A stretch of 64,000 bases of DNA from Planctomycetaceae bacterium UBA7805 (GTDB lineage Bacteria; Planctomycetota; Planctomycetia; Pirellulales; UBA7805), in NCBI GenBank assembly GCA_002480485.1, contig DLCF01000027.1, positions 9,936 to 73,935 of the forward strand, given 5' to 3'. Positions within the stretch are counted from its first letter, which is position 1, and each line of letters opens with the position of its first letter. The notes under the pieces were generated by a model, which was given only the letters and a program-made list of their open reading frames with translations, had not been told where the DNA came from and made no database searches. Of the stretch, positions 1 to 64,000 are shown piece after piece. A program made the translations under genes and the position numbers.

Positions 1-411
1 TGCCATGACTGGTATACCTGCAGATGTCAGTGCCTCGATCGCTTTGACATCATTGGCACCGGCCTCCACTTTGACCGCTTGCGCGGAGGATTCTTTCAAT
101 ATCCGCGCTGCGTTTTCAATCGTTTTTTCAATACCCACGTAGTGTGCTGGGAACGGCAGGTCGACCACTACAAGGGACGAGCTTGCACCTCGAGCGACCA
201 TTTCAGCATGGTAAATCATCTCTTCTAGCGTGACCGGCAGCGTATTTTCCTTACCTTGTACCACCATGCCAAGACTATCACCAACCAACAGACCATCAAC
301 TCCTGCTGTTTCGAGCAGTCTGGCCATCGTGTAGTCGTACGCGGTGAGCATGGTAATTTTCTCACCGCGCTCTTTTTTTGCCACAAAATTTGGGATGCGC
401 ATTGCAGGCAT
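1..411 (-). CDS. panB: 3-methyl-2-oxobutanoate hydroxymethyltransferase (ketopantoate hydroxymethyltransferase), first 137 codons; the gene runs off the left edge
   Basis: Absent from the ORF track because there is no stop in the window. My reverse translation from ATG 411-409 reads MPAMRIPNFVAKKERGEKITMLTAYDYTMARLLETAGVDGLLVGDSLGMVVQGKENTLPVTLEEMIYHAEMVARGASSSLVVVDLPF... This carries the PanB hallmarks ITMLTAYDY, LLVGDSLGMV, TLPVT and VVDLPF. Confidence 0.85.
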   Translation of the reverse strand, partial: MPAMRIPNFVAKKERGEKITMLTAYDYTMARLLETAGVDGLLVGDSLGMVVQGKENTLPVTLEEMIYHAEMVARGASSSLVVVDLPFPAHYVGIEKTIENAARILKESSAQAVKVEAGANDVKAIEALTSAGIPVMA

Positions 412-731
412 GAATCATTTATCTCCCTGGCAGCTCCAAGAAATTTTAACCAAAGCCCAAAAAATCTTACCCAAGTGCTACGCAAATCCCCCACGACAAC
501 CACACACGATCAAGGATTACAAGCAACTTTTAGCAAGCGTCTCTGCATTGTGACGACCGCCGGAAGGTGTGGCAAGCAGTCGCCTGTCGCCAACCCAAGC
601 TGGGAATTCATCGCAGGTTGCCTGAGACGCAAAGGAAAACCCTTTCAAAATTACAATGAATTGGACAAACAACCCGTTTCGACGCAAGAACCACCATCCC
701 GTTTTACCGGTTATTGCATCTGTCGCATCTG

Positions 732-749
732 CACGTGAACCCTCACGTG
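732..749. promoter_or_regulatory. Perfect inverted repeat CACGTGA-accc-TCACGTG, 14 nt upstream of the SDR start codon; possible operator or 5' UTR hairpin
   Basis: Read directly: 732-738 CACGTGA, 743-749 TCACGTG. Each arm contains the palindrome CACGTG. It lies in the 350-bp divergent panB/SDR intergenic region. Confidence 0.2.
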
Positions 750-762
750 GTTTACAATTAAG

Positions 763-1617
763 GTGCTTCAGAGATATCGCCGTTTGCTCGCCCAATTCCC
801 AAACGACGACGCTTTACATCACTTCCGGCAACCTTCCCAACGCAAAAGAGCAACCTTGTCCGCACTTTACCCGCAACACCCTGTTGCTCTGATCACCGGC
901 GCCGGGGCACCTCGGATCGGTAATTGCGTCGCGCGGTTCCTGGGAAGCAGGGGCTATCAGATAGCAGTTCATGCCAACGCATCGGCTTCAGAGGCTAAAG
1001 AAACGGTAGCGGAGTTGGAGGCGAATGGCGTTTCAGCAATCGCCGTTACCGCGGACTTAACAGATGAAAAATCCACTCGGGACATGGTCTGCAATGTCTC
1101 TGACCATTTCGGGCACATTGAGGCATTGGTCAACTCGGCTGGAATCTGGAAGTCAGGTGATCTTGAGGATATTCGTGCCGAGGATGTTCGTCATCACTTT
1201 GAGGTCAACGCGCTGGGAACATTTCTCTGTTGCCAACAGGTGGGACTCCAAATGGTCTCTCAAGATCATGGCGGGAGCATCGTCAACATCGGTGATTGGA
1301 GTACGATTCGGCCGCTTGGGGATTATGCGGCTTACTATCCGTCAAAGGGGACGATTCCGACGATCACGCGTTGCTTTGCCGTGGAACTCGCACGCAGAAA
1401 TCCATGCGTTCGCGTGAATGCGGTTTTACCGGGTCCGGTCCTTTTTCCAGAGGACATGCCAGAGTCGGAACGCAAGGCAGAAATTGCGGGCACTTTGGTA
1501 AAAAGAGAGGGAAGTCCTCAAAATGTAGCGGATGCCGTTTTAATGCTACTTGAGAACGATTTTATCACCGGGGTTTCGCTGCCGGTGGATGGCGGTCGCA
1601 GCGTTTATTCGGAATGA
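763..1617 (+). CDS. Short-chain dehydrogenase/reductase (SDR) family oxidoreductase, pteridine-reductase/FabI-like glycine motif
   Basis: Carries ALITGAGAPRIGNCVARFL (NAD(P)-binding TGxxxxxG), NSAG, and a YxxxK-type YYPSK. The ORF opens with GTG at 763. The true start may be downstream (for example TTG 856), because the first 45 aa are non-homologous-looking. The stop overlaps the next gene start (ATGA at 1614-1617). Confidence 0.8.
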   Translation: MLQRYRRLLAQFPNDDALHHFRQPSQRKRATLSALYPQHPVALITGAGAPRIGNCVARFLGSRGYQIAVHANASASEAKETVAELEANGVSAIAVTADLTDEKSTRDMVCNVSDHFGHIEALVNSAGIWKSGDLEDIRAEDVRHHFEVNALGTFLCCQQVGLQMVSQDHGGSIVNIGDWSTIRPLGDYAAYYPSKGTIPTITRCFAVELARRNPCVRVNAVLPGPVLFPEDMPESERKAEIAGTLVKREGSPQNVADAVLMLLENDFITGVSLPVDGGRSVYSE

Positions 1618-3755
1618 GAAATAGTTCTATGTCCGAAACTATCAAACGATCCGATGTCAATGGTCAGATCGCCAAGCTGACAATTGATATGCCCGGCAAA
1701 GGCGCGAACATTCTTTCCGGCGACGTGCTCAACGAATTAGATCAGCACCTCGACCGTCTGAAGGGTGAGGACGGTTTGAAAGGTTTGATTATTGTAAGTG
1801 GAAAGCCCGGCACATTTATCGCCGGCGCCGATCTTCGGGAATTTGTCGCGTCACTCGATGCGGATCGAGAAGAAATTGTCGGCCTCTGTCGCAGAGGAAG
1901 GCTCCTCTTTGCGGGGTTGCATGAACTTCCGTTTGTCACCGTAGCGGCCATCGATGGAATTTGCGTTGGAGGAGGCGCGGAGTTAGCAATTGCTTGTGAC
2001 CGCCGTATTGTTTCGGATGCAGCGAACACTCAGTTGGGATTCCCCGAAGTGAAACTCGGGTTATTTCCGGGTTGGGGCGGTACCGTGCGGACACCTCGAA
2101 TTGTCGGTCTCTACAACGCAGTGGAAATGATTACTGGAGGCAAGTCGATCAGCTCTGCGGATGCCGTGGAGATGGGTTTGGTCACCGAAAGTGTGCCTGC
2201 AGAGCGTCTGCTGGATGCTGCCATCCATCTGATCGAGCAAGAGACGGAATCACAGTCATTTCTAGAGGATCGGAAGAAGTGGGCCCGACCGTTAAAAATG
2301 AGCGAGAACGAACTTAGCTTCCTCGGTGTGACGGCGGCAGGCTTTATCGAGCAACAGACCAAAGGCCACTATCCAGCCCCGTTAGCTGCGTTGGAGGTGC
2401 TTATCGGTGGATCCTCATTAGATCCGCAAGCCGCTGGAGAGTTGGAATCCGAGGAAATGGCCAATCTCTTCGGCTCGCCGGTGAATCGCGCGCTGCTGAA
2501 TGTATTTTTTCTTACCGACCGCAACAAAAAACAGTTTGCTGCCCATCAAACCTCCACCCCGATTGAACACGTGGGCATCGTGGGTGCTGGGATTATGGGG
2601 CAAGGAATCGCGTCGACCAATCTGCGCAGTCATTTACCGACCGTGATGAACGATACCGTAAGCGATGTCTTGCAACGAGGGATGCAGAGCGTTTTGGAGC
2701 AAGCTTCATACAGTCGAAATCTAAAAGGTCCCGATGTCGATCAGACAATCGCCTTAGCACCTTTGTTGAGTCCCGGCCTCGAGATCACTGAATTTCAGCA
2801 TTGTGACTTAGTAATCGAAGCCGCAGTGGAGCGGTCGGAAGTGAAAAAAAATATTTTTTCAAAACTGGAAGAAGTGGTTGACCCCAAGGCAGTGCTCGCC
2901 ACCAACACGTCGACTATTCCGATTGACGAACTGGCCTCGTCGCTCGCCCACCCGGAACGCTTTCTCGGCATTCACTTTTTTAATCCGGTACGGAAGATGC
3001 CGCTGGTGGAAATCATTCGCGGCACAAAAACCAGTGATGCAACAATCGCGGCCGCTTTCGCTTATGTCAAAAAGATTAAAAAATCTCCAGTCCTAGTTCG
3101 CAGTGGTCCGGGTTTTCTGGTCAATCGTTTATTGCTTCCCTATATGAGCGAAGCAATCGAACTGTTGCTAGAAGGGATTACGCCGCAGGCAGTGGATCGT
3201 GTCGCTAAGCAATTTGGTATGCCAATGGGACCCATACAACTCTACGATGTAGTAGGGTTGGACGTTGCCGCTTACGCAGAAAAGACGATGGCTAGCGCAT
3301 TCCCAGATCGCATCCCGCAATCTTCATTGGTAACGGACCTCGTCGAAGCGGGTCGTTTAGGGCAAAAAACTGAATGTGGATTTTATTCGTACCGTAACAA
3401 GAAACGTCGAGCTGAGTCGGATCCAACGCTCAATCCATTTATCGACAAATACAAGAAGCAAGATCGTGACCCGGACGCAGAGGAAATTCAGGATCGCCTG
3501 ATGTTGCCAATGCTCTTGGAGGCGTGTCGCGTGCTCGACGAACAAATTGTTGAAGATCCTCGGGACGTCGATCTAAGCCTAATTCTCGGCATCGGATTCC
3601 CACCGTTTCGAGGGGGCCTCCTTTTCTGGGCCGACACGCTTGGTGTGGCAAAAATTCTAAAAAAACTCGATCGTTACCAGTCGCTGGGCAGTCGCTACGA
3701 GCCAACCCGTCGATTGTTACGGTTGGCCGAGACTGGGGACACTTTTTATGACTAG
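1614..3755 (+). CDS. Bifunctional fatty-acid oxidation alpha subunit (enoyl-CoA hydratase / 3-hydroxyacyl-CoA dehydrogenase), FadB/FadJ family
   Basis: 713 aa. The N-terminal crotonase fold shows FIAGADLREF and GGGAELAIACD. The central Rossmann motif is VGIVGAGIMGQGIA. 3-HCDH C-terminal repeats are present. Translationally coupled to the SDR gene. Confidence 0.88.
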   Translation: MRNSSMSETIKRSDVNGQIAKLTIDMPGKGANILSGDVLNELDQHLDRLKGEDGLKGLIIVSGKPGTFIAGADLREFVASLDADREEIVGLCRRGRLLFAGLHELPFVTVAAIDGICVGGGAELAIACDRRIVSDAANTQLGFPEVKLGLFPGWGGTVRTPRIVGLYNAVEMITGGKSISSADAVEMGLVTESVPAERLLDAAIHLIEQETESQSFLEDRKKWARPLKMSENELSFLGVTAAGFIEQQTKGHYPAPLAALEVLIGGSSLDPQAAGELESEEMANLFGSPVNRALLNVFFLTDRNKKQFAAHQTSTPIEHVGIVGAGIMGQGIASTNLRSHLPTVMNDTVSDVLQRGMQSVLEQASYSRNLKGPDVDQTIALAPLLSPGLEITEFQHCDLVIEAAVERSEVKKNIFSKLEEVVDPKAVLATNTSTIPIDELASSLAHPERFLGIHFFNPVRKMPLVEIIRGTKTSDATIAAAFAYVKKIKKSPVLVRSGPGFLVNRLLLPYMSEAIELLLEGITPQAVDRVAKQFGMPMGPIQLYDVVGLDVAAYAEKTMASAFPDRIPQSSLVTDLVEAGRLGQKTECGFYSYRNKKRRAESDPTLNPFIDKYKKQDRDPDAEEIQDRLMLPMLLEACRVLDEQIVEDPRDVDLSLILGIGFPPFRGGLLFWADTLGVAKILKKLDRYQSLGSRYEPTRRLLRLAETGDTFYD

Positions 3756-3879
3756 AGTCGTCGACTCGACGAGCGTACAATCAGGTCCGCATCGCACACA
3801 AACCGTTATTCGGGGGTAGTGGTTGTTTTTTTAAAACATCGATATTTCGGTCTGCAGAAGAAAGACGAGAAAGGGAATT

Positions 3880-4914
3880 ATGATCCGCAAAGCTTTTTTG
3901 GCCTTTGTTTCGTTGTCTTTGATTGGGAGCATTTTACCTCAGACAGTTCTATGCAATGAACAAACTGCAATTGAAAACATCAGAAAGCATGGTGGAACCG
4001 TCCGCTCGGTTGCATCAGATGACAACTCTAAAGAAATAGACTTTCATTTATCGGGTAAAGAGCTAACCGACGCGCAACTTGCTAATGTGGCTGACATCTC
4101 GGACGTGATATGGTTGAATTTAAAAGATACCAAGATCACTAATGCTGGGCTGAGGCATCTGAAGGGATTAAGCAAACTCCGAAAACTGCATCTTGAGCGT
4201 ACGGCGGTGACCGATGCCGGACTGGATGCCCTCGCCGGTCTGACCGATTTGGAATACTTAAATCTTTATGGCACTGAGGTGACAGACGCGGGCTTGGCCA
4301 AGTTAACGAGCCTGAAGAATCTGAAGCAACTTTATCTTTGGAAGTCTGGGGCGACTGAAGAGGGCGCAGAACAATTGAAACAAGCCATCCCCGGTTTGGT
4401 GGTTAATTTGGGCGCGGAATTGCAACCGGTCAAGATTGAACCGGTCGGGGATGCGAACGAAGGTGATGCACCCAAAGAGACTTTAGCTGAAGCTCAGTTT
4501 TTGCGGGTGCGACATGTGGGCGCGGATAAAATTCTCAGCCTTGCTGAAGTTGCAGTTATCGAGAAAGATTCAGGAAAAAAACTCCACTCCGAAGGTAAAG
4601 CGACCCAATCTTCGGCAGAATACGATGGTGAGGCTGATCGTGCTATCGACGGCAACGAAAAACAGGCATTCGGCGAGAACAGCGTCACCCACACCAAAGT
4701 TGAAAATTATCCCTGGTGGCAAGTTGATTTAGGCAAATCAGCTATGGTTGGCAAAATCAAAATCTGGAATCGGTCTGATTGCTGTGGAGACCGTCTTGAG
4801 GGTGCGGTCGTGGAATTGCTTGACGCGAATCGAAACGTTGTCTGGAGTGAAACCATCACCGAAGCAAAAGACGGGAGCGTGCATGAATTTGTCAAGAAAC
4901 CGGCCGAATCCTGA
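3880..4914 (+). CDS. Secreted leucine-rich-repeat protein with a C-terminal F-type lectin (fucolectin/FTP) domain
   Basis: Signal peptide MIRKAFLAFVSLSLIGSILPQ. There are about 5 LRR units (LxxLxLxxTxVTDAGL). The C-terminal GKATQSS...AIDGN...THT...YPWWQVDL...NRSDCCGDRLEGA matches the eel fucolectin domain. The fucose triad motif H-x26-R-x-D-x4-R is present (H271, R298, D300, R305; nt 4690-4794). Confidence 0.75.
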   Translation: MIRKAFLAFVSLSLIGSILPQTVLCNEQTAIENIRKHGGTVRSVASDDNSKEIDFHLSGKELTDAQLANVADISDVIWLNLKDTKITNAGLRHLKGLSKLRKLHLERTAVTDAGLDALAGLTDLEYLNLYGTEVTDAGLAKLTSLKNLKQLYLWKSGATEEGAEQLKQAIPGLVVNLGAELQPVKIEPVGDANEGDAPKETLAEAQFLRVRHVGADKILSLAEVAVIEKDSGKKLHSEGKATQSSAEYDGEADRAIDGNEKQAFGENSVTHTKVENYPWWQVDLGKSAMVGKIKIWNRSDCCGDRLEGAVVELLDANRNVVWSETITEAKDGSVHEFVKKPAES

Positions 4915-5156
4915 TCCTGCCATTTAGGCAGCATCGGCGATGTGGGACTGTCATCCTCGACAAAACACAGCAAAGCTCTGGCAAATTCTGTTGTCTGGAT
5001 GACGTATTTTATACGTGCCTCACCGCATTAAACACTTTTTCGCTAATCGCGTAATGGAGCATCTGTGTTTGGTATCCCAATTGCTCTCCTGAAGAAATGC
5101 GTCGATCGCCTCAAATTTTACAGCACTGTTCATTTCATTTTGTAGACGCTCTGATC

Positions 5157-5543
5157 ATGCTTGCTGAATCCCCGTCCATTCTGATCACCGATAATGATCC
5201 TCAGTTTCGTGATACCGTGCTCGAGGTGCTGCGTCCGATCGGGTACCGAATCTGGGAGGCCGACAACGGCTTGGAGGCAATGGAAATTGTACAGCGTGAG
5301 CGAGTGCACCTCGTGCTTCTTGACATGCATATGCCACGACAAAGCGGCCTTGAGACACTTCAACATCTGAAACGTTTTAAGGCTCTTCTACCCTGCATTT
5401 TGCTATCTGCCGAGATGGATGATCAAATAGAGGCCGAGGCACGAAAAGCGCAGGCGTTCGAGGTACTTCGCAAACCGGTCAGCCGCCTCGATCTTACCGG
5501 AACGATTGAGCACGCGCTTCAGGAAACCTACGGCGTGCCCTGA
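5157..5543 (+). CDS. Single-domain response regulator (CheY-like receiver)
   Basis: SILITDNDPQFRD...HLVLLDMHMPRQSGLETL...ILLSAE...KP shows the receiver acidic pocket, the phospho-Asp in LLDMHMP, and a conserved Lys. The ORF opens at 5097 but ATG 5157 gives the canonical receiver N-terminus. No output domain and no adjacent kinase. Confidence 0.8.
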   Translation: MLAESPSILITDNDPQFRDTVLEVLRPIGYRIWEADNGLEAMEIVQRERVHLVLLDMHMPRQSGLETLQHLKRFKALLPCILLSAEMDDQIEAEARKAQAFEVLRKPVSRLDLTGTIEHALQETYGVP

Positions 5544-5585
5544 TCAAACCAGTGCCATATTTGAAAAAATTTTCTGGCAGTGTGC

Positions 5586-6299
5586 TCAACGACAGTGGAA
5601 GTCGACAACCAGCGGTAAATGATCTGATGCGATCTTTGAGACCTTGGTTCGCACGACACGAAGATTGACAACTCGAACCTCGGGAGAGCAGTAGACTTTA
5701 TCAAGCGAACCTACGGGCAAATAGGCCGGAAAGGTGCGAAAACGCGAGATCGGGTGTGTGCAATGCTTGAATCCTCTTGCGGCAAGGCCACCTTCAGCCA
5801 ACGTGTTTCTCCAGTCGTTGGTGTCGCCTGCAATAAGCGTGGGCAGCGCCTGGCTACGACGAAATAGATGATGGCTCAATAAATGCTCCATCTGCTGATG
5901 ACGCTCTTGTTCACTCAATCCCAAGTGCAGGTTGATAAACCGAAACAACCCTTCAGGCGATTCCACGATTCCGAGTTGCGCTCCCCGAGCCTTTTTTCCC
6001 GGCAGCCCTAGCGAAATACTATGCCGCTCGGAAAAAGGCCAGCGAGCAAGGAGTAAATTGCCATAGCCACCTTTTTTCAGGCGGACATTCAATTGAAAGG
6101 TGCAGCCGATCGCGGCAAGATGCTCCGCGAGCATGCTGGGTTGGTCGTGCTGACGTGAGCGTGGCACCCCGCGATCAACCTCCTGCAAGCAAAGCAGGTC
6201 TGGGTTTTCATTCTCGATGACTTCAATAATTCGCGGGAGTCTGTAAAGCCGATCGCGCCCACCGATCCCTTTGTGAATATTGTAAGTCAATAACCGCAT
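5586..6299 (-). CDS. Endonuclease/exonuclease/phosphatase (EEP) family protein
   Basis: MRLLTYNIHKGIG...PDLLCLQEVD...GDTNDW...SDHLPLVVDF are the typical EEP catalytic motifs. It lies 42 nt downstream of ftsH on the same strand. Confidence 0.8.
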   Translation of the reverse strand: MRLLTYNIHKGIGGRDRLYRLPRIIEVIENENPDLLCLQEVDRGVPRSRQHDQPSMLAEHLAAIGCTFQLNVRLKKGGYGNLLLARWPFSERHSISLGLPGKKARGAQLGIVESPEGLFRFINLHLGLSEQERHQQMEHLLSHHLFRRSQALPTLIAGDTNDWRNTLAEGGLAARGFKHCTHPISRFRTFPAYLPVGSLDKVYCSPEVRVVNLRVVRTKVSKIASDHLPLVVDFHCR

Positions 6300-6341
6300 C
6301 GCATTGCCTTGGTACGGCAGGAAGTTGGAAGACTCTCAATT

Positions 6342-8438
6342 TTAACCACCCGCTTGAGTCGATCCGTCATCAGTCTGCGGTGGTTGTGCGATGGATTCGG
6401 TCGGCGTTTCAACCGCTTCGCTGTGGGGTGTTTTTTTGAAATCATCACTCTCGGTTCCGGGAACGATTTGCGGACTAACAGAAGTCTGGTCCACAATCTC
6501 CCGCAGTTCATCTGCGTCCATCACTTCACATTCAATTAATCTTTTGGACAGCGCGACGAGTGTCTCTCGACGTGTGCTCAAAATGTGCCGAACCTTGGAG
6601 AGCCCATCTTCAATGATCTGCTTGACCTCTTGGTCTATTTCGTGGGCGGTTTGTCCGCTGTGACTCGCGGTGCTAATTCCATCGCTGTTCGCGAGAAAAG
6701 GGCTTTGGCCTGATTCTTTATAATTAACACGACCCAATCGACTCATTCCAAATTGCATGACCATGCTCCGGGCGATCTCAGTGGCCCTCTCCAGATCGTT
6801 CTGGGCGCCGGAGGAAATGTCCTCAAATACCAACTCCTCAGCCATGGTTCCGGCAAGCAGCACCTGAATCCTCGCCTCCAATTCACTTCGGGTCACTAGA
6901 TATCGATCCTCCTCAGGCCGCTGCATCGTATAACCGAGTGCCGCAAGGCCGCGGGGAATTATTGAGATCTTGTGAACCGGATCGGTATTCGGCAGACTGT
7001 CGGCGACCAACGCGTGGCCACACTCGTGATAAGCAATCCGCTGCTTCTCATCTTCGTGAATGATCCGTTGCCTCTTTTCCAAACCTGCCGTGACCCTCTC
7101 TACGCCTTCATTGAACTGCTCCATCGTCACGGCGGACAGATCGGATCGAGCAGCAAGCAGCGCTGCCTCGTTCACTAGGTTCGCAAGATCTGCGCCACAA
7201 AATCCAGAGGTAATGGCCGCAACTTTTGCCAGATCGACCCCATCGGCCAACTTTACATTTTTCACGTGCACTTTCAAAATTGCCTCGCGACCCCGAACAT
7301 CTGGGCGATCAACCAAAACGTGCCTGTCGAAACGACCCGGCCGAAGCAACGCCGGGTCCAATGTTTCAGGACGATTGGTGGCTGCCAACACTATCACGCC
7401 ACTGTTTGAATCGAATCCATCCATCTCTACCAACAGCGCATTGAGGGTTTGCTCCCGCTCATCATGTCCGCCCACCACACTGGAACCGCGGGTTTTACCA
7501 AGTGCATCAAGTTCATCAATGAAAATGATGCAGGGAGACTTACTTTGCGCCTGCTGAAACATATCGCGGACTCTAGCCGCACCGACACCCACAAACATTT
7601 CCACAAAATCGCTGCCGGAGAGGCTGAAAAAAGGGACACGGGCCTCTCCCGCAACCCCCTTTGCTAACAAAGTTTTGCCAGTGCCCGGTGGTCCGACAAG
7701 CAGCACACCTTTCGGAATCCTGCCACCCAGTCGCTGATACTTTTCTGGGCTGCTAAGAAAATCGACCACCTCCTTTAGTTCTTCGACCGCTTCATCAATG
7801 CCTGCGACATCATTGAAAGTTACGCCCAGGCCCTCTTGCGCGTACAATTTGCCGCGGCTTCGTCCGAATGCCATTGGAGAACCAGCCCCACTCATCCGTC
7901 GTGAAATAAAGATAAGCACAAAAATAAAAATGGCTGTGATCATTAACATCGGGCCATAGGTTTGAAAAAAACTTGGCCGCAACCATTCGTACTTGATACC
8001 GTATTGACCAAAGAGCTCGCGAATTGCGACATCAATTTCCGTAGACTTGTTGACCCTGAAACGTACTTTCCCTGAGGGGCTTCTTCCGGCAGACCGATCT
8101 TTGTTCTTTGGGGACGCCTCTTCCTGAGTCACCACGCCTGTAATTTCCCGGTCGCCAACCTTGATATTTCGCAGATCTCGATACCGCCAGAGATCCGGAT
8201 TTTTTTCGGTACCACGATTGATCTCAACAAAGCCCTGCGGTTCTTCACCCGACGCTTGTTGCTTTACCAAATCTTCAAACTCTTGGTAGTCAAACACAAC
8301 CGCATTTTGCCAGTTGAAAAAGAGGGCAAAGAAACCAGCTGCGGTGGCAATCAGCAGCATGTAGAGCAGGACCTGACTCCCTCCTGCCTGTGGCTTTTTC
8401 TCTCCCGACTGCTGGGGTTCGCGGGAAGGATTTTCCAT
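6342..8438 (-). CDS. ftsH: ATP-dependent zinc metalloprotease FtsH
   Basis: Walker [19 protein letters not shown], Walker [31 protein letters not shown], zinc site HECGHALV. Two N-terminal TM segments flank a periplasmic domain. Confidence 0.96.
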
Positions 8439-8840
8439 CAGGTGTTGGTCCTCTCAAAAACAACTTGGCGAATTTAAAAATCCACGCAAAACCGCGTGCA
8501 TGAATCAGCTGCCAGCGACAGCTCCCCTGTCGTTTTGGGGCAAATCGAGCCCCGCTTAGCATCTCACAATTATACACCCACCGCCCATATTTGGGGGCAT
8601 TTTCTAAGAGCTTTAGTGGAAAGTTCGCACTTGCTGGGCACCAACGGCCCGTCTAAAATGTGTCCCCTAATGCAGCAGAGTATGGTTTAGCTGATCCAAC
8701 ATCGTCGTCGCTGACAGCGTCTGTGCTCTCGCCCGGCTTCACCCTCGGCCTGATGTCAACGTTCCGGACCCAATTTTGAGATGCAGCATGGGGCCCGGTC
8801 GCTTCGTACGTAGCACCATGCCCGCTGCCGCAAAGCTCCC

Positions 8841-10004
8841 ATGGCTAGCAAACCGAAACATGTCGCTGTCCTGGGATCCACGGGGAGTATAGGTGAGAAC
8901 ACTCTGCAGGTGATTGCAAATTCGCAGGGCACGCTACGTGCAGCCGCACTTTCAGCGCACACGCGACTCGAGCGATTGATTGAGCAAGCAATTGCATTCG
9001 AGCCGGAGTGCGTAATCGCCACGTCACCGGTAGAGGCGGAAAAACAGGATTGGCAACGGTTACCTAACGGCTGTGAGTTACTGGTCGGGCAGGAAGAGGC
9101 GGAACGCGTCGTGCGCCGCTCGGAGATCGATATAATCGTGGCCGCTATCGTGGGAGCGGCAGGACTCCGTAGCACGTGGGCGGCAATCGAGGCAGGGAAA
9201 ACAATTGCCCTGGCAAACAAAGAAACGCTGGTGATGGCTGGTCCGTTAGTCACAGAGCTGGCCCGAAATACCGGAGCAATAATATTGCCCATAGACAGCG
9301 AGCATAGCGCTGTGTTTCAGGCACTGCAGGCGGGCCACTCATCGGAAGTAGAGCGGATTATCCTGACTGCCAGCGGTGGTCCATTTCGAGGTCAATCCCC
9401 AGAAAATCTCCATACCGTGACGGTTGATGACGCCCTCGCACATCCGACCTGGGATATGGGTCCGAAAATTACGATTGACTCGGCGACAATGATGAACAAG
9501 GCTCTGGAGATCGTTGAAGCGCGGTGGTTATTTGATTTGGAGCCCCGGCAGATTGAGGTGGTCGTCCACCCACAATCGATTGTGCATTCGCTGGTCGAGT
9601 TTATCGACGGATCGATCATTGCCCAGATGGGCCCGCCCGATATGAAATTGCCTATTCAGTATGCATTGGGTTGGCCGCGACGGACACCCCGATGTGGTAA
9701 AAAACTCTCATTCAATGAGGCACTCAGACTCGAATTCGAACCATTGGATACTGAACTTTTTCCTGCAGTACTACTAGGCATAGAGGCGGCAACCACTGGT
9801 GGAACTAGTGGCGTCGTGCTCAACGCGGCGAACGAAGCGGCGGTCGCGGGGTTTCTTGAGCAACAGATTAAATTTACCGATATTGTTCCTGCCTGCCGTT
9901 CCATTATTGATCAACACCATTTTGAACCAACGCCCAGTCTTGACCGACTACTGGCACTCGACCGCTGGGCACGTGAGGAGGTTTCCCGTTGGATATGCAC
10001 TTGA
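8841..10004 (+). CDS. dxr: 1-deoxy-D-xylulose-5-phosphate reductoisomerase
   Basis: VAVLGSTGSIGENTLQV, LANKETLV, PIDSEHSAVFQ, ILTASGGPFR and MNKALEIVEA are the full Dxr signature. Confidence 0.96.
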   Translation: MASKPKHVAVLGSTGSIGENTLQVIANSQGTLRAAALSAHTRLERLIEQAIAFEPECVIATSPVEAEKQDWQRLPNGCELLVGQEEAERVVRRSEIDIIVAAIVGAAGLRSTWAAIEAGKTIALANKETLVMAGPLVTELARNTGAIILPIDSEHSAVFQALQAGHSSEVERIILTASGGPFRGQSPENLHTVTVDDALAHPTWDMGPKITIDSATMMNKALEIVEARWLFDLEPRQIEVVVHPQSIVHSLVEFIDGSIIAQMGPPDMKLPIQYALGWPRRTPRCGKKLSFNEALRLEFEPLDTELFPAVLLGIEAATTGGTSGVVLNAANEAAVAGFLEQQIKFTDIVPACRSIIDQHHFEPTPSLDRLLALDRWAREEVSRWICT

Positions 10005-12085
10005 TTTTCGCAGCCTGGTACAGCATCGAAAACTGGCCTTATATCGCAATGGCCCTAGCCGGCCTCGGATTCGTGATCTTTGTTCATGAACTGGGTCACT
10101 TCGCGGTTGCAAAAATGTGTGGTGTGAAATGCGAAAAATTTTACATCGGGTTCGATCCTCCACTAAAAATTGGTCTTGGCAAATTCAGTTTCCGTTTACC
10201 GAGCGCGCTTTGGAAAAAGCAGTGGGGGGAAACCGAATACGGTATCGGCATCATTCCACTCGGTGGCTACGTGAAAATGCTCGGTCAGGATGATAACCCG
10301 TCGCGTGAAGCAGAGAAAATCCGCGACGCACGTCAAGCATCTCCAGAAGACGGGTCAGAGGCTACCGATTCCGAAAGAGAGAACTACCTCACGGACCCTC
10401 GAAGTTATGTGTCGCAAACTGTACCTGAGCGGATGGCAATCATTTCGGCCGGTGTAATCATGAACCTGATCTTCGCCTGGATCTTTGCAACCATTGCTTT
10501 TTCCCCTGGCTTTGGCGTGCCCTACATCCGCTGTGACGTTGCGTCGGTTATGCCGGGGGAGGCAGCCTACCAAGCGGGGATCCAACCGGGTGACCAAATT
10601 GTTGAAATCAATGGCCTAAAAAAACCAAGGTTTAAAGATCTTCGCCAGGAGGTAATCCTCGGGGATCTGGAAAATGGCATTCCCGTCACAGTCGATCGGA
10701 ACAACTCGGAAGGTGGAGTGGAAACATTTCAGTTCTCGCTGCTACCGCGACAAAGTGACGGCCAACTTTTGCGAATAATTGGCGTTTCGCCCGCCAGTAC
10801 CTTGCAATTGGCTGAGGCAGCGGTCGCCGTGCCAGGTAGCCCCGCCGACGCGGTTGCCGAAAATTTGCAGCCTGGAGATACGATAATCGAAGTAAATGGA
10901 GAAGGTGTTTCCAATTATGTTGAATATCGGGCTGCGCTTGCTAAGCACAATACCGAGCCGGTCACCATAACCCTCGCCCGCTTTGAAGATGAGTCGCCTG
11001 TCGAAGTAAAGGTGGCACCGCGGTTTCTTCGTAGATACGGCCTTGAAATGGAATTGGGACCCATCGTCGCGGTCCGTCCCGGTTCACCGGCAGCAGATGC
11101 CGGTCTTCAGCAAGGTGACCTGATTGAGGCGATCGACGGCGAGACACCGGGCGACCCGCTCAGTTTACCCCAACGGATTTCGGCTGATGACCAACTTAAT
11201 ATTGAACTTGAGGTGCGCCGTGGCGATACCCAAGAAAAATTTATTGTCCCACGCCGACCGGTTCCCTGGAAAAGCGATGTGCTCAAAACGATGGAACTTC
11301 CCTCGTTGGGCATTGCTTACGAAACGCTCAATACAGTTGCAGGAGTAACGCCGGATAGTCCGGCAGCCAGAGCAGGAATTATGCCGGGGGATCAAATTGT
11401 TGCCGTGGATCTTGACCCGGCAAACGAAGAGCAGGCGGCCAAAGATCGACTTCTTTTTCCGAAAGGACGGATGGTAACCCAGAACATTGGTGAGCCCGAT
11501 GGTGTCAGTTGGGTACTTTGGCTGCGGTCGGTTGCACAAAGCATCCAGGATGACACTGCGTTGGAAGTCACCGTCCTCCGCGAGGGCCAACAAGTGAAAC
11601 TCACAGTTCCACCGGCTACCCTCTCTGAGACGGCTATTCCGGGTCGTGGCTTTGTCTTTGTGCAGGAAACTGACACGATGCGGGCAGGTAATTTGACCGA
11701 AGCGATGGCGTTGGGATGGCGTGAAACAAAATATTCGATGCTGATGGTGTACCGTTTTCTGCACAAGTTGGTATCGGGGCAGGTCTCGCCACAACTGCTT
11801 GGCGGACCAGGCACGATTGCCGCGGTAGCGGGCATGTCAGCCAAGCAGGGCGCTGCCAGCCTGCTACTATTCCTGACGATGCTCAGCGCGAATCTTGCCG
11901 TTATCAATTTTCTACCGATTCCGGTACTCGATGGTGGACATATGGTCTTCCTTTTTCTGGAGGGCATCTTCCGTCGCCCTGTGAGCGAAAAAATTGTGAT
12001 TCCCCTCACCTGGGCCGGGCTCCTGCTCATACTCGCACTGATGCTTTTTGTGATCGGTCTCGATGTGAATCGATTCATGCTCTGA
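9989..12085 (+). CDS. rseP: RIP site-2 metalloprotease RseP (peptidase M50) with four PDZ domains
   Basis: HELGHFAVAK near the N-terminus and NFLPIPVLDGGH near the C-terminus. Four PDZ carboxylate-loop-like segments are present (AGIQPGDQIVEING, NLQPGDTIIEVNGE, AGLQQGDLIEAIDGE, AGIMPGDQIVAVD). Start is TTG 9989 or ATG 9995; it overlaps the dxr 3' end by up to 16 nt. Confidence 0.9.
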   Translation: MDMHLIFAAWYSIENWPYIAMALAGLGFVIFVHELGHFAVAKMCGVKCEKFYIGFDPPLKIGLGKFSFRLPSALWKKQWGETEYGIGIIPLGGYVKMLGQDDNPSREAEKIRDARQASPEDGSEATDSERENYLTDPRSYVSQTVPERMAIISAGVIMNLIFAWIFATIAFSPGFGVPYIRCDVASVMPGEAAYQAGIQPGDQIVEINGLKKPRFKDLRQEVILGDLENGIPVTVDRNNSEGGVETFQFSLLPRQSDGQLLRIIGVSPASTLQLAEAAVAVPGSPADAVAENLQPGDTIIEVNGEGVSNYVEYRAALAKHNTEPVTITLARFEDESPVEVKVAPRFLRRYGLEMELGPIVAVRPGSPAADAGLQQGDLIEAIDGETPGDPLSLPQRISADDQLNIELEVRRGDTQEKFIVPRRPVPWKSDVLKTMELPSLGIAYETLNTVAGVTPDSPAARAGIMPGDQIVAVDLDPANEEQAAKDRLLFPKGRMVTQNIGEPDGVSWVLWLRSVAQSIQDDTALEVTVLREGQQVKLTVPPATLSETAIPGRGFVFVQETDTMRAGNLTEAMALGWRETKYSMLMVYRFLHKLVSGQVSPQLLGGPGTIAAVAGMSAKQGAASLLLFLTMLSANLAVINFLPIPVLDGGHMVFLFLEGIFRRPVSEKIVIPLTWAGLLLILALMLFVIGLDVNRFML

Positions 12086-12232
12086 GCAGTCTGCGGAACC
12101 TCTGATTTGCTAGCATTGCGCGCAAAAGATCAGAATTCCCGTGGCGAGCGTCGCTCTTGCCCCCAATCGGCGAGACAGAGTAGAGTGCGACCTGAATCAT
12201 TGGGACTTTCCGGCGGAAAGGAATCGAAAGCC

Positions 12233-13297
12233 ATGGGAACGCCTTTGGCAGAACTTGCCCGAATTGTAGATGGGCGTATTTCGGGTGATGGAACCATCGA
12301 AATCGAAGAGGCTGCTACCCTTGCGCATGCCCAAGAGGGTGAAATCTCTTTTTTAGATAATACTGAAAAACAGAATCAACTCACGGAGTCGAGAGCGACC
12401 GCCTTTGTGGTGCCGATCGACTGCCACCCACCGAACGCAACGCTGATTCACGTGGAGGATGTCCAGTTGGCATTCGCCAAGATCGTGGAACATTTTCGAC
12501 CCCCGCGTTATGCAAAACGGATCGGCATCAGCCCCGCAGCCATCATCAGTCCGTCTGCAAGGGTCGGGGAAGACGTGGATATTCATTTGGGTGCCACGAT
12601 CGGCGACGATGTTACGATTGGAGATCGGGCAACGATCCACGCCGGCGTAACAGTGATGGCCGGTTGCCAGGTCGGTGAGGATGTGACGCTGTTTCCAAAT
12701 GCCGTACTCTACGAGAACACGGTGGTGGGAGCACGATCGATTATCCATGCAGGAGCCGTGCTCGGTGCGTACGGGTTCGGTTACAGCACCGAGGGTGGAA
12801 GGCATCATCTGTCCGCCCAACTCGGCTACGTGACCATCGGAAATGATGTGGAAATCGGTGCATCTACCACGATCGATCGGGGAACGTACGGGCCAACTGT
12901 AATCGGTGAGGGGACCAAGATTGATAACCTAGTGATGATTGCTCACAATTGCAGAATCGGTCGCCACAATATCATCTGTTCACAAGTTGGAATCGCTGGA
13001 AGCACGACCACTGGTGATTATGTGGTCATGGCCGGTCAGGTGGGTGTCCGAGATCATGTACACATCGGATCCCGCGCCGTGCTCGGTGCGATGGCCGGTG
13101 TTATCGGCGATATACCGGATGGCGAATGTTACGCTGGTATCCCCGCGACTCCAATGAGAGAACAGAGTTTTAAGCTGGCGGCACTCGCACGTCTCCCCGA
13201 AATGCGAAAGCAACTCAAGCGTTTACAGCGATTAGTCGAACAAAGGGAAAATAAAGCGTCGAACTCAGGAGACAAAAATCCGTCACACGCTGCATGA
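12233..13297 (+). CDS. lpxD: UDP-3-O-(3-hydroxyacyl)glucosamine N-acyltransferase
   Basis: LAELARIVDGR N-terminal domain followed by a long left-handed beta-helix of hexapeptide repeats, with IAHNCRIG and VGIAGST. The track ORF starts at 12107. ATG 12233 preceded by GGAAAGGAA gives the canonical N-terminus. Confidence 0.9.
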   Translation: MGTPLAELARIVDGRISGDGTIEIEEAATLAHAQEGEISFLDNTEKQNQLTESRATAFVVPIDCHPPNATLIHVEDVQLAFAKIVEHFRPPRYAKRIGISPAAIISPSARVGEDVDIHLGATIGDDVTIGDRATIHAGVTVMAGCQVGEDVTLFPNAVLYENTVVGARSIIHAGAVLGAYGFGYSTEGGRHHLSAQLGYVTIGNDVEIGASTTIDRGTYGPTVIGEGTKIDNLVMIAHNCRIGRHNIICSQVGIAGSTTTGDYVVMAGQVGVRDHVHIGSRAVLGAMAGVIGDIPDGECYAGIPATPMREQSFKLAALARLPEMRKQLKRLQRLVEQRENKASNSGDKNPSHAA

Positions 13298-13429
13298 GCG
13301 GTAATTTGCATTTGCAACGCGGGGTCTTCTGCGTGATTGGTTTCCTCCGCACCTCATTGCAGGTTTCCAAAATTCATCTATATCATCATCAATCATCAAT
13401 CGAATGATCAACCGAGCCAAAGCTTCAAG

Positions 13430-14338
13430 ATGAACAATGCCACGCAACATGGCAAAAACAAACGAATTGGTTTGCTGGCCGCCTGGGGAGATTATCCGAT
13501 TGAAGTGGCTCGTGCGCTGCGAAAATCAGGGCACACGATCTACTGCCTAGGCGTCGAGGGCCACGCGAATCGCCCTGCATTAGAGCCACTTTGTTCGGCG
13601 TATGAGAGTGTAGGCATTGGACGACTGGGATTTGCGCTGCGCTATTTTAAAAAGCATGCAGTACAGAACGCTACGATGGCGGGCAAATTTCACAAGACGT
13701 TACTTTATCGTCCCTGGGTATGGTTTCGCCATCTACCGGACTGGACCGCTATCCGGCACTTTTTCCCTTACTTCGCCCAACCCCAGTGGTCGAGCGATCA
13801 CAAAGACTGCAAGGATGACACATTGCTGCTGGCGCTAGTCGATGCCTTTGCCCGAAGAGACATCCATTTCGTGCCGGCCACCGACTACGCACCGGAGCTT
13901 CTCGTGCAGTGCGGGCAATTAACGAAGCGGGGTCTTACTCTCGCCCAGGAAAACGATATTGCCTTCGGCTGGGATCTTGCCAAAGAAATGGGCCGCCTTG
14001 ATGTCGGGCAATCGGTCGCTGTGAAAGGGCAAGCAGTGCTAGCAGTTGAGGCAATCGAGGGGACGGATCAATGCATCCGCCGCGCTGGATCACTTTGCCC
14101 TAGCGGTGAGTTCACAGTCGTGAAAGTTGCCAAACCCAATCAGGATATGCGTTTCGACGTGCCAACCATTGGCCTTGGCACGGTTCGCTCGCTGCATGAA
14201 GCGGGCGGAAGAGTTTTGGCAATCGAAGCAAAAAAAACAATTGTTGTCGGGGAAGATGAATTAATCGCGTATGCGGATCAGCACAAATTGGTTATCGTAT
14301 CGTTCAGTCGTCCGGAAGCTGAATCGATTGCTGCCTGA
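13430..14338 (+). CDS. lpxI: UDP-2,3-diacylglucosamine pyrophosphatase LpxI (DUF1009 family)
   Basis: RIGLLAAWGDYPIEVA, GRLDVGQSVAVKGQAVLAVEAIEGTDQCIRRAG and VVKVAKPNQDMRFDVPTIG align with Caulobacter LpxI as I recall it. ATG 13430 was chosen over the track start at 13337. Confidence 0.8.
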   Translation: MNNATQHGKNKRIGLLAAWGDYPIEVARALRKSGHTIYCLGVEGHANRPALEPLCSAYESVGIGRLGFALRYFKKHAVQNATMAGKFHKTLLYRPWVWFRHLPDWTAIRHFFPYFAQPQWSSDHKDCKDDTLLLALVDAFARRDIHFVPATDYAPELLVQCGQLTKRGLTLAQENDIAFGWDLAKEMGRLDVGQSVAVKGQAVLAVEAIEGTDQCIRRAGSLCPSGEFTVVKVAKPNQDMRFDVPTIGLGTVRSLHEAGGRVLAIEAKKTIVVGEDELIAYADQHKLVIVSFSRPEAESIAA

Positions 14339-14359
14339 TTGAGACAATGGTTCAACTGA

Positions 14360-14533
14360 CCCGGAGACCGTTTGTACTCGCAAGGGGGAGGTTGAAGAAG
14401 AGCGCATCGACAACGTCTTACCCGCAACATTAAGTTGTCTATGTGTCCCACACTCTTGCATAAAAGAAGGTAACTTGAACTCTCGCAAATCAAGCTACCA
14501 TCGTTCGTTGTGCATCGGTCTCCGGGCTTTTTT
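14360..14533 (+). terminator. Long-range 11-bp inverted repeat closing a 145-nt insert and followed by T6; atypical terminator or small structured RNA
   Basis: 14360-14370 CCCGGAGACCG pairs perfectly with 14516-14526 CGGTCTCCGGG, followed by C and TTTTTT (14528-14533). It lies in the convergent lpxI / DUF983 gap. Confidence 0.3.
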
Positions 14534-14554
14534 CTGACGGGCAATATTTCCCGG

Positions 14555-14998
14555 CTACTCTTCATCCGACTTTTCAATCTGGATTCGCGGCCTACTAACT
14601 CCCGGATCAATAAGTTGGTCAAAAGCAATCCACATACTTCGGGCGTAACGAAAAAACCATAGCGGGAACAAAACACAGAACGCCATGGTACCCCAGAGAA
14701 CAATGTTGGCGGGTAGTTTTAACCCGAAGACCAACAGCGGATAGCCGCCTGTCACCACCAGGGCTGTTAGCCCGTAATTAAAATAGATCGATCCTAGAAA
14801 ATAACCTGATTCACGTTCGTAGACCAAACCACAAAAAACGCAATGATGAAACATTTTGGAGAAAGCGTAATAGATCCGTCCCTTGCCACATTGCGGACAA
14901 CGCAAGCGAAGGGATCGCAGAAGATGAGTCCAGAGTCGCAAAATAATCTCCGCTGCCTCTCGGGTAGGAATCCGGGTCAGACCCGTCCTCCCAGTCAA
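14555..14998 (-). CDS. DUF983-like small membrane protein (zinc-ribbon plus two TM helices)
   Basis: RCPQCGKGRIY...HHCVFCGLVYERESGYF is a CxxC...CxxC ribbon, followed by two hydrophobic helices. Confidence 0.55.
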   Translation of the reverse strand: MTGRTGLTRIPTREAAEIILRLWTHLLRSLRLRCPQCGKGRIYYAFSKMFHHCVFCGLVYERESGYFLGSIYFNYGLTALVVTGGYPLLVFGLKLPANIVLWGTMAFCVLFPLWFFRYARSMWIAFDQLIDPGVSRPRIQIEKSDEE

Positions 14999-15073
14999 AC
15001 TGTAGGGCCATTAGAATAACATAGACATGTTCAGGTCCAGAAGCACCACCTCATTGTGGACGGAGACTTTTCG

Positions 15074-15793
15074 ATGCGACATCGAGTATTCTGGCCAGCG
15101 ACAATGCTGGCAATCTATTATCTCATCTGTTCTGGAGCATATCCGGCCAACCCACAAGCGACCGCAGGTCGAACCCATTATATGGGTCGTGAAATCGCCG
15201 TCACGATGCACTACACGGGGGCACCATGGTTGGTCCGTGAGTCGCGCGAGCGTGAAGAGGAATGCAGCACATTGCTCAGGGCATTAAAACTAAAGCCCGA
15301 TGACGTCGTCTGTGACTTGGGCTGTGGCAACGGGTTCTACGCACTTGAAATAGCAAAACAGGTGCCAAAAGGGAAAGTGATCGGGGTAGACATACAGCCA
15401 GAAATGCTACGGATGCTCCGGGAACGGGCGCGCATCTCGGGAGTTAAAAATATTGAGTTAGTATTGGGCACGCTCAGCGATCCCAAGCTTCCACGTGGCA
15501 AGGTTGATCTCGTGTTTTGCGTCGATGCCTATCACGAATTTTCGCATCCCGAAAAAATGTTGCGAGCAATTCGCAGATCACTCTCGAAAAGCGGTCGTTT
15601 GGCGCTAGTTGAATTTCGTGCGGAAGATCCGCTCGTGCCGATCAAACCGCTTCACAAAATGAGCAAGCAGCAAATCCTCAAAGAGCTCATTCCAAACGGC
15701 TTCAAACTAGTGGGACAATTCGATGCCCTCCCCTGGCAGCATGTGATGTTTTTCGGTCGCGACGAAAGCTGGAAACCATCCGCAAAAAAGTGA
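15074..15793 (+). CDS. Class I SAM-dependent methyltransferase with N-terminal signal/anchor
   Basis: Motif I is VCDLGCGNGFYALEIA, and an acidic post-I residue is present (VIGVDIQ). ATG 15074 has a GGAG 8 nt upstream; the track start at 15056 is GTG. Confidence 0.8.
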   Translation: MRHRVFWPATMLAIYYLICSGAYPANPQATAGRTHYMGREIAVTMHYTGAPWLVRESREREEECSTLLRALKLKPDDVVCDLGCGNGFYALEIAKQVPKGKVIGVDIQPEMLRMLRERARISGVKNIELVLGTLSDPKLPRGKVDLVFCVDAYHEFSHPEKMLRAIRRSLSKSGRLALVEFRAEDPLVPIKPLHKMSKQQILKELIPNGFKLVGQFDALPWQHVMFFGRDESWKPSAKK

Positions 15794-15802
15794 TCGTCGC
15801 CA

Positions 15803-16768
15803 ATGCTTATGCTCATTTTAATTTTGGTCGGCGGGTGTATTCTCTTGTATGCGGGAGCTACTTGGCTCGTGCGTGGGGCTTCAGAATTGGCGACCGCGCT
15901 TGGGATCCCGAAGGCCATTGTCGGATTACTGCTGGTGGCCTTCGGCACAAGTGCCCCAGAACTAATCGTTAATCTGATCGCCGCCTATGACGGCGAAACC
16001 AGCTTCGCGTTGGCCAACGTCTCGGGCAGTAATCTTACAAATCTACTAATCGGCTTCGGGCTCTGTGGAATCCTAGGCGGGTTGATCATCCCTTGGCGGA
16101 CCTTTTATCTTGACCTGTGGGCACTGGTTCTCTCAGCGACCATTCCATTTGTCATTTTGCTTTGGCACGGTGACATGCCGATTGTGGCGGTAGCCCCCCT
16201 ATTCGTTGGTGTCTTGGGCTATATCTGGACGATTCGGCGACGGTTTCAGGAGCACGTCCCGGTCGAGAGCGACGCGGACCACCTACATCCGGCTCTCAGT
16301 AGCCTGCTTTTTCTCCTCGGTGCCACGTTGCTCTACGGTGGCGGGCATTTGGTGCTTACCGGAGCGATCGACATCGCTAAAAAGCTAAGCATCGAAGCCT
16401 CGCTGGTCGGTTTGACCCTGGTCGCCGCCGGAACCTCCATCCCCGATGCGGTAGCCAGCATCGTGGCAGCCAGAAGAGGCGAGGACGAGATTGCTGTGGG
16501 TAATTTGTTGGGTAGCAACATCGCAAATATCCTCGTTGTGCTTTCCGGTACGCTGCTCGCGGCCTGGACCGGAGCCCCTGATGAAATGGTGCTCGTAAAT
16601 TTGGAAGCAGACGATTGGACAGTATGGGATTACACGGCAGTCCTCGCGGCATCAGTGGGATTTTTCGGAGCTGCCGCACGCTGGGAACGTATCGGACGTT
16701 TCGGTGGCCTACTGATGATTACCTGCTTTTTTCTTTACATGGGGCTGCGAGTTTTCTTTTCAGTGTAA
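15803..16768 (+). CDS. Ca2+/cation antiporter (CaCA / YrbG-type sodium:calcium exchanger)
   Basis: Two alpha-repeat motifs, GTSAPELIVNLIAA and GTSIPDAVASIVAARRGEDEIAVGNLLGSNIANI. About 10 TM segments. Confidence 0.85.
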   Translation: MLMLILILVGGCILLYAGATWLVRGASELATALGIPKAIVGLLLVAFGTSAPELIVNLIAAYDGETSFALANVSGSNLTNLLIGFGLCGILGGLIIPWRTFYLDLWALVLSATIPFVILLWHGDMPIVAVAPLFVGVLGYIWTIRRRFQEHVPVESDADHLHPALSSLLFLLGATLLYGGGHLVLTGAIDIAKKLSIEASLVGLTLVAAGTSIPDAVASIVAARRGEDEIAVGNLLGSNIANILVVLSGTLLAAWTGAPDEMVLVNLEADDWTVWDYTAVLAASVGFFGAAARWERIGRFGGLLMITCFFLYMGLRVFFSV

Positions 16769-16788
16769 CAATCGTCCGGAGAGGCGCT

Positions 16789-17109
16789 ATGGAAGCAATC
16801 CACACCATTCGCTTGATGGACCCCTGGGAAGAGCGTGAAAGCCCAGAGGGCTGCATCCATCGACGCACCTTCAACGCACCGACGGGAATCACAGCGGACG
16901 ATACCTTGTGGATTGTGATCCAATCGCAAAAATATCCTGCTCGACTGAGCTGTAACGGCGCTGTATTAGGTAACGTACACCGACAGGCCTGCTTTGAGAT
17001 AACCGCGTTGCTATCGAATAAAAACAAGCTAGAGATGCTTTTTCCCCCGGGCGATCCTTCACCACAACGAGGATCGGTTTACCTTGAGATACGTTGTCCT
17101 TACAAGTGA
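16789..17109 (+). CDS. Hypothetical 106-aa protein (weak resemblance to a GH2-type sugar-binding jelly-roll)
   Basis: ATG 16789 is preceded by GGAGAGG. The track ORF (from 16615) would overlap the antiporter by 150 nt. The sequence ...LSCNGAVLGNVHRQACFEITALLSNKNKLEMLF resembles the NG-x-x-G ... F-D/E-IT ... N-x-L pattern. No confident family. Confidence 0.4.
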   Translation: MEAIHTIRLMDPWEERESPEGCIHRRTFNAPTGITADDTLWIVIQSQKYPARLSCNGAVLGNVHRQACFEITALLSNKNKLEMLFPPGDPSPQRGSVYLEIRCPYK

Positions 17110-17127
17110 ACTTATTTTGGATCGCAC

Positions 17128-18336
17128 ATGATGCTCGAAAGATTTTTCCTTTTGTTGGCATGTTATGCCTCTCTATCAATCAGCGACGCAAATTCAATAG
17201 GTGGCGAGATCAATAAATCCCTCAACGGGGTTTCGAATCGGCTCTCGCCGGATGAAGTTGCCGCAGGCTGGTTACTGCTTTTCGACGGGGAAACCCTTTT
17301 CGGCTGGAAGTCCGCCAGTCAAACCGATTGGCAAGTGAGCAACGGAGCAATTCGTGCTGTCGATGGGGAAGTGGGATTACTGCACACGACTACGCAATTT
17401 GCGGATTTCGAACTAATGTGCGACTTTAAAGCAGATCCACAAACCAACAGCGGTATTTTTCTGCGAACGAGCCCCCGACCTGCCGACCCGACGCGTGGTT
17501 GCTATGAGCTTAATATTGCCGGGCCAGACAAAAGCCCATTTCCCACCGGAAGTCTGGTCGGCAGACAGACGGGAAATTTTTCGTGCGCTGACAATCACTG
17601 GCATACCTATCATGTGATTGCTCGAGGAGGCAATTTTACAATTCATCTTGATGGACGAACGGTACTCGAATGGAAAGCAACGAATCCGCTCGGTCGCGGG
17701 TTTATTGGGCTACAGCACAATGAAGGTCCGATCGCATTCCGTAACATCAAATTGAAACCCTTAGGACTTAAGTCGCTGTTCAACGGTAAAAATCTCTCTG
17801 GCTGGAATGTTTTATCCGCAAAAGAAAGTCAATTTTTGGTAACGGATTCAGGAGAACTTCAGGTTCTCTCCGGCCCGGGCCAGTTGGAAACAAACAGCAC
17901 ATATGGCGACTTCGTGATGCAAACAGACATCTATGTTGACGGAGATGCCTTGAACTCGGGAATTTTTTTTCGAAGCATCCCTGGTGATTTTTCTAACGGG
18001 TACGAAAGTCAGATACACAATGGCTTCAAAAATGGCGATCGCAGTCAGCCCAGCAACTTCGGGACCGGTGGGATCTTCCGTCGCCAGGAAGCTCGACGTG
18101 TACCGGCCGATGATCGGAATTGGTTTACCAAAACAATTTTCTGCGAGGGCCCACACATAGCCGTGTGGGTTAATGGTATACAAGTCACGGACTGGACCGA
18201 CCGTCGAGAGCTGGATCCAAATCCCCGCCGTGGTCTTCGACTGACGCCCGGCACAATTATCCTCCAAGGCCACGATCCGACGACGAACCTGCGTTTTCGC
18301 AACATGCGAATCGAGGAAATACCGAGACGACGGTAG
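17128..18336 (+). CDS. Secreted protein with two tandem DUF1080 (3-keto-disaccharide hydrolase-like) domains
   Basis: Signal peptide MMLERFFLLLACYASLSISDA. Two repeats of the W...W-x-V-x-x-G ... NSGIFxR ... E-x-Q/N-I pattern, ending in F-R-N-I/M-R-I. Confidence 0.75.
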   Translation: MMLERFFLLLACYASLSISDANSIGGEINKSLNGVSNRLSPDEVAAGWLLLFDGETLFGWKSASQTDWQVSNGAIRAVDGEVGLLHTTTQFADFELMCDFKADPQTNSGIFLRTSPRPADPTRGCYELNIAGPDKSPFPTGSLVGRQTGNFSCADNHWHTYHVIARGGNFTIHLDGRTVLEWKATNPLGRGFIGLQHNEGPIAFRNIKLKPLGLKSLFNGKNLSGWNVLSAKESQFLVTDSGELQVLSGPGQLETNSTYGDFVMQTDIYVDGDALNSGIFFRSIPGDFSNGYESQIHNGFKNGDRSQPSNFGTGGIFRRQEARRVPADDRNWFTKTIFCEGPHIAVWVNGIQVTDWTDRRELDPNPRRGLRLTPGTIILQGHDPTTNLRFRNMRIEEIPRRR

Positions 18337-18510
18337 CAGAATTCGCCGCCTCTCCCCGCATGAAAAAAAAGGGGCGGCCGGTTACAATATGTAATGGAGA
18401 TCTGGACCATTGTGCGACTGTTTACGCTGCGCCACATAATCCTCTTCCCACCAAGCCAACAGCTCGCAAAGCGCGATACTCTGAACGTTTCGCTCTTGGA
18501 GAATTGATCT

Positions 18511-21500
18511 ATGCTCTTTGACTATCAATACGCTCGTCTGGTCTTGTTTCCACTGCGTCACCGATCAATCATTTTTCTTCTGATGATGCTCGTCGTTTGG
18601 AATCCAGCAATCGCTCTAAGCAACAAACAAGACACTGAATTCACCCCACCGGAGATGCAGATTCCGGACGATTATGAGATCGAATTGGTGGCTGGTCCCC
18701 CGCTCGTCAAGCATCCGATGTTGGCAGCGTTTGACGATCGCGGACGCCTATTTGTTGCCGAAACCGATGGGGTCAATCTACGGAAAGAAGAATTACTCGA
18801 GGCTCGAAATCGATTCATTCGCATGTTGGAAGATACAGATGGCGATGGAAAGTTCGATAAAAGCACGATCTTTGCTGACAATATGATAATGCCAGAGGGG
18901 GCCTTGTGGCATGATGGTGCTCTGTATGTGATTTCAGCACCCTATCTCTGGCGATTGGAAGATACGGACGATGACGGCGTCGCCGACAAACGGGAAAAGT
19001 TGGTCGGTAAATTCGACTTCAACGGCAATCCAAATCTCACGGGACCGTATCTAGGTCCTTGTGGAAGAATTTATTTCACTGGCGGTGCTTTCGGTTACGA
19101 CCTGGAGGACGCCGGGGGTCAAAAACTCGGGGCCAGCTCGGCGGCTGGTGTTTTTTCCTGCAAGGCAGATGGAACCGATCTTCAAATTTTCGGCCAGGGA
19201 ACGATAAATCCCGTAGAGGTGATATTCAGCCCAGCAGGTGAACTTTTCACCACCGTTGCTATTTTTGACAACGAGGGCGGGCGGCATGATGCGTTGATGC
19301 ATTGGGTTGACGGATGCCTATCCAAACAGGTTTGGGGAAAGCCCCTGTTGCCGAAGACAGGACATCCGCTGCCGGCGGTCTGCCGCTGGGGACAGGTTGC
19401 ACCTGCCGGGTTGATGCGTTATCGCGGGGCTGGACTCTCCGACGAGTACAAAAATAATATTTTTGCCTGTCAATTCAACACGCATCAAGTCATGCGTGTT
19501 GAACTGGAACGCAACGGTGCTTCATTTCTGCCAACTCGTGACGAGCCTTGGATCACGAGCAGTGAAATGGATTTTCACCCGACCGACATTTTTGAGGATG
19601 CAGACGGCAGTCTCTTAATGATTGATACCGGGGGCTGGCTCTATTACGGATGTCCGACTTCGAAAATTGCCAAACCTAATATTTATGGAGCAATCTACCG
19701 ATTGCGACAAAAGGGAATGAAGAAAATAGATGATCCTCGTGGCAATAAACTAGACTGGAAGCAGGCACCAAGCCAGGAAATGGTGACGTGGCTTGATGAT
19801 CCACGCCCGGCGGTCCGTGATCGGGCGATCGACACGCTAGCCCGTCGCTCCGATGAGTCGGTCGGTGCCTTGACTGAAGTGGTTGAATCCCGCGAGAAGA
19901 ATTCTGCGACAACAATCCAACAACGGAGAAATGCCGTGTGGGCCCTTTCCCGCATCGGTAACGATGCCGCGAGGGACACGCTCCGTACCGCCTTGAGCGA
20001 TCCGGATGCCACCGTTCGACAAGCAGCCGTCCGCAGCCTCGGCATCCTGGCCGATGGGCCGGCAATCTTGAAGCTATGTCAGATACTACAAAGCGACACA
20101 CCCCCCGTGCGACGCGCGACGGCAACGGCTTTAGGGAAAATGAAGCACAAGGCTAAAGGGTCCACTTCATCGATCGTCGCCGCTTTGCTCAAGGGAATCG
20201 CAAGAGAGGATAACGACGACTATCTACTCCACGCGCAGACCTACGCGCTCATCCAGTTGAGGAATCCGGACGCGACAATGAAAGGTTTGGCGAGCGTAAA
20301 CCCGCGCGTTCAAAAGGCCGCCTTGCTTGCGTTGAATCAAATGCCCGACAGTCCTCTGGATCACCAAGATGTCATTGTGCTGCTCGACACCACCGATCCG
20401 GTACTCCGGACAACCGCAATCGAGGTGATTACTCAACACAAAGAGTGGGCTGAGAAAATTGCCGAGGTCGTTGCAGATTGGCTCGCTGATCCGAATCTAG
20501 ATCAAGAAAATCGTGCGTTAGCCAAAGCGGTGCTCACGACCTTCGCTGACGACTCGGATATTCAGCCTCTAATGGCAGCTGCCCTAGAGGCGGAGACAAC
20601 GGCAAGCGAAACGAAAATGCTGATACTGGATGCTGTTGCCGAAAGTAATTTGGAGGCTATGCCAGACACTTTCCTTGAAGGAATGCGGCAACTCACAGCG
20701 ACCAAAGATGCCGAGGTATTGCAACGCATAGTCAACTCCGTCGCGATGAAGGATACTGATAAACTGGACGACGCTCTAAGATCGATCTGTGAGTCAGACC
20801 AATTCGAGGATCCTCTCCGTGTATCGGCATTGGCCATCATTGCCCGACATGGAGGTGGACTGAGTGATGCCGACTTTGAACTTCTGGTCGACCAGTTTGA
20901 CGAGGAGGTGATTCCCCTCGATCGGATACGTGCTGCGACCGCGCTGGCCACTGCCGGGTTGACGCGCGAACAGACGTTGCGAGTAGCTGATCTCATGGGA
21001 ACCGTGGGGCCGCTTGAATTGCCTGTGCTTCTGGAGAGGTTCGAACGCGATTCAGCTCCGGTGGTGGTGAACGTCGACGTGCAACCGGCAAAGGCCAAAC
21101 TACACCGTGGCGTGGCTGCTTACCAGGATGAACCGCAAGAGCATCTTGCAGTCTGGAATAGTTGGGATCCAATGAATGGCAAAGGTTTTCTTTACCTGCG
21201 TGCCAGCGATGGTGCGTATAGCGGACTCTCGCTTAGCCCGATCGACGGAGCCGATTTACGGCCCTACAACATCAACCGATTCGATCGTTTGATTGGAGAT
21301 TTCGTCTACAACGGAATCGAAGGAGGGGGCGGTGCACATCAGTCTTTTGAAAACCATTTCACGATCAGCGGCTTTAAACCGGAACTAAAATACGACATTT
21401 TTTACTACGGATCAGCATATCCAAAGCCAAACGCGCGAGGCGCTGAAGTCACGCTGACCAGTGGTAACGGCTCGGAAACGCGTGAAATTCGTGGGCTGCA

Positions 21501-22296
21501 ACCTGAGAATAAACACTATGAAGAGGGCATTACTCACGCCAAATTCGAGCGAGTTAAGCCCCATGATGATGGGACCGTCGATATATCTTGGAAAAGTTTT
21601 CGTAATGACAAGGAAGGAAATTTTGGGATCTTGAACGGACTTACGATCGTGGCACCGGCGGATGCCGAGGGACGCAATCCAGAAATCGCGCACCGCATGC
21701 TTGATGGGATGAGCCAATCGACAGCGCTAAGCAGCCTTCAACCGGAACGGATTGAAAAATTAATCGCCCGTTTTCCGCAACATGTGATTGACAAGGGGAA
21801 GCCTCTTGTTGAAAAATTGCGTGTCAGTAATGAAAATCAGGCAAAGCATCTGGCTGAATTGATGCCTCATATCGGCAACGGTGATCCCCAGCGGGGCAAG
21901 GCGGTCTTCTTCGGAAACAAAGCGGCATGTCACACGTGTCATCGTGCTCACGGAAAAGGCGGTGAAGTCGGACCTGAACTTACTTTGATCGGTCGCATTC
22001 GCACCGATCGCGACCTGGCCGAATCGATCGTTTACCCCAGTTCCACCATTGCCAACGGGTATACAACCTTCTCGATTATAACCGGATCAGGGAGAGTATT
22101 TGATGGAGTGATCCACAAGGAAACATCCGACGCCATCCATCTGCGGATGGCAGATAAGCCTGAAGAAAAAATTGCCCGAGAAGATATCGAGGAGATGATC
22201 GCGCTGCCGACATCCGTGATGCCAAAGGGGCTGGAAAAAACGATCACACGCAGCGAGCTTAGCGATCTGATCGCTTATCTGCGAACACTTAAATAA
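18511..22296 (+). CDS. PVC-type putative membrane-bound dehydrogenase / HEAT-repeat / c-type cytochrome giant protein
   Basis: 1261 aa. The N-terminal beta-propeller-like domain typical of the Pirellula/Verrucomicrobium N-terminal dehydrogenase family (PMLAAFDDRGRLFVAE). HEAT repeats are present (PAVRDRAIDTLA, ATVRQAAVRSLG, PPVRRATATALG). The C-terminal heme site CHTCH lies at nt 21928-21942, followed by GPELT and PSS...G motifs. Confidence 0.85.
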   Translation: MLFDYQYARLVLFPLRHRSIIFLLMMLVVWNPAIALSNKQDTEFTPPEMQIPDDYEIELVAGPPLVKHPMLAAFDDRGRLFVAETDGVNLRKEELLEARNRFIRMLEDTDGDGKFDKSTIFADNMIMPEGALWHDGALYVISAPYLWRLEDTDDDGVADKREKLVGKFDFNGNPNLTGPYLGPCGRIYFTGGAFGYDLEDAGGQKLGASSAAGVFSCKADGTDLQIFGQGTINPVEVIFSPAGELFTTVAIFDNEGGRHDALMHWVDGCLSKQVWGKPLLPKTGHPLPAVCRWGQVAPAGLMRYRGAGLSDEYKNNIFACQFNTHQVMRVELERNGASFLPTRDEPWITSSEMDFHPTDIFEDADGSLLMIDTGGWLYYGCPTSKIAKPNIYGAIYRLRQKGMKKIDDPRGNKLDWKQAPSQEMVTWLDDPRPAVRDRAIDTLARRSDESVGALTEVVESREKNSATTIQQRRNAVWALSRIGNDAARDTLRTALSDPDATVRQAAVRSLGILADGPAILKLCQILQSDTPPVRRATATALGKMKHKAKGSTSSIVAALLKGIAREDNDDYLLHAQTYALIQLRNPDATMKGLASVNPRVQKAALLALNQMPDSPLDHQDVIVLLDTTDPVLRTTAIEVITQHKEWAEKIAEVVADWLADPNLDQENRALAKAVLTTFADDSDIQPLMAAALEAETTASETKMLILDAVAESNLEAMPDTFLEGMRQLTATKDAEVLQRIVNSVAMKDTDKLDDALRSICESDQFEDPLRVSALAIIARHGGGLSDADFELLVDQFDEEVIPLDRIRAATALATAGLTREQTLRVADLMGTVGPLELPVLLERFERDSAPVVVNVDVQPAKAKLHRGVAAYQDEPQEHLAVWNSWDPMNGKGFLYLRASDGAYSGLSLSPIDGADLRPYNINRFDRLIGDFVYNGIEGGGGAHQSFENHFTISGFKPELKYDIFYYGSAYPKPNARGAEVTLTSGNGSETREIRGLQPENKHYEEGITHAKFERVKPHDDGTVDISWKSFRNDKEGNFGILNGLTIVAPADAEGRNPEIAHRMLDGMSQSTALSSLQPERIEKLIARFPQHVIDKGKPLVEKLRVSNENQAKHLAELMPHIGNGDPQRGKAVFFGNKAACHTCHRAHGKGGEVGPELTLIGRIRTDRDLAESIVYPSSTIANGYTTFSIITGSGRVFDGVIHKETSDAIHLRMADKPEEKIAREDIEEMIALPTSVMPKGLEKTITRSELSDLIAYLRTLK

Positions 22297-22306
22297 TTGC
22301 CATCGA

Positions 22307-23245
22307 TTACAGTTTTGCTCCAGTCCCCCGTAGTTCGCGGGGCAGCGGAAAAGTCACCTCCTCGGTGCGAATACTCCGCTCATCGATCACCGCTCCGAAT
22401 GTTTTTTCTAGATAGCGGCAGACGTCTTGCACGAGTGATTCAGGTGCACTCGCACCGGCGGTAATCAACACCGTCTTCACATCTTCAAACCAACTGTCCT
22501 GGATATCGCCGACCCCGTCTATCAGCTTGGAAGGCGTTTGGCATTCCCGCCCGATGTCAGTCAGTCGCTGACTATTGGAACTATTCTGGCTGCCAATCAC
22601 CAGCACAAAATCGGCCTCATCGGCAAGAATACGCACGGCCTCTTGACGATTTTGCGTCGCGTAACAAATGTCATCTTTCGGGGGACCCTGAATCTCGGGA
22701 AACCGATCCCGAAGCCTCGAGATAACTCGATTCGCATCATCAACCGAAAGCGTTGTCTGCGTCAGATAAGCCAAATTCCCCGGCTCCGCTACCTGTAATC
22801 GGTCGACATCTTCCGGTGTCTCCACCAGAAGAATTGCCTCAGGAGCTTCACCCATCGTGCCAATCACTTCATCGTGTCCATCATGACCTATAAGGACAAT
22901 CGTGCGCCCCTGTTTGGCGTAGCGAATTGCCTCCAGGTGCACCTTAGTCACCAGCGGACAGGTCGCATCGATCGCACGTAAATCTCTCGCTTTGGCCTGT
23001 TGCCGTATTTCTGGGGATACACCGTGGGCCGAAAAGAGCAGGGTCGCACCTCGGGGAATGGTGGAAAGGTCTTCAAGAAAAATAACGCCCTCCGATTCAA
23101 AGTGTTCGACGACGAATTTATTGTGCACAATCTCGTGATAAACATAGATCGGTGGCGGAAAGGCATCAATTGCCATCCGCAGACTCTCGATTGCCATCTC
23201 CACACCCGCACAGAAACCTCGGGGTGCAGCCAGGATAATTTTCAT
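22307..23245 (-). CDS. ispH: 4-hydroxy-3-methylbut-2-enyl diphosphate reductase (IspH/LytB)
   Basis: MKIILAAPRGFCAGVEMAIE, SAHGVSP, DATCPLVTKVH, IGHDGHDEV, ICYATQNRQ and IGSQNSSNSQRL include the three Fe-S cysteines. ATG 23245 was chosen over the track start at 23341. Confidence 0.94.
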   Translation of the reverse strand: MKIILAAPRGFCAGVEMAIESLRMAIDAFPPPIYVYHEIVHNKFVVEHFESEGVIFLEDLSTIPRGATLLFSAHGVSPEIRQQAKARDLRAIDATCPLVTKVHLEAIRYAKQGRTIVLIGHDGHDEVIGTMGEAPEAILLVETPEDVDRLQVAEPGNLAYLTQTTLSVDDANRVISRLRDRFPEIQGPPKDDICYATQNRQEAVRILADEADFVLVIGSQNSSNSQRLTDIGRECQTPSKLIDGVGDIQDSWFEDVKTVLITAGASAPESLVQDVCRYLEKTFGAVIDERSIRTEEVTFPLPRELRGTGAKL

Positions 23246-23378
23246 GTCTACCTTCTTAAACACTTTCGCAACGGTTCCAGGCAGCGATATCGGCAACCAG
23301 TCGCCTCCGTTATCATAATCCAATCCGAATCGACGTACCATCGCTTCGCCACTGACACGGCAACCTCGCGTGACTTTA

Positions 23379-24242
23379 TCATGTGGGATGCTCGGGCCGT
23401 TTGACGGATAACCAGCGGCAGATCACCCCTCGGAGAAAACTGGCAAGGGTATCGGCGGCACAGAGTGACGCCTGTTGCTCGCGATACCAGTCGCGCGCGG
23501 TTCCCGGACGACGTAGCGTTCCGCCGATCAATGCCCCCAGTCTTCCAGATACAGAGGGCTGCTCACCCGATTGCCGAATCTCAATGGGGGTCTGATCGTC
23601 CAATCGCTGACGAACGACACGGATTACCAGGCACGGTATACCCGACACCGCACACGTCGTAGCAATACCCATCGAAGTCGTGTCTGCAACATCCGCTTGG
23701 TATCTGTCTGCCAGTGCTATTCGCGAATCTTTATCTTCCGGAATCTGACGGCATGTATGCACGGTCCCGACTGTGAAGGCGTCAGGTTGCGATGTAGCCG
23801 ATCGCACGTCGATCTTTATTCGCTGTCCGTTGTCATCGATCACTTGCGAGGCCACAAGCAACGCGTCCTGTTGCAGTACGGCCCGAAGCGCGACAGAAAA
23901 TCCTGCAGCGATAACCCAATTTGGCGTGTGTGCCTGAACCAAAGCCTCTGTTGCCCTCTTTGCAGCTATCGCATCACCTGCCACTTGAGCGATTAATACT
24001 CTACGACCCTCAAGGTTACCCCGAAACAGCCGAAATTCCTGAGTGTGGATACGCACAACGTCGGTCAAGCAGTCTAACATGGAGCCGGTTTGGGCTTTCT
24101 CGTCGAGCACGATTGCCACATCGACTGCATTGCGTTGCTCTGTCGATTGAGAAGAAACCGTCGCAGCATCCTTTGCACGCGAGGAAAATTGCGATTTCGC
24201 TTGCTGTAGCAAAACGTGCTGAATCCACTGTTTCCAAACCAT
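23379..24242 (-). CDS. Pfs/MTAN/HpnG-like (PNP_UDP_1 fold) protein with substituted catalytic positions
   Basis: Hand alignment to E. coli MTA/SAH nucleosidase is colinear: [11 protein letters not shown].. / IGIIGAMEEEV.., [23 protein letters not shown] / [35 protein letters not shown] / DVIINTGSAGGL, and [16 protein letters not shown]...[10 protein letters not shown] / QAIAVEMEATAIAHVC...VRAISDVADQ. The start is taken at ATG 24242 (MVWKQW); the track start is 24314. Confidence 0.55.
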   Translation of the reverse strand: [287 protein letters not shown]

Positions 24243-24347
24243 GATCCGGACCTTAGTTGACGCGTCAAAACCTACTTCCGGTACGCGGAAACCCACCATG
24301 CGATTAACGTGCAAGAGCAGGTGCGTCGAAAGCGGCCAAAGTAGATC

Positions 24348-26207
24348 TCAATCAACCACCGAAAGCAAATTCGCTCCACGGGCCGCAACTTGACCGCACC
24401 TGGTTCCATTATCATCGACTGAAACCCAGCGGCATAGGGCTCGCAGTACCGCACAACGGTGCGTCAGCGGAACGGAGATCGATGCCGGAACCTCATCATC
24501 GGCAATCGATACGCCAGCCTCCATCAAAAAGTTGATACCCTCCGAAACTGACGGGTGATCTCGAAACCCACAATCGATTAAACAAGTCAAAGATAGCGCC
24601 GTGTCGTAAAGTGAATAAGGCGCAACGTCACTTTGAGCCTCGCATGAATGAACAGCCCAAGCGCCACCTGGATACTGATTCGCAAGCAGCCAGCTCACCC
24701 CTTGCACAATCAAAGGATCCTGTGGATAGATTCCCATACTTCGGACGGCTGCAAGCACATGTGCTGTGACAGCTACCTGCTGAGCAACGCTGTTTGAAAT
24801 CCAGGATCCATCGGTCATTTGTCTGCGGCGAAGAAAACGAATCGCGTGGGCGACTGACTGGTGCCCCAAATCCAGTCCAGAGTATGACAATGCTTCGAGG
24901 ACTCGAGCGGTTACCAACGGACAGTGATCCCAACTCCCGTCACGGCTTTGCGCGGCCAGTAATATTTCCTGTCGAGCTGCAATGGTGCGGATCAACCATT
25001 CTGGCCAGGGATACCCGGCGGGAGCATCGAGTGCGTCCGGATCTGCAATCAAATGCATTTCGGGAGGTAGCGCATGATCATCACCGTCGGTTTCGCACAG
25101 CAGACATGCGGCCCTCAACACCGCCGCCTGCTCTGCGATGGACAACTCACCAAACGAGGCGATGGCCAATGGCTTTGACGCCTTTTTGATCGCAGGTGCG
25201 GATATTGATAATCCCGAAAATAACAGTGCCTCCAGGCAGGTGGCAGCCACCTCGAAATCTGCCGGCAACAACGCATCAATGCTTTCAGTCTTTAATCGCT
25301 TTAGCAATTGCTGCAGTTCGGTGCTGTGGCTGGATGATCCACTGGGCCCTTCCTTAATCATTGCCCGGTAAAAATGCTCTCGAAAACTTTGACGGCCGGT
25401 CGATCCCGCGGAAGATTTAGCATCAGAGGTTTGAAACGGGTTGCATTGTTTTATTTTTTTCCACAAACCATGAGTGAATAACCGCATAGCGTGGTGCAAT
25501 GTTCGGGACTTTGGTACCTCCAACGGCAACCAGGCCACGCATGTTTCCAAGGTAGCAAGTTGCCGATGTACTTTGCGTTGCATTAGCTCGGTCCAGAGAC
25601 CCTGTTCGGCGGACGAGAAATGCTTCGATTCGGTGACACTATCGGCTTCAAAGGGAAGTAGTCCATACAAGGCCAGATAGCCCCGTGCCAGTTGATTGAT
25701 TTTTTCGGATCTATTTGTCCCCAAATCAAACCGCCATGCCGGGATCATTGCTTCATCCGTGGGCGATATTCCGAACCGTCTCAATGCGAAATCGATCAGA
25801 AGCGTACTGCTCAATGTGTCTTTATCAACAGGCCCTGAGGTCAATCCTTCGCTGCAATCCTGTGCATCAATTAAGCGATCAACGCACTCTGAGAAAACTG
25901 GTTCTAACGATGGCTCCTCGTGCAATCCTAGCCAGTGACTACACAACATGAACTCGGCGATCGATTGCGGTGTTGTACCTCCGGTGCATACAAAAGATCC
26001 GGTTTCACTTTGCCGATCGACAATCGCTTGACGAAGTTGAAGAATCGTGCGACGCAGAGGCCCGGAGAGCTCATGGCAGGATGCAACCCTCAGCGATCCC
26101 TGTTGCCGCTCCAGGTGGTCAAAGTGAACCACCCTTGGTGTAAACGGCTCTTCGTGAATCGCTAAACGAAAGATCTTGAGAGGCTCAATCATGACTTGAC
26201 CATCCAT
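24348..26207 (-). CDS. Highly divergent squalene-hopene-cyclase-like / prenyltransferase-squalene oxidase repeat protein
   Basis: 619 aa. Three C-terminal QW-like motifs are present (ILLAAQSRDGSW, AIRFLRRRQMTDGSW, VSWLLANQYPGGAW). They are interleaved with alpha-alpha-barrel helices resembling SHC (VTARVLEAL, AVTAHVLAAV, LYDTALSLTCLI). An N-terminal SHC-like helix pair is present (QAIVDRQSETGSF...AEFML). A DGDD tetrad lies at aa 374-377 (nt 25077-25088). Confidence 0.55.
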   Translation of the reverse strand: MDGQVMIEPLKIFRLAIHEEPFTPRVVHFDHLERQQGSLRVASCHELSGPLRRTILQLRQAIVDRQSETGSFVCTGGTTPQSIAEFMLCSHWLGLHEEPSLEPVFSECVDRLIDAQDCSEGLTSGPVDKDTLSSTLLIDFALRRFGISPTDEAMIPAWRFDLGTNRSEKINQLARGYLALYGLLPFEADSVTESKHFSSAEQGLWTELMQRKVHRQLATLETCVAWLPLEVPKSRTLHHAMRLFTHGLWKKIKQCNPFQTSDAKSSAGSTGRQSFREHFYRAMIKEGPSGSSSHSTELQQLLKRLKTESIDALLPADFEVAATCLEALLFSGLSISAPAIKKASKPLAIASFGELSIAEQAAVLRAACLLCETDGDDHALPPEMHLIADPDALDAPAGYPWPEWLIRTIAARQEILLAAQSRDGSWDHCPLVTARVLEALSYSGLDLGHQSVAHAIRFLRRRQMTDGSWISNSVAQQVAVTAHVLAAVRSMGIYPQDPLIVQGVSWLLANQYPGGAWAVHSCEAQSDVAPYSLYDTALSLTCLIDCGFRDHPSVSEGINFLMEAGVSIADDEVPASISVPLTHRCAVLRALCRWVSVDDNGTRCGQVAARGANLLSVVD

Positions 26208-26283
26208 GCCGACAACGATGCACAGGTTCCATGCCTGAACAATTTCTCTCGCAAGGTAAATCCGAGGGCTACTTACAACTTAG

Positions 26284-26328
26284 GCCACCAATCCCTGCTT
26301 AATCAATATCAGGGAAAAAATTGGTGGC
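26284..26328. promoter_or_regulatory. Extended hairpin / inverted repeat in the divergent cyclase-like / C25 promoter region
   Basis: The outer 9 bp GCCACCAAT (26284-26292) pairs with ATTGGTGGC (26320-26328). The inner 5 bp CCCTG (26293-26297) pairs with CAGGG (26310-26314). There is a 12-nt loop and an A5 bulge. Confidence 0.3.
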
Positions 26329-26412
26329 AATCACCCATGGACTGCTATCGATCCGATAACCCCCTTTCGCTAGACTGTCGCCTCCAAACTGTAATTGACT
26401 CGCGCGATTTTT

Positions 26413-28131
26413 ATGATGCTAGCTTGCCATCGCTTCCTGCTGTTCGCATTGATGCTGCTGTGTGGCACTGCTTGGTCGCCGCCGTCGCGCGCCGATGTCC
26501 TGGTCATTTGCCCGGATGCATTCACCGATGCCATTGGTCGGTGGATCGCGTATCGCACCGGTCAGGGACATCGGATCGTACTGATGGCAAACGATCGCTC
26601 GGCTTTCGTGCTGCAGAAGAAAATTCGCGACTATGCGACAAAGCGACCTGTAAACGCCGTGGTGCTGATCGGCGATGCTAGATCGGGCGATGTGAGTCAA
26701 AATTTAGGCGGTGCATGCCTGCAGCATTGTGTGCCCACACACTATCGTAAAGCCACCGTGATTACGCCTTATGCCGGGGATCGACAAATTGCCACTGATT
26801 ACCCGTTTGGCGATGTTGACGGAGATGATGTCGCAGAAATTCCAGTGGGTCGCCTGCCCGTGGATCGCCCAGAAGATTTGATGCGAATGGTTCAGCGGAT
26901 AATCGATTATGAGTCAAATAGCGACTTCTCACCCTGGAGAAGGCAAATCAACCTGGTCGCCGGTGTCGGGGAATTTGGGCCGATCATTGATTCGATAATC
27001 GAGGGCACGACACGTGCATTCCTGATTTCAAAAATTCCGCCAGCCTATCGAACAACGATGACGCAAGCCAATTGGAAAAGCCCGTATTGTCCACCGCCGG
27101 AGCAATTTAGAGACACCGTGCTAAACCGCTTGAATGAAGGTTGTCTGTTCTGGATTTATCTTGGCCACGGACAGATCGACTCTCTGGACAAGGTCCGCGT
27201 GCCGGGCGGACAATTTCCGATTTTGCGGAACACCGATGCTGACCGCATCGCTGCGAATCGAGGTGCCCCGATCGCGTTACTTTGTTGCTGCTACGCCGCA
27301 GCTTTTGATGCTCCTAACGACTGCCTAGCCGAAGCGATGTTGGAGAGTAAAGCAGGGCCGATAGCGGTCATCGGGGGGTCACGTACAACAATGCCGTATG
27401 GAATGACGGTGCTGGGCGAGGCGCTGATCAATCAACATTTCCAGAAACAGCAGACCACCTTGGGCGAGATTTTGAACAACGCAAAGAAACACATGGTCAG
27501 TGACGATGCAGGCGGTTCAAATCGAATCGCGCTGGATCGCCTAGCGGGGTTGCTCGGGAATACAAAGCAGCAACGGACAGCAGAGCGCAGAGAGCATGCC
27601 CAACTCTTCAATCTGTTGGGAGATCCCCTTTTAAAAATTGACGCATCCCGATCAGTCGTGGTGCGAGCACCGCGTCTGGTCGATCAAGGCGCAACGGTAA
27701 CCGTAGAAATCGACGCGCCCATGAAAGGATTGGCAACCATAGAAATCGTCACCCGACGCGGTACTTTCACCACGCCACTGGCGAACCGCACGCATTATGA
27801 CTCTTCCCCGGATGGCCGGAAGGAATATCTGCAATCCTATAAAAGGGCGAACGATCCACGTCTGGATCAGCAGCAGTGGCCTGTCGTGAAGGGTCTGCAG
27901 ACGTTCACAATGCAGTTGCCACCTGATTTTTCCGGACCCTGCCATGCGAGAGTGTATATTTACGGTATGCAACAGCATGCTATGGGATCTACTGATATTT
28001 ACGTGCAGCAGCAAAAGTCGCCGGAGCAATCTGTGAAGCGGACCGATCATGCAAACCCCTCTGCGGACTACTCGCTGCGTGCCGTGATCAACGTTGCAGA
28101 AAATCAAAACTCACGGCTGAGATCACGATAA
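26413..28131 (+). CDS. Secreted peptidase C25 (gingipain)-like cysteine peptidase family protein
   Basis: Signal peptide MMLACHRFLLFALMLLCGTAWSPPSRA. The C25 N-terminal pattern is present (VLVICPDAF...W..YR...G....L...........IRDY......AVVLIGDA...VP...........D.PFGDVDGDDVAEIPVGRLPV...EDL..MV.RIIDYE). The catalytic-type His lies in WIYLGHGQ and the Cys cluster in ALLCCCYAAAF. The track start at 26395 is TTG; ATG 26413 is used. Confidence 0.65.
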   Translation: MMLACHRFLLFALMLLCGTAWSPPSRADVLVICPDAFTDAIGRWIAYRTGQGHRIVLMANDRSAFVLQKKIRDYATKRPVNAVVLIGDARSGDVSQNLGGACLQHCVPTHYRKATVITPYAGDRQIATDYPFGDVDGDDVAEIPVGRLPVDRPEDLMRMVQRIIDYESNSDFSPWRRQINLVAGVGEFGPIIDSIIEGTTRAFLISKIPPAYRTTMTQANWKSPYCPPPEQFRDTVLNRLNEGCLFWIYLGHGQIDSLDKVRVPGGQFPILRNTDADRIAANRGAPIALLCCCYAAAFDAPNDCLAEAMLESKAGPIAVIGGSRTTMPYGMTVLGEALINQHFQKQQTTLGEILNNAKKHMVSDDAGGSNRIALDRLAGLLGNTKQQRTAERREHAQLFNLLGDPLLKIDASRSVVVRAPRLVDQGATVTVEIDAPMKGLATIEIVTRRGTFTTPLANRTHYDSSPDGRKEYLQSYKRANDPRLDQQQWPVVKGLQTFTMQLPPDFSGPCHARVYIYGMQQHAMGSTDIYVQQQKSPEQSVKRTDHANPSADYSLRAVINVAENQNSRLRSR

Positions 28132-28136
28132 GACCA

Positions 28137-30893
28137 TTACCGACTGCACTGCTCATCAATCTCAACCCCGGATGCAGCGATGGGGGGGGTGGAAGAGTGC
28201 GATCTCTCCTCACGCATGCCGGCTTCAGAATTGGCAATGTGCTGCCCGGAGATAGAGCGTGTGATGACCTCTTCAAACAGATTTTCCACCTTGTGGCCAA
28301 GCCGACAGGTTCGGGTGAAGGAGGAAATGAAATGTGCGGCCTTGCTCGCATCAATCGTTAGTGGTGGTTGGATTCGCAGCACCAGAGGATTAGAACGAGT
28401 AACTTGCGTATAAATATGATAATGCTCTAGCAGGATCTGCATTTGAAATACGGTGGGAAAGCTGGCGATCATCGCATCCATGCCCCGCATCATATACTGG
28501 AGCATCCCAGTCGAGTCGGTACGCTTCAAATGCGTTGTCACAGATTCTGCCAAAGGCGAGAGTTCTACACCAATCATCAATCCCTGTCCGCGGATGTCCT
28601 GAAAATAGTCCGGTAACTCCTGTCGAATTTCATTCAAGCCTTCCAGAATTTGAAATCCGCGTTGGGCAGCATTTTCCGCCAATCTTTCCTCAACGAGTGT
28701 TTCAATCGTCGCCAGGCCCGCAATACAAGCAAGACTTCCACCGCCAAAAGTGCTAGTGTGCAAGGCAAATCGCTCAACTGTCCCGTAGGCTTTCATCCAC
28801 AGATCACGGCGTGCCAACATGGCACCAATCGGCACCAATCCTCCACTGAGGCTCTTTGCAACACAAAGAATATCCGGTTCAATCGCCGCCTGTTCGCTCG
28901 CGAACATCGTCCCCGTGCGACCCATTCCCGTTTGGACTTCATCGGCAATCAAAAGCGTTCCGGCCTGCCGGCATATGCGCTCTGCTTCAGCCAGATAACC
29001 CGCCGGGGGAAGAATCATTCCTCCCTCTCCTTGGATCGGTTCCACGATGAATGCTGCCATATTGCGTGAGGCGAGAGTGCGTTCCAAAACCTCCAGATTG
29101 CCATACGGAATCGGGTGACAATCGGGCAGTAGCGGTGCAAATGGTTGTTGATAACCACGATTTCCAGTAACCGAGAGCGCACCAAGTGACTTGCCATGAT
29201 AAGAACCATGGCAATAGATAATGCCGGTTCGGCCCGTTGTGGCACGTGCCAGCTTTAGCGCAGACTCCACTGCCTCGGTCCCGCTGTTACAGAAAAATAC
29301 CATTTCCAAACCTGCCGGGGCAATCGATACCAAACGCTCGGACAAAGACGCCGCGTGAGGATTGATCGCCGCTGGGGAAAATCCGGGAACACTACTTTCT
29401 AGGGCCGCGCTGATCGCCTCAACAACTCTAGGGTGATTGTGACCGACATTAAGTGAGCCGAAACCCGAAACAAAATCGAGATAGTGATTTTCATCGGCAT
29501 CGGTGATTACCGTATCCTGGCCTCGTACGAAGGTCTTGTTGAGTCCACCCTGCTCGGCAAGATTGACCAATACCGGATTTACATATCGCTGAAAAAGGGT
29601 TCGCGCTCGGCGATTTTTAATTTCTTCTTCTTGCTGAATCCGCTGCTTGGATTTCTGATCGGTTGGCCGCTGCGTATCAGTTTGCGCTTGGCCGTAGGCA
29701 GGATGACCGTTGGTCGCGGATCCAGCGATCCTTTCTCCGGTAGTCGCCGAGCAGTGTTGGCCGGTAGCGAAATTTTTCTCCGCCAGACGACGACCAACTA
29801 CTTTATTCATGCTTGCCCATAGTGAATCGGGAACCGGTCGACCGTAGGAAGAGAGTTGCGAAAACGAAAATCCATGCCGAGTGGCGATGGATCCGATTTC
29901 TCCAATTCGCTCGATACTTAAATCACGCCCCAAAGAAAAACTTTCCGCGCGATCTTCCAGAGCCAAATTGATGGTTTCAGCCAGGCACCCCGGTACCAGA
30001 CCGAAGTGGAAACCGAGTAGCATCGATTTGCCTAGAAAACCTCTAGGTACGTCCACCAGGCCTCCAGAAACGACGAGAACATTGCTTCGACGTCGTGTCG
30101 ATCGGGTTACATCCGCAGGAACTCCCACGTCAATCACCACGCTGCCTGCCTGCAGCATCTCTTGCACGATACAACTGCCGCTCGAGGTGGCGGAAAGAAT
30201 CAATCGGGATTTCGCCAGGGCGGTCGGGATTTCAAAAACGAGCTCACTCTGAAGTTCAGCTGCAATTCGTGTTGCTCTCGGGGAAGGGCGACGGGCCACC
30301 AAGATCATTTCTCCTACCTTGGTCCGTAACATCCGGGCGATTGCCGTAGCGATGCTGCCGGGTAGACCGATCACGGTAACCGTCTCTTTGGTGAGGTCTA
30401 TCGACAGTTCACTGCAAGCATGTTGCAAATTTTTTAGCGCAGCATAAACCGTCAGGCTGTTTCCTGTGGTCACGGGAATCGGACTATTTTCTGCGATGTA
30501 CTGGCCGTGTCCGCCGACGACACTTGTGAGTGAACCGAGACCAACAATACCTGCACCCCAGTCCGCAGCCATATCTACAGCCGCTTGTGTCTGTTCGATG
30601 GCTGTTCCCGGGTCTTCTAAGATCTGCTTTGGACTGCATGGAATTTCGTACACGCGTCCTTCAGTCTCGCAACCGGTTTTGGTTTGCAGCCCCGAGAACT
30701 GATCAAGAACGATGGGGCGGTCTTTTGCGCGACCTCCGAAGGCAACCCCTTCCGCCATGCGACCTTGGACGAAATCGCATATCTCTAGCAGATTGCCATT
30801 TTCCCAATGCGACAGCAACTGCCCGCCATCATCCATCTGCCACAGAGCTTTACTTTCCTCTGAGAGAGGATGCACTACAAAGGCGAATTTCAT
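28137..30893 (-). CDS. Fusion protein: N-terminal acyl-ACP reductase (AAR)-like NAD(P)-dependent thioester reductase domain plus C-terminal class-III (omega/ornithine/putrescine-type) PLP aminotransferase
   Basis: aa 1-345 align colinearly with Synechococcus AAR as I recall it: [11 protein letters not shown] / [24 protein letters not shown] / [25 protein letters not shown] / [38 protein letters not shown] / [35 protein letters not shown] / [20 protein letters not shown] / MFACFAEAMLL, and [10 protein letters not shown] / IGEASVRHGF. The AAR catalytic Cys equivalent is C303 (nt 29985-29987). aa 434-875 form the class-III aminotransferase: [64 protein letters not shown], and the PLP Lys in [12 protein letters not shown] (K680, nt 28854-28856). 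An 88-aa low-complexity linker joins the two halves. Confidence 0.8.
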   Translation of the reverse strand: [918 protein letters not shown]

Positions 30894-31226
30894 CGTTGGA
30901 TTGGCCGAGTCGGGTGAAACGTGCTTGTTCGATCTTCAACTATCGCGGGAAAATGCCACGATCCATGTCTCGCATCCGAGCACGCATCCCCACGCGTCTC
31001 ACCAATCCTTCGCTTATTTGCTTCTTGCAAACAGCCCAGGCCTGGTAAAGAAACAGTTACCGGAGCTGAGCACCTAGCATACCCCCCCGCATAAGGCTCT
31101 TCAACCAATTTTAGCTGGAAATATCGAGTTTCAATGCGTGATTCATTTCATCCTGTCCAGGGAATTGCCATAATCAGCGCAGTCTACCAATGCTGAAACA
31201 AATGATCGTTTCTGCGTTTCGCTGCC

Positions 31227-31383
31227 CTACTCTGTGTTTCTTAAGCTCGAAAGAGTAGAAATATCGGTCTGCCCAATCGATGGATTTCGGTGCTATGATG
31301 ATGACTTCGAGGGCGAGCGATCAAAAAGAGTCCGAACACGTGATCGCGTTAAGAGTTTACTCTTACGTTATCCATAAACTCTT
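31227..31383. promoter_or_regulatory. Array of AAGAGT/ACTCTT hexamers and two 7-bp inverted repeats upstream of the MMPL transporter gene
   Basis: AAGAGT occurs at 31251, 31326 and 31351. ACTCTT occurs at 31359 and 31378. One inverted repeat is CTACTCT (31227-31233) with AGAGTAG (31252-31258). A tight palindrome is TAAGAGT-tt-ACTCTTA (31350-31365). The expected count of one hexamer (both strands) in about 135 bp is under 0.1. Confidence 0.4.
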
Positions 31384-31445
31384 CCTAGCTGAAACACTTC
31401 TCCGTCACTGTTGCCCCTGCGTCCCAAATCGCTGGAATATTTTGC

Positions 31446-34052
31446 ATGTCGGAATTAAACCGATCAAGTTTTTACGATCGATTTTACCTTTGGATCTTTA
31501 TTGCATCCCTAATATCGATTTATCCGATCACGCTGAGCGTCATCAAATCGGAAGAAACCAACAATAACAATATCAAGCAGTGGCTTCCGAAGGACAATTT
31601 TGATGAAACGAAAATATACGCTGCATTCAGGGCACATTTCGGCACCGATGAATATGCCATCGTCAGTTGGACAGGATGCACGCTAACCGATCCGCGACTC
31701 TCCGAGTTCGCGTCATTTGCCCGCAATTATCAGAATGCGTCTGGTGATAAGCTGTTTGCAAAAGTCACTACCGGTCCCGAACTATTAGAAAAGTTGCAAG
31801 CGAAGCCTTTCGATTTAAGCGAAAGGCTCGCTCGTCAGCGACTGGAATCAATCCTGATCGGTAAAGACGGCGAATCGAGTGCCGCGGTGATTGAATTAAC
31901 CGAGGCAGGAGATAACGATCGACGAGAGGCCATTGCGTCCCTTAGAAGCATACTGATCCAAGATTTAAAAATTCCGGCCGCTGAAATTCATATGGCCGGA
32001 GATGCGGTAACTAACGCTGCGGTGGATGTTGAGAGTCAGAGGGCCACCGATTCGCTTGTTGGCTACTCGATGCTGATTGCCCTCAGTTGTGCTGTCACAA
32101 GTTTCTTCTTCGCCCACGGTCGTCGTTCCAAGCACTGGATACGCGGTCTGACGTACAGCTTCACGCTGGCCATGCTGATTTTCTTTGTTTCTGTTTACAG
32201 CGCTATGCTGGCGCAATCGCTGGTGCCGATTTTTGGCGGACGTGTGAATCTCGTACTGGTTGTGATGCCCGTCTTAATTTACGTTTTAAGTCTGTCAGCA
32301 GGCGTTCACCTGATCAACTATTACCAGGATACGGTGCGTGAAAAGGGTGTTGCTCATGCCCCTGCAACGGCCATCCGACTCGGCTGGATGCCCTGCACGC
32401 TGGCGGCTGGAACGACGGCCATAGGGCTTGGGTCCCTCTCGGTAAGCAATATCATTCCGGTCAAGGATTTTGGAAAATTCTCCGCGATTGGAATTATCGC
32501 GAGTCTGGGCGTACTGTTTTTACTGCTGCCGGCGCTACTTGTTCTAATTCAAAGATTTTCAAAGAAAGCGAATGAGGGCCTCTCTGCGCAATCGCAAACC
32601 GAGCTCCAGGGAATCTTCGACCAAGTAGTCGAATGGTTGGCTGCAAAGGTTATTGCGCACCGATGGCCAGTGCTTTGCGTCTGTATCGGGCTGCTCATTT
32701 TCTTCGGTTGCGGGTCACTTTATATCAATACTTCAGTCAAGCCAGCCCGTTTTTTTGACCCAAAGCATCGGTTAATCACCGATTACGAGTGGCTGGCCAG
32801 CCCGGAACGTTTCGGCAATCAAATCCCTCTTGAGATTGTGGTCGCATTCAACCGAAAAAAGTCTACCTTGACGACGCTGGGGCAGATGCGGCTGATCTCG
32901 GCGATTGAAAAAGACCTAAAACAGAACCAATCGAACCTGATCAGCCACTCCATTTCGGCCGCCACTTTTGCACCAGAGCTAGATGAGGGCCATTACACGC
33001 AGTTCGTGATGAATAAACGTTTGGCAGCTAATCGCGCTGATTACCATAAAGTTCATTACTACAGCTATGAAAACGCGGCACATGAGGTTGCACCGGTCCC
33101 GCACGCAACTGATAAAGCGAAAGGGGGGACAGAAGACGAACCTCAAGCAGGAAAGGACCTTTGGCGAATCAGTGCCCGTATTCGCCCCGGAGAGAAAGAC
33201 TATGACGAGGTGATTCTCCAAATCGAAGAGCACGTAAACGGATTTCTGGCGAAGCGAAGTGCCGCAAGTCAGCAAAAACAGAAAAAAGCAAAACAAACTT
33301 TTGAAAAATTCAAGGAACTGGTTAAGCAAAAAATCGCTGAAGAAAGCGCTGCCTGTACCGAATCGGAAAACAAGCAAGGATGCCTTGAACAGATCAAACA
33401 AAAATATGATTTGATTGTAACGAATCGGACCAAAAAATTTGACAACTTTTTGCGGGCGGCGGCAGATGATGCAGTTGGAGTCGATGTCCAATACACGGGA
33501 ATGGTACCCCTATTTCACATCGCACAGCGTGAATTACTGAATGGGTTGTTTAAGAGCTTTGTGATCGCTTTTTTTCTAATCGCCGTAATGATGATAATTT
33601 GGTTCCGCAATTTTGCATCGGGACTGGTATCGATGCTGCCGAATGTTTTTCCGGCGGCGGTTATCTTTGGCTGGATGGGGTGGACCGATCGAATTGTTGA
33701 CATTGGATCGATGATGACTGCAAGCGTCGCGATGGGAATTGCGGTGGACGATACGGTCCACTTTCTTACTTGGTTCCGCAGGGGAATTGCGGCAAAGATG
33801 ACTCGCGCTGAAGCGGTGCTGTATTGTTATCGACGCTGCGCATTAGCGATGACGCAAACCACTTTGATCGCCGGACTTGGTCTGGTCATCTTCTCGCTGA
33901 GTTCTTTTCAGCCGGTATCCCAATTTGGCTTGTTGATGTTTTTACTGTTGCTTGCAGCGCTGGTGGGCGACCTTGTTTTCCTGCCCTCTCTTTTGGCTAG
34001 TCCCGCAGGCAAACTGTTTCAAGTTAAAAGTGATCCATCTGCGCCCCGGTGA
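31446..34052 (+). CDS. MMPL / HpnN-like RND-superfamily lipid exporter (12 TM, two periplasmic loops)
   Basis: 868 aa. The topology is 1+5 / 1+5 TM with large loops after TM1 and TM7. The TM4 region is VMPVLIYVLSLSAGVHLINYY and the TM10 region is MTASVAMGIAVDDTVHFLTWF, the charged RND proton-relay type. The second loop carries a Lys/Gln/Glu-rich predicted coiled-coil insert (nt 33247-33420). Confidence 0.8.
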   Translation: MSELNRSSFYDRFYLWIFIASLISIYPITLSVIKSEETNNNNIKQWLPKDNFDETKIYAAFRAHFGTDEYAIVSWTGCTLTDPRLSEFASFARNYQNASGDKLFAKVTTGPELLEKLQAKPFDLSERLARQRLESILIGKDGESSAAVIELTEAGDNDRREAIASLRSILIQDLKIPAAEIHMAGDAVTNAAVDVESQRATDSLVGYSMLIALSCAVTSFFFAHGRRSKHWIRGLTYSFTLAMLIFFVSVYSAMLAQSLVPIFGGRVNLVLVVMPVLIYVLSLSAGVHLINYYQDTVREKGVAHAPATAIRLGWMPCTLAAGTTAIGLGSLSVSNIIPVKDFGKFSAIGIIASLGVLFLLLPALLVLIQRFSKKANEGLSAQSQTELQGIFDQVVEWLAAKVIAHRWPVLCVCIGLLIFFGCGSLYINTSVKPARFFDPKHRLITDYEWLASPERFGNQIPLEIVVAFNRKKSTLTTLGQMRLISAIEKDLKQNQSNLISHSISAATFAPELDEGHYTQFVMNKRLAANRADYHKVHYYSYENAAHEVAPVPHATDKAKGGTEDEPQAGKDLWRISARIRPGEKDYDEVILQIEEHVNGFLAKRSAASQQKQKKAKQTFEKFKELVKQKIAEESAACTESENKQGCLEQIKQKYDLIVTNRTKKFDNFLRAAADDAVGVDVQYTGMVPLFHIAQRELLNGLFKSFVIAFFLIAVMMIIWFRNFASGLVSMLPNVFPAAVIFGWMGWTDRIVDIGSMMTASVAMGIAVDDTVHFLTWFRRGIAAKMTRAEAVLYCYRRCALAMTQTTLIAGLGLVIFSLSSFQPVSQFGLLMFLLLLAALVGDLVFLPSLLASPAGKLFQVKSDPSAPR

Positions 34053-34120
34053 TGGGCACCGCCTCAATTCCAGGGCCACATCGCTCTCGCAGAAGCACGC
34101 GTCTGCGGAAACAGACTGCG

Positions 34121-35257
34121 TTAGAAATAAGATTGCAACGTCCCGCGTCTGCGAACGTCAAGCGTGGAGCAGTGAAAGGCACCGCCGTATACGTAGTGGT
34201 TGGTGTACGGACAAGGAATAGGCTTGAAACCCCATTCCCGAAATTTCTTGATCAGGGGCTCCTGACTTGCCTCGCAGATGACCCGTTTTTCATCGAGCAT
34301 TAACACATTCATACTCAGCCAAGCACTGCTAAGGTCGATCATTTGCACCATCGTGCTGACCGGTGCAGGTGCCGGAAGAAGCTCCCAACTTTTGAGTACC
34401 TCCGGGGCATCACTAGGATCAAAGAAATCGGGGCTGTAGAGGGCACGTCCTGGGCAGAGCGGCACGAAGGTCGTGTCAATATGCATCGGCTGACGAGATT
34501 TTGTTTTGATCTCATGAATTGAAAAGTCACCGCCAAGATGGCGACGGAGCCAATCGATGCCAAAACGATTGGTAACGTTGCTACGCGTTACGAACAGGTC
34601 GCGACCACAGCGGGCAAAATCGGCTGCATCAAAACAACACTCGGTTTCATTGATCGCAAATTGAAGTTGTTCTCCTTTTTCCGGAAGTTGCCATTTTTCA
34701 TTATAAAGCGAGTCGGCCAGACGAGGGCGAGGGGCAGCTGTCCACCGCGCACCCGCCTTAAAATATTCGTGAAGCAGACTGCGATAAGCGTTCATCTCAA
34801 AATAGCGACTACGCCATGCCATAGGCGTTTCTATAATCTCATCTCCAATGACCAACAGTCCGTCACGAGGATTAGCAATATTGTACGCTGACTCGACCTC
34901 CCAATCCGGAGTTCGAAAACTTTCCGTTTGAGCGATAGGATCGGGTCGCCTGACTTTTACGCCCTCTGCCTCGAGAATAGCAACGAATTCGGCTTGATCT
35001 CGCTGTGCTGCCTGAACCATGGCATCCGGTGCCGGTTTGCCCGAAAGCAATTTAAGCAGTTCCCAAGATTCTTGGGGCGTAGCTGCCTGCAGCGTGACAT
35101 GCCAAGGAGGAACCGCCCCGCCATCCACTCGGCCGACAATTACCTCCTCTAGCGGATCCCACTCGTTGAACGAGCAAACAACCGATTTTTCTAAGTTACT
35201 TCGTTGCGTTTCGGCAGCTTCCACGTCGGTTCCTGATTTGCTGCCAGCTATCGCCAT
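34121..35257 (-). CDS. Arginine:X amidinotransferase (AGAT / StrB1 family; glycine amidinotransferase-like)
   Basis: Near-colinear with vertebrate AGAT as I recall it: FNEWDPLEEVIVGR, VKVRRPDPI, EIIETPMAWRSRYFE, CFDAADFARCGRDLF, PMHIDTTF, WLSMNVLMLDEKRV, and the C-terminal GGAFHCSTLDVRRRGTLQSYF. The catalytic Cys, His and Asp positions are all present. Confidence 0.9.
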   Translation of the reverse strand: MAIAGSKSGTDVEAAETQRSNLEKSVVCSFNEWDPLEEVIVGRVDGGAVPPWHVTLQAATPQESWELLKLLSGKPAPDAMVQAAQRDQAEFVAILEAEGVKVRRPDPIAQTESFRTPDWEVESAYNIANPRDGLLVIGDEIIETPMAWRSRYFEMNAYRSLLHEYFKAGARWTAAPRPRLADSLYNEKWQLPEKGEQLQFAINETECCFDAADFARCGRDLFVTRSNVTNRFGIDWLRRHLGGDFSIHEIKTKSRQPMHIDTTFVPLCPGRALYSPDFFDPSDAPEVLKSWELLPAPAPVSTMVQMIDLSSAWLSMNVLMLDEKRVICEASQEPLIKKFREWGFKPIPCPYTNHYVYGGAFHCSTLDVRRRGTLQSYF

Positions 35258-35462
35258 CGATCCACCCTCGCTCAGATAACCTTGGGGACTTCTGCAACTG
35301 AACTCAGGCGGTGCCTGCCGTTCTGCTCAATCAAGTTAATTATGTTTAAAGACGCGGTCAAACCGCAGCTGGAAAAATGATGGTAAATTTAATCGGTTGG
35401 CTGTCATTTTTACCGGATGGGTAAACGATGCAGCCAAGGAGGCTCTTTGGATGCTGACCCAA

Positions 35463-37550
35463 TCAGCGATCTGAGTAAACCTTGGTGCTTTCTTCCTTGG
35501 TCACCGGCGTCTTTAAATCATCGCTCTGGATTTGAACCTGCACGCGCTGATCCCCCGGGTGTACACCCTGCGCACGCACCGTAAAGGTGGTGTCTGCTTT
35601 GGGTGCCAACCGCGGAAGCGGTTGAAATACCACCTGATTACCCTGTATTGAACCTTGAGTTGGTCCCTCTGTGGAAAGCGGCTTCAAGTCATCCGGCAAA
35701 AGTGCGGCGACGATAATGTTGCGCGCCACTTTGGTGCCTTGATTGAGCACCCGAATTTCATAGGCTGTATCGCGTCCGACTTCAACCGGATCCTCAAGAT
35801 CCACGACTTCGAAGAAGAGCGCTGAGAGGCCCTCCACCCGAACGGTCTCCTCACTCGAGTCACTCAACTCGCCGCGAGCCGTGCTCTCGACCCGCAACGT
35901 ATGGTCACCAGCCTCGGTCGGCAAGGTCACTAGTTGAACCTGACCCTGCTCACCCTCGGGAAGCTCCTGCAAGCTCCAGTAAACCGCATGCGTCGACGCA
36001 TCGTAATGACCGGCGTTATTGGCAGACACAAATTGCATCGCGCGAGGCAAACGGGATACTAACTCGATATCTTGCGCAGCCGCTGTTCCTGGATTTGCGA
36101 CCTTGACGGTGTATGTCGCCTGTCGCTCCAGATAACGGCGCCGAGGTCCGGAGATGGCAACGGACAATTGAGGTGCGATGATTTCAAACTCAAAATTCGC
36201 CTCCGCCGCTAGGCTTCCCTCGCCACGAGCCGACAGCACGTTTTTGACTACACCCGCACGGGCAGCAGTCATTACAAGGTTTATTTTCCGACTTTCTTTG
36301 GGTGCCAGATCACCAACAGCAAATTCCAAATCGGCGCCGGCAGGATGTCGCAACTCTCCCGGCAAGGTTTCAAACAGCACCACATCGCGGGCAATCCCAC
36401 TACCTAGATTGGCAACCGTGATATCGACCTGGATTTGATCGCCGATCATCACTTGCCCCACACTGCTGGCATCAATTTTTAGGAGGGGTCGCGTTGCCAG
36501 CGTGCGGGCAGATGCCCGTGTAGCAAATGTGACCGAAGCGACACTTCCGACTTCGCCCTCCGCTTCGGGCATGAGACGGACTTCAACAAATTTTTCCTGT
36601 CCAGGCTCAAAGTGCCCGAGATCCCAGACCACGCCACCCTGAACCGACTGTGCTGCCGGCTTCGTACTGAGCAGGCGTGTGCCATAGGGAATTTCGTCCC
36701 TCACCCGTACATCGTAGGCGGTGACATTGCCGCGATTGACAACCTTGATATCAAACGTCGTCGGTTTCCCGACTTGAATTTCCTGAGGAACTACCTTTTC
36801 AACGACCATCTGCGGCCCTTGGGGGCCCTCCTGGTGGCGACCACCCGGCCGCCCGATCGCGTCTGCCGATGCAGTTGCACCCGAGATTGCGGCGCTCACA
36901 GCGGACCCGGACGCGGACATATTGCCCCAACTTTTCGGCGACGCAGTGGCAACTGGGGGGGGTGGCGGTGTGGATGCGGTGGCACCCGTTGGCGGCGCTG
37001 TGTATCGATTTTGGGGATCGTTTACCGGGGAGACCGATGTCGGCGAGGTCGGATAACGCGGCGCCACAGTCGTTGATTTCAAAGGCTGTGCATTTTTCGC
37101 CTCTACTGGCAACGCACCCGGAGCAACGGTTGCCGGGGGGATATTCTGGTAACGGTCGCCGACCGTCGGCTGGGCATAGCGATTGGATGGCTCATTATCC
37201 TGGTTGTGGGCGGCAGTTGGGGGCGGCGCCAGACCAAAAGGATCGCGCTTCGCAAGATTCGCTGCCGGAGGAATGGAATCCTGAGTCGGTACTTCTGATG
37301 CTCTTGCGGCCTGATCAGCAGCAGCGGCAAAAGCGGCGCCTTGGTCAGTCACTACCGGTTGGGTCGGTTGGGAAAAGTTGTCGGTCTTTGTTAGAGGACG
37401 AACCTCTGCACCGGGGGGTGGCACTTCATCCTTTGCGGCGACCGAACGAATCACTGGGTCCTCCTGTGACCGCTGCACCTCGGCAATTGCGAACCAGCCG
37501 CATGCCATGCTACCAACCAAGATCGACAATCGAATTATCCAACGTTTCAT
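35463..37550 (-). CDS. Envelope protein with N-terminal signal/anchor, about 200-aa Pro/Ala-rich spacer and about four DUF11 (conserved repeat domain) beta-sandwich repeats
   Basis: N-terminus MKRWIIRLSILVGSMACGWFAIA. DUF11 cores are FDIKVVNRGNVTAYDVRVRDEIPYG, VDITVANLGSGIARDVVLFETLPGEL, YTVKVANPGTAAAQDIELVSRLPRAM and YEIRVLNQGTKVARNIIVAALLPDDL. It is a paralogue of the 47028-49613 gene. Confidence 0.75.
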   Translation of the reverse strand: MKRWIIRLSILVGSMACGWFAIAEVQRSQEDPVIRSVAAKDEVPPPGAEVRPLTKTDNFSQPTQPVVTDQGAAFAAAADQAARASEVPTQDSIPPAANLAKRDPFGLAPPPTAAHNQDNEPSNRYAQPTVGDRYQNIPPATVAPGALPVEAKNAQPLKSTTVAPRYPTSPTSVSPVNDPQNRYTAPPTGATASTPPPPPVATASPKSWGNMSASGSAVSAAISGATASADAIGRPGGRHQEGPQGPQMVVEKVVPQEIQVGKPTTFDIKVVNRGNVTAYDVRVRDEIPYGTRLLSTKPAAQSVQGGVVWDLGHFEPGQEKFVEVRLMPEAEGEVGSVASVTFATRASARTLATRPLLKIDASSVGQVMIGDQIQVDITVANLGSGIARDVVLFETLPGELRHPAGADLEFAVGDLAPKESRKINLVMTAARAGVVKNVLSARGEGSLAAEANFEFEIIAPQLSVAISGPRRRYLERQATYTVKVANPGTAAAQDIELVSRLPRAMQFVSANNAGHYDASTHAVYWSLQELPEGEQGQVQLVTLPTEAGDHTLRVESTARGELSDSSEETVRVEGLSALFFEVVDLEDPVEVGRDTAYEIRVLNQGTKVARNIIVAALLPDDLKPLSTEGPTQGSIQGNQVVFQPLPRLAPKADTTFTVRAQGVHPGDQRVQVQIQSDDLKTPVTKEESTKVYSDR

Positions 37551-37697
37551 GGGATTTCCCTAATCCTATTTCATTGCTTTCGATTTCATCGCACCTTTGC
37601 TCCCAGCCAAGCAATTGGCGCATGGCACTGTTGGGAAGGGTAAGTACCAAAATCTTGCGGGAAGATGGAAGGCCAAATTCTTTGGAAATTGCCTCGT

Positions 37698-38942
37698 TCA
37701 GTCGACCGATTCTGCCGCCAGGCAGCGGCCGATCTGCCTAACCGCCTGGCGCAGACGGTTTTCATTCTCGACGAGCGAAAGCCTGAGAAAACCCTCGCCC
37801 GCGGGGCCGAAGCCAGTGCCAGGACTGACAGCAACGTCCCCTTTCTCCAACAGCATGGTCGCAAATTGAATCGAATCCATCTTGGATCGCCACGGCTCGG
37901 GAATCGGTACCCAACAAAACATTCCGGCCCGAGGTGGAGAGGCCTCCCACCCCAGACGATGCAGTCCCGCGCAGAGCACATCCCGTCGTTTTTGATAGAT
38001 CTCGCTCTGCCGGGTGACAGCAGCCTCAGTGTGTCGCAAGGCCATGATGGCCGCAACCTGAACAGGAGAAAAAAGACCGTAATCGTAGTAGGCTTTTATT
38101 GTGCCCAGCGCACGCACCATGTCAGGATGCCCGCAGCAGAAGCCGACCCTCCATCCGGCCATGTTATACCCTTTACTCATCGTGGTGAATTCAACACCGA
38201 CATCTTTCGCGCCCTGGGCGGCCAGAAAACTAGGAGGCTGATACCCCTCGAATGCAACATCTGCGTATGCGAAATCACTAATTACGTAAAAACCATATCG
38301 TTTTGCAAGGGCCACCACTTCATCAAAGAATTCGGCCTCGACCGTCACGGCAGAGGGGTTGTGCGGATAATTGACCACGAGCAACTTCGGCTTGGGAAAC
38401 AGGTGTTGACACGTATAAGCAATGTTGGACAGAAATTGTTGGCTGTCGGCAACTTCAAGCGCAATCGTATTGCCTGAGGCGAGCATCACAGCATAGGCAT
38501 GCACTGGAAAGTACGGCGCTGGAACAATGGCCGTATCGCCTGGTCCCATCAGAGCTAGGCACATGTGACTAAAGCCCTCTTTGGAGCCGATACAAACCAT
38601 TGCCTCAGAATCGGGATCGATCCTCACCCCGTATCGCGTAAGATATTTGCTAGCAACCTCCTGCCGTAGCTTCTGCAGCCCTGCGGCTTGACTGTAGCCA
38701 TGATTTCGCGGATCACGCGCTGTCTCGACCAGCTTTTCAACCACCAGATCTTCGGGGGGATCCGAGGGATTTCCCATCCCCAGGTCAATGACGTCACTTC
38801 CCGCGCGTCGCTTTTCGAGCAGCAATTTATTAATTCTGCCGAACAGGTACGGTGGAAGACGGTGAACCCGAGCTGCGACTTTGACGTCAAACGGCAGGGA
38901 ATAATCGACCGGATTGTCGGAGCCGGCTTTATCAACTGACAT
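37698..38942 (-). CDS. Class I/II PLP aminotransferase (AlaC/AspC-like)
   Basis: [33 protein letters not shown], the PLP Lys in [15 protein letters not shown], and the C-terminal R in FLRLSL. ATG 38942 (MSVDKAG) was preferred over the track start at 39011. Confidence 0.85.
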
Positions 38943-39031
38943 CGGGGAAACCTCTTCGCTTGCGAGATGAGAAACTTCAGGATAACTCGACCCCACAATT
39001 TTTCCACCCACCGGATGGTACTTGCCGCTGT

Positions 39032-40939
39032 CTAACCTTGATTGTCTGTGGCCGCGGACCGGGCATTCAATTTTTTGATCTTTGAGGCGGGGGATCGGGA
39101 AAGCTCAGGATAAAGCATATTTTCCACACTAGCCCGCTCAAGAATCTGGTCGAAACGCCGCGACATCATAACGCGATGTTTCTTTTCTAGAATATCATTA
39201 TAGAGTACATCTTGCACTTCCTCCGGATCGACCTCGACCGGTTTGGTCACACCCTCACACAATATAAATATGTACTTGTCGCCCACTTGAATCACGCCGG
39301 AATGCTCTCCCTGTTTCAGTCGAAACGCCTCCTTTTCGAGCGCGGGTTGTCCACCGTGCCTCTGAATCGGCGGCACGACGCCCCCCAAAGATTTTCCACC
39401 TGGATCGATGGAATACTGGCTGGCTAGCTCGGCAAAGTTTTCTACTGACGGTCGGGCACGATACATGGCCCACACCTCTTGCGCCCGTCGTAGATTGTCC
39501 ATCACGATCGCTCGGCACCGCACTCGGGGCCCGTAATTTGCATCATAAGCTTTCTGTAAATCTTCGTCTGTGACTTCAACTTCGGCGGAAACTAATTTTC
39601 TCAAGGCAACACTAGGCCACACAATCTTTTCAAGATATGCCGACTGGGAGACATTCTGCTGTTCCTGCATGATGGTATACCACCTAGAGAAGTCCACATT
39701 CCCTTGCTGGTCAGTCACTCCGGCCGCCTGGGCCGCACGAGTTACTTCCTCGTCGAGGTCGAGTTTACTAACCTGAATTCCCGAGCGGCTCACTTCCATT
39801 TCAATCAGTTGACGATTAATCAATCCGTTTAAAACCTCTTTACCGTGGCGGGAGATACAAGCCTCTGCCAATTCATCGGTCGTAATCGAATGCCCATTGA
39901 TGGTAGCTGCCACTCCCGGCATACGTTGACGAAGATTTTCATCATTAAGTATGTTCTTGACATTTGCCCTCTCCTGCAGCAACCGGAATAATTCGGTCCC
40001 GGCTTGATGCAACTTGCGATCACGGATCGATTCTGTGATGGCACTTCGCATTTGTTGGAGCTGGGCATCACTCGGCAATTTTGCCGGTAGCTGAGACACA
40101 CATTGCATCACCACGTATTGATCACCAACCGCAATTACCTCCGAAATTTGATCAACACCTAAACCGAAAGCGACCGCTTCAATCGTCGGTTCGCCAATGT
40201 GTCGACGAATCGGTTGCACGAGACCACCGGAGCTCGCGCTATTGATGTCAATCGAGTGTTTTACGGCAAGACTTGCAAAGCTATCCGGATCGGCAGTCGC
40301 AACACCGCGGATTTTTTCTGCCTGCTGCCGATCTTTGAGTACAATCATCCTGACTTGAACTCGGGGGCCGAACTGCGACTCAATCTCTTTCTGAATTTCG
40401 TCTTCGCTCACAGCAAGTTGCTTGCGGGCCAACCGCCGAAGCGCGACGGTGGGCCAGATAATTTCCTGTCGGTAACGATCAGCAGGGATATCCCGTTCGC
40501 TTTGCAGCAGCGTCAACCATTGATCGACCGGCAAACCGAATCTGCGAGACACGCGGTCGATTTCCGCATCAATCTCCTCCTCCGAGATACGGATATTTTG
40601 TTTTTCACACTCTAAGGCGATGAGTTGCCGGTTCATGACGGTCTCCAGCACACTTTCGCCATGATCTCGGAGGCATTCCTCGGCGAGACGCTTTCTTGAA
40701 ATTGATCTTCCATTGACATTGGCGACCCATCGTCTGCCCTTAGTATCTGCGGATTGGCCGTTTGACTGATCCGACGATACGGAAGAACGTGAGCGGGCTT
40801 GGGCTGCCGGCAAGCCGGCATTCCACCGCATTACAAGACAAGCCCCGAGAATCATGCATCCGCTACCGAACAGCAGCATCACACGCCGGGGGCGATTTAC
40901 TGGGGTCTGAGATTGGGTCTTACCAGACGTTGAACGCAT
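39032..40939 (-). CDS. SurA/PrsA-like periplasmic chaperone with two parvulin-type peptidyl-prolyl isomerase domains
   Basis: N-terminal anchor [18 protein letters not shown]. Two rotamase domains are present (VQVRMIVL...[22 protein letters not shown]...[10 protein letters not shown] and VRCRAIVM...[22 protein letters not shown]...[10 protein letters not shown]), each preceded by SurA-N-like helices. ATG 40939 has GGAGGA upstream. Confidence 0.8.
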
Positions 40940-41029
40940 GACGGTTCCTCCTTCAACCGTTTTCAACCGAAAGATCGCAAATCCGGGCTTCGATGCCACG
41001 GAACGGGAGCGAGATGATAGGATGAGAGA

Positions 41030-41056
41030 AACCGCAGGTCAAGTCAGACTGCGGTT
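41030..41056. promoter_or_regulatory. 8-bp perfect hairpin in the divergent PPIase / RmlD-like intergenic region
   Basis: AACCGCAG (41030-41037) pairs with CTGCGGTT (41049-41056) around an 11-nt loop. There is no flanking T-run on either strand, so it is not a terminator. Confidence 0.2.
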
Positions 41057-41147
41057 CCCTCTGGCATACAGGCAGCAATGCAAGCTATGCTGGCCATAAT
41101 AAGTTGCACGAGCGTGATCCATTTTGGCGACTGTCTACCATTCTACC

Positions 41148-42170
41148 ATGGATACTCCCACACAGGAATTTCCTTTGCCGCTATTGATCACGGGTGTAGC
41201 CGGTGTAGCTGGATACAATGCCCTGCATTATTTCCGCAGCAGATTTCCCGGCCAGGTTGTAGGCATCCGGCAAAAAAATAAGTGGCCATTGGTTGGTCCT
41301 GATATCGAAGCGTGCGATGCGGAGGATCGAGAAACGCTCCGGCGACTTTTTGATCATTACGATTTCAAATCCGTACTAGACTGCGCGGGGAACTGCGCGC
41401 TGAAATCGTGTGAACTTGACCCGTCGCTGGCATGGCGAACCAACGTGGAAGGAGTCAGGCATTTACTTGATGTGATCGAAGGCACCGACATCCGCCTGGT
41501 TCATCTGTCGATCGATCTTGTCTTTTCAGGCAATCGCGACGGGTTGCATCACGAGCGGGATGTCACCGATCCGGTGACCGAATATGGGCACTCGATGGCT
41601 GCTGCCGAGCGTCTAATTCTCTGGGCACGGCCTGAGTCCTGCATTCTACGGATTTCACTGCCGATGGGCATCAGTTACAGCGGGCATGCTGGAGCAATTG
41701 ACTGGATCAAGTGGCGGTTTGAGCATGGTAGGCCGGCAACGCTTTATTTTGACGAGATTCGCACCCCCAGCTACACCGATTGTATGAATCAGCTGTACGA
41801 AACCGCATTCCGCCGAAAGCTACAGGGCCTCTTTCACGCCGGGGGAGCACGCAGACTCAGCCTCTATCAAATCGCACAGATCGTCAATTGTGTTGGTGGC
41901 TACGATCCAGCTTTGCTTAAAGGTTGTTATCGAAAAGAGGCGGGTCCAATGCCGCCAAGAGCCGGAAATGTTTCACTCGACTCGAGCAAGCTTCAGCGAG
42001 TCCTAGGCTATCAGCCGCTAACATCTTGGCCTGCCGACCCGCAGTTGCTTCCGGCCGATCGCCATTGGCATCGTGAGCCGCCAAAATCGATTAGCGGGTC
42101 ACCCCAACTGTTGGCCGAGAAACTTTATCATCATGCGCCTCTGCAGACTTTGGAAATTGCAGCGGTGTGA
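41148..42170 (+). CDS. RmlD-substrate-binding-type SDR (dTDP-4-dehydrorhamnose reductase-like sugar-nucleotide reductase/epimerase)
   Basis: LLITGVAGVAGYNALHYF glycine-rich NAD motif, AGNCAL..CE, VHLSIDLVF, and YGHSMAAAE (YxxxK-like region with a degenerate K). ATG 41148; the track start at 41124 is TTG. Confidence 0.65.
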   Translation: MDTPTQEFPLPLLITGVAGVAGYNALHYFRSRFPGQVVGIRQKNKWPLVGPDIEACDAEDRETLRRLFDHYDFKSVLDCAGNCALKSCELDPSLAWRTNVEGVRHLLDVIEGTDIRLVHLSIDLVFSGNRDGLHHERDVTDPVTEYGHSMAAAERLILWARPESCILRISLPMGISYSGHAGAIDWIKWRFEHGRPATLYFDEIRTPSYTDCMNQLYETAFRRKLQGLFHAGGARRLSLYQIAQIVNCVGGYDPALLKGCYRKEAGPMPPRAGNVSLDSSKLQRVLGYQPLTSWPADPQLLPADRHWHREPPKSISGSPQLLAEKLYHHAPLQTLEIAAV

Positions 42171-42197
42171 TTAATATCCATGTTGGAAACGTGCGGT

Positions 42198-42806
42198 TTA
42201 TCGAGTCATTCCAAGCCGTTCGAAGAGCAGCAGCCCGACAATCGTCTTGGCATCGGTGATCTGCCCATTGAAGATCATTTCGACCGCCTCGCGTAACGTG
42301 AGTAAATAATTTTCAATTTGTTCATCCTTCTCTAACGCTGGTGTCCCCCCAGTTAATCCACGGGCGACAAAAAAGGACACTTTTTCCCGCAGAATGCCCG
42401 GTGACATCCAACAGGATCCAAGCGGCACCATGGTCTCTGCAGAAAATCCAGTCTCTTCACGCAGTTCTCGCGTTGCGGTCACACGTGGCGATTCGCCGAC
42501 TTCCTGCGTGCCGGCGGGTAATTCCAGTAAGGTCTCACCTACCGCCATTCTTCGATTTTTAATCAAACATAGTCGCTCAGCATCGACAATCGGAATAATG
42601 GCCACAGCACCAGGGTGAACAATAATTTCTTGACAAACCGGTCCCTCGGCACGTTGCTCGGTGCGTTCAATTACGCGAAACTTTCTGGCTTGTAACAATT
42701 GACGGTCGGAAGGCCCCACCTGAATACCCTTCGAAAAAACACCTGTGATTTGCCGGTTCAAATCGTACTTGCTACGATGCAAAGTTGACAGTCCCTTGCA
42801 TTTCAT
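42198..42806 (-). CDS. NUDIX hydrolase (ADP-ribose pyrophosphatase-like)
   Basis: The Nudix box GETLLELPAGTQEVGESPRVTATRELREETGF matches Gx5Ex7REUxEExGU. HPGAVAIIP lies upstream of it. Confidence 0.82.
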   Translation of the reverse strand: MKCKGLSTLHRSKYDLNRQITGVFSKGIQVGPSDRQLLQARKFRVIERTEQRAEGPVCQEIIVHPGAVAIIPIVDAERLCLIKNRRMAVGETLLELPAGTQEVGESPRVTATRELREETGFSAETMVPLGSCWMSPGILREKVSFFVARGLTGGTPALEKDEQIENYLLTLREAVEMIFNGQITDAKTIVGLLLFERLGMTR

Positions 42807-42817
42807 GGCACGGTCCG

Positions 42818-43846
42818 ATGCAACATGCCATCACTTTAGGTAGCGTTCCTCTCGGAAGATACAATGGTCTCCCTCTCCGACTGCACATCTCGTTTGTGCT
42901 GGTCGGTATCTTTGTTTTGTTTTTCCAGGTCCAATCCGGTGGTAACCATCTAGGAAAAACAGGGGTTATCCTGCTGATCTGGTTTGCCGCAGTTTTACTC
43001 CATGAAGCAGGTCACTGTTTCTTGGTACATCGCATCGGGGGAAACAATGAGATGCTGGTTCTCACGCCGTTTGGAGGATTGAGCTTTCACTCGTTTCCCC
43101 AACAGGCTGGAAAAGATTTGTGGGTTGCGCTCAGTGGACCACTGATGAGTTTTATTGGCTTTACGATGTCGATCGTAGCCCTCGGATTGTTTGGTGATGC
43201 AGCGCTTACAGGCCTGTGGGACGACGGGAATCCCAATTTTTCTGCCGAAGTGTTACCAATCGCGGCGCTTCGCCTGTCGGTCTGGATCAATCTGGGATTG
43301 GTTCTGGTGAACATTCTACCCGCAATTCCCTTGGATGGTGGGTGGATTCTGCATGCACTGCTCTGGCCCGCCTTGGGCGATCACAGGTCATGGCATGTTG
43401 TTCGCAGATCTTCACAAACAACTGCCTTGGGAATTTTTGTGTTGGCCCTTGTGACGGGATTACTCGACCTGATGATCGGTAATATGCCGTTATGGCTTCC
43501 ATTAACAATCCTAGCTGCCTACTGCTTTTGCTTTTCCTCAGCACCTCTCTCGTTACATCCACTAGATCGCGGGAGCTATGCGGGGGAGGATCCCACAGCA
43601 GATTCATCCCTGCGACCTCACAAGGTAACGGTCGGCAACAGCAATCCGCAACAACACGAGCTCTCTCTTGAGGAACAAATGTTACTTCTTCCCACGACCG
43701 AGGAATCGCAAAATGAGAAGGCAGACTCTGCGGTGGATGAAGTGCTGCAATGTGTCTATGACCGCGGATTGGCATCACTGACAACAGCGCAGAGAAAAGT
43801 TTTGCAAGAAGCCGCTAAAAGATATCGTTCGCGCATACCGAAATAA
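42818..43846 (+). CDS. Site-2 protease family (peptidase M50B) membrane metalloprotease with cytoplasmic C-terminal tail
   Basis: HEAGHCFLVH zinc motif in TM and VNILPAIPLDGGW (NxxPxxxLDG) motif. ATG 42818; the TTG 42785 track start would overlap the divergent Nudix gene. Confidence 0.75.
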   Translation: MQHAITLGSVPLGRYNGLPLRLHISFVLVGIFVLFFQVQSGGNHLGKTGVILLIWFAAVLLHEAGHCFLVHRIGGNNEMLVLTPFGGLSFHSFPQQAGKDLWVALSGPLMSFIGFTMSIVALGLFGDAALTGLWDDGNPNFSAEVLPIAALRLSVWINLGLVLVNILPAIPLDGGWILHALLWPALGDHRSWHVVRRSSQTTALGIFVLALVTGLLDLMIGNMPLWLPLTILAAYCFCFSSAPLSLHPLDRGSYAGEDPTADSSLRPHKVTVGNSNPQQHELSLEEQMLLLPTTEESQNEKADSAVDEVLQCVYDRGLASLTTAQRKVLQEAAKRYRSRIPK

Positions 43847-43860
43847 ATTAAGCTGCAGCC

Positions 43861-44352
43861 GTGCGCATGGATCCATCCCTCGAAAAGACGGAAGACCTGC
43901 TCGCCGACGCAACCGCACTGGTGCATCGGGCAGAAATTAAAATTCCCCCGGGAAGCGATCCAATCGTTTTTGGATTTCGAGAGAATGGAGCACTTAGCAT
44001 CTTTTTTGACACCGAAGTTGTTTATCATTTTAATTCTAGACATCATCTTCGACGGGTTTTTCTCCACGGTGAGCGTTACAAGGCAGAGCGGGGCCAGCTC
44101 GTCTGCGTCAGGCGGATACCCGGGTTGCGAAACGTGCAACTCCAGAGCATACCGATCGAACCGCCACAACTAGAGCACATCTTTTCTGTGTTGGATGAGC
44201 GGCTTCACCGCTGGCATACCATGCTAAATCAAGGCGACTACCGGATCGTCAACCAGATTTCCCCAGGAGACGATGTTGTACAGCGATTGCAGGACTGCAT
44301 TCCGCAATTGAAACGTCACCAGATTGCACTCCTCCCGCAAGTCGACACCTAG
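43861..44352 (+). CDS. Hypothetical protein (163 aa), no recognisable family
   Basis: The ORF lies 15 nt after the M50 gene and is co-directional with it and with ispD. Start is GTG 43861 or ATG 43867. The composition looks coding-like, but I recognise no motifs. Confidence 0.45.
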   Translation: MRMDPSLEKTEDLLADATALVHRAEIKIPPGSDPIVFGFRENGALSIFFDTEVVYHFNSRHHLRRVFLHGERYKAERGQLVCVRRIPGLRNVQLQSIPIEPPQLEHIFSVLDERLHRWHTMLNQGDYRIVNQISPGDDVVQRLQDCIPQLKRHQIALLPQVDT

Positions 44353-44447
44353 GCGCAAGCTTTTATGGACACCGAGGGTTGTGGGTACCGAAGCGTATCG
44401 CGTAAATGCTATGATGCGATCTAGTTACCAGGAAGGAGTGTGTAAGC

Positions 44448-45200
44448 GTGCCAAAATTTTCAGTCATTCTGCCAGCTGCAGGAAAAAGTCGGCGTTTCAA
44501 AGATAAACATTACAAGAAACCGTTTGCCGTATTGGACGGTCGTGCCGTTTGGTTGCACTCTGCTGAAAAATTCCTCAATCGCGAGGATGTTATCCAGCTG
44601 ATTCTTATTATCGCGCCGGAAGATCGTGAAACCTTTGAGATGAAATTTGCAGCCAATGTGGCCATCCTCGGTATCGATCTCGTGGAAGGGGGTATCGAGC
44701 GAGCGGACTCTGTTGAAAAGGCACTGGCTCGAGTCAAGCCGCAGGCTGAATTTGTTGCGATTCACGATGCCGCTCGACCCTGCATTGCGGATGAGTGGAT
44801 CAGCACGATTTTTGATACCGCCGCACAGTCTGGCGCAGCACTGCCCGGCATACCGATCACTGCCACGTTGAAACGAGCAAGCATTAAAGGCGACGGATCA
44901 AATATGGTAATCGAAACGGTCGATCGGACGTCTTTATGGGAGGCGCAAACACCTCAGGTGTTCCGGCGAGATTGGCTGTTGGAGGCATACGCGCAGCGCG
45001 ATGGCTTTGTTGCAACCGACGATGCTCAATTAGTCGAGCGTGCGGGCCATCCCGTGACTCTGTTAGAGGGATCCCCGCTGAATCGTAAAATCACCACCCG
45101 ACAAGACCTTAACTTGGCAGCGCAAATTCTCCGGATTCTACCGAAGCCTAAGGTGGGCGGCACTGGCAATCCCTTTGCGGATGATGATCTGTTCCGGTAG
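44448..45200 (+). CDS. ispD: 2-C-methyl-D-erythritol 4-phosphate cytidylyltransferase (monofunctional)
   Basis: SVILPAAGKSRRF, VAIHDAARP and TPQVF motifs. GTG start with GGAAGGAG about 10 nt upstream. No fused or adjacent ispF. Confidence 0.9.
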   Translation: MPKFSVILPAAGKSRRFKDKHYKKPFAVLDGRAVWLHSAEKFLNREDVIQLILIIAPEDRETFEMKFAANVAILGIDLVEGGIERADSVEKALARVKPQAEFVAIHDAARPCIADEWISTIFDTAAQSGAALPGIPITATLKRASIKGDGSNMVIETVDRTSLWEAQTPQVFRRDWLLEAYAQRDGFVATDDAQLVERAGHPVTLLEGSPLNRKITTRQDLNLAAQILRILPKPKVGGTGNPFADDDLFR

Positions 45201-45301
45201 ACAATCTAATTGCCTCGCAGTGATGGATCGCGCACCCCACTATCGAGACGGTTGCCCATACGACAAGATAACCAAAGAAAAATTGATTGAACAAATGAGG
45301 T

Positions 45302-46603
45302 TTGATTGTGGCAGCAAACACATTGCAAAATATTTACTCGGAGTTGGATTGGCGCGGATCGATTCACCAGACGACCGATCGGGAACGCCTGTGTAGCCTT
45401 CTCGCCGAAAATCCACAAACGGTTTATGCCGGATTCGATCCCACCTCAGACGGATTGCACATCGGTAATTTTGTTCCGCTGATGATGCTGCGACGGTTTC
45501 AGAAAGCTGGGCATTGTCCGATTGTGCTTGCCGGCGGAGCAACCGGTATGATCGGCGATCCCAGTGGCAAAAGCGAGGAGAGAAACCTGCTCTCCGCTGA
45601 GCAAATTGAGCATAACCTTCAGGGCATCATGGATGAACTCGGACAATTTCTTGATTTTGAATCTGCGCGGCCGGCCATCTTGGTCAATAACTATGACTGG
45701 ATGAAGGAGTGGAGTTATCTCACTTTTCTGCGGGATGTTGGCAAACACTTTCCAGTCAATCAAATGCTGGCCAAGGAATCGGTGAAATCCCGACTCGACC
45801 AAAGTGAGGCGGGCATGAGTTACACGGAATTTAGTTACATGCTGCTGCAAGCCTACGATTTTGTTCATTTACGACAGGCATATGGTTGTAATCTACAGGT
45901 TGGGGGTAGCGATCAATGGGGAAACATCACTGCTGGAATTGAACTCGGTCGGCGGATGGGCGTCGGAACGCTTCATGGGCTGACCTGTCCGTTGCTGACG
46001 AAGAGTGATGGAGCAAAAATGGGAAAAACCGAACAGGGTGCAATCTGGTTATCGGCAGAAAAGACTAGCCCATATGCGTTCTACCAATACTGGTTCAATA
46101 CAGATGATGCGGACATCGATAACTGCCTGCGATTGCTCACTGAACTGACTGAGGAAGAAATCAGCGCACTCGGTGAGGATCGACAAACTAATCCCCAGAA
46201 TCGTCAGAGCCAGCAGCGGCTTGCAGAATCGCTAACCCTGCTCGTCCATGGGCAGCAAGGGCTCACCGGTGCCCGCCGAGCAAGTGAGGTTTTGTTCGGG
46301 GCCACGATCTCCGAAATGTCTGATTCAGATCTGACCGAGATTTTCGCTGATGTACCGAGTGAAAAGCTTTCGCGAGACACTCTTGGCGGTGAGGGCCTTT
46401 CTATTGTGGACGCGCTCTGTCAGGCCGGGCTCGCTAAAAGTAGGAGCGACGCACGTAGAACCGTGGACCAAGGTGGCGCTTACGTAAATAATGCCCGCAT
46501 TGAAAACCTGGACTATCGATTGGGACCGGGCGATCTTGCGAGCGAGACGGTGGTGGTACTCCGATCGGGAAAAAAAAGATATGCCTTGTTAAAATTTCTA
46601 TGA
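45302..46603 (+). CDS. tyrS: Tyrosine--tRNA ligase
   Basis: YAGFDPTSDGLHIGNFVPL (HIGH), GGSDQWGNI, KMGKT (KMSKS), and a C-terminal S4 domain (SRSDARRTVDQGGAYVNN). Start is TTG 45302 or, more likely, GTG 45308, which lies 7 nt after GAGG. Confidence 0.94.
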   Translation: MIVAANTLQNIYSELDWRGSIHQTTDRERLCSLLAENPQTVYAGFDPTSDGLHIGNFVPLMMLRRFQKAGHCPIVLAGGATGMIGDPSGKSEERNLLSAEQIEHNLQGIMDELGQFLDFESARPAILVNNYDWMKEWSYLTFLRDVGKHFPVNQMLAKESVKSRLDQSEAGMSYTEFSYMLLQAYDFVHLRQAYGCNLQVGGSDQWGNITAGIELGRRMGVGTLHGLTCPLLTKSDGAKMGKTEQGAIWLSAEKTSPYAFYQYWFNTDDADIDNCLRLLTELTEEEISALGEDRQTNPQNRQSQQRLAESLTLLVHGQQGLTGARRASEVLFGATISEMSDSDLTEIFADVPSEKLSRDTLGGEGLSIVDALCQAGLAKSRSDARRTVDQGGAYVNNARIENLDYRLGPGDLASETVVVLRSGKKRYALLKFL

Positions 46604-46634
46604 ATCATCCGAGCGACTCTCATGGGCTAAGGCA

Positions 46635-47003
46635 ATGCCCCGATTTGTAATCCTTCATCACCAGGTGCTACCCGAATCCAAGCGATTGAACCACTGGGAT
46701 TTGATGCTCGAACGGTGTGACCATCTGGCGACCTGGGAACTACCGGAGGCACCCGAGATTGGTACCTGCTTGAATGTTGTACCGCTTGAAAATCATCGCC
46801 TCGAGTATCTCGAGTATGAGGGGCCCCTGACAAGACAGCGAGGAACAGTCTCGCGGCACGAATGGGGCAACTACGCAACCATCTTTGAAGATGCAAGGCA
46901 ACAGGTGGTCCTGCTGCGAGGGCAATCGCTGGTGTGCCGTTTGACAATCGGCAAGAAAACAATAGACGACCATAAAATTGCAATGCGGATTGACCCCGAG
47001 TAA
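46635..47003 (+). CDS. Stand-alone LigD 3'-phosphoesterase-like (LigD_N) domain protein
   Basis: MPRFVILHHQ....NHWDLMLE....LATWELP..P......V.LENHRLEYLEYEG.L...RG.V...EWGNY parallels the LigD PE domain (FVVQEHHASRLHFDFRLE...SWAVPKGP...VEDHPLDY..FEG.IP...YG.G.V..WD.G.Y). Confidence 0.6.
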   Translation: MPRFVILHHQVLPESKRLNHWDLMLERCDHLATWELPEAPEIGTCLNVVPLENHRLEYLEYEGPLTRQRGTVSRHEWGNYATIFEDARQQVVLLRGQSLVCRLTIGKKTIDDHKIAMRIDPE

Positions 47004-47027
47004 CCCGGGTGCAAGGGACACTGCTGA

Positions 47028-49613
47028 TCAACGATCCTGAAAGACACTCGAATCTTCGGTTCTGATCAGTGGCCGACGTTGCCCATCGCTGGTGACACGT
47101 ATCTGGGAGCGAAACTGGCCGGCTTGCTCAGCTTGGATAGGGATGCGATATATCAGTGATTCGCCGGGTCGAATTTCAGCAACCGGGTTGAAGCGGATGA
47201 CACGTTGACCAATGTTTGGATTGCTGGGAGCGACAATCCCCACACCCCCGGTTGTCGGCGCTAAGCCCTCGGGCACCGTGACAATGACCACAACATTGGC
47301 GTCCGGCGCACTCCGAGGGTTTGTTACCGTGACTTCATAGACAATCGTGCCCCCGATTGGGACCTCATCCCTTAGGTCCGTGACCCGCAGTGCAAGAACA
47401 TCTCCAACGTCAGCGTTATCGCCTGGCCCTGACGTCGCAGGTGGCGATGTAGCCCCCGGAGCAGCCGATCCGCCCGCCGAGGGCGGGCTTGTAATCGGGG
47501 GGGGCACATTTGGATCCGCGACAGAGGCCTGACTTATTTGCACACACGACTCATCGGCCATTACCAGATCTCCATCGGCCGTCACCGTCACTCGGCTACA
47601 GGCACGCACTGCCTCTTTGCATCTCACTTCCACCTGCAATCGTTCTATCTGTCCCGGTGCAATTTGTGCAAATTTCCACGTCAATTGGTCTTCTTCGATC
47701 TGATAACCATCGGACACACGGGTCGGTTCGAGCCCCTGTTCGAAAGTGTCGATCACCGTCACATTCATCAGGGGTGCACTTCCCGTATTACTGATGAGAC
47801 TCTCGAAAATAATGTTCTCTCCGACTTGTGCGGTTGAAGGCCCACGTTTTTCAATTTTCAGTGCCGGCCGACGATCCTGCTGTTCGACGGTTAGACAAAT
47901 TGACTGTTTCGTCATAACCTCTGCACCGGAGCCGATCACCTCTACTGTTTGACACAGGTTCCCCACCCGGGTTGCCCGAAATGTAACGCTGATATCATTT
48001 CGAGTTTGCCCCGGTTCGAGTGTTCCTAAGTCGCGTTCGATAGGACTTGCGGCGACGGCATGGTTGAGCCCCTCGTCAAATGTATTTTTTACGATTAATC
48101 CGGCGAGAGGACTTTGACTGCGATTGCTTACAGAAATCCGGTAGGTCACCTCCTCTCCCACCATGGCGTTGGTCGGACCAGAAACGTTAAGTTCCAGTTG
48201 AGCCTCGGTGGTGTTGAGATCAATGCAAGCCTGATCCTGCACCTGCTCCGCGCTGGTGACCGAAAAACAATTTCGCGCACTCCCCGAACTGAGGATCTTG
48301 TAATCAACAACAAACGTCTCCTTTTGACCTGCCGCCAATTGGCCTATGTTCCACTGTAATGTGTCTCTGTCTCGCATTGCCTGGATACTGCTATTTACAA
48401 ACTCGAGGGGCGCAGGGACCCGATGGGACACAACGACGTCCTGCAACGGCATATCACCGTCATTGCTTACGACCACTTGAAAACTTGCCTGCGAGCCGAC
48501 CGAACTGCTCGGGGGACCGGTCACATCAAGCGAAACGCCGGGCGCGGTCCAGGTCATCGAAGTCGATCCCCGGCCGACCTCAAGTCGGCGATCGGCAGCA
48601 CTGCTCCTGCCGGCTGGGCGAATCACTTCCATCTGAATTTGGGTGATCCCGCGGCCCGGGTTTGGCTGATATATTTCGGCCGAAGCTCTGCCTTCGGCAT
48701 CGGTCAGCAATTCAATCATTGGATTTCCTGCAGGCGCAAACACCGCATTAGCGTCGGTCGATCGATAACGAACCACGTAGCCTTCTAACGGCGATCCATC
48801 ACTGAGCCTTGTCACAACCGTGGTAAAGGTATGCCGCTCTCCGATCGGAGCAATAGCGGGAGCCGGAAAGGAAAACTGAGCGTCAACCCAATAAATCGTC
48901 GCATTTTGTTTTCGTAAATCCCATGCCGGAACATTCGGCGCAAAGGCTGTGACATAACTCACGCCATCTGTCGGTGAACTCACAGTAACCCAGGTTTGTC
49001 CTCTTTCAACGACCACATTATCCTGCGACGTTGCGGTCCCGCGACCGATTGCCTTGCGAGCCGTGGTGGTACTGCTGATGGCGTAATTGTTGGTCACCTT
49101 TCGTGGACGGTTCGAGGGAAATCTCAGAAGTAAACAACTCGGACTCTTATCGACTGCCATAAACTCTCCCACACTCTCCGGTGAGAGCATCCAGTCAATA
49201 CGTTCACTCACCGCACCCTTGCCCTGGTTGTTGGTAATGCCGCCAAGTAACACAACTTCGCTTCCTACCGGCGCTACAATCGATTGCGGCGAGAGCGTGA
49301 GTCGGGCATCGGCCATTCCGCCGCGACCGACCGAATCAAACAAACCGAAACGTGGGGGCTCGGGTGGAGTCGGTGAAGGCGGCGGCACTGCGCCTGGACC
49401 GGACGGAGATGGGGGTGGCGCGATCGGTGCGATTCCATCCACCGACGGAATACTAACCGCACCGGGACCAACAACCGCTGGAGCTGGGGGTGTCGATGGC
49501 CCATAAAAACTCTGGCAACCGGAGATCGCTAGTACCAAAGCGAGCATGGTACTCACCAGTTGAGTACTGGACCGACTTTTCAGGGTGTTTTCGTGTTTGG
49601 TGGCAGCCGACAT
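47028..49613 (-). CDS. Lipoprotein with Pro-rich spacers and about six DUF11 (conserved repeat domain) repeats
   Basis: The lipobox in MLALVLAISGCQS fits I-S-G-C. A Pro-rich stretch PPPSPSGPGAVPPPSPTPPEPP is present. DUF11 cores are FQVVVSNDGDMPLQDVVVSHRVPAPLEF, YRISVSNRSQSPLAGLIVKNTFDEGL, FESLISNTGSAPLMNVTVIDTFEQGL and YEVTVTNPRSAPDANVVVIVTVPEGL. The C-terminus is homologous to that of the 35463-37550 protein. Confidence 0.75.
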   Translation of the reverse strand: MSAATKHENTLKSRSSTQLVSTMLALVLAISGCQSFYGPSTPPAPAVVGPGAVSIPSVDGIAPIAPPPSPSGPGAVPPPSPTPPEPPRFGLFDSVGRGGMADARLTLSPQSIVAPVGSEVVLLGGITNNQGKGAVSERIDWMLSPESVGEFMAVDKSPSCLLLRFPSNRPRKVTNNYAISSTTTARKAIGRGTATSQDNVVVERGQTWVTVSSPTDGVSYVTAFAPNVPAWDLRKQNATIYWVDAQFSFPAPAIAPIGERHTFTTVVTRLSDGSPLEGYVVRYRSTDANAVFAPAGNPMIELLTDAEGRASAEIYQPNPGRGITQIQMEVIRPAGRSSAADRRLEVGRGSTSMTWTAPGVSLDVTGPPSSSVGSQASFQVVVSNDGDMPLQDVVVSHRVPAPLEFVNSSIQAMRDRDTLQWNIGQLAAGQKETFVVDYKILSSGSARNCFSVTSAEQVQDQACIDLNTTEAQLELNVSGPTNAMVGEEVTYRISVSNRSQSPLAGLIVKNTFDEGLNHAVAASPIERDLGTLEPGQTRNDISVTFRATRVGNLCQTVEVIGSGAEVMTKQSICLTVEQQDRRPALKIEKRGPSTAQVGENIIFESLISNTGSAPLMNVTVIDTFEQGLEPTRVSDGYQIEEDQLTWKFAQIAPGQIERLQVEVRCKEAVRACSRVTVTADGDLVMADESCVQISQASVADPNVPPPITSPPSAGGSAAPGATSPPATSGPGDNADVGDVLALRVTDLRDEVPIGGTIVYEVTVTNPRSAPDANVVVIVTVPEGLAPTTGGVGIVAPSNPNIGQRVIRFNPVAEIRPGESLIYRIPIQAEQAGQFRSQIRVTSDGQRRPLIRTEDSSVFQDR

Positions 49614-49955
49614 GATCCTTCAATTCCAGCATGCATCGACAAACGTTTGCTGCAACACAGGCAGGGCGAACTGGGCATCGCCTAGCCGCACGACATGTGC
49701 GCCGCGAAAAATGGCCAAATGACGAGGATTCAATGCAAGAAAATCGCGGCCGATCGTGCCACCATGTTCCGTCACGCCGTGTTCTTTGCTTTAAGCCAAA
49801 GGCGCAAAATGAATCCTCGCTATTTAAAACTACCACGCTCGAGGTGGCCGGGTTGTTTTTTTGCAACATGTGTTGCTGCTGTGCAACTGCGGGAAGTCCT
49901 ACGACCGTTACAAAACGAACCATAGGTACGGAAAGGCGGACGCCCGGATCAACTC

Positions 49956-51080
49956 TCAACACCGGAAACGTTCCAGCGACAAGAAATCAATCGGAAGGCT
50001 GCACGTACGGCCAAAAACCAGATCGGAGGCCGCTTCGGCCAAAACAGGAGCGAACTTGAATCCGTGTCCCGAGAGACCGGCAACCAAGGCTACCTGTGAA
50101 TACTGAGGATGCCGATCCACTACAAAATGCTCGTCCGGTGAGCGGGTATACATGCAGACCTGATGATCAGTAGCACGGGTAGAGATATCTGGAAGATGGT
50201 CACGTAGAAATAATTCAATCTCGGTGCGATCCTGTGAATCCACCGACCGATCGAGCAGGTCTGGATCGTATACCGGTTCGCCACCTCGGTGGTTGGCGAC
50301 TTTGATCCCACGCGAATCGAGTTGGGGAAAGCCATAGAAATCTCCATTGCGCGTCTCAAAATAAAATACCGGGCTTCCGGATCGATAACGCGTTGACTCA
50401 TTGGCGAACCAGTGCACGTGCTTTCTGACGATTTGCAACTGTACCCCGCAGGTCGCGATCAACCGACCCGACCAACCTCCGGTTGCAAGCACCAGTCGGT
50501 CGGCCAAAAATTCACGGCTACCCGATATTACACGTACCCCCGCTCCGTCTACCCGCCATCGCGCTGGTTCCGGATCAATGTGCAGGATACCTCCGGCACG
50601 CTGCGCGGACCGAATAAATGCCCGGATCGATTCTTCAACCAACAGATAGCCTGCCTGCTCCTCAAATAGTCCCACAAGTTCATTACCGGCGCGGAAACCA
50701 GGAAATCTTTTCTCGATTTCCCCGCTTGCAATACGCTCGATTGGCAGCTGATGTTCGGCTGCGCTAGCCAACACTCCGGGGATCACAGAGCCATCAATTG
50801 GCCCAACCTGGAGCAAACCGACCTGGTGGATTAGCTTTTCATCGGCTTGCAATTCAAGCTCCATCCAGCCGCGGTACGCTCTTTGCAATAGGGGCACATA
50901 GTCGGGATGCTCGAAATAGGCTTTCCGTATTATTCGTGATTGTCCGTGCGAACTGCCTTTGCAGTGCGGCGGTTGGTAGCGATCAATGCCTAAAACACGC
51001 AAGCCCGCAGAGGCAAATGCTTGGAAAGCAGCGCTACCGATTGCACCGCAGCCGATGACGATCACATCAAACAATTGCAT
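49956..51080 (-). CDS. FAD-dependent N-methyl-amino-acid oxidase (monomeric sarcosine oxidase / SolA family)
   Basis: MQLFDVIVIGCGAIGSAAF (GxGxxG), SSHGQSRIIRKAY, and the C-terminal GLSGHGFKF. Confidence 0.82.
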   Translation of the reverse strand: MQLFDVIVIGCGAIGSAAFQAFASAGLRVLGIDRYQPPHCKGSSHGQSRIIRKAYFEHPDYVPLLQRAYRGWMELELQADEKLIHQVGLLQVGPIDGSVIPGVLASAAEHQLPIERIASGEIEKRFPGFRAGNELVGLFEEQAGYLLVEESIRAFIRSAQRAGGILHIDPEPARWRVDGAGVRVISGSREFLADRLVLATGGWSGRLIATCGVQLQIVRKHVHWFANESTRYRSGSPVFYFETRNGDFYGFPQLDSRGIKVANHRGGEPVYDPDLLDRSVDSQDRTEIELFLRDHLPDISTRATDHQVCMYTRSPDEHFVVDRHPQYSQVALVAGLSGHGFKFAPVLAEAASDLVFGRTCSLPIDFLSLERFRC

Positions 51081-51106
51081 TGCTTCCCACCTGCGTTGCG
51101 GTAGAC

Positions 51107-52208
51107 TCAGCCTTGCTCCTTCACCCTCCAGCGAAGATAAGAATCCAGGAACGGTTGAATTCCACCATCCATTACCGACTGGAAATTACCTACAAGAAAA
51201 TTGGTGCGAGCATCTTTGACCCGTTGATCCGGGTGAAGGAAATAATTTCGAATTTGCGATCCGAAACCGACTCTCGCTTGGTCTTTGTAGCGGGCTGCCT
51301 GCTCTGCCTCGCGCTTCACCTCCTCCAAGCGTGCAAGCTGCGCTCGTAACATTTTATACGCGGTAGACCGGTTTTTGTGTTGACTTCGCTCATTTTGACA
51401 CTGAACTACAATTTGAGTCGGCAGATGCGTCAGACGCACCGCGCTATCGGTTTTGTTCACATGTTGCCCCCCAGCACCGCTGGCACGATACGTATCCACC
51501 CGAACATCTGCGGAGTCGATTTCAATCTCTGTTTCGTCTGTGATCTCAGGCGACACATCAACGGAGGCAAAGCTTGTCTGTCGTTTACCCTCCGAATTGA
51601 AAGGACTAATCCTGACCAGACGATGCATACCTGTTTCGCCTTTCAGGTAGCCATATGCCATCGGTCCGCGGATAGCCAATGCGGCGCTATTAATACCGGC
51701 CTCATCGTTGTCCTGGCGATCTAAAAGTTCTGACGTGTATTGGTTTTTCTGTGCCCACTGCAAGTACATCCGCAAAATCATTTCTGCCCAGTCGTTCGCG
51801 TCGGTACCACCATCGCGGGCATTGATTGTGAGAATGGCCCCCGACCCGTCATGCGGACCATCCAGCAAGGACTTGAGCTCCAGGTTTTCCAGATTCATTT
51901 CCATGCCGCTTAGCTCTTGCAGCAGTTCTTCTTCGAGCGAATCATCTTCCTGAGCCATTTCAATTAACGCGGCAAGATCCTCGCCTGCCGCGAGCAATTC
52001 CGCAAGCGGTTTCACAATCGCATTGATCGACTTTAGTCGTGCAACGGTCGCCTGGGCTGTTTCAGAATTGTCCCAAAAACCGGCCGCTGCCATTTCTTGC
52101 TCTATTGCAGTGATGGCTGCAATTTTACCAGCATGGTCAAAGAGAGTCCCTCAGTTGTACAATTCGCTGCTGGATCTCTTCTACACGGTCTTTGACTTCT
52201 TTGTCCAT
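51107..52208 (-). CDS. prfB: Peptide chain release factor 2, expressed through a +1 programmed ribosomal frameshift
   Basis: Frame 0 runs from ATG 52208 and reads MDKEVKDRVEEIQQRIVQLRDSL, then an in-frame TGA (52139-52137). The +1 frame from GAC (52138-52136) continues DHAGKIAAITAIEQEMAAAGFWDN... to the stop at 51107. Motifs SPF (SPFNSEG) and GGQ (SGAGGQHVNKT) are present. Total is 23+343 aa. Confidence 0.94.
52130..52152 (-). other. RF2 recoding site: internal SD-like AGGGA, slippery CTT, in-frame TGA followed by C
   Basis: The minus strand reads CTG AGG GAC TCT CTT TGA C. CTT is at 52142-52140 and TGA at 52139-52137. This is the same CUU UGA C architecture as the E. coli prfB autoregulatory site. 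Confidence 0.9.
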
Positions 52209-52391
52209 TGACGCTCCCCTTTGCCTTGATACGGTAAGGCCCCATTCTAATAACGGAAGCGGGGAAAAGAAGACCATAGTAAGAAGGTCGCTTGTCGCCC
52301 TATGGTTCCAACCGTAGACTTAAAATAGTCAATGTGGGTCTTGCCGAAGGTCCTAGGATTTATCTGTTTTATTGGAAGGCTGGTATCCTGC

Positions 52392-53519
52392 ATGTCTCGA
52401 ATTGTGTTGGCAATGTCCGGCGGAGTCGATAGTAGCGTTGCGGCCGCGCTACTCTGTCAGGAAGGCCACGAGGTGATCGGTGTGTTTATGCGGCACGGCG
52501 AAGAGTCACCGGTTGCAGCGGCATGCCAAACAGAAAATTCTAAACCGCCACAAAGTGATTCAAGACTCCCCATCCTACCCGCCGGACATAAACAAGGGTG
52601 CTGCTCGGCTGCCGATGCCGAGGATGCCCGACGTGTTTCCGACCGTCTGGAAATCCCTTTCTATGCATTGAACCTGCAGCAGGAATTCTCTGAGATTGTC
52701 GAGTACTTTATCGATGAGTACACCTTGGGACGCACACCTAATCCCTGTGTAATGTGCAATAATTGGATCAAATTCGGCAAGCTGTTCGATTACGCCGACA
52801 GTGTTGGAGCCGAGTACGTTGCAACTGGTCATTACGCGCGATTATCTTCCACCGCATCGGGTCGAGTGAACTTGTTCCGTGGCAATGACTCCCACAAAGA
52901 TCAGTCGTATGTGCTTTTTGGAATTTCTCGCGACTTGCTTCCACGAATGATGCTTCCAGTCGGTGAATTTACAAAGACAGAGATTCGCTCACGGGCGAGG
53001 GAGATGGGCATCCTGGTGGCAGAAAAGAAAGATAGTCAGGAAATTTGCTTCGTCTCTTCCGGAAAGCACGATCAATTCATCCGCAAAAATAGATCTGATC
53101 GGGATACGGCCGGAGAGGTAGTGACCACTCAGGGCGACGTGGTCGGCACGCATGCGGGTATTGAGGGATTCACGATTGGACAACGAAAAGGGCTTGGCAT
53201 TGCGTTCGGTGAGCCCAGGTATGTAGTTCGCATTGATGCAAAGACCCGCCGCGTAGTGCTCGGCACAAAAGCAGAATTGGCTCGTCGTACGCTAAGCGCC
53301 TCACAAACCAATTGGTTGGTTAATCCGCCGGATCAGCCGATCCGCTGCGAGGTTCAGATTCGTTACAATAGCGTCAGTGTACCAGCCACTGTTTCTGTCC
53401 CCGAAGATCGTAAACTTCACGTCGAATTCGATGATCCCTGTTATGGGGTTGCGCCGGGCCAAGCCGTGGTTTGCTATGACGGTCCCCGAGTTTTAGGCGG
53501 CGGCTGGATCGATGGCTAG
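52392..53519 (+). CDS. mnmA: tRNA-specific 2-thiouridylase (tRNA U34 2-thiolation)
   Basis: RIVLAMSGGVDSSVAA PP-loop, NPCVMCN, ATGHYAR and KDQSYVL. ATG 52392 was preferred to the track start at 52332. A roughly 30-aa insert (ACQTENSKPPQSDSRLPILPAGHKQGCC) follows the PP-loop region. Confidence 0.92.
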   Translation: MSRIVLAMSGGVDSSVAAALLCQEGHEVIGVFMRHGEESPVAAACQTENSKPPQSDSRLPILPAGHKQGCCSAADAEDARRVSDRLEIPFYALNLQQEFSEIVEYFIDEYTLGRTPNPCVMCNNWIKFGKLFDYADSVGAEYVATGHYARLSSTASGRVNLFRGNDSHKDQSYVLFGISRDLLPRMMLPVGEFTKTEIRSRAREMGILVAEKKDSQEICFVSSGKHDQFIRKNRSDRDTAGEVVTTQGDVVGTHAGIEGFTIGQRKGLGIAFGEPRYVVRIDAKTRRVVLGTKAELARRTLSASQTNWLVNPPDQPIRCEVQIRYNSVSVPATVSVPEDRKLHVEFDDPCYGVAPGQAVVCYDGPRVLGGGWIDG

Positions 53520-53610
53520 CCATAGGATCAGGCTTCCAGGAATCGATCTTTTCTCACAATCAAAAGTCTGGCAGACTCTCAGGTGCATTAGAAACCGGGA
53601 GCATGCTGTG

Positions 53611-55398
53611 ATGCGTTTCAATTCTTATCAGATTTTGTTGTTGATCTTACTCATAAGCGCGGACTTCAATCACGTTAGGATCGGATCTGCGGAGGATAAG
53701 CCTACCGTCAAAGCGGAAGAATCTGCCGATGAAATCGACCCCTCGCTGAAAGTAAAACTCAGCTCACCCCGGGAAACGCTGAAGACTTTTTTTGGTGCAT
53801 TTAAGCCGGGAGGCGACCCGAAAAATGCGGCGCTCACCCTGAATCTATCCGAAATTCCAATCAATGTCCGCTCTACTGTGGGAATTCACGATGCGTTTCA
53901 ACTTAAAGAAGTCATCGATCGCATGGTGTACGTGCAGTATTATCAGGTGCCGGATGATTCCGAGAGCAAAACGCCCTTTCGCCTAAGCCAAATCACAACC
54001 AAACTTACGGGTGCCGACGAGGATGACGCCGCGCTGATTGAGATCGCGCCGGATAAAGATGGCTACTGGCGATTCACAGACGACACCGTCAAAGTGATTG
54101 GTGACCTTTACCAGCGGTGGAAAAATCGGCCCACTGTTGAGGGGACTATTCGGGCCAAGGCACCTACGTGGACCCCCTTCTGGTTCCGACAACTTTTTCC
54201 CCAACGGCTTACCAACCAGCACTTCTTGCTGGCTGATTATCAGTGGATTTGTCTCTTCGCGCTGATCGTTATCGGATTCTTTTTAGACCGTTTAACAAGG
54301 TTTACATTCAGTCGATTGGCCCGCGGGTGGTTGCGATTTTTTGACAAAGATAACGAGACAACCATTCAGAGCAAAATATTCAGACCCATGGGCTTACTGG
54401 CTCAGGGATACGTCTGGTATGAGGGCACCAAATTACTCGGACTGCCAGATTTCGCCCTTAGTCTGTTACTAGTTGCCTTGCAGATTTTTACTGTGATCGC
54501 CGCGATCTGGACATGCTTTTTATTGATCGACGTGGGTCGTCACTACCTGTTCCGCAAGGCTCGGAAAACACCGAGTAAGTTTGATGACCTGTTGGTTCAA
54601 TTACTTTCGAAATCGCTGAAGGTGTTCGTGGTTTGCGTTGGTGTGCTAACCGCCGCACAGGCTTTTGGTCTCCCGATTGCCGGGTTGTTGGGCGGCATGG
54701 GTATTGGGGGTGCTGCAATCGCTCTGGCCTCCAAGGACACATTCTCCAATATTTTTGGTTCGTTCACTGTGCTTGCTGATCGGCCATTCGAGGTTGGCGA
54801 TTGGGTAATCACCAACCATGTGGAGGGTACGGTAGAGGCCGTCGGTTTCCGAAGCACCCGTATTCGTACGTTTTACAATTCTCTAATCACACTGCCTAAT
54901 AGTCTGCTGACCACCACTTCGGTCGACAATATGGGTGCCCGAAGATACCGGAGAATCAACACTTTATTGGGTGTGCAATACAACACGACACCGGAGCAGA
55001 TCGATGCATTCTGCGAGGGAATTCGCGAGTTGATCCGCAGACATCCGTACACTCGCAAGGATTATTACCACGTTTATTTTAACCAATTTAGCGACAGCAG
55101 TCTCAACATCCTGCTCTACTGCTTCCTGGAATGCCCCGACTGGGCGATCGAACTGCGCGAACGACATCGCCTGTTCAATGACATTCTGAGGCTGGCGCAG
55201 AAGTTGAGAGTTGAATTCGCATTTCCCACACGCACCCTTCATCTGTTCAATCACTCCAACGACCCGTTGCCCGAAGAATCCGCGCTTCCTGACCCGGCCC
55301 AGAGCGGGCAACGCATCGGCGCTGAGATTGCGGGCCCCTTACAGGGTGTACAGGACCGACCGGGGCCGGTATCTTTTTCAGGACCGAGCAACTTCTAA
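53611..55398 (+). CDS. Mechanosensitive ion channel family protein (MscS-like, large N-terminal periplasmic domain)
   Basis: Signal peptide MRFNSYQILLLILLISADF. Multiple TM helices are followed by the MscS beta-domain signature NIFGSFTVLADRPFEVGDWV..GTVEAVGFRSTRIRTFYNSLITLPNS. Confidence 0.85.
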   Translation: MRFNSYQILLLILLISADFNHVRIGSAEDKPTVKAEESADEIDPSLKVKLSSPRETLKTFFGAFKPGGDPKNAALTLNLSEIPINVRSTVGIHDAFQLKEVIDRMVYVQYYQVPDDSESKTPFRLSQITTKLTGADEDDAALIEIAPDKDGYWRFTDDTVKVIGDLYQRWKNRPTVEGTIRAKAPTWTPFWFRQLFPQRLTNQHFLLADYQWICLFALIVIGFFLDRLTRFTFSRLARGWLRFFDKDNETTIQSKIFRPMGLLAQGYVWYEGTKLLGLPDFALSLLLVALQIFTVIAAIWTCFLLIDVGRHYLFRKARKTPSKFDDLLVQLLSKSLKVFVVCVGVLTAAQAFGLPIAGLLGGMGIGGAAIALASKDTFSNIFGSFTVLADRPFEVGDWVITNHVEGTVEAVGFRSTRIRTFYNSLITLPNSLLTTTSVDNMGARRYRRINTLLGVQYNTTPEQIDAFCEGIRELIRRHPYTRKDYYHVYFNQFSDSSLNILLYCFLECPDWAIELRERHRLFNDILRLAQKLRVEFAFPTRTLHLFNHSNDPLPEESALPDPAQSGQRIGAEIAGPLQGVQDRPGPVSFSGPSNF

Positions 55399-55470
55399 GC
55401 AATAAATAACGGTTCGATCGATCCCCCAAATCACGAAGCTGATCGGGAGCAGACCGAAGAAGGGTGGACC

Positions 55471-56439
55471 ATGACAGATGGTAATTCAGCCTCTCGCAAA
55501 GCGGCCTTTCAGCAGATGTCAGAATCGGCTGGGTTTTGTCGCGGGCTGGAAGCGACACTGATTGAGTTCTCTGGTCGGGATCGCGACTCATTTCTACACA
55601 ATCTCTGCACGGCCGATATCAAGGGGCTTAAGCCGGGCCAAGGATGCGAACTCTTTTTCACGGATGCCCGAGGCAGAACAATCGGTTTCGGGTACGTATT
55701 GGCAGGCGAACACACGCTGCTGCTCTCAACCGCAGCCGGTCAATCCGAAGTGCTACTGCCCCACCTGGATCGATACCGGATACGGGAAGACGTCCAATTT
55801 TTCGACCATAGCAAAGACTGGCAGCAATGGGCCCTGTGTGGCCCGAAGGCTGAATCGATCTGTCAGCAAACACTAGGGCTCGAAATTGGCGCGGGAAATC
55901 TAAATTTTGTGGAGACAACTTGGAAAGGTGCTGTTTTGTGGTGTTGTCGGACTGACTTTTTCGGATTGCCCGGATTTCTGCTCCAAATTTCATCCGACGC
56001 TGCTGAATCGCTCGCCACAGCATACTCGGCAGAGGCCACCGAATGCGAAGATGCTGTGTTTGATTTTTTGCGTATTCGTGCCGGTTCTCCAGTCTTCAAT
56101 CGGGACATCAGCCCCAAAAACTTTCCACAGGAAATCGATCGCGATGATCGGGCGATAAGCTTTAACAAGGGTTGCTATCTTGGGCAGGAAACAGTTGCTC
56201 GGATTGATGCCTTAGGACAAGTCCACCGACTCCTCCGTAAATTTGTGGTGTCTGACACGGATACCATACCCGCTGCCGGCGACCAGCTTGAGGCAGCGGG
56301 ACAACGGGCAGGTCACTTCACGAGCGTGAGTCGCAATCCGCAAGACGGTCAGATTGTAGCCCTCGGCCTCGTTCGTCGGGCCCATGCCGATTCGGGTGTC
56401 GAACTCTCATTTGACTCAGGGAAAGTGAATGTCTTGTAA
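55471..56439 (+). CDS. Folate-binding YgfZ/GcvT-like protein
   Basis: GRDRDSFLHNLCTADI, L.RYRIREDV, and the family motif NKGCYLGQETVARIDALGQVHR. Confidence 0.75.
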   Translation: MTDGNSASRKAAFQQMSESAGFCRGLEATLIEFSGRDRDSFLHNLCTADIKGLKPGQGCELFFTDARGRTIGFGYVLAGEHTLLLSTAAGQSEVLLPHLDRYRIREDVQFFDHSKDWQQWALCGPKAESICQQTLGLEIGAGNLNFVETTWKGAVLWCCRTDFFGLPGFLLQISSDAAESLATAYSAEATECEDAVFDFLRIRAGSPVFNRDISPKNFPQEIDRDDRAISFNKGCYLGQETVARIDALGQVHRLLRKFVVSDTDTIPAAGDQLEAAGQRAGHFTSVSRNPQDGQIVALGLVRRAHADSGVELSFDSGKVNVL

Positions 56440-56487
56440 CCCAATTTCGAATTAAGGCGGGGCCGGATTTTTGAGATAGAGAGCAAC

Positions 56488-56907
56488 TCAAGATATATCA
56501 ACCGGCCAATCAAAAGCATCCTCAAAGTGAGTTACCGCTGGTTTTCCCGAATCCCCAGGCCAGAGTACGGCAACCACATCAAAGCGGGACGGTGTTTCAC
56601 TCAGTTGATAACGGATAAGATACTGCAGTGCCAACCGACCTAATTTCAGTTGCTTCTTCTGGCCCACCGCCTCTTCTGGAAATCCCAACGAATGGCCGGA
56701 CCTTGTTTTAACCTCTACAAATACAAGCGTGGGGCCTCGACGGTCGCGCGGATCAACTGCCACCAGATCAAGCTCACCGAGTGCAGACCGATGGGAGCGG
56801 GCGACAATCCGGTAACCCTTCTTTCGCAGAAAACGAGCAGCTACAGCCTCACCACGCTGCCCTAGCGTGCGAGTGGATGAAAAAAATCGGCGCCACGACC
56901 ATTGCAT
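56488..56907 (-). CDS. yraN: YraN family (UPF0102) endonuclease-like protein
   Basis: GEAVAARFLRKKGYRIVARSHR...GELDLVAVD...LVFVEVKTR...RFDVVAV is the canonical YraN pattern. Confidence 0.85.
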   Translation of the reverse strand: MQWSWRRFFSSTRTLGQRGEAVAARFLRKKGYRIVARSHRSALGELDLVAVDPRDRRGPTLVFVEVKTRSGHSLGFPEEAVGQKKQLKLGRLALQYLIRYQLSETPSRFDVVAVLWPGDSGKPAVTHFEDAFDWPVDIS

Positions 56908-56943
56908 TTAAGCATGTGCCTATAAAACTCAACCAATCTGCCC

Positions 56944-57306
56944 CTATTTTTTCTGATCCATCCTCCGCTCTCTCAAGCGGACCGCTTTACCGACCCGATC
57001 ACGCAGAAAATAAAGCTTGGCTCGGCGAACAACACCTTTCCGCTTTACCTCAATTTTTGCAATCCGCGGGGAGTGAAGGGGAAATTTTCGCTCAACGCCC
57101 TCGCCACCGACGACCCGTCGGACGGCAAACATTTCCCGAGTCCCGGAACCACTACGTGCAATCACGGTGCCATTAAAAATTTGAATCCTTTCCTTGTCAC
57201 CCTCCATGATTCGGGTGTGCACATCTACCGTGTCCCCGATCTCAAACTCAGGGGGTTGCTCTTTTAGGCTCTGTTTTTCAACTAATTCTAAAATTTGTTG
57301 ACTCAT
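56944..57306 (-). CDS. rplS: 50S ribosomal protein L19
   Basis: [66 protein letters not shown] 57306 has GAGGA 8 nt upstream. The track ORF extends to TTG 57321, overlapping the trmD stop. Confidence 0.95.
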
Positions 57307-57317
57307 AACACGCATCC

Positions 57318-58034
57318 TCAACCGAAATTCTTGTTGATTTCATCTTCACGCTCGATCAAATCGGCTCGTTTGCGACGAGTTCGATCGAGACTTTCTTGTG
57401 CTCGCCAGCGAGCAATCTCTTCGTGATTTCCACTGAGTAATATCTCAGGAACTTCCAAACCCCGATAACTTCTCGGGCGTGTATATTGCGAACATTCAAT
57501 TCGATGTCGATTCGATCCGGAGAAAGAATCGTTTTGTGAACTCTCCACGTCGCCCAAAACGCCCGGCACCAAACGGACGCAGGTATCGATCAGAACCATC
57601 GCACCCACTTCACCACCGTTCAGAACATAATCCCCTACCGAAATTTCATCAGGCTCCAATATCTTCCTGACACGCTCGTCAAAGCCTTCATACCGTCCGC
57701 ACAACATTATTAAATGTGACTTTTCCGCCAGTACTTCAACACCAGGTTGATCCAACCGACGCCCTTGCGGCGTAAGCATCACCAAATGCCCCGGCGTCTG
57801 TTGAGCCGACTGCACCGCCTCGACCGCCTCCACAACCGGTTCCGCTTTCAAAACCATGCCCGGACCACCACCGAATGGCCGATCATCCACTGCCGCATGG
57901 GGTCCGACCGCCCAATCGCGGATATTGTGCAGTCGAACCTGAACGAGTCCTGCATCAATTGCTCGACGCAGCAAACTCTGCCCTAAATAACCCGGGAACA
58001 TCTCCGGGAAAAGGGTCAGGACATCAAACCGCAT
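57318..58034 (-). CDS. trmD: tRNA (guanine37-N1)-methyltransferase
   Basis: [38 protein letters not shown] and [28 protein letters not shown]. Confidence 0.95.
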
Positions 58035-58040
58035 GATCGG

Positions 58041-58595
58041 TTACTCGCTTTTTTCTTCTTCCGCTTGCGCCGCTTGCTCTGAGCCAGCCGATTGCTCTGG
58101 GCTGTCTTCGGAAGACGCTGCAGCATCGGGTTCTGTCGACGCACTGTCGGTGGCAACTTCAGCAGTTGCCTCTGTCTCCTTAGCTGCGACCTCTTCTACT
58201 TCTACCGGAGTCGCCGACCCTTCGGCTTCGGGGCTTGCCTCAGTCGATTCCTCGGCAGGAACGTATGCCGGCGTACCAAAATCCGGTAAAATCCGCGGAC
58301 CAGATCGCTTTGCCAAGGCTGCCTCTCGAGCTGCCACATGCGTTCCCTCTGGACCGTACTTTTTGAAAAGTATTTTGACCTTGTCGCTCATCTGTGCGCC
58401 AACACCCAACCAGTAGGCAAACCGTTCGTGATTCAACGCAGCCCGGGCATCGGTTTCGGGAATCATCGGATCATACGTCCCGAGTTCCTCAAGGACCCGG
58501 CCGTCGCGTGGCGCACGACCGTCCACAGCACAGATCCGGAAAAAGGGCCTATGCTTTCGCCCTAGCTTTTTCATGCGAATTCGAACTGCCACCAC
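58041..58595 (-). CDS. rpsP: 30S ribosomal protein S16 with a roughly 100-aa acidic Ala/Glu/Ser/Thr-rich C-terminal extension
   Basis: The core is MVAVRIRMKKLGRKHRPFFRICAVDGRAPRDGRVLEELGTYDP...WLGVGAQMSD. The tail (nt about 58044-58343) is EESTEASPEAEGSATPVEVEEVAAKETEATAEV...AEEEKSE. Confidence 0.93.
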   Translation of the reverse strand: MVAVRIRMKKLGRKHRPFFRICAVDGRAPRDGRVLEELGTYDPMIPETDARAALNHERFAYWLGVGAQMSDKVKILFKKYGPEGTHVAAREAALAKRSGPRILPDFGTPAYVPAEESTEASPEAEGSATPVEVEEVAAKETEATAEVATDSASTEPDAAASSEDSPEQSAGSEQAAQAEEEKSE

Positions 58596-58732
58596 ATATC
58601 TCCTGTTAACTTCCTAAAAATCGAGGCCTTTCATTCTGCCTTCTCGAAGCAAAAAATGTCAGCCCTCTCCGAACCTTTTTTACTCGCGCGGCAGATAGAG
58701 ACAAAGGATATTCGCCGGAAGCGGGTGTTTAA

Positions 58733-60220
58733 TCAGTCTTTGGGACCAGTACGTAGCGACCGCTTTTTCCGCCGAGCCTCTTTTTCCCGCTGTTTTTTCA
58801 ACTTCTGTCGTTCTTTGCTGGACAGGCGCTTTCCGGTTCCCTGCTTGGTTTTCGCGAGTTTTCCGCCCGGGTTCGCCATAGCCTGGGCCTGCATCTCCTT
58901 GGCCATTTTCATCCGCTCCCGCACCCCTTTTCCCGCCATTTGCTTCATCATGCCCGCCATGCCGTCAAATTGTTTGACCAGATCACTGACCTCTCCCGAT
59001 GAAACACCGGCACCAGCGGCGATGCGACGACGGCGGGAGGGGTCAATAATCTTGACCGGATTGCGACGCTCCTCAGCGGTCATCGAGTCGATTATGCCGA
59101 ACAATCGCTGCATATCTTTTTCAACGTCTGCTCCCTCCAGCATATCAGCCATCCCGCCATCCATCCCGAGCATTCCCATAACTTTGCCCATTGGACCGAG
59201 GCGTGTCACCTGCGAAAGCTGCTTGCGGAAATCGTCGAGCGTGAACTCGCCCTTCCGCATTCGCTCTTCCTGCCGCTCCATTTCCTCCTGATCAAATTTC
59301 TTTTGCGCCTGCTCGACAAGCGAGAGCACATCTCCCATCCCCAGAATCCGCCCGGCCAACCGATCGGGATGAAATTCTTCCAAACCGTCAATGTGCTCGC
59401 CTGTACCGATAAACTTTATGGGAACCCCAGTTACATGCTTCACCGAAAGTGCCGCACCACCACGTGCATCACCATCCAATTTAGTCATGATGCAACCGTC
59501 AAGCTCCAATGCATCATTGAAGCCTTTGGCACTTTTAACCGCATCCTGACCGGTCATTCCATCCACCACCAGGTAGACCTGATCGGGTTGGACCTTTTTG
59601 TCAATCGCGGCCAATTCCCCCATCAATTCTTCGTCAATAGCCAAGCGACCCGCGGTATCCAAAATGAGGACATCGATCTGTTGCCGATCGGCTTCGGTTC
59701 GCGCCGCGCGACAAACAGCGACCGGATCCTGCATTTCACGACTAGAGAAAACGGGAACACCAATTTGCTCACCCAAGACATGCAATTGATCGATTGCGGC
59801 GGGGCGCTGAAGATCCGCCGCGCAAAGCATCGGCTTCTTTTTTAGTTCTAGAATTCGCTGCGCAAGTTTTGCACACGAGGTCGTCTTACCCGAACCCTGT
59901 AAACCGCACAGCATCAAGACCGTCACTCCACTTCGTAGATGCAAATCATGATCTACAGGACCCATCAACTCAATGAGTTGCTCGTGCACAATGCCTACGA
60001 CCTGTTGACTTGGATCGAGACTCTTGAGCACCCGCTCCCCAATTGCCTGTTCGGTAACGCGTTCCATAAAATCACGGACCGCTGAAAAACTTACATCAGC
60101 CTCGAGCAATGCCTCACGGACCTGCGCTAGACCGTCGCGCATATTGGCTTCGGTCAGTTTGCCCCTTCCGCGAAGCGATCGCAGAGCGCCTGAAAGATTT
60201 TCCTGAAGTGCGTCAAACAT
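58733..60220 (-). CDS. ffh: Signal recognition particle protein Ffh
   Basis: MFDALQENLSGALRSLRG, GLQGSGKTTSCAKLA, DTAGR, TKLDGDARGG, a Met-rich M domain, and a basic C-terminal tail. ATG 60220 gives the canonical N-terminus; the 62 extra track codons up to 60406 are not Ffh-like. Confidence 0.94.
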   Translation of the reverse strand: MFDALQENLSGALRSLRGRGKLTEANMRDGLAQVREALLEADVSFSAVRDFMERVTEQAIGERVLKSLDPSQQVVGIVHEQLIELMGPVDHDLHLRSGVTVLMLCGLQGSGKTTSCAKLAQRILELKKKPMLCAADLQRPAAIDQLHVLGEQIGVPVFSSREMQDPVAVCRAARTEADRQQIDVLILDTAGRLAIDEELMGELAAIDKKVQPDQVYLVVDGMTGQDAVKSAKGFNDALELDGCIMTKLDGDARGGAALSVKHVTGVPIKFIGTGEHIDGLEEFHPDRLAGRILGMGDVLSLVEQAQKKFDQEEMERQEERMRKGEFTLDDFRKQLSQVTRLGPMGKVMGMLGMDGGMADMLEGADVEKDMQRLFGIIDSMTAEERRNPVKIIDPSRRRRIAAGAGVSSGEVSDLVKQFDGMAGMMKQMAGKGVRERMKMAKEMQAQAMANPGGKLAKTKQGTGKRLSSKERQKLKKQREKEARRKKRSLRTGPKD

Positions 60221-60426
60221 CATTTCAACAAGCTGAAAAAAGACGGCGTGATGCCCAAGGCGGACAGGGCCCGGGCCATTCCTCGGCAATGGAAGCCACC
60301 GGAAATAGACCAGAATGGCGACAGCACAAGAGTCTACCGCAAGACATGGCTGATTGGCAATCGGTCGACTTTTCCAAACCAACTTGTAAAGACAGCATCT
60401 GCCCACTTGACCGAGAACGGGCCATG

Positions 60427-63400
60427 TTAGCGGAAGAGTTCTTGCAACCCCTTCTGCAAACCTCGATCAATCGCATCATTCAAAAATCCGCTGGCAGTTC
60501 CTTGTAACATCTGTTTGCTGAGCTTGCCGATCGCCTTGGGGTCGAGCTTTGGATTCTGGACTGTACCACGAATGGGAATCTCAAGCGTTTGCCCGGCCAG
60601 ACCGCGGAGAATTGGGTCGCGATCGACCCATTTTTGACGAATCGGTATTTCAGCGACCAAGTCGAGCGTTTGATCTAGACCGACCGATCCACTTGTCCGC
60701 ACGACCACATCGCCGACTTCAACTTCAAACTGATGGTGTTCCACCCGTCCGGCCACCATGCGGAACGGGACCTCTTGCGGATCGATTTTTAAAATCGGCT
60801 TGTTTGGGTTCGGTCGGCGGTTGATGATCGCATCCACCTGAGCAGCGATCGACGCGATCTGCTCGGTGACAGGTCCAGGACGGATCTGTGCATCATGAAT
60901 GGTAAACGTCCCCTCGAGCGTTGCCGCATCCGGCGTTTCGAGCGGAACCACCGAGCGGGTTAAGCGGACCGAAAAATTACCCTCGGCACGCGTCGCATCC
61001 GCTAACACAGGTGCGAGGTATTGCAGCCAATCGCGACATAACGCTTCGGTGATCATGCCTTGCGAAAGTACCGTGTCCTGGCTCAAGAGCAGCACTGCCG
61101 GACCACTGTCGAATCGCACGAAAGGAACCGTTTGCAATTGTCCACCGCCAAAGGCAAGATCAAGCCGTGTACCCCGGATGATTCCTTTATCGAGTTCAGC
61201 AGAAAAAGCCCCCTGTCCACCGCGCAGCCCGTAACACTGAAAAAAATCCCAGGAAAAACCTCCGCCCGATTCGATGCCTTCCCACCATGGAGGTGATGAG
61301 TTTGTCGATCCAGGCAGGAGCGGACCTCGGTAGTAAATTGGTCGGCTTCCCTTGCCAACAATAACCAACTGATCATCAAGGTGTGGTTTCAATAGTTCCG
61401 TCGCTTGCGCGAGATCATAAACTAATTTTCCTTCGAGCGTTGCAAACGGTCGCCCGGATAGTCCCTCAATACTTCCCCTCAGATCCTGCACTCTAATTCC
61501 ACGCGAACCGGTAGTCACCCGATCCAACTGAAGACGATCATCGGCCTGATCATAAACCAACCGGCCGCGGAGAGTGAGTTGTTTATCTTGCCAGATTGGT
61601 TCGAGGCTCGTCGGCTTGACCTTCGATTCTCTGCTGCCGACAGCAGCCAACCTATTTTGGTCAGCCGCAGGCTGAATCGAAAAATTACGGATCGCCAATT
61701 CCGGCTCCATGGTGATCTGCTGAGCTTTGGTCTGCAACTTGAACTTTCCTTCTGCCTTGCCTGCCAGCAAAAAACGACTGCCTAAATCATGGGCACTAAG
61801 CCACGGCTGTAGGAAAGCAAGGTCACCACGTATGTACAGGGCTCCGGTTGCGGAGGGTAATGAGGGTTTCGCATCGGGGGATTGGGGTGCGAGGGCAGGG
61901 AACGCCATGTTCAGTTTTTCAGTCCACATGGCAAATGCCGGGGCACGCACTGCTATCGCAACATCAGAAATTTGACGGTCCACCTGATCCCACCTTCCGC
62001 TTCCGCTGAGGACGAGACTCGGTTGGTCGATACGGCCTGTTTTAAAGGGAAGTTTTAAATTCTCCACATTGACTCGGGCATGATCCACGTTCATTTTATT
62101 CGTTGCAAAACGGCCACGCAGTTCCGCATCGAACCGACCCTCGGGCAAGGCAGTTAACAAATCTTTTTCAAGGGGTGCCCGTTTAAACCAAGAAGCGAGT
62201 TGGCCACTTCCCCGAATTTCCAGCGGGAGACCTGCGCGGAGATCGGTAACCATCACAGGAGAAGTCAATTGCACACTCACCCGATCACCCGCAGAGTCAA
62301 ACCGAAACTCGGCTTGCTGGACCGCAGCGATTTGTTGATCGTCGACAGCCGCGCGGGCCTTCAACCGAAGGGTCATCCGCGGCTCCTCAAAGTGCGGGCC
62401 ATCGGGCATCCCAAATTGGAAACCTTCCACGATACCTTGGCCATTTAAGGTAAATTGACTTTGATCCGATTGAACAAGGTCGATGCTGGCTTGCATCCGA
62501 CCAGCCATTTCCAGACCGCCTAGATCAATAATCGGCTCGAGATCCTCTCGCAGTTGCGTCAAGTCGGCAGTAAGCGCAATAGTACCTGCTTCGGGTGAAC
62601 CGTTTGCCTTTACGACCAGATAATCGCTCGCACAAGAAATATCTCCCTCCCAAGCGTTTGATGCAGACTCTTGTAGCTTTAAGTGCATCGTAATGGGCTG
62701 TTCCCAATGGAGGGACCTACCACCAGCGGTGGCGGCGAGATCCGAAGCCCTGATATCAGCACTCCAACTCCGGCCGCTCTCGATCGAAGCCAACTGAACA
62801 GAAAATTGCACTTCGCCTGAATCAATTTTTGTATTTTTGCGAAGCCGCAGCATGCTTGGAAGTTGCTGCGCAACGCGGGGTAAATTCAATTTACCTTTTG
62901 CCTCGATCCCCTTTAGAAACACGTTTGTGTTGTCCCCCGCCACTGAAGCAGGTTGCAGCAGGTTGCAGCCCGTCGCCGTCAAATTAAATTCGGCAAAATC
63001 CGAGTCGAAACGCAATGTTTCTACTTGGAATCCGCTGCCCTTGGCCGTCGCTCGCAATTCCAGGTTTCCACGCTGTAACGCAATTTTTTCACCCGAGAGA
63101 ACCGTAGAAGAACGGAAGGCGGCATCACGGCCGAGCAGTTTCATCTCGACGCGGGCCGTGTCGCGCTGCCAATCAATGGCCGCTATCGAGGTAATCCGAC
63201 CTGCGATTTTACTTTCAGGCAGTAGGCGGACGAGAAGCGGTTCGATCGCCTCAAGTTGAATTCCAGATGTCTCCCAGGTCAATTCGCCGACAGGTTGCTC
63301 CGCGGCGCCTTTGGCAGGCGCGAATCGCAGCACGGCTGAAATCTGCCCTGGTGAATTATCTGTGTTGACTGCCTCAAGCGCGGCGGAGGTCTCGACCGTG

Positions 63401-63975
63401 AGTGGCAATGCGTCATCAGGGCTGAAGCGAGCCAGTAGCGTCCAATCGCGGATGCGACCGAATTTCTCTTCCGGCGTTGCAATGCTAACATTGACCGTTT
63501 CGAGTTTTGCAGTGATCGCGGGTGGTGAATCTTCAGATGCAGGTTTTGCCAAAATGGCCTCGAACGCTTTTTCCCAATTGGACGATTGGTTTTCAACGAC
63601 CAGATCAATGTCGGCGTCTGAGATAGTGACCGTGGCTCCCGCGATACCCTGCGTGATCAGTCCTAACAGGGTTCGGTTTAGGTGGATGGTCGCGTTGCTT
63701 ATAAGCGGTTCACCTTTATCGTCGGTGAATTTGACGTCTCTGAGCAAGACCGGTGAAAACCAGCCCAATGATGCGGATCCGATATGAGAGGTAGCTTTTA
63801 GCTCGGGAAGTACCCAGGGCACGATTTTCTGACGCAATGATGTGTGGCTGAAAATGGAGGGCCCGCTGATAATGAGTGCCCCTGGAACAATAATCACAGC
63901 TATCGTCAGCGCGATCGACATGATCGGACGGCGCAACAATCGAGCCCTCGAAAAAATTCCGGCTTTGTGCTCCAT
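60427..63975 (-). CDS. Giant N-terminally anchored AsmA/TamB-like envelope protein (family assignment tentative)
   Basis: 1182 aa. A single N-terminal TM (MSIALTIAVIIVPGALIISGP) is followed by over 1100 aa of beta-rich, repeat-like sequence with alternating hydrophobic patterns and no other TM. This architecture is typical of AsmA-like proteins. I recognise no catalytic motif. Confidence 0.45.
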   Translation of the reverse strand: MEHKAGIFSRARLLRRPIMSIALTIAVIIVPGALIISGPSIFSHTSLRQKIVPWVLPELKATSHIGSASLGWFSPVLLRDVKFTDDKGEPLISNATIHLNRTLLGLITQGIAGATVTISDADIDLVVENQSSNWEKAFEAILAKPASEDSPPAITAKLETVNVSIATPEEKFGRIRDWTLLARFSPDDALPLTVETSAALEAVNTDNSPGQISAVLRFAPAKGAAEQPVGELTWETSGIQLEAIEPLLVRLLPESKIAGRITSIAAIDWQRDTARVEMKLLGRDAAFRSSTVLSGEKIALQRGNLELRATAKGSGFQVETLRFDSDFAEFNLTATGCNLLQPASVAGDNTNVFLKGIEAKGKLNLPRVAQQLPSMLRLRKNTKIDSGEVQFSVQLASIESGRSWSADIRASDLAATAGGRSLHWEQPITMHLKLQESASNAWEGDISCASDYLVVKANGSPEAGTIALTADLTQLREDLEPIIDLGGLEMAGRMQASIDLVQSDQSQFTLNGQGIVEGFQFGMPDGPHFEEPRMTLRLKARAAVDDQQIAAVQQAEFRFDSAGDRVSVQLTSPVMVTDLRAGLPLEIRGSGQLASWFKRAPLEKDLLTALPEGRFDAELRGRFATNKMNVDHARVNVENLKLPFKTGRIDQPSLVLSGSGRWDQVDRQISDVAIAVRAPAFAMWTEKLNMAFPALAPQSPDAKPSLPSATGALYIRGDLAFLQPWLSAHDLGSRFLLAGKAEGKFKLQTKAQQITMEPELAIRNFSIQPAADQNRLAAVGSRESKVKPTSLEPIWQDKQLTLRGRLVYDQADDRLQLDRVTTGSRGIRVQDLRGSIEGLSGRPFATLEGKLVYDLAQATELLKPHLDDQLVIVGKGSRPIYYRGPLLPGSTNSSPPWWEGIESGGGFSWDFFQCYGLRGGQGAFSAELDKGIIRGTRLDLAFGGGQLQTVPFVRFDSGPAVLLLSQDTVLSQGMITEALCRDWLQYLAPVLADATRAEGNFSVRLTRSVVPLETPDAATLEGTFTIHDAQIRPGPVTEQIASIAAQVDAIINRRPNPNKPILKIDPQEVPFRMVAGRVEHHQFEVEVGDVVVRTSGSVGLDQTLDLVAEIPIRQKWVDRDPILRGLAGQTLEIPIRGTVQNPKLDPKAIGKLSKQMLQGTASGFLNDAIDRGLQKGLQELFR

Positions 63976-64000
63976 GACACCCTCGCTCTCACCGATGCAC

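Follow-up and report, generated by a model that had tools for sequence, protein, structure and literature searches.

Does the co-directional arrangement of a squalene-hopene cyclase (SHC)-like gene, an HpnG-like gene and ispH correspond to an operon for isoprenoid-lipid biosynthesis? The three genes are present on the minus strand of the window (the whole stretch of 64,000 nucleotides analysed here), where an earlier note on this DNA had placed them: a 619-aa ORF with the SQHop_cyclase_N/C fold (24348..26207), a HpnG-derived gene of the PNP/MTAN fold (287 aa, 23379..24242) and a canonical ispH encoding HMBPP reductase (312 aa, 22307..23245). The earlier note had read this trio as an atypical biosynthetic operon, corresponding either to a remnant or re-purposed hopanoid module or to another terpenoid pathway. 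Our analysis points with moderate confidence to a re-purposed, probably non-catalytic pair of proteins derived from hopanoid enzymes, encoded beside a housekeeping ispH gene, and not to a biosynthetic operon.

The SHC-like protein matches the Pfam SQHop_cyclase_N/C domains at 43 and 56 bits and scores 61 bits against TIGR01507, for which the cut-off is 431. Its AF2 model (pLDDT 71, the models being only moderately confident) is closest in Foldseek searches to SHC, OSC and drimenyl-PP synthase, with the SHC structures 3sqc, 2sqc and 1sqc as best matches (E ~1e-14). Judging from this model, the protein is a member of the SHC superfamily with the beta-gamma class II terpene-cyclase (squalene-hopene-cyclase) fold. 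An alpha-macroglobulin-like identity, which the earlier note had named as a refuting outcome, was rejected because the structure matches place the protein in the SHC superfamily. A simple NJ tree (no support values) places the window family inside a large DxDD-less clade, whose sister group is formed by canonical SHCs of the P0009 type (the P0009 gene adjoins hpnH).

The active site is strongly modified. In canonical SHCs (n=50), conservation reaches 100% at D374, D376 and D377 and 98% at W489; at the aligned positions, the window family exhibits Ser, a variable residue, Asp or Glu in seven of nine members (Ala or Phe in the remaining two) and again a variable residue. The D.DD motif is conserved in none of the nine family members aligned, and the local 'DGDD' at residues 374-377 of the window protein is not conserved across the family. 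The GWxF..N..YPD active-site loop that precedes the DxDD position is deleted, a direct alignment to 1gsz shows Ser for W489 and Ala for Y495, and the equivalents of W169, Y420, W489, Y495, F601 and Y609 are gone or have given way to small or polar side chains. These alignments show that the general acid of the DxDD motif, the loop ahead of it and the aromatics lining the cavity have all been lost from the protein.

The second protein matches PNP_UDP_1 at 45 bits, and its best NCBIfam match is HpnG (TIGR03468, 47.6 bits for a cut-off of 187). The best Foldseek match of its AF2 model is the MTAN/futalosine hydrolase of H. pylori (TM 0.76). It carries a helix at its N-terminus (MVWKQW...) and, at its C-terminus, a helical extension of the HpnG type, which the alignment shows to be common to this protein and to the genuine HpnG proteins of two hopanoid clusters (metagenome loci L031 and L026). 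In HMMER alignments to the MTANs 4gmh and 3bl6, the E172-M173-E174 residues are replaced by D-T-T, and in the family alignment S196-D197 are replaced by R and a variable Q/R/H/K/E/D column; the window protein thus has DTT for DME and RQ for SD. Both DME and SD are retained in genuine HpnG and in the distant relative P0029. These substitutions amount to the loss of the ribose-binding Glu and of the catalytic Asp. A futalosine-pathway (MqnB) identity, raised by the earlier note as an alternative, was rejected: scores against MtnN/MqnB are far under the cut-offs (26.5 versus 169 and 19.6 versus 124.7), the C-terminus is of the HpnG type, the catalytic residues are replaced and no mqn genes were found among the profile matches to the window ORFs.

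Both proteins are therefore far from canonical, as the earlier note had recognized, with scores far under the cut-offs and replaced catalytic residues. Since these residues are lost in both, the trio is unlikely to be a hopanoid-making operon; an active isoprenoid-lipid operon is difficult to reconcile with an SHC-like protein devoid of DxDD and of the carbocation-stabilising aromatics, and with an HpnG-like protein devoid of the catalytic Asp and ribose-binding Glu. Among the options left by the earlier note, the re-purposed hopanoid module fits better, given the membership of the first protein in the SHC superfamily and the HpnG-type C-terminus of the second.

The acidic residue aligned with D377, present in 7/9 proteins of the window family, is also found (E or D) in 44/63 proteins of the wider DxDD-less clade, so that some acid-dependent activity may remain in the SHC-like protein. 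One could thus imagine a cryptic terpenoid pathway, in which this protein would still be a cyclase or a terpenoid-modifying enzyme using a non-canonical acid, the HpnG-like protein would act on a nucleoside-lipid by an alternative mechanism, and ispH would feed precursors from the same transcription unit. Some planctomycete 'SHC-like' proteins have indeed been proposed to convert other precursors into polycyclic triterpenes of unknown nature (PMC7306690), MstE-type cyclases operate with a DxD motif in place of DxDD (PMC12414744), the pair adjoins an isoprenoid gene and both of its genes are under purifying selection. We nevertheless consider such a pathway unlikely: D376, where the general acid should be, varies in the family, the E/D position is taken by Ala or Phe in two members, the deletion of the F365 loop adds to the loss of the cavity aromatics, and the family exhibits hardly any specific invariant residues outside structural QW-type positions. 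The HpnG-like protein also lacks the Asp and Glu that genuine HpnG retains, the dN of the pair exceeds that of neighbouring enzymes 4- to 6-fold, and no prenyl-chain synthase, squalene synthase or radical-SAM partner was detected among profile matches to the window ORFs. The absence of hpnH, hpnC/D/E and squalene synthase reported by the earlier note was confirmed among window ORFs of at least 200 aa; dxr and ispD are located elsewhere in the window.

The SHC-like/HpnG-like/ispH order is kept in ~10 contigs of marine Planctomycetota/Pirellulales MAGs, with SHC-like identity down to 36%, so that the trio is syntenic in relatives, a check that the earlier note had named. As all flanking genes are equally syntenic in this marine clade, synteny is there a weak guide to function. 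The SHC-like and HpnG-like ORFs are intact and conserved in length in these contigs. Their dN/dS ratios are 0.31-0.32 (unsaturated pairs) and 0.16-0.20, respectively, versus 0.04-0.08 for the strongly constrained ispH. The two genes thus evolve rapidly yet under purifying selection, and are not pseudogenes.

This makes it very unlikely that we are dealing with the functionless, decaying remnant of a former shc-hpnG-ispH hopanoid cluster in the course of losing its shc and hpnG. Such decay would account for the resemblance of the trio to genuine clusters such as L031, for the absence of catalytic residues in both proteins, for substitution rates that are the highest in the neighbourhood, and for the deviation of the window SHC-like protein at sites where even the DxDD-less clade is conserved (e.g., G120E, W122L and Y139D). 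It is difficult to reconcile with full-length ORFs in ~10 lineages saturated at synonymous sites, with dN/dS values of 0.2-0.3, well below 1, and with the recurrence of the pair in another lineage (see below). Furthermore, the nesting of the family in a large DxDD-less clade indicates that the loss of residues is ancient and not ongoing.

The ispH product is a canonical enzyme (LYTB, 310 bits; NF002188, 428 bits for a cut-off of 420; TIGR00216, 312 bits for a cut-off of 188), and its translation shows the Cys triad, the His residues and the Glu. In the ORF list of the window, two starts are available for ispH (23341 or 23245, end 22307) and for the HpnG-like gene (24314 or 24242, end 23379), from which the earlier note had derived gaps of 33-105 and 37-133 nt. 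The arithmetic is correct; alignments of homologs, however, support only the starts at 24242 (MVWKQW) and 23245 (MKIIL), giving actual gaps of 105 and 133 nt, so that the three genes are not 'tightly stacked' as described. The start of the SHC-like protein itself is probably at 26192 (MIEPLKIF), five codons after that of the listed ORF, for a length of 614 aa. The 105-nt minus-strand spacer (24243..24347) that separates the stop codon of the SHC-like gene from the start of the HpnG-like gene shows little conservation among six orthologous spacers, except for a short CTTG core; its promoter and terminator signals are no better than those of shuffled sequences, and it has no Rfam match.

By contrast, the 133-nt spacer upstream of ispH contains a conserved non-coding block on the minus strand (23310..23340, TGGTACGTCGATTCGGATTGGATTATGATAA) in which nearly all of the 20 columns invariant across six lineages are concentrated, despite saturated synonymous sites. 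The pattern of this block is unique in the window (0 chance matches expected) and it carries a -10-like TATGAT ~66 nt ahead of the ispH ATG. No consensus RNA structure was found in this block, and the longer ispH ORF that runs through it is broken by stop codons in relatives. It is probably a promoter or operator of ispH, a gene that has its own conserved upstream element, separate from the SHC-like/HpnG-like pair. The term operon thus appears inappropriate, considering the gaps of 105 and 133 nt, this promoter-like block and the restriction of the ispH adjacency to one marine clade.

The SHC-like and HpnG-like genes are also associated in a second, distant planctomycete lineage. In loci L024 and L027, the SHC-like gene is followed, after an 18-nt gap, by a similarly degenerate HpnG-like gene; the two proteins are ~29% identical to those of the window and the flanks are wholly different, with mnmG, a response regulator and a histidine kinase on the upstream side and yacP on the downstream side. 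Such pairing is not found everywhere: L021 lacks the HpnG-like gene, and another conserved gene is located downstream of the SHC-like gene in L018, L019, L020 and L023. Among the loci compared, ispH was not found beside DxDD-less SHC-like genes outside the marine clade. The adjacency of the pair thus recurs across lineages, whereas that of ispH is confined to one marine clade.

In four diverged loci (L016, L021, L024 and L027), the SHC-like gene is directly preceded by a response regulator and a histidine kinase, which raises the possibility of an end-product sensor or regulator, in which the pair would bind hopanoid, squalene or an adenosyl-lipid and modulate IspH, the MEP pathway or a two-component system, the adjacency to ispH being then functional. 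The retention of ligand-binding folds without chemistry in both proteins and the conservation of the ispH adjacency throughout the marine clade are consistent with this role, which we regard as improbable: the window encodes neither histidine kinase nor response regulator, ispH has its own conserved upstream block, and the kinase/regulator context includes the housekeeping genes mnmG, yacP, hisD and argG, so that it may be mere synteny. The location of a PNP-fold gene downstream of the kinase/regulator pair in L024 and L027, and a weak match of P0029 to the PADLOC 'PN-superfamily' effector, also recall anti-phage modules of the two-component-plus-PNP-effector (Detocs-like) type. This identity is extremely unlikely, considering that the window SHC-like, PNP-like and C25 proteins and the L024/L027 proteins have no PADLOC match, that the PNP catalytic residues are lost and that the setting is a stable core chromosome amid housekeeping genes.

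Our preferred reading is thus that of co-inherited paralogs of two hopanoid enzymes, which evolve fast but are maintained by selection and are located immediately upstream of a housekeeping gene of the MEP pathway that has its own conserved element. We infer that the two proteins might jointly bind, without catalysis, an isoprenoid or hopanoid-type lipid or its nucleoside-lipid intermediate, with a role in sensing, scaffolding or hand-over instead of chemical transformation. The adjacency of ispH may stem from the neighbourhood of an ancestral hopanoid cluster, from a loose functional tie to isoprenoid supply, or from chance.

Compared with SHC (HpnF/Shc; Alicyclobacillus acidocaldarius 1SQC/2SQC/3SQC), its best Foldseek and HMMER match, the SHC-like protein has the same beta-gamma double alpha/alpha-toroid fold, a similar length (~620 aa) and QW-type repeats in the beta domain. 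It differs by the absence of DxDD(TA), of the active-site loop and of the aromatic cavity residues, by the loss of the D447/H451 pair and of the C-terminal GFPGDFYLGY wall, and by the addition of an extension at the N-terminus, the conserved residues R52 and R59, and an inserted 'LPP'. Uncharacterised triterpene-cyclase homologs of 550-700 aa, termed 'SHC-like' or of 'unknown function', are abundant in Planctomycetes among PVC and other Gracilicutes (Santana-Molina et al., 2020, PMC7306690; MBE 2025, PMC12414744), and it is within a large clade of these homologs that the window protein falls. The planctomycete SHC-like proteins are said to retain critical catalytic residues (PMC7306690), whereas the clade described here, compared with them by description only, lacks these residues and may therefore correspond to a different group or a subset. 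The main text of these two papers mentions neither hpnG nor ispH, and the pairing of an SHC-like gene with a degenerate HpnG-like gene was not found in the literature that could be searched.

The HpnG-like protein has the same fold as MtnN and MqnB (MTA/SAH nucleosidase and futalosine hydrolase), its nearest solved structures (TM ~0.76), but lacks their catalytic residues and has the HpnG-type C-terminus. With HpnG, the hopanoid-associated nucleosidase/phosphorylase acting on adenosylhopane (TIGR03468), it shares the PNP/MTAN fold, the C-terminal helical extension and a gene position directly after an SHC-family gene; it differs by DTT/RQ for DME/SD, Phe for the S76 equivalent and an extra N-terminal helix. 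The genuine hopanoid cluster that we recovered at L031 (ispH-shc-hpnA-hpnG-...-hpnC-hpnD-hpnE) also groups ispH, SHC-family and HpnG-family genes on one strand, and the trio does echo such clusters, as the earlier note had proposed. The gene order is nevertheless not a mirror of it: the window has SHC-like, HpnG-like and ispH, without hpnA, hpnH or hpnCDE, the first two genes encode proteins that appear catalytically degenerate, and ispH is preceded by its own conserved element.

The three minus-strand ORFs that an earlier note had described as tightly stacked, an SHC-like gene (26207-24348), an HpnG-like, or PNP-like, gene (24242-23379) and ispH (23245-22307), are all present. Alignment of homologs places the conserved starts of the HpnG-like protein (MVWKQW) at 24242 and of IspH (MKIIL) at 23245, and that of the SHC-like protein (MIEPLKIF) probably at 26192, inside its ORF. 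Since these alignments fix the starts, the true gaps are 105 and 133 nt; in the relatives examined, the corresponding spacers are of similar size, about 80-170 nt. In the TMED10 MAG (L011), short stretches of both spacers (11885-12010 and 12911-13084) are duplicated in tandem (GCAACGTTTGCAACCTGCAA; GGCGAGAAATT repeated), which is not seen in the other lineages.

The setting is the core chromosome of a marine planctomycete, with dxr, rseP, lpxD, lpxI, ftsH, ispD, tyrS, prfB, ffh, trmD and genes for DUF1080-type and DUF7133-HEAT-cytochrome c proteins elsewhere in the window, and the nearest loci belong to MAGs of Planctomycetota, Pirellulales and 'Planctomycetaceae'. The MEP pathway genes dxr (8841-10004, plus strand) and ispD (44448-45200, plus strand) are scattered amid housekeeping genes, apart from ispH. 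Two long minus-strand ORFs, one of 1182 aa (60427-63975) and one of 378 aa (34121-35257), have no Pfam match at E ≤1e-4. About ten contigs share the order MMPL transporter, PigE-like reductase/aminotransferase, C25-like peptidase (on the opposite strand), SHC-like, PNP-like, ispH and DUF7133, which is kept down to 36% identity between SHC-like proteins. Because all the other surroundings are equally syntenic, synteny alone is no argument for function within this marine clade. The PigE-like protein is a 918-aa fusion (28137-30893, minus strand) of an N-terminal Shikimate_DH-like NAD(P)-binding domain and a class III aminotransferase, scoring 780 bits with the PigE model against a cut-off of 850. 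Divergent from it lies the gene for an MMPL/HAE3 RND transporter (31446-34052, plus strand) with weak HpnN matches; this pair, syntenic across all relatives, may serve to export long-chain amines or lipids. The C25 (gingipain/PorU-like) peptidase-family gene (26395-28131, plus strand), divergent from the SHC-like gene and kept in all relatives, is fairly fast-evolving (dN/dS 0.12-0.23). An anti-phage defence reading was rejected, no PADLOC match being found for the window proteins.

The 619-aa SHC-like ORF matches both SHC domains of Pfam and nothing else, and these only weakly (43 and 56 bits). With the hopene-cyclase equivalog TIGR01507 it scores 60.9 bits against a cut-off of 431.1, in a match confined to residues 432-563. 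The Pfam N- and C-terminal domains and an AF2 model (pLDDT 71, with a confident beta domain) both point to the beta-gamma double alpha/alpha-toroid fold: the top Foldseek matches of the model are 3sqc, 2sqc and 1sqc (E ~1e-14), followed by OSC and drimenyl-diphosphate synthase. Alpha-macroglobulin-like proteins, an affiliation that the earlier note had weighed, are represented only by thioester domains, as distant single-domain Foldseek matches.

Close relatives of this protein are few, forming about nine clusters that come without exception from Planctomycetota MAGs or metagenome contigs, and a wide gap separates this window family from the canonical SHCs. An exhaustive profile search yielded 4307 relatives at E ≤0.001. 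The best of these beyond the window family are proteins of 550-720 aa that share an N-terminal extension (MNTxELVRF...ELxxPxRxAIxxARQ) and have no DxDD motif. When 158 sequences were aligned jointly, the GWxF..N..YPD-DxDD segment proved wholly missing in both this DxDD-less clade and the window family. The window protein bears the marks of the clade: the loop is deleted, the N-terminal extension carries the conserved R52 and R59, and 'LPP' is inserted beyond the site of the lost motif. Membership of the clade, which is uncharacterised and found mostly in planctomycete-type contexts, was assigned from the profile search, the alignments, clade-specific columns and a NJ tree. In this tree, the window family forms a long branch within the DxDD-less clade, itself the sister group of canonical SHCs of the type of P0009, a protein with a DTDD motif whose gene adjoins hpnH on the contig L015. 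The same contig carries, about 9 kb upstream of the P0009 gene, a second gene with faint SHC-domain matches (L015:1-779 and 10001-13179 for the two genes). Few positions are conserved specifically in the clade (R52, R59, R175, the LPP insertion and W594), the remainder being QW-type structural residues, and the window protein deviates even at several clade-conserved positions.

We tabulated the catalytic sites in 50 canonical, 63 DxDD-less and 9 window-family sequences. The canonical sequences were picked for having the motif, so that D374, D376 and D377 are conserved at 100% by construction; W489 is conserved in 98% of them and F365 is aromatic in 94%. Position D376 varies in the DxDD-less sequences and T, S or A takes the place of W489; 61 of the 63 have also lost the F365 loop. 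All nine members of the window family lack a conserved D.DD motif: Ser stands at D374 and Leu or Val at D447, and the positions of D376, H451, W489 and Y495 all vary. Aligned with HMMER to the SHC of A. acidocaldarius (1gsz), the window protein itself has Ser for W489 and Ala for Y495. It does not retain the set of cation-stabilising aromatics (F365, Y420, W489, Y495, F601 and Y609) or the D447/H451 pair of an SHC, in line with the tabulated losses. A 'DGDD' at residues 374-377 of the window protein (about 25076-25087) was considered as a catalytic motif and rejected, being absent from every other family member; that its numbering equals D374-D377 of the A. acidocaldarius enzyme is a misleading coincidence.

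The sole acidic remnant is an E or D at the D377 position, present in 44 of the 63 sequences of the wider clade and in seven of the nine of the window family. A cryptic enzyme using this residual acid is the main rival to a non-catalytic role. We disfavour it, since the acid is missing in two window-family members and the whole carbocation-stabilising environment is lost.

The HpnG-like protein matches PNP_UDP_1 of Pfam (45 bits), and its best NCBIfam model is HpnG (TIGR03468; 47.6 bits against a cut-off of 187.1), with lower scores for MTAN (26.5 against 169) and the futalosine hydrolase MqnB (19.6 against 124.7). The TIGR03468 cut-off alone is a weak criterion because a genuine HpnG also falls below it (103.5 bits). 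The latter is encoded in L031 (6863-17168), a canonical hopanoid cluster of the order ispH-shc-hpnA-hpnG-two dehydrogenases (ADH)-hpnC-hpnD-hpnE, whose shc product scores 770 bits and has a DVDDSA motif; this locus and a second canonical hopanoid cluster, L026, both complete, came from the DxDD-less query and were used as comparators. The family alignment and a PDB profile search assign the MTAN fold to the HpnG-like protein, and the AF2 model is concordant (Foldseek TM 0.76 to the H. pylori MTAN/futalosine hydrolase), with an N-terminal helix and long C-terminal helices as additions. The C-terminal extension aligns with that of the HpnG proteins of L031 and L026, which keep VDME and ISD. In the window protein, E172-M173-E174 of MTAN is replaced by D-T-T, S196-D197 by R-Q (the Asp column being Q, R, H, K, E or D across the family) and S76 by Phe. 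The protein has lost the ribose-binding Glu (E174) and the catalytic Asp (D197), i.e., the residues that bind ribose and protonate the leaving adenine. Both non-ispH genes of the trio have thus lost the residues that define SHC and HpnG chemistry.

A relative of the HpnG-like protein, P0029 (31% identity), keeps DME and SD, and its top model is HpnG (115 bits). Its gene (L006:248-1126) is followed by gltX and lies on a contig that begins 247 nt upstream, where the end of a short ORF bears no resemblance to an SHC-like gene. P0029 is the only HpnG-like relative that combines the N-terminal helix and C-terminal extension of the family with intact DME and SD. From the comparison with HpnG, namely the shared extension and the motifs and best model of P0029, the window PNP-like protein is therefore HpnG-derived rather than MqnB- or MtnN-derived, and both genes descend from hopanoid lineages, that of SHC and that of HpnG. 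The neighbour of the HpnG-like gene in the window is the SHC-like gene; as the earlier note had said, hpnH, hpnCDE and squalene synthase genes are absent from the window (ORFs of at least 200 aa). The futalosine alternative raised there did not hold: an identity as MqnB or MTA/SAH nucleosidase was rejected on scores far below the cut-offs, on the lost catalytic residues and on context, with no mqn-type families among window ORFs of at least 200 aa.

Genomic contexts of DxDD-less genes were drawn from a single metagenome scan with the DxDD-less clade, which gave 25 loci; no members of the wider clade were recovered by a second homolog search, which was word-indexed and used an alignment of 30 sequences. 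In four diverged loci on other planctomycete-type contigs (L016, L021, L024 and L027), the SHC-like gene is preceded by mnmG, a response regulator gene (HTH_17 and receiver domain) and a histidine kinase gene. Downstream, L021, L024 and L027 have a yacP-like gene on the opposite strand; locus L016 extends no further than the SHC-like gene. The SHC-like gene of L024 and L027 is followed, after 18 nt, by a PNP-like gene whose product aligns over its full length with the window protein (29% identity) and is also degenerate (GRI for DME and TR for SD). L021 lacks such a PNP-like gene. The window contains no homologs of this kinase, regulator, mnmG or yacP. The SHC-like and HpnG-like genes are thus adjacent in two independent genomic settings, and this adjacency in two distant lineages with unrelated flanks is therefore reasonable evidence of functional coupling.

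In four other loci, L018, L019, L020 and L023, the slot of the HpnG-like gene directly downstream of the SHC-like gene is taken by a different gene. Its conserved product, about 280-297 aa long, has a hydrophobic N-terminal segment, matches nothing in Pfam, is unrelated to the PNP fold and represents a separate conserved family. These alternative downstream genes (L018:2050-2574, L019:3223-3564, L020:2405-3298 and L023:1834-2667) mark another sub-branch. The possibility that the ORFs of L020 and L023 encode diverged PNP-like proteins was rejected (hhalign probability <1%).

Near the loci just described, no ispH was found, the other neighbours being housekeeping genes; five other loci have ispH immediately upstream of a canonical SHC gene with a DVDDTA motif. 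The ispH adjacency of the pair is confined to the marine clade. The window ispH is itself canonical (NF002188, 428.3 bits against 420; TIGR00216, 311.9 against 187.85), and its translation contains GFCAGV, ATCPLV, ICYATQNRQ, GHDGHDEVIG and SSNSQRL, with the Cys triad of the [4Fe-4S] cluster, the His and the Glu.

Consensus scans detected no terminator in either spacer of the trio and promoter-like sites only at chance level in both; the spacers also had no Rfam match. The SHC-like/PNP-like spacer is poorly conserved. The PNP-like/ispH spacer contains a 31-nt block (TGGTRC-N5-WTY-NN-ATT-NN-AYTAWGATRA, 23340-23310, minus strand) that is kept in all six lineages compared despite saturated synonymous sites and is unique in the window, where none is expected by chance. 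The block is non-coding, because relatives have stop codons within the longer ispH ORF that would span it, and no consensus RNA structure was found for it. Judging from its conservation and from a -10-like TATGAT that it contains about 66 nt before the ispH ATG, it is probably an ispH promoter or operator, and read-through from upstream is also possible.

The two genes evolve faster than their neighbours. Between the window and the locus L001, protein identity is 55% for the SHC-like protein, 72% for the PNP-like protein and 75% for the C25 peptidase, against 92% for IspH, 89% for the PigE-like protein and 90% for DUF7133. In pairs with unsaturated synonymous sites, dN/dS is 0.31-0.32 for the SHC-like gene and 0.16-0.20 for the PNP-like gene; for ispH, with a range of 0.04-0.08, the only unsaturated pair that includes this gene gives 0.08. 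Both genes are therefore under purifying selection and selectively maintained, yet far less constrained than the surrounding enzymes. A decaying remnant of a hopanoid module is unlikely, because the ORFs are intact across saturated divergence and dN/dS is about 0.2-0.3.

Read from their sequences, the two proteins appear to be pseudoenzyme-like partners that derive from two successive enzymes of hopanoid synthesis. Of the interpretation in the earlier note, the re-purposed hopanoid module agrees with this descent, while an active lipid operon does not agree with the loss of the catalytic residues. We suggest that the SHC-like and HpnG-like proteins may jointly bind an isoprenoid- or hopanoid-type ligand without catalysing a reaction, with a role in sensing, scaffolding or hand-over, and that the link to ispH would be historical, loose or coincidental. 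A far more specific proposal, for which we would claim little likelihood, is that Planctomycetes keep a pair of dead SHC and HpnG paralogs, diverted from hopanoid biosynthesis to form a sensing or hand-over module for hopanoid/isoprenoid lipids; the module would be wired to a two-component system in most lineages and, beside ispH in the marine clade, would link the triterpenoid status of the membrane with the supply of isoprenoid precursors.

Should the SHC-like and HpnG-like proteins form a non-catalytic lipid-binding module, they would be a rare example among bacteria of successive enzymes of one pathway becoming pseudoenzymes together, and would offer an entry point to how planctomycetes sense or traffic hopanoids. 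Surveys of genomes and metagenomes routinely take SHC homologs as evidence of hopanoids or novel triterpenoids, and this feeds biomarker interpretation. A large clade that has the fold and lacks the chemistry would give such surveys systematic false positives; in practice, SHC-domain matches of the DxDD-less clade should not be counted as cyclases.

A canonical shc could plausibly lie elsewhere in the genome, since a 2025 review states that hopanoids are made by most planctomycetes (PMC12673574). Two phylogenetic studies have described an uncharacterised clade, 'SHC-like' or of 'unknown function', in PVC bacteria and other phyla (PMC7306690; PMC12414744); the main text of neither mentions hpnG or ispH. 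The 2020 paper states that the critical catalytic residues are retained in the planctomycete SHC-like proteins, which probably act on a different precursor (PMC7306690). In contrast, the clade found here does not keep the catalytic residues. Set apart by this description, the DxDD-less clade either differs from the SHC-like group of 2020, or the 2020 statement fails for these members.

What the first reader, a model, noticed from the sequence alone, without database searches (positions are those of the whole stretch)
28137..30893. Natural fusion of an acyl-ACP-reductase (AAR)-like thioester reductase to a class-III aminotransferase: a one-polypeptide acyl-thioester-to-amine machine?
Seen in sequence: one uninterrupted 918-codon ORF.

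- Residues 1-345 align block by block with the cyanobacterial alkane-pathway acyl-ACP reductase. This includes the position of its catalytic cysteine, here C303 in [12 protein letters not shown] (nt 29985-29987), and the Rossmann segment [18 protein letters not shown].
- Residues 434-875 are a complete class-III PLP aminotransferase with the Schiff-base lysine (K680, [12 protein letters not shown]). Its N-terminal YVNP... segment is reminiscent of putrescine/omega-amine transaminases, which act on aldehydes.
- An 88-aa Gln/Thr/Lys-rich linker joins the two halves.

Established knowledge: AAR reduces fatty acyl-ACP/CoA to the aldehyde. Omega-transaminases interconvert aldehydes and primary amines.

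Inference: the fusion would channel a reactive aldehyde straight into transamination, giving a long-chain (or other) primary amine. In cyanobacteria AAR is partnered with aldehyde-deformylating oxygenase. I know of no characterised AAR-transaminase fusion.
Basis: partly seen in the sequence, partly recalled or inferred. Interest (0 to 1): 0.8.

Follow-up and report, generated by a model that had tools for sequence, protein, structure and literature searches.

The report
PigE-type thioester reductase–transaminase of Planctomycetes
This gene really does encode one protein that joins an acyl-thioester reductase to an amine-forming transaminase, but the design is already known from the pigment enzyme PigE; what is new is that it belongs to an unstudied branch found across Planctomycetes, probably making an exported amine-containing lipid.

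Summary
Window 28137-30893 (minus strand) is an intact 918-codon ORF. Its N-terminal half has the acyl-ACP reductase (AAR) fold, and C303 aligns with the AAR catalytic C294. Its C-terminal half is a class-III aminotransferase with the Schiff-base lysine K680. C303 and K680 are invariant in 118 full-length homologues, so the fusion is not an artefact.

The novelty claim does not hold. This architecture is that of PigE, shown in 2021 to be an AAR-like thioester reductase plus transaminase. TamH, with the reverse domain order, was shown in 2022 to turn acyl-ACP into a fatty amine.

The protein matches the PigE model over its full length but below cutoff (780 versus 850 bits). It is about 38% identical to true PigE and falls in a separate clade whose named members are all Planctomycetota. 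No pigD, pigB or pigC lies in the 64 kb.

In other lineages the fusion recurrently neighbours amine-acylating enzymes (FemAB-like GNAT, PapA-like, GNAT, GH3), lipid exporters (MMPL, MacB) and acyl-activating enzymes. In sister clades it neighbours ACP and ketosynthase genes. In this window only the divergently transcribed MMPL gene is present.

Most likely function: acyl-thioester to aldehyde to primary amine, feeding an exported amine lipid. Verdict: new member of a known kind, moderate interest.

The parts
28137..30893 (-). Whole gene: 918-aa PigE-type bifunctional thioester reductase / class-III aminotransferase (stop codon 28137-28139)
   Evidence: NCBIfam NF053554 PigE scores 779.9 bits (cutoff 850), aligned 47-864 against 31-831 of 837. 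The best PDB sequence match is 4ppm (PigE), E=3e-152.
29829..30893 (-). N-terminal AAR-like thioester reductase domain (residues 1-355)
   Evidence: AAR 6jzq E=3e-19 and PigE N-half E=8e-49. TIGR04058 scores 91.9 bits. AF2 model with Foldseek hit to AAR, TM 0.73-0.79.
30324..30377 (-). Nucleotide-binding Rossmann segment [18 protein letters not shown] (residues 173-190), followed by ILVARR
   Evidence: G176, P178, G179, S180 and A186 are invariant in 118 homologues. The segment aligns with AAR [16 protein letters not shown]. NADPH preference is inferred from the invariant R201 after strand beta-2 and was not tested.
29985..29987 (-). Codon of Cys303, the predicted acyl-enzyme nucleophile
   Evidence: Aligns with AAR C294 and with the PigE cysteine that the literature numbers Cys296 (PMC8341465). 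Invariant in 118 of 118 homologues. Codon verified.
29595..29828 (-). Inter-domain linker (residues 356-433): two helices flanking a disordered, unconserved stretch rich in Q, T, R and A
   Evidence: Conservation is 0.12-0.29 for residues 361-420. pLDDT is below 50 for residues 380-410. Composition.
28269..29594 (-). Class-III (fold-type I) PLP aminotransferase domain (residues 434-875), PigE/putrescine-aminotransferase-like
   Evidence: Pfam PF00202 E=1.3e-96. Foldseek hits 4ppm with TM (target) 0.86-0.88 and YgjG 4uox with 0.84-0.86.
28854..28856 (-). Codon of Lys680, the PLP Schiff-base lysine (motif AKSLSGG)
   Evidence: Invariant in 118 of 118 homologues. Codon verified.
30894..31445 (.). 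552-bp divergent intergenic region shared with the MMPL gene (presumed promoters of both genes)
   Evidence: It has no Rfam match and no sigma-70-like consensus match (these scans do not cover Planctomycete promoter types).
31446..34052 (+). MMPL/HAE3-type RND transporter, divergently transcribed; probable exporter of the pathway product
   Evidence: Pfam MMPL and TIGR00921. Full-length homologues at 32-41% identity lie next to the fusion in L023 and L024. More distant MMPLs lie next to it in L108 and L111, and one lies 9 kb away in L025.

Best explanation
The gene encodes a PigE-type bifunctional enzyme from an uncharacterised clade whose named members are all Planctomycetota. The organism is a marine Planctomycetaceae MAG.

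Proposed mechanism, by analogy with AAR, PigE and TamH:
1. An acyl thioester, most likely acyl-ACP and possibly acyl-CoA, transfers its acyl group to Cys303 of the N-terminal AAR-fold domain.
2. NAD(P)H, probably NADPH, reduces the acyl-enzyme to a free aldehyde.
3. The aldehyde passes to the C-terminal class-III transaminase, with PLP on Lys680. An amino donor (ornithine or arginine for PigE, glutamate for TamH) converts it to a primary amine.

The enzyme is not part of a prodigiosin or pyrrole pathway. Gene neighbourhoods of relatives suggest that the amine is a lipid building block. It would then be modified on nitrogen, by acylation in most lineages, and exported to the envelope by the adjacent MMPL transporter.

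Shown here: domain identity, fold, conserved catalytic residues, family-wide fusion, clade separation from PigE, and neighbourhood statistics. Inferred: substrate identity and chain length, cofactor, amino donor, channelling, and the fate of the product.
For: Architecture and catalytic residues; folds.

Precedent for the chemistry: PigE (PMC8341465) and TamH (PMC9594044).

Family: 367 protein clusters with E<=1e-20. The best 120 are nearly all full length, at 47-88% identity. Every name that sources give them is either a Planctomycetota organism or a generic enzyme name; 17 of 19 genome loci are also Planctomycetota.

Separate clade: the window protein is 37.7% identical to a true PigE representative (P0154, 1392 bits on NF053554) and sits in a different NJ clade.

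No pigD, pigB or pigC-like genes occur in 64 kb of otherwise housekeeping and envelope genes.

Neighbourhoods, counted over 13 Planctomycete lineages grouped at 70% identity:
- An amide-forming enzyme lies within 5 kb in 10 lineages. These are FemAB_like/Acetyltransf_6 in 7, PapA/WS-DGAT-like in 3, Acetyltransf_9 GNAT in 2 and a GH3 amido synthetase in 1.
- An MMPL or MacB exporter is nearby in 6 lineages.
- An AMP-binding ligase is nearby in 3 lineages.

The MMPLs of W, L023 and L024 are full-length homologues at 32-41% identity.

In two non-Planctomycete-type sister clades the fusion sits in co-directional lipid operons:
- L112: KS, 3HCDH, ECH, ACP, then the fusion 10 bp after the ACP gene, then a deacetylase and a GNAT, with a divergent MacB-LolA-like-DUF1302 set.
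- L111: KS, ACP, rSAM, FemAB-like, rSAM, MMPL, KS, fusion, LolA-like, DUF1302.
Against: - In this window only the MMPL partner is present. No ACP, ligase, FemAB-like, PapA-like, GNAT9 or GH3 homologue occurs anywhere in the 64 kb.
- Partner sets differ between lineages. Three lineages (L109, L027 and the short L008) show none.
- In L024 and L110 the upstream operon is a PaaK-like aryl-CoA ligase with chorismate-binding and GATase genes. That hints at an aromatic rather than a fatty substrate.
- No member of the Planctomycete clade has been studied.
- Even for PigE, reductase activity was seen only in lysate and not with pure protein.
- The neighbourhood sample is small, was not drawn at random, and rests partly on crude ORF calling.
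Confidence: 0.62

Rival explanations
1. It is a true PigE orthologue. It reduces and transaminates a 3-acetyl-alkanoyl thioester, which cyclises to a dihydropyrrole, in a prodiginine-like pigment pathway.
For: The best family hit is the PigE equivalog model, aligned nearly end to end. The best PDB hit is PigE 4ppm. JGI annotates some homologues as '3-acetyloctanal aminotransferase'.
Against: The score of 779.9 is below the curated cutoff of 850, whereas true PigE representatives score 1133-1392. The protein falls in a separate NJ clade at about 38% identity. No PigD (ThDP enzyme), PigB or PigC homologue appears in the window or in any of the 25 or so related loci examined.
Confidence: 0.03
2. 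It is an unprecedented, previously uncharacterised kind of fusion: the first AAR-transaminase machine.
For: NCBI annotates the protein only as 'hypothetical protein' or 'aminotransferase class III-fold'. Pfam sees only Shikimate_DH in the N-half.
Against: PigE has the same order and the same catalytic cysteine (published 2021). TamH has the reverse order and was biochemically shown to make fatty amine (published 2022). NCBIfam already holds a full-length PigE model that aligns across both domains.
Confidence: 0.02
3. The substrate is not a fatty acyl chain. It is an aromatic or other small acid, for example a chorismate-derived aminobenzoate activated by a PaaK-like CoA ligase, giving a benzylamine-type product.
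For: In L024 and L110 a PaaK-like ligase, a chorismate-binding enzyme and a GATase lie co-directionally and tightly spaced just upstream of the fusion. L021 also carries a PaaK-like ligase.
Against: This arrangement was seen in one 70%-identity lineage group, plus a ligase alone in another. The pabA/pabB-like genes may be housekeeping folate genes. All characterised relatives (AAR, PigE, TamH) act on aliphatic acyl chains. The MMPL, MacB, KS and ACP contexts point to lipids. None of these genes is in the window.
Confidence: 0.1
4. Only the transaminase half is catalytic in the proposed sense. The N-domain does something else: regulation, TAD-like amidation chemistry, or aldehyde oxidation in a catabolic amine to aldehyde to acyl-thioester direction.
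For: The AAR fold also occurs in the NRPS terminal amidation domain, whose chemistry is unresolved. Pure PigE showed no NAD(P)H consumption. The transaminase domain resembles catabolic putrescine aminotransferase.
Against: The catalytic cysteine, the Rossmann motif and many N-domain residues are invariant, and the N-domain is as conserved as the transaminase domain. The domain is far closer to AAR than to TAD (24% versus 16% identity; E about 1e-23 versus 1e-14). The neighbours are biosynthetic or export genes, not catabolic ones.
Confidence: 0.1
5. It is an HpnO-like aminotransferase of a hopanoid or isoprenoid-lipid cluster, aminating a terpenoid side-chain aldehyde, with the MMPL acting as an HpnN-like exporter.
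For: In this lineage IspH, an HpnG-like PNP_UDP_1 phosphorylase and an SHC-like protein with a DGDD motif lie 2-8 kb away. The MMPL gives weak HpnN hits. The arrangement is conserved in L001 and L026.
Against: The HpnG, SHC and HpnN scores are far below cutoffs (47.6 of 187, 60.9 of 431 and 43.5 of 752). None of these genes accompanies the fusion outside this one lineage. A thioester reductase is not needed for the known HpnO reaction.
Confidence: 0.06

Closest known systems
PigE / HapE (prodigiosin MAP branch; NCBIfam NF053554; PDB 4ppm; Couturier et al. 2021, PMC8341465)
   Same: It has the same two domains in the same order (AAR-like reductase, then class-III transaminase). The catalytic cysteine and the PLP lysine are the same. 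The alignment runs nearly end to end, and PigE is the best sequence and structure match for both halves.
   Different: Identity is about 38% and the clade is separate. The score is below the equivalog cutoff. The linker is longer and unconserved. There is no pigD, pigB or pigC context; an MMPL is adjacent instead. The substrate is therefore presumably not 3-acetyloctanoyl thioester.
TamH of tambjamine YP1 biosynthesis (Richardson et al. 2022, PMC9594044)
   Same: It is a natural fusion of an omega-transaminase with an AAR-family thioester reductase. It converts an acyl-ACP to a fatty amine, which is the net reaction proposed here.
   Different: The domain order is reversed (transaminase N-terminal, reductase C-terminal). 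TamH uses NADH and depends on the ANL-ACP didomain TamA. It lies in a bipyrrole gene cluster of Pseudoalteromonas.
Cyanobacterial acyl-ACP reductase AAR (TIGR04058; PDB 6jzq/6jzu), partner of aldehyde-deformylating oxygenase
   Same: The fold is the same (TM 0.73-0.79). The catalytic cysteine position and the nucleotide-binding motif are the same, and the ping-pong acyl-enzyme mechanism is presumed.
   Different: Identity is only about 24%, and the score of 91.9 bits compares with a cutoff of 449.7. The domain is fused rather than stand-alone. The downstream partner is a transaminase rather than ADO, and no ADO gene was seen.
GluTR-GSAM complex of tetrapyrrole synthesis
   Same: The logic is the same: a cysteine-dependent NADPH reduction of an activated carboxyl to an aldehyde, handed to a class-III-type PLP enzyme. 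The N-domain gives weak GluTR hits. The analogy was drawn for PigE in PMC8341465.
   Different: These are two separate proteins. The substrate is glutamyl-tRNA. GSAM is an aminomutase. The homology is very distant.
Terminal amidation domain (TAD) of CarI NRPS (PDB 9e4u; bioRxiv 10.1101/2024.10.28.620694)
   Same: It has an AAR-like two-domain fold with an invariant cysteine next to the nicotinamide. It is the second-best structural family for the N-domain.
   Different: Identity is about 16%. TAD binds NAD, lies at an NRPS C-terminus, gives an amide product, and its chemistry is unresolved.

Membership tests
PigE equivalog (NF053554, prodigiosin MAP biosynthesis aminotransferase) | Full-length two-domain architecture aligned to the model | tested here: met
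   Residues 47-864 align to model positions 31-831 of 837.
PigE equivalog (NF053554, prodigiosin MAP biosynthesis aminotransferase) | Score at or above the curated cutoff (850 bits) | tested here: not met
   The score is 779.9 bits. True PigE representatives score 1133-1392 bits.
PigE equivalog (NF053554, prodigiosin MAP biosynthesis aminotransferase) | Catalytic Cys of the reductase domain and PLP Lys of the transaminase domain | tested here: met
   C303 aligns to the PigE cysteine in ...lnGCmAETi.... K680 is invariant.
PigE equivalog (NF053554, prodigiosin MAP biosynthesis aminotransferase) | Location in a pig/hap cluster with pigD, pigB and pigC | tested here: not met
   None of about 41 window genes scanned resembles them, and none occurs in the related loci.
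PigE equivalog (NF053554, prodigiosin MAP biosynthesis aminotransferase) | Phylogenetic placement within the PigE clade | tested here: not met
   In the NJ tree the Planctomycete clade is separate from P0154 and P0156, at 37.7% identity. This is a distance tree without support values.
PigE equivalog (NF053554, prodigiosin MAP biosynthesis aminotransferase) | Activity on 3-acetyloctanoyl thioester / 3-acetyloctanal | not testable with these tools
   Needs enzymology.
Long-chain acyl-ACP reductase AAR (TIGR04058) | AAR fold with the catalytic Cys at the C294 position and a GxxGxxG/A nucleotide site | tested here: met
Long-chain acyl-ACP reductase AAR (TIGR04058) | Score at or above the curated cutoff (449.7 bits) | tested here: not met
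   The N-half alone scores 91.9 bits.
Long-chain acyl-ACP reductase AAR (TIGR04058) | Stand-alone protein of about 340 aa paired with aldehyde-deformylating oxygenase | tested here: not met
   The domain is fused to a transaminase. No ADO-like family appears among the window genes scanned.
Class-III aminotransferase (Pfam PF00202) | Profile match above gathering score, fold-type I structure, Schiff-base lysine | tested here: met
   The score is 324.2 bits against 30.5. TM (target) is 0.86-0.88 to 4ppm. K680 is invariant.
TamH-type transaminase-reductase fusion | omega-Transaminase fused to an AAR-family thioester reductase | tested here: met
   definition from PMC9594044.
TamH-type transaminase-reductase fusion | Domain order TA (N-terminal) then TR (C-terminal), with a cognate ANL-ACP didomain partner | tested here: not met
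   The order here is TR then TA. No AMP-binding or ACP gene lies in the window.
Hopanoid cluster aminotransferase HpnO / exporter HpnN | Neighbouring bona fide shc, hpnG, hpnH and hpnN genes that reach their family cutoffs | tested here: not met
   SHC 60.9 of 431, HpnG 47.6 of 187, HpnN 43.5 of 752 bits. No HpnH was seen.

The most novel reading that the evidence does not exclude
The Planctomycete PigE-like enzyme is the entry step of an undescribed envelope-lipid pathway that is widespread in the phylum. Acyl-ACP is converted to a long-chain primary amine. The nitrogen is then modified by lineage-specific partners (FemAB-like, PapA-like, GNAT or GH3 enzymes), and the product is exported by a dedicated MMPL transporter.

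In this marine lineage no acyltransferase is nearby. The amine-modifying partner could instead be the SxtG/AGAT-type amidinotransferase encoded tail-to-tail with the MMPL gene (34121-35257). That would give an alkyl-guanidine lipid, and the ornithine released from arginine could serve as the transaminase's amino donor.
Probability: 0.3. Interest if true: 0.7.

Novelty: new member of a known kind. Interest (0 to 1): 0.35.

Why it matters
The headline of the finding, a first AAR-transaminase fusion, is not new. PigE and TamH already establish this enzyme logic.

What remains of interest is that a distinct, well-conserved clade of such enzymes occurs across Planctomycetota, outside any pyrrole pathway. 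It is repeatedly linked to amine-acylating enzymes and to lipid exporters. That points to an unidentified class of amine-derived, possibly N-acylated or guanidinylated, envelope lipids in a phylum whose cell-envelope chemistry is still debated.

It also offers additional natural thioester-to-amine biocatalysts, for which TamH and PigE are currently the only studied templates. All of this is inference from sequence and synteny.

Tried and rejected
- Assembly or indel artefact: rejected. The identical protein is on 14 contigs, there are 118 full-length homologues, and both halves are equally conserved.
- N-half as a shikimate or amino-acid dehydrogenase: rejected. The Pfam Shikimate_DH hit covers only the Rossmann part. 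NCBIfam gives shikimate dehydrogenase 14 bits against AAR 92 and PigE 261.
- Prodigiosin cluster membership: rejected (see the membership test).
- Search for FemAB-like, AMP-binding, PapA-like, GNAT9, GH3, ACP, KS and PabB homologues anywhere in the 64-kb window, by tblastn, HMM and phmmer: none found.
- The metagenome scan with the alignment was largely wasted. Its DEVQTG pattern is generic to class-III transaminases, so 70 or more of the 80 loci were stand-alone aminotransferases. Only L027, L052 and L092 were usable full-length fusions (L046, L055 and L058 gave N-terminal tblastn matches but no intact fused ORF), and their contexts were uninformative.
- Rfam scan of the window and promoter/terminator consensus scans around the gene: nothing.
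- Literature searches for Planctomycete PigE-like enzymes, or for links to MMPL: nothing relevant.
- Whether the two active sites face each other: not assessable.
- The N-terminal partner of the roughly 700-aa proteins with a C-terminal AAR-like domain: no PDB sequence relative was found, and this was left open.


Full report
**1. Observation**

The window carries one uninterrupted ORF on the minus strand, 28137..30893. It is 918 codons long with an ATG start. The codon coordinates given for C303 (29985-29987), and those I derived for K680 (28854-28856), translate as stated.

An open frame of 918 codons in DNA of about 52% G+C cannot be chance. The exact protein is on record from 14 contigs. 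They include a marine Planctomycetaceae MAG (MBC20230.1, annotated 'hypothetical protein') and a Tara Oceans scaffold.

**2. Domain identity**

Pfam finds Aminotran_3 at residues 455-800 (E=1.3e-96). In the N-half it finds only a Rossmann-level Shikimate_DH match at 164-273.

NCBIfam is more informative. The whole protein aligns nearly end to end (47-864 against 31-831 of 837) with NF053554, 'prodigiosin MAP biosynthesis aminotransferase PigE'. It scores 779.9 bits against a curated cutoff of 850.

The N-half was also scanned alone:

| Family | Bits | Note |
|---|---|---|
| PigE | 260.7 | |
| AAR, TIGR04058 | 91.9 | E=5e-26; cutoff 449.7 |
| Glutamyl-tRNA reductase | 35 | |
| Shikimate dehydrogenase | 14 | |

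Against PDB sequences the N-half matches the PigE N-region (E=8e-49) and Synechococcus AAR 6jzq/6jzu (E=3e-19). C303 falls exactly on AAR C294.

Structure prediction gives the same picture:
- An AF2 model of residues 1-360 (pLDDT 87.6, pTM 0.88) has AAR as its top Foldseek hit (TM 0.73-0.79, E about 1e-23). The next family is the AAR-like NRPS terminal amidation domain.
- The full-length model (pLDDT 82, pTM 0.72) places the C-half on the PigE transaminase structure 4ppm (TM normalised to target 0.86-0.88, 39% identity). The next hit is putrescine aminotransferase YgjG.

That test is clearly not met.

**3. Conservation and reality of the fusion**

A search of 5.8 billion protein clusters returned 367 clusters at E<=1e-20. 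The best 120 are almost all full-length, 850-990 aa, at 47-88% identity. Every name that sources give them is either a Planctomycetota organism (Pirellulales, Planctomycetaceae, Gemmataceae-related, Thermoguttaceae, Rhodopirellula) or a generic enzyme name. Of the 19 genome loci, 17 are also Planctomycetota.

In an alignment of 118 full-length homologues the following are invariant:
- C303 and K680
- the G176-x-P178-G179-S180 nucleotide motif
- the TTGN and GLGS motifs
- R201 after strand beta-2

The two catalytic halves are equally conserved, at about 0.7-0.8 mean column conservation. Residues 361-420 of the linker are not (0.12-0.29). They are disordered in the model at 380-410 and flanked by helices. 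The fusion is therefore ancient and under selection in both halves.

**4. What is already known**

- Couturier et al. 2021 (PMC8341465) showed that PigE consists of an N-terminal AAR-homologous thioester reductase (26% identity to AAR, conserved Cys296) and a C-terminal class-III transaminase. E. coli lysate expressing PigE converts a 3-acetyloctanoyl thioester to the transaminated, cyclised product. Ornithine or arginine is the likely amino donor. The authors explicitly proposed aldehyde channelling by analogy with GluTR-GSAM.
- Richardson et al. 2022 (PMC9594044) showed that TamH, a transaminase followed by an AAR-family reductase, works with the ANL-ACP protein TamA. Together they convert C12 acid through acyl-ACP and the aldehyde to C12 amine in vitro.

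The statement that no such fusion is known is outdated.

**5. Is it PigE?**

No. Four results argue against it:
- The score is below the equivalog cutoff. Representatives that are true PigE score 1133-1392 bits, and Planctomycete-type representatives score 770-800 bits.
- A neighbour-joining tree puts the Planctomycete proteins in their own clade. It is separate from the PigE pair and from four other intermediate lineages. The window protein is 37.7% identical to a true PigE representative. The tree is distance-based and has no support values.
- About 41 genes across the 64-kb window were scanned. They are housekeeping and envelope genes: dxr, rseP, lpxD, lpxI, ispD, ispH, ftsH, tyrS, prfB, ffh, trmD, rpsP and a PVC-type haem protein, among others. 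None resembles pigD, pigB or pigC.
- None of the related loci carries such genes either.

**6. Genomic context as a clue to function**

Synteny with the window's own neighbours is kept only in close relatives (L001 at 84% identity, L026 at 76%).

I grouped the fused proteins at 70% identity and inspected up to 10 kb on each side. Among 13 Planctomycete lineages a pattern recurs:

| Neighbour class | Lineages | Details |
|---|---|---|
| FemAB_like/Acetyltransf_6 GNAT, 390-430 aa | 7 | Adjacent or within 3.2 kb (adjacent or within 0.4 kb in six lineages); three tandem copies in L025; 30-60% identical between lineages |
| PapA/WS-DGAT-like condensation acyltransferase | 3 | L025, L108 (two copies), L024 |
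| Acetyltransf_9 GNAT | 2 | L021, L110 |
| GH3 acyl-acid amido synthetase | 1 | 85 bp downstream in L009 |
| MMPL transporter | 5 | W, L023, L024, L108 adjacent; 9 kb away in L025 |
| MacB-type ABC exporter | 1 | L021 |
| AMP-binding ligase | 3 | FadD-like or PaaK-like |

The MMPLs of W, L023 and L024 are full-length homologues at 32-41% identity.

Two non-Planctomycete-type sister clades are even more explicit:
- L112 reads KS, 3-hydroxyacyl dehydrogenase, enoyl hydratase and ACP, then the fusion 10 bp after the ACP gene, then a deacetylase and a GNAT. A divergent MacB, LolA-like and DUF1302 set lies alongside.
- L111 reads KS, ACP, B12-rSAM, FemAB-like, rSAM, MMPL, KS, fusion, LolA-like and DUF1302, all on one strand.

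The common denominator has three parts: a carrier-bound acyl chain upstream, an enzyme that acts on a primary amine downstream, and a lipid exporter.

In the present window only the exporter is there. MMPL at 31446-34052 is divergently transcribed across a 552-bp spacer. No other partner family occurs anywhere in the 64 kb.

**7. Best explanation and its limits**

I conclude that this is a PigE-type bifunctional thioester reductase and transaminase. It makes a primary amine from an acyl thioester, most likely acyl-ACP drawn from fatty-acid synthesis, as for AAR. The product is probably a lipid constituent exported by the adjacent MMPL.

- Domain chemistry is supported by homology, fold and invariant residues. 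I put that part at about 0.8.
- The lipid and export pathway is inferred from synteny in relatives only, at about 0.4-0.5.
- Chain length, carrier, cofactor and amino donor are not determined. NADPH is suggested by ILVARR with invariant R201.
- Caveats: partner sets vary, some lineages show none, and the PaaK-like ligase with PabB-like and GATase genes upstream in L024 and L110 hints at a non-fatty substrate in at least one lineage. No Planctomycete member has been studied. Even PigE's reductase activity has been seen only in lysate.

**8. Rivals**

The rivals I considered are:
- a true PigE orthologue
- an unprecedented kind of fusion
- an aromatic substrate
- an N-domain that is non-reductive or runs in the catabolic direction
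- an HpnO-like role in the nearby IspH, HpnG-like and SHC-like gene group

Each is set out in the Rival explanations section with its evidence and a probability. The hopanoid idea fails two ways. Those neighbours score far below their family cutoffs, and they never accompany the fusion outside this lineage.

**9. An observation that may matter**

The 378-aa gene at 34121-35257 lies tail-to-tail with the MMPL gene and has no family hit above threshold (none in Pfam; only weak sub-cutoff NCBIfam matches, 22-24 bits). It is nevertheless a clear amidinotransferase: SxtG 6u1r E=1e-120, human AGAT E=1e-101, and it ends ...GGAFHCSTLDVRRRGTLQSYF.

Like the acyltransferases found beside the fusion elsewhere, it acts on a primary amine. 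It would also release ornithine, which is PigE's preferred amino donor. It is conserved at this position only in L001 and L026, so the link is speculative. It does define the most novel reading that the evidence leaves open, an exported alkyl-guanidine lipid.

**10. Verdict**

| Item | Verdict |
|---|---|
| Observation | Confirmed |
| Novelty | New member of a known kind (PigE-type reductase-transaminase fusion) in an unstudied clade whose named members are all Planctomycetota, with a distinct, probably lipid-related context |
| Interest | Moderate, 0.35 |

Noticed in passing
window 34121-35257 (-): A 378-aa amidinotransferase lies tail-to-tail with the MMPL gene. It is very similar to SxtG (6u1r, E=1e-120), human AGAT (E=1e-101), HsvA and StrB1, yet it has no Pfam hit and only weak NCBIfam matches far below cutoff. 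It is conserved at this position in L001 and L026 only.
   Followed up: partly
window 22307-26207 (-): Three genes lie together: IspH, a PNP_UDP_1 phosphorylase with a weak HpnG match (47.6 of 187 bits), and a 619-aa SHC-like protein with a DGDD motif at 374-377. The SHC-like protein scores only 61 bits on hopene cyclase (cutoff 431). This may be a divergent class-II terpene-cyclase lipid cluster. It is conserved in L001 and L026.
   Followed up: partly
L024 6263-9870 and L110 5815-9278: A PaaK-like aryl-CoA ligase, a chorismate-binding enzyme (PabB/TrpE-like) and a GATase are co-directional and tightly packed directly upstream of the fusion. In L024 an MMPL follows downstream. This suggests a possible aromatic substrate in that lineage.
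   Followed up: no
L111 1142-15323: A sister-clade operon reads KS, ACP, B12-binding radical SAM, FemAB-like, radical SAM, MMPL, KS, fusion, LolA-like (TP_0789-like), DUF1302 and PNP_UDP_1, all on one strand. It appears to be an uncharacterised lipid gene cluster.
   Followed up: partly
L025 1-9545; L108 12804-15907; L024 4443-5864: A PapA/WS-DGAT-like condensation acyltransferase family (255-330 bits between loci) recurs beside the fusion. In L025 it sits with three tandem FemAB-like genes, a NAD_binding_4 thioester-reductase-like gene, a glycosyltransferase and an MMPL.
   Followed up: partly
L009 12722-14410 (+): A GH3-family acyl-acid amido synthetase lies 85 bp downstream of the fusion in a Planctomycetota MAG. 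GH3 enzymes are best known from plants.
   Followed up: no
proteins P0145, P0150, P0164 and about 20 others: Many proteins of about 700 aa carry the AAR-like domain at the C-terminus, after an N-terminal region of about 350 aa that has no PDB sequence relative. This would be a further, unidentified fusion partner of the AAR-like module.
   Followed up: partly
window 18511-22296 (+): A 1261-aa PVC-type haem-binding CxxCH protein (TIGR02604/TIGR02603, DUF7133, HEAT repeats) is a lineage marker consistent with a Planctomycetota origin of the window.
   Followed up: no
window 35463-37550 (-) and 47028-49613 (-): Two large DUF11/CLIPPER-repeat proteins, presumably surface proteins. The first is conserved next to the amidinotransferase in L001 and L026.
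   Followed up: no
window 60427-63975 (-): A 1182-aa ORF with no Pfam match at E<=1e-5.
   Followed up: no
window 26395-28131 (+): A Peptidase_C25 (gingipain/PorU-like) gene converges on the fusion gene, with only 5 bp between the two stop codons. The arrangement is conserved in L001 and L026.
   Followed up: no

What the first reader, a model, noticed from the sequence alone, without database searches (positions are those of the whole stretch)
28137..35257. Candidate undescribed amino-/guanidino-lipid module: reductase-aminotransferase fusion + divergent MMPL exporter + AGAT-type amidinotransferase
Seen in sequence: three genes sit within 7 kb.

- The AAR-like::aminotransferase fusion (minus strand, 28137-30893).
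- An MMPL/HpnN-type RND lipid transporter, transcribed divergently from a shared 552-bp region (31446-34052).
- Convergent on the transporter 68 nt after its stop, an amidinotransferase almost colinear with vertebrate arginine:glycine amidinotransferase. The catalytic Cys (GGAFHCST), His (PMHID) and Asp (FDAADF) are all present (34121-35257).

Established knowledge: AGAT-family enzymes transfer the amidino group of arginine onto a primary amine and release ornithine. Class-III aminotransferases commonly use ornithine-type amino donors. MMPL/HpnN transporters move lipids to the outer envelope.

Inference: the route would be acyl-thioester -> aldehyde -> primary amine -> guanidine, followed by export. 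Arginine could supply both the amidino group and, through ornithine, the amino group. The product would be a cationic alkyl-amine or alkyl-guanidine lipid, a class not described for Planctomycetota to my knowledge.

The genes are not in one operon, so the linkage is suggestive only.
Basis: inference. Interest (0 to 1): 0.75.

Follow-up and report, generated by a model that had tools for sequence, protein, structure and literature searches.

The report
Planctomycete amine-making, guanidine-adding, exporting gene set
An uncultured marine planctomycete carries three neighbouring genes (an enzyme that should turn an activated acid into an amine, an enzyme that should add a guanidine group, and a lipid-type exporter); related genomes keep them together in several arrangements, so they probably build and export an undescribed cationic compound, possibly a lipid.

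Summary
All three genes are real and at the stated coordinates, with catalytic residues intact. The 918-aa protein is colinear with PigE, for which thioester-reductase plus transaminase activity has been reported. Its N-domain matches cyanobacterial acyl-ACP reductase. The 378-aa protein belongs to the AGAT family and is closest to SxtG. The 868-aa protein is an HAE3/MMPL RND transporter, but not an HpnN orthologue.

Comparative genomics supports a functional link. The divergent fusion–MMPL pair is conserved across a Planctomycete subfamily, down to about 42–54% identity. The amidinotransferase lies next to a PigE-type transaminase in 4 of 10 sampled Planctomycete lineages, in four different gene arrangements.

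The amidinotransferase is not a constant member: only 6 of 80 fusion loci have it. The slot beside the fusion or MMPL is usually filled by a FemAB-like/GNAT acyltransferase, and sometimes by a GT2 or a sulfotransferase. The best reading is a conserved amine-making and export core with a swappable tailoring enzyme.

That the substrate is a lipid is inferred, not shown. A hopanoid reading was considered and judged unlikely for this locus. Separately, related amidinotransferases sit inside true hopanoid clusters in other bacteria.

The parts
28137..30893 (-). PigE-like bifunctional enzyme, 918 aa: AAR-like thioester reductase fused to a class-III PLP transaminase
   Evidence: NCBIfam PigE 779.9 bits over nearly the full length. 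PDB 4ppm matches both domains. 100% identical to NCBI MBC20230.1, deposited as 'hypothetical protein'.
29829..30893 (-). N-terminal AAR-like reductase domain (about residues 1-355) with the putative acyl-accepting Cys303
   Evidence: Matches acyl-ACP reductase 6jzq at E 3e-19 over residues 60-343, with the Cys aligned. C303 is invariant in 25 homologues. Pfam Shikimate_DH NAD(P)-binding region at residues 164-273.
28302..29597 (-). C-terminal class-III aminotransferase domain (about residues 433-864), with the PLP lysine K680 in the motif AKSL
   Evidence: Pfam Aminotran_3 E 1e-96. PigE C-domain 344 bits, putrescine aminotransferase E 2e-88. K680 invariant.
31076..31104 (-). Conserved promoter-like block (TTGAAG, 17 nt, TATGCT) facing the fusion gene
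   Evidence: Conserved in the window, L010, L009, L081 and L047 within an otherwise divergent spacer. Unique in the window. The function as a promoter is inferred.
30894..31015 (-). Conserved leader upstream of the fusion start codon; possibly structured
   Evidence: The most conserved part of the intergenic region. MFE -44.7 kcal/mol, z -2.54. The consensus fold has little covariation. No Rfam match.
31446..34052 (+). HAE3/MMPL-family RND transporter, 868 aa, transcribed divergently from the fusion
   Evidence: Pfam MMPL. HAE3 is the best NCBIfam match; HpnN scores are far below cutoff. The divergent pairing with the fusion is conserved in 12-13 of 80 fusion loci and in L174.
34121..35257 (-). 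AGAT-family amidinotransferase, 378 aa, convergent on the MMPL gene. Catalytic Asp210/His259/Cys363; Phe278 at the position of human AGAT Arg322
   Evidence: SxtG E 1e-120, AGAT E 4e-101. Motifs confirmed. Site table. Syntenic in L009, L010, L047, L081 and L001.
22307..28131 (.). Conserved neighbouring block whose relation to the module is uncertain: IspH (22307-23341 -), PNP/HpnG-like (23379-24314 -), divergent SHC-like (24348-26207 -), peptidase C25 (26395-28131 +)
   Evidence: Pfam and NCBIfam. The block recurs beside the fusion in L009, L080, L081, L082 and L085. The SHC-like proteins score 61-131 bits against the SHC cutoff of 431.

Best explanation
The three genes form one pathway built on a Planctomycete-wide core. 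The core is a PigE-like enzyme and an HAE3/MMPL exporter, transcribed divergently. In this lineage the tailoring enzyme is an amidinotransferase.

Proposed mechanism:
1. The AAR-like N-domain takes an acyl thioester (acyl-ACP or acyl-CoA) onto Cys303 and reduces it with NAD(P)H to an aldehyde.
2. The fused class-III PLP transaminase (Lys680) converts the aldehyde to a primary amine, probably using an omega-amino donor such as ornithine.
3. The AGAT-family enzyme takes the amidino group of L-arginine onto Cys363, releases ornithine, and transfers the group to that amine. The product is a mono-substituted guanidine.
4. The MMPL transporter moves the amphiphilic cationic product out of the cytoplasmic membrane.

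Shown here: the domain identities, the conserved catalytic residues, and the recurrent gene linkage. Inferred: the identity of the substrate (most likely a medium- or long-chain acyl group), the order of steps 2 and 3, the amino donor, and the cargo of the exporter.
For: Architecture and residues:
- The fusion is colinear with PigE. Thioester-reductase plus transaminase activity is reported for PigE, with ornithine or arginine proposed as amino donor (PMC8341465).
- The N-domain is homologous to acyl-ACP reductase, with the catalytic Cys aligned.
- The AT has a complete catalytic triad.

Linkage:
- AT next to a PigE-type transaminase in four arrangements. Window type: fusion <-> MMPL -> <- AT. 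L015: fusion -> <- AT. L007/L035: AT -> fusion with a 23-nt gap, MMPL nearby. L172: MMPL <-> transaminase -> AT.
- This is 4 of 10 sampled Planctomycete AT lineages.
- The fusion tree shows an MMPL-linked subfamily, and a separate AT+MMPL lineage, L035.
- From the MMPL side, L174 repeats fusion <-> MMPL with a FemAB-like gene in the slot downstream of the MMPL.
- Other tailoring genes at the locus: GT2, GNAT and sulfotransferase.

Acyl or lipid hints:
- An AMP-binding enzyme whose best match is long-chain-fatty-acid-CoA ligase lies just upstream of the fusion in 8 loci.
- The transporter belongs to the HAE3/MMPL lipid-exporter class.

Acceptor:
- Phe278 replaces AGAT Arg322, as in SxtG. SxtG is reported to accept diverse primary amines (PMC12371840).
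Against: - There is no experiment, and the organism is an uncultured MAG.
- The AT is absent from 74 of 80 fusion loci.
- Four to six of ten Planctomycete AT lineages have no fusion nearby. One of these is a true SHC-HpnH-HpnG operon (L002) and one is a PKS operon (L169).
- The window contains no ACP, acyl-activating enzyme or acyltransferase partner, so the acyl donor is unknown.
- In the window the three genes lie on alternating strands and are not one operon.
- The trees are neighbour-joining without support values.
- The 10-lineage tally is small, and the lineages may share an ancestral cluster.
- The role I assign to AGAT Arg322 (binding the substrate carboxylate) is recalled from the AGAT structure literature and could not be verified here.
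Confidence: 0.5

Rival explanations
1. Reverse order, small-molecule product. The amidinotransferase first makes a guanidino acid, following the CyrA/AGAT logic. That acid is activated as a thioester, and the fusion reduces and transaminates it to a guanidino-amine (an agmatine- or polyamine-like cation), not a lipid. The MMPL exports it or is unrelated to it.
For: - In L169 a 63%-identical AT ends a PKS operon that also has an aaRS-like ligase and an ACP. That arrangement suggests supply of a guanidino starter unit.
- In L007 the AT precedes the fusion in the operon.
- The transaminase domain is closest to putrescine and acetylornithine aminotransferases.
- HsvA, a polyamine amidinotransferase, scores 332 bits.
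Against: - Phe278 sits at the AGAT Arg322 position, as in SxtG, whose reported acceptors are primary amines and not amino acids.
- The window has no activating ligase or ACP.
- The N-domain's only solved relatives other than PigE with a significant match are long-chain acyl-ACP reductases.
- The conserved partner is a lipid-type RND transporter.
Confidence: 0.15
2. Terpenoid or hopanoid-type substrate. The module decorates and exports an isoprenoid lipid amine (for example an amino-bacteriohopanepolyol analogue), not a fatty amine. The MMPL would act as a divergent HpnN analogue, and the transaminase as an HpnO analogue.
For: - An SHC-like / HpnG-like / IspH operon lies 2 kb from the fusion, and this block is conserved beside the fusion out to 54% identity.
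- L002 has a 68%-identical AT directly after a true SHC, HpnH and an HpnG-like gene.
- In other phyla, ATs 52-54% identical sit beside HpnN and HpnI/J/L.
- HpnN belongs to the same broad transporter class.
Against: - SHC-like scores are 61-131 bits against a cutoff of 431. BLAST places a gap opposite the true SHC's DxDD region, and the window protein's own DGDD at residue 374 falls outside that position.
- No HpnH is present in the 64-kb window.
- No true Hpn gene (HpnN/G/E/D/H/I/J/L) occurs in any of the 80 fusion loci.
- A recent survey saw no SHC in any Pirellulales genome (bioRxiv 10.1101/2025.07.29.667474).
- A thioester reductase domain has no obvious role in the known route from ribosylhopane to the amine.
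- Hpn-linked ATs fall in a different part of the AT tree.
Confidence: 0.12
3. No shared pathway for the amidinotransferase. The fusion and MMPL work together, but the AT serves independent arginine or guanidino-compound metabolism, and lies beside them through inherited synteny or chance.
For: - The AT is convergent on the MMPL and has its own transcription unit.
- It is missing from most fusion loci.
- Several close AT relatives have unrelated neighbours: L004, L006, L170 and L171.
- The family is very large and versatile, with more than 5000 hits.
Against: - Proximity to a PigE-type transaminase recurs with different gene order and strand in lineages whose ATs are only 58-66% identical to the window's, including a 23-nt same-strand junction.
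- With about one fusion per multi-megabase genome, chance adjacency within a few kb is of the order of 1 in 1000 per lineage (my estimate).
- L164 repeats the convergent MMPL -> <- AT pair at 52% AT identity.
Confidence: 0.13

Closest known systems
PigE (prodigiosin 2-methyl-3-amylpyrrole pathway, Serratia; PDB 4ppm)
   Same: The two-domain architecture is the same over the full length: an AAR-like thioester reductase with a conserved Cys, then a class-III PLP transaminase. NCBIfam score 779.9 bits.
   Different: The score is below the PigE equivalog cutoff of 850. No pigD, pigB or other prodigiosin genes are nearby. The partners here are an MMPL exporter and an amidinotransferase. The product would stay an open-chain amine or guanidine and would not cyclise to a pyrroline.
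Cyanobacterial acyl-ACP reductase (AAR; PDB 6jzq/6jzu)
   Same: The N-domain is homologous over its whole length with the catalytic Cys aligned. AAR converts long-chain acyl-ACP to an aldehyde that is handed to a partner enzyme.
   Different: Here the partner is a fused transaminase, not aldehyde-deformylating oxygenase. Chain-length preference is unknown.
TamA/TamH fatty-amine route of tambjamine YP1 (PMC9594044)
   Same: The chemical logic is the same: activated fatty acid to aldehyde to primary fatty amine, carried out by a natural reductase-transaminase fusion (abstract seen).
   Different: TamH has the opposite domain order and an unrelated SDR-type C-terminal thioester reductase. Its amine is condensed into a pigment, not amidinated or exported.
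SxtG, CyrA/AGAT, HsvA and StrB1 amidinotransferases
   Same: Same fold family and the same Cys-His-Asp catalytic triad. SxtG is the closest at E 1e-120. Phe at the AGAT Arg322 position is shared with SxtG. SxtG is reported to accept many primary amines.
   Different: None of the known pathways pairs the enzyme with a PigE-like amine synthase or an MMPL exporter. No sxt, cyr or str genes are nearby.
HpnN / MmpL3-type lipid exporters (HAE3 and MMPL RND families)
   Same: RND/MMPL fold with two TM bundles. The best family match is HAE3. These transporters move hopanoids or mycolate lipids outward.
   Different: HpnN models score 30-43 bits against cutoffs of 751-1100. PDB HpnN matches only at E 0.0017. 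The gene is not in a hopanoid cluster. It belongs to a largely Planctomycete-restricted family.

Membership tests
PigE (NCBIfam NF053554, equivalog) | Full-length two-domain match at or above the curated cutoff of 850 bits | tested here: not met
   779.9 bits over residues 47-864, model positions 31-831 of 837. The architecture matches, but the score is below the equivalog cutoff.
PigE (NCBIfam NF053554, equivalog) | Catalytic Cys of the reductase domain (PigE Cys296) and the PLP-binding Lys of the transaminase | tested here: met
   Cys303 aligns with the PigE and AAR Cys. C303 and K680 are invariant in 25 homologues. The role of the Cys comes from PMC8341465.
PigE (NCBIfam NF053554, equivalog) | Prodigiosin-cluster context (pigD, pigB and others) | tested here: not met
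   Pfam and NCBIfam annotation of every ORF of 200 aa or more in the window shows no such genes.
Acyl-ACP reductase (AAR) superfamily | Homology across the domain with the active-site Cys conserved | tested here: met
   6jzq E 3e-19, residues 60-343 against 39-335, Cys in register.
Acyl-ACP reductase (AAR) superfamily | Uses long-chain acyl-ACP as substrate | not testable with these tools
   Indirect evidence only: a ligase resembling long-chain-fatty-acid-CoA ligase lies upstream of the fusion in 8 sister loci.
AGAT-family amidinotransferase | Colinear fold-family match and the Asp-His-Cys catalytic triad | tested here: met
   SxtG 406 bits, AGAT 342 bits, colinear. D210, H259 and C363 present.
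Glycine-specific AGAT/CyrA type | Arg at the human AGAT position 322 (the carboxylate-binding role is recalled, not verified here) | tested here: not met
   Phe278 in the window. Phe or Tyr in the Planctomycete and Hpn-linked ATs and in SxtG. Arg in only 17 of 93 family members.
HpnN hopanoid transporter (NF052374 / TIGR03480) | Score at or above the curated cutoff (1100 / 751.85 bits) | tested here: not met
   30.5 and 43.5 bits. True HpnN proteins in L123 and L136 score 1090-1197 bits.
HpnN hopanoid transporter (NF052374 / TIGR03480) | Located in a cluster with true SHC, HpnH and HpnG | tested here: not met
   SHC-like 60.9 bits against 431. HpnG-like 47.6 bits against 187. No HpnH in the window.
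HAE3 / MMPL RND transporters | MMPL domains in two repeats, each with a TM bundle | tested here: met
   Pfam MMPL 76.4 bits in 2 stretches, above its cutoff of 20.5. Hydropathy shows TM clusters at residues 204-427 and 700-846. TIGR00921 scores 101 bits, below its subfamily cutoff of 351.9.
Canonical hopanoid (hpn) biosynthesis cluster | A functional squalene-hopene cyclase (family cutoff; DxDD motif at the homologous position) | tested here: not met
   60.9 bits against 431. BLAST alignment to a true SHC places a gap opposite its DSDDTA motif. A DGDD at residue 374 is not at the homologous position.

The most novel reading that the evidence does not exclude
Planctomycetota possess an undescribed family of nitrogen-headed envelope or secreted lipids. 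A PigE-like acyl-thioester to amine synthase makes them, and a dedicated MMPL exports them. The head group is set by a swappable tailoring gene. In this widespread marine lineage that gene is an amidinotransferase, which would give long-chain alkyl-guanidinium lipids: a natural analogue of the synthetic fungicide dodine. Elsewhere the tailoring gene would give N-acyl, glycosyl or sulfated variants.
Probability: 0.3. Interest if true: 0.8.

Novelty: new variant of a known kind. Interest (0 to 1): 0.62.

Why it matters
- **Lipid biology.** If the product is a guanidinium or amine lipid, it would be a new lipid class for bacteria and for Planctomycetota. That would bear on envelope charge, antimicrobial chemistry and marine lipid biomarkers. 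The lineage recurs in Tara and other ocean metagenomes.
- **Annotation.** The fusion is encoded in at least 186 species-level genomes, nearly all of those listed being Planctomycetota, and is deposited as 'hypothetical' or as a generic aminotransferase. Recognising it as an amine-forming core with modular tailoring gives a testable function to a large gene family.
- **Biocatalysis.** The family offers new natural enzymes for converting acids to amines.
- **Hopanoid side observation.** AGAT-family genes sit inside true hopanoid clusters next to HpnI/J/L/N. This nominates a candidate enzyme for guanidine-substituted bacteriohopanetetrol cyclitol ether. That lipid is known (PMC5358736), and I found no gene assigned to it in the searchable literature.

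Tried and rejected
- **Hopanoid cluster reading.** The SHC-like, HpnG-like, IspH and MMPL genes prompted it. I judged it unlikely as the main explanation because every Hpn-family score is far below cutoff, HpnH is absent, and no true Hpn gene (HpnN/G/E/D/H/I/J/L) appears in the 80 fusion loci.
- **Riboswitch or known RNA.** A search of 22000-38000 for, say, a guanidine riboswitch gave only a chance-level hit.
- **Promoter and terminator consensus scan.** Fewer promoter-like sites than in shuffled sequence, and no convincing bidirectional terminator in the 68-nt convergent gap.
- **Alternative partners in the window.** FemAB-like, GNAT, AMP-ligase, sulfotransferase and the unknown C4 family: none found.
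- **Carrier-protein idea for L172.** The transaminase's N-terminus contains the motif GFDLNFDSSKLEAL, but Pfam gives no support.
- **Metagenome scan from the AT side.** It serves as background and is not a census.
- **AGAT Arg322.** Literature confirmation of its role found nothing usable.
- **Not used.** Structure prediction and fold search, because sequence-level matches to solved structures were already decisive.

Full report
**Observation**

The fusion is at 28137-30893 (-), 918 aa. The transporter is at 31446-34052 (+), 868 aa. The amidinotransferase is at 34121-35257 (-), 378 aa. A 552-bp divergent spacer separates the first two, and a 68-nt gap separates the convergent stop codons of the last two.

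The fusion carries a Shikimate_DH-type NAD(P) domain and an Aminotran_3 domain.
- Its best family match is PigE: 779.9 bits over almost the whole model, just under the 850-bit equivalog cutoff.
- Both halves align to the PigE chain 4ppm.
- The N-terminal 366 residues alone match cyanobacterial acyl-ACP reductase at E 3e-19 over residues 60-343, with the active-site cysteine in register.
- Cys303 and the PLP lysine K680 are invariant among 25 homologues.

The amidinotransferase matches SxtG (E 1e-120), human AGAT (E 4e-101, colinear), HsvA and StrB1. It carries the FDAADF, PMHID and GGAFHCST motifs.

The transporter is a true MMPL/RND protein, but the 'HpnN-type' label is loose. HpnN models give 30-43 bits against cutoffs of 751-1100. 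The best match is the HAE3 family, itself below cutoff. PDB HpnN matches only at E 0.0017.

The exact proteins are on record from a marine surface Planctomycetaceae MAG (Tara station 124). The fusion and the transporter are deposited as 'hypothetical protein'. The rest of the window is ordinary chromosome: dxr, rseP, lpxD, lpxI, ispD, ispH, tyrS, ffh.

**Precedent for the chemistry**

Couturier et al. 2021 (PMC8341465) gave evidence that PigE is bifunctional. Its N-terminal AAR-like domain reduces a thioester to an aldehyde through an active-site cysteine. Its C-terminal class-III transaminase converts the aldehyde to an amine. They proposed ornithine or arginine as the amino donor.

**Linkage seen from the fusion side**

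I fetched 80 species-level genome loci encoding the fusion, out of 186 relatives found. Seventy-eight are labelled as Planctomycetota. I then scored their neighbours.

| Neighbour | Loci (of 80) | Note |
|---|---|---|
| FemAB-like/Acetyltransf_6 acyltransferase (about 405 aa) | 28 | abuts the fusion; the commonest neighbour |
| Window-type MMPL | 12-13 | always divergent from the fusion |
| AMP-binding enzyme | 8 | just upstream; best match long-chain-fatty-acid-CoA ligase |
| Unknown 459-aa family | 8 | no family match |
| Amidinotransferase | 6 | |
| Second GNAT | 5 | |
| Sulfotransferase | 4 | |

A neighbour-joining tree of the fusions (no support values) shows an MMPL-linked subfamily: the window, L009, L010, L011, L012, L014, L015, L080, L081 and L085. 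Within it, the AT is present in the window group and in L015. L035 is a distant fusion lineage that has both an AT and an MMPL. In the AT-less subfamily members L012 and L082, a small GT2 glycosyltransferase follows the MMPL.

**Linkage seen from the amidinotransferase side**

The AT family is very large, with more than 5000 hits at E below 1e-30. The closest relatives form a Planctomycete clade. I sampled ten lineages of that clade. Four place the AT beside a PigE-type transaminase, each in a different arrangement:
- **Window group:** fusion <-> MMPL -> <- AT.
- **L015:** fusion -> <- AT, with a sulfotransferase coupled to the AT.
- **L007/L035:** AT -> fusion on one strand with a 23-nt gap, and an HAE3/MMPL gene divergent nearby.
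- **L172:** window-type MMPL <-> transaminase -> AT. Here only the transaminase half is present.

L164, a more distant AT at 52% identity, repeats the convergent MMPL -> <- AT pair.

The other six lineages show:
- a true SHC-HpnH-HpnG-like operon ending in the AT (L002);
- a PKS operon ending in an aaRS-like ligase and the AT (L169);
- unrelated neighbours (L004, L006, L170, L171).

With roughly one fusion gene per multi-megabase genome, chance adjacency within a few kilobases is of the order of 1 in 1000 per lineage (my estimate). The different orders and strands argue that proximity was retained through rearrangements.

**Linkage seen from the transporter side**

The MMPL family is largely Planctomycete-restricted. 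I looked up three distant members.
- **L174 (42% identity):** repeats the divergent fusion <-> MMPL pair, with the FemAB-like acyltransferase directly downstream of the MMPL.
- **L173:** a stand-alone class-III aminotransferase lies directly upstream of the MMPL.
- **L175:** GNAT and AMP-binding neighbours, but no fusion.

**Synthesis**

The conserved core is the PigE-like amine synthase plus the HAE3/MMPL exporter. Beside it sits a swappable enzyme: an amidinotransferase, FemAB-like/GNAT acyltransferases, a GT2 or a sulfotransferase. The acyltransferases and the amidinotransferase would act on an amino group. For the other two that is only a possibility.

This pattern fits an amine product whose nitrogen is the point of diversification.

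Two further points fit an acceptor that is not an amino acid. The window's AT has Phe278 at the position of human AGAT Arg322, as does SxtG, and only 17 of 93 family members keep Arg. The carboxylate-binding role of Arg322 is from my memory of the AGAT structure work and could not be confirmed here. SxtG is reported to accept many primary amines (PMC12371840).

**What remains inferred**

The acyl group is unknown. A fatty chain is suggested by three things: homology to AAR, the fatty-acyl-CoA-ligase-like partners in sister loci, and the lipid-type exporter. However, the window has no ACP, ligase or acyltransferase.

The order of amidination and amine formation is not fixed by the data. A reversed, small-molecule route, in which a guanidino acid becomes a guanidino-amine, remains possible.

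The idea that arginine supplies both the amidino group and, through ornithine, the amino group is consistent with the donors proposed for PigE, but it is untested.

**The hopanoid question**

An SHC-like / HpnG-like / IspH operon lies 2 kb from the fusion (22307-26207), and this block is conserved beside the fusion out to 54% identity. The reading fails on several counts.
- The SHC-like proteins score 61-131 bits against a 431-bit cutoff.
- BLAST puts a gap opposite the true SHC's DxDD region.
- The window has no HpnH.
- No true Hpn gene (HpnN/G/E/D/H/I/J/L) occurs in any of the 80 fusion loci.
- A recent survey found no SHC in Pirellulales (bioRxiv 10.1101/2025.07.29.667474).

I therefore rate a terpenoid substrate as a minority possibility.

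**Side finding**

In non-Planctomycete metagenome contigs, amidinotransferases 52-54% identical to the window's lie inside true hopanoid clusters.
- **L123:** HpnD-HpnE-SHC-HpnG-(HpnH, IspH)-HpnN -> AT.
- **L136:** HpnH-HpnN-...-HpnJ-HpnI-HpnL-AT.
- Similar contexts occur in L120, L125, L128, L134, L137, L138 and L139. In the AT tree these seven and L136 form one tight cluster, so together they may count as only one or two independent lineages.

Guanidine-substituted BHT cyclitol ether is a known hopanoid (PMC5358736). Searches pairing 'amidinotransferase' with 'hopanoid' found no paper, and two recent hopanoid surveys do not mention a guanidine or amidino step. This nominates a candidate gene for that modification.

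**Regulatory region**

The 552-bp spacer contains a promoter-like block (TTGAAG, 17 nt, TATGCT) at 31076-31104 (-), conserved in five relatives. It also contains a conserved leader of about 120 nt before the fusion start codon. The leader folds better than shuffled sequence (z -2.5), but covariation is weak. No Rfam family matches.

**Verdict**

Three changes are needed. The transporter is not an HpnN orthologue. The amidinotransferase is one optional tailoring module on a broader Planctomycete system. The lipid identity of the product is unproven.

The enzymes are all of known kinds, and the combination is undescribed in the literature I could search. I classify it as a new variant of a known kind.

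Noticed in passing
L123:128-11134; L136:207-11077; also L120, L125, L128, L134, L137, L138, L139: AGAT-family amidinotransferases 52-54% identical to the window's sit at the edge of true hopanoid clusters. They lie next to HpnN and the HpnI/HpnJ/HpnL side-chain genes, which score above the NCBIfam cutoffs. This makes them a candidate for the unassigned guanidine substitution of bacteriohopanetetrol cyclitol ether. No paper pairs 'amidinotransferase' with 'hopanoid' in the searchable library.
   Followed up: partly
window 22307-26207 (-): A tightly packed operon of a divergent SHC-like protein (619 aa, 61 bits against the SHC cutoff of 431, no TM), an HpnG/PNP-like protein (47.6 bits against 187) and a true IspH. 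With the C25 peptidase (26395-28131) it stays beside the fusion out to 54% fusion identity (L082, L085). The function of this sub-threshold cyclase-like family is unknown.
   Followed up: partly
window 30894-31104 (-): A conserved promoter-like block (TTGAAG, 17 nt, TATGCT at 31076-31104) and a conserved leader of about 120 nt before the fusion start codon. The leader has a possible closing helix, GGAUUGGUG...GGCCAAUCC, that ends just before the AUG (z -2.54). Covariation is weak with five relatives. No Rfam match.
   Followed up: partly
28 of the 80 fusion loci L009-L088 (e.g. L078:8613-9830); L174:10669-11865: A FemAB_like/Acetyltransf_6 protein of about 400 aa is the commonest neighbour of the PigE-like fusion across Planctomycetota (28 of 80 loci). 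In L174 it directly follows the MMPL. It has no NCBIfam match. This may point to N-acylated amine products in most lineages.
   Followed up: partly
L169:1-11107: A 63%-identical Planctomycete amidinotransferase is the last gene of a same-strand operon: two modular PKS genes, 3-hydroxyacyl-CoA dehydrogenase, ACP, thioesterase, acyl-CoA dehydrogenase and a 397-aa protein with weak class-II aaRS-core similarity. This may be a guanidino-starter polyketide pathway.
   Followed up: no
L172:2491-10394: A variant locus: window-type MMPL, divergent from a 658-aa protein, followed by the AT. The 658-aa protein has only the PigE-type transaminase half plus an unassigned N-terminus of about 195 aa (motif GFDLNFDSSKLEAL, no Pfam hit). 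A flavin amine oxidase is convergent on the AT.
   Followed up: partly
L164:198-4659: An NMT1/THI5-like substrate-binding protein is translationally coupled to an AT (52% identical), which is convergent on and overlaps an MMPL gene by 10 nt. This repeats the window's MMPL -> <- AT geometry in a more distant lineage. The contig ends before the region upstream of the MMPL.
   Followed up: partly
window 33100-33500 (MMPL residues about 550-690): The second periplasmic domain of the MMPL carries a long Lys/Glu/Gln-rich, probably coiled or disordered, insert (…KQKKAKQTFEKFKELVKQKIAEESAACTESENKQGCLEQIKQKYD…). I did not see it aligned in the HpnN or HAE3 matches.
   Followed up: no
window 60427-63975 (-) and 58656-59291 (+): A 1182-aa ORF with no Pfam family, and a 211-aa ORF with no family that overlaps the ffh gene on the opposite strand. 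The latter is probably not a gene.
   Followed up: no
L004:10001-12160; L171:1942-9743; L007:7817-9394: Several Planctomycete-clade ATs lie beside GFO_IDH_MocA oxidoreductases, with a 16-nt same-strand gap in L004, and beside AP_endonuc_2 (xylose-isomerase-like) genes. That pairing recalls inositol and inosamine chemistry of the StrB1 type. These families are very abundant in Planctomycetes, so the adjacency may be chance.
   Followed up: no
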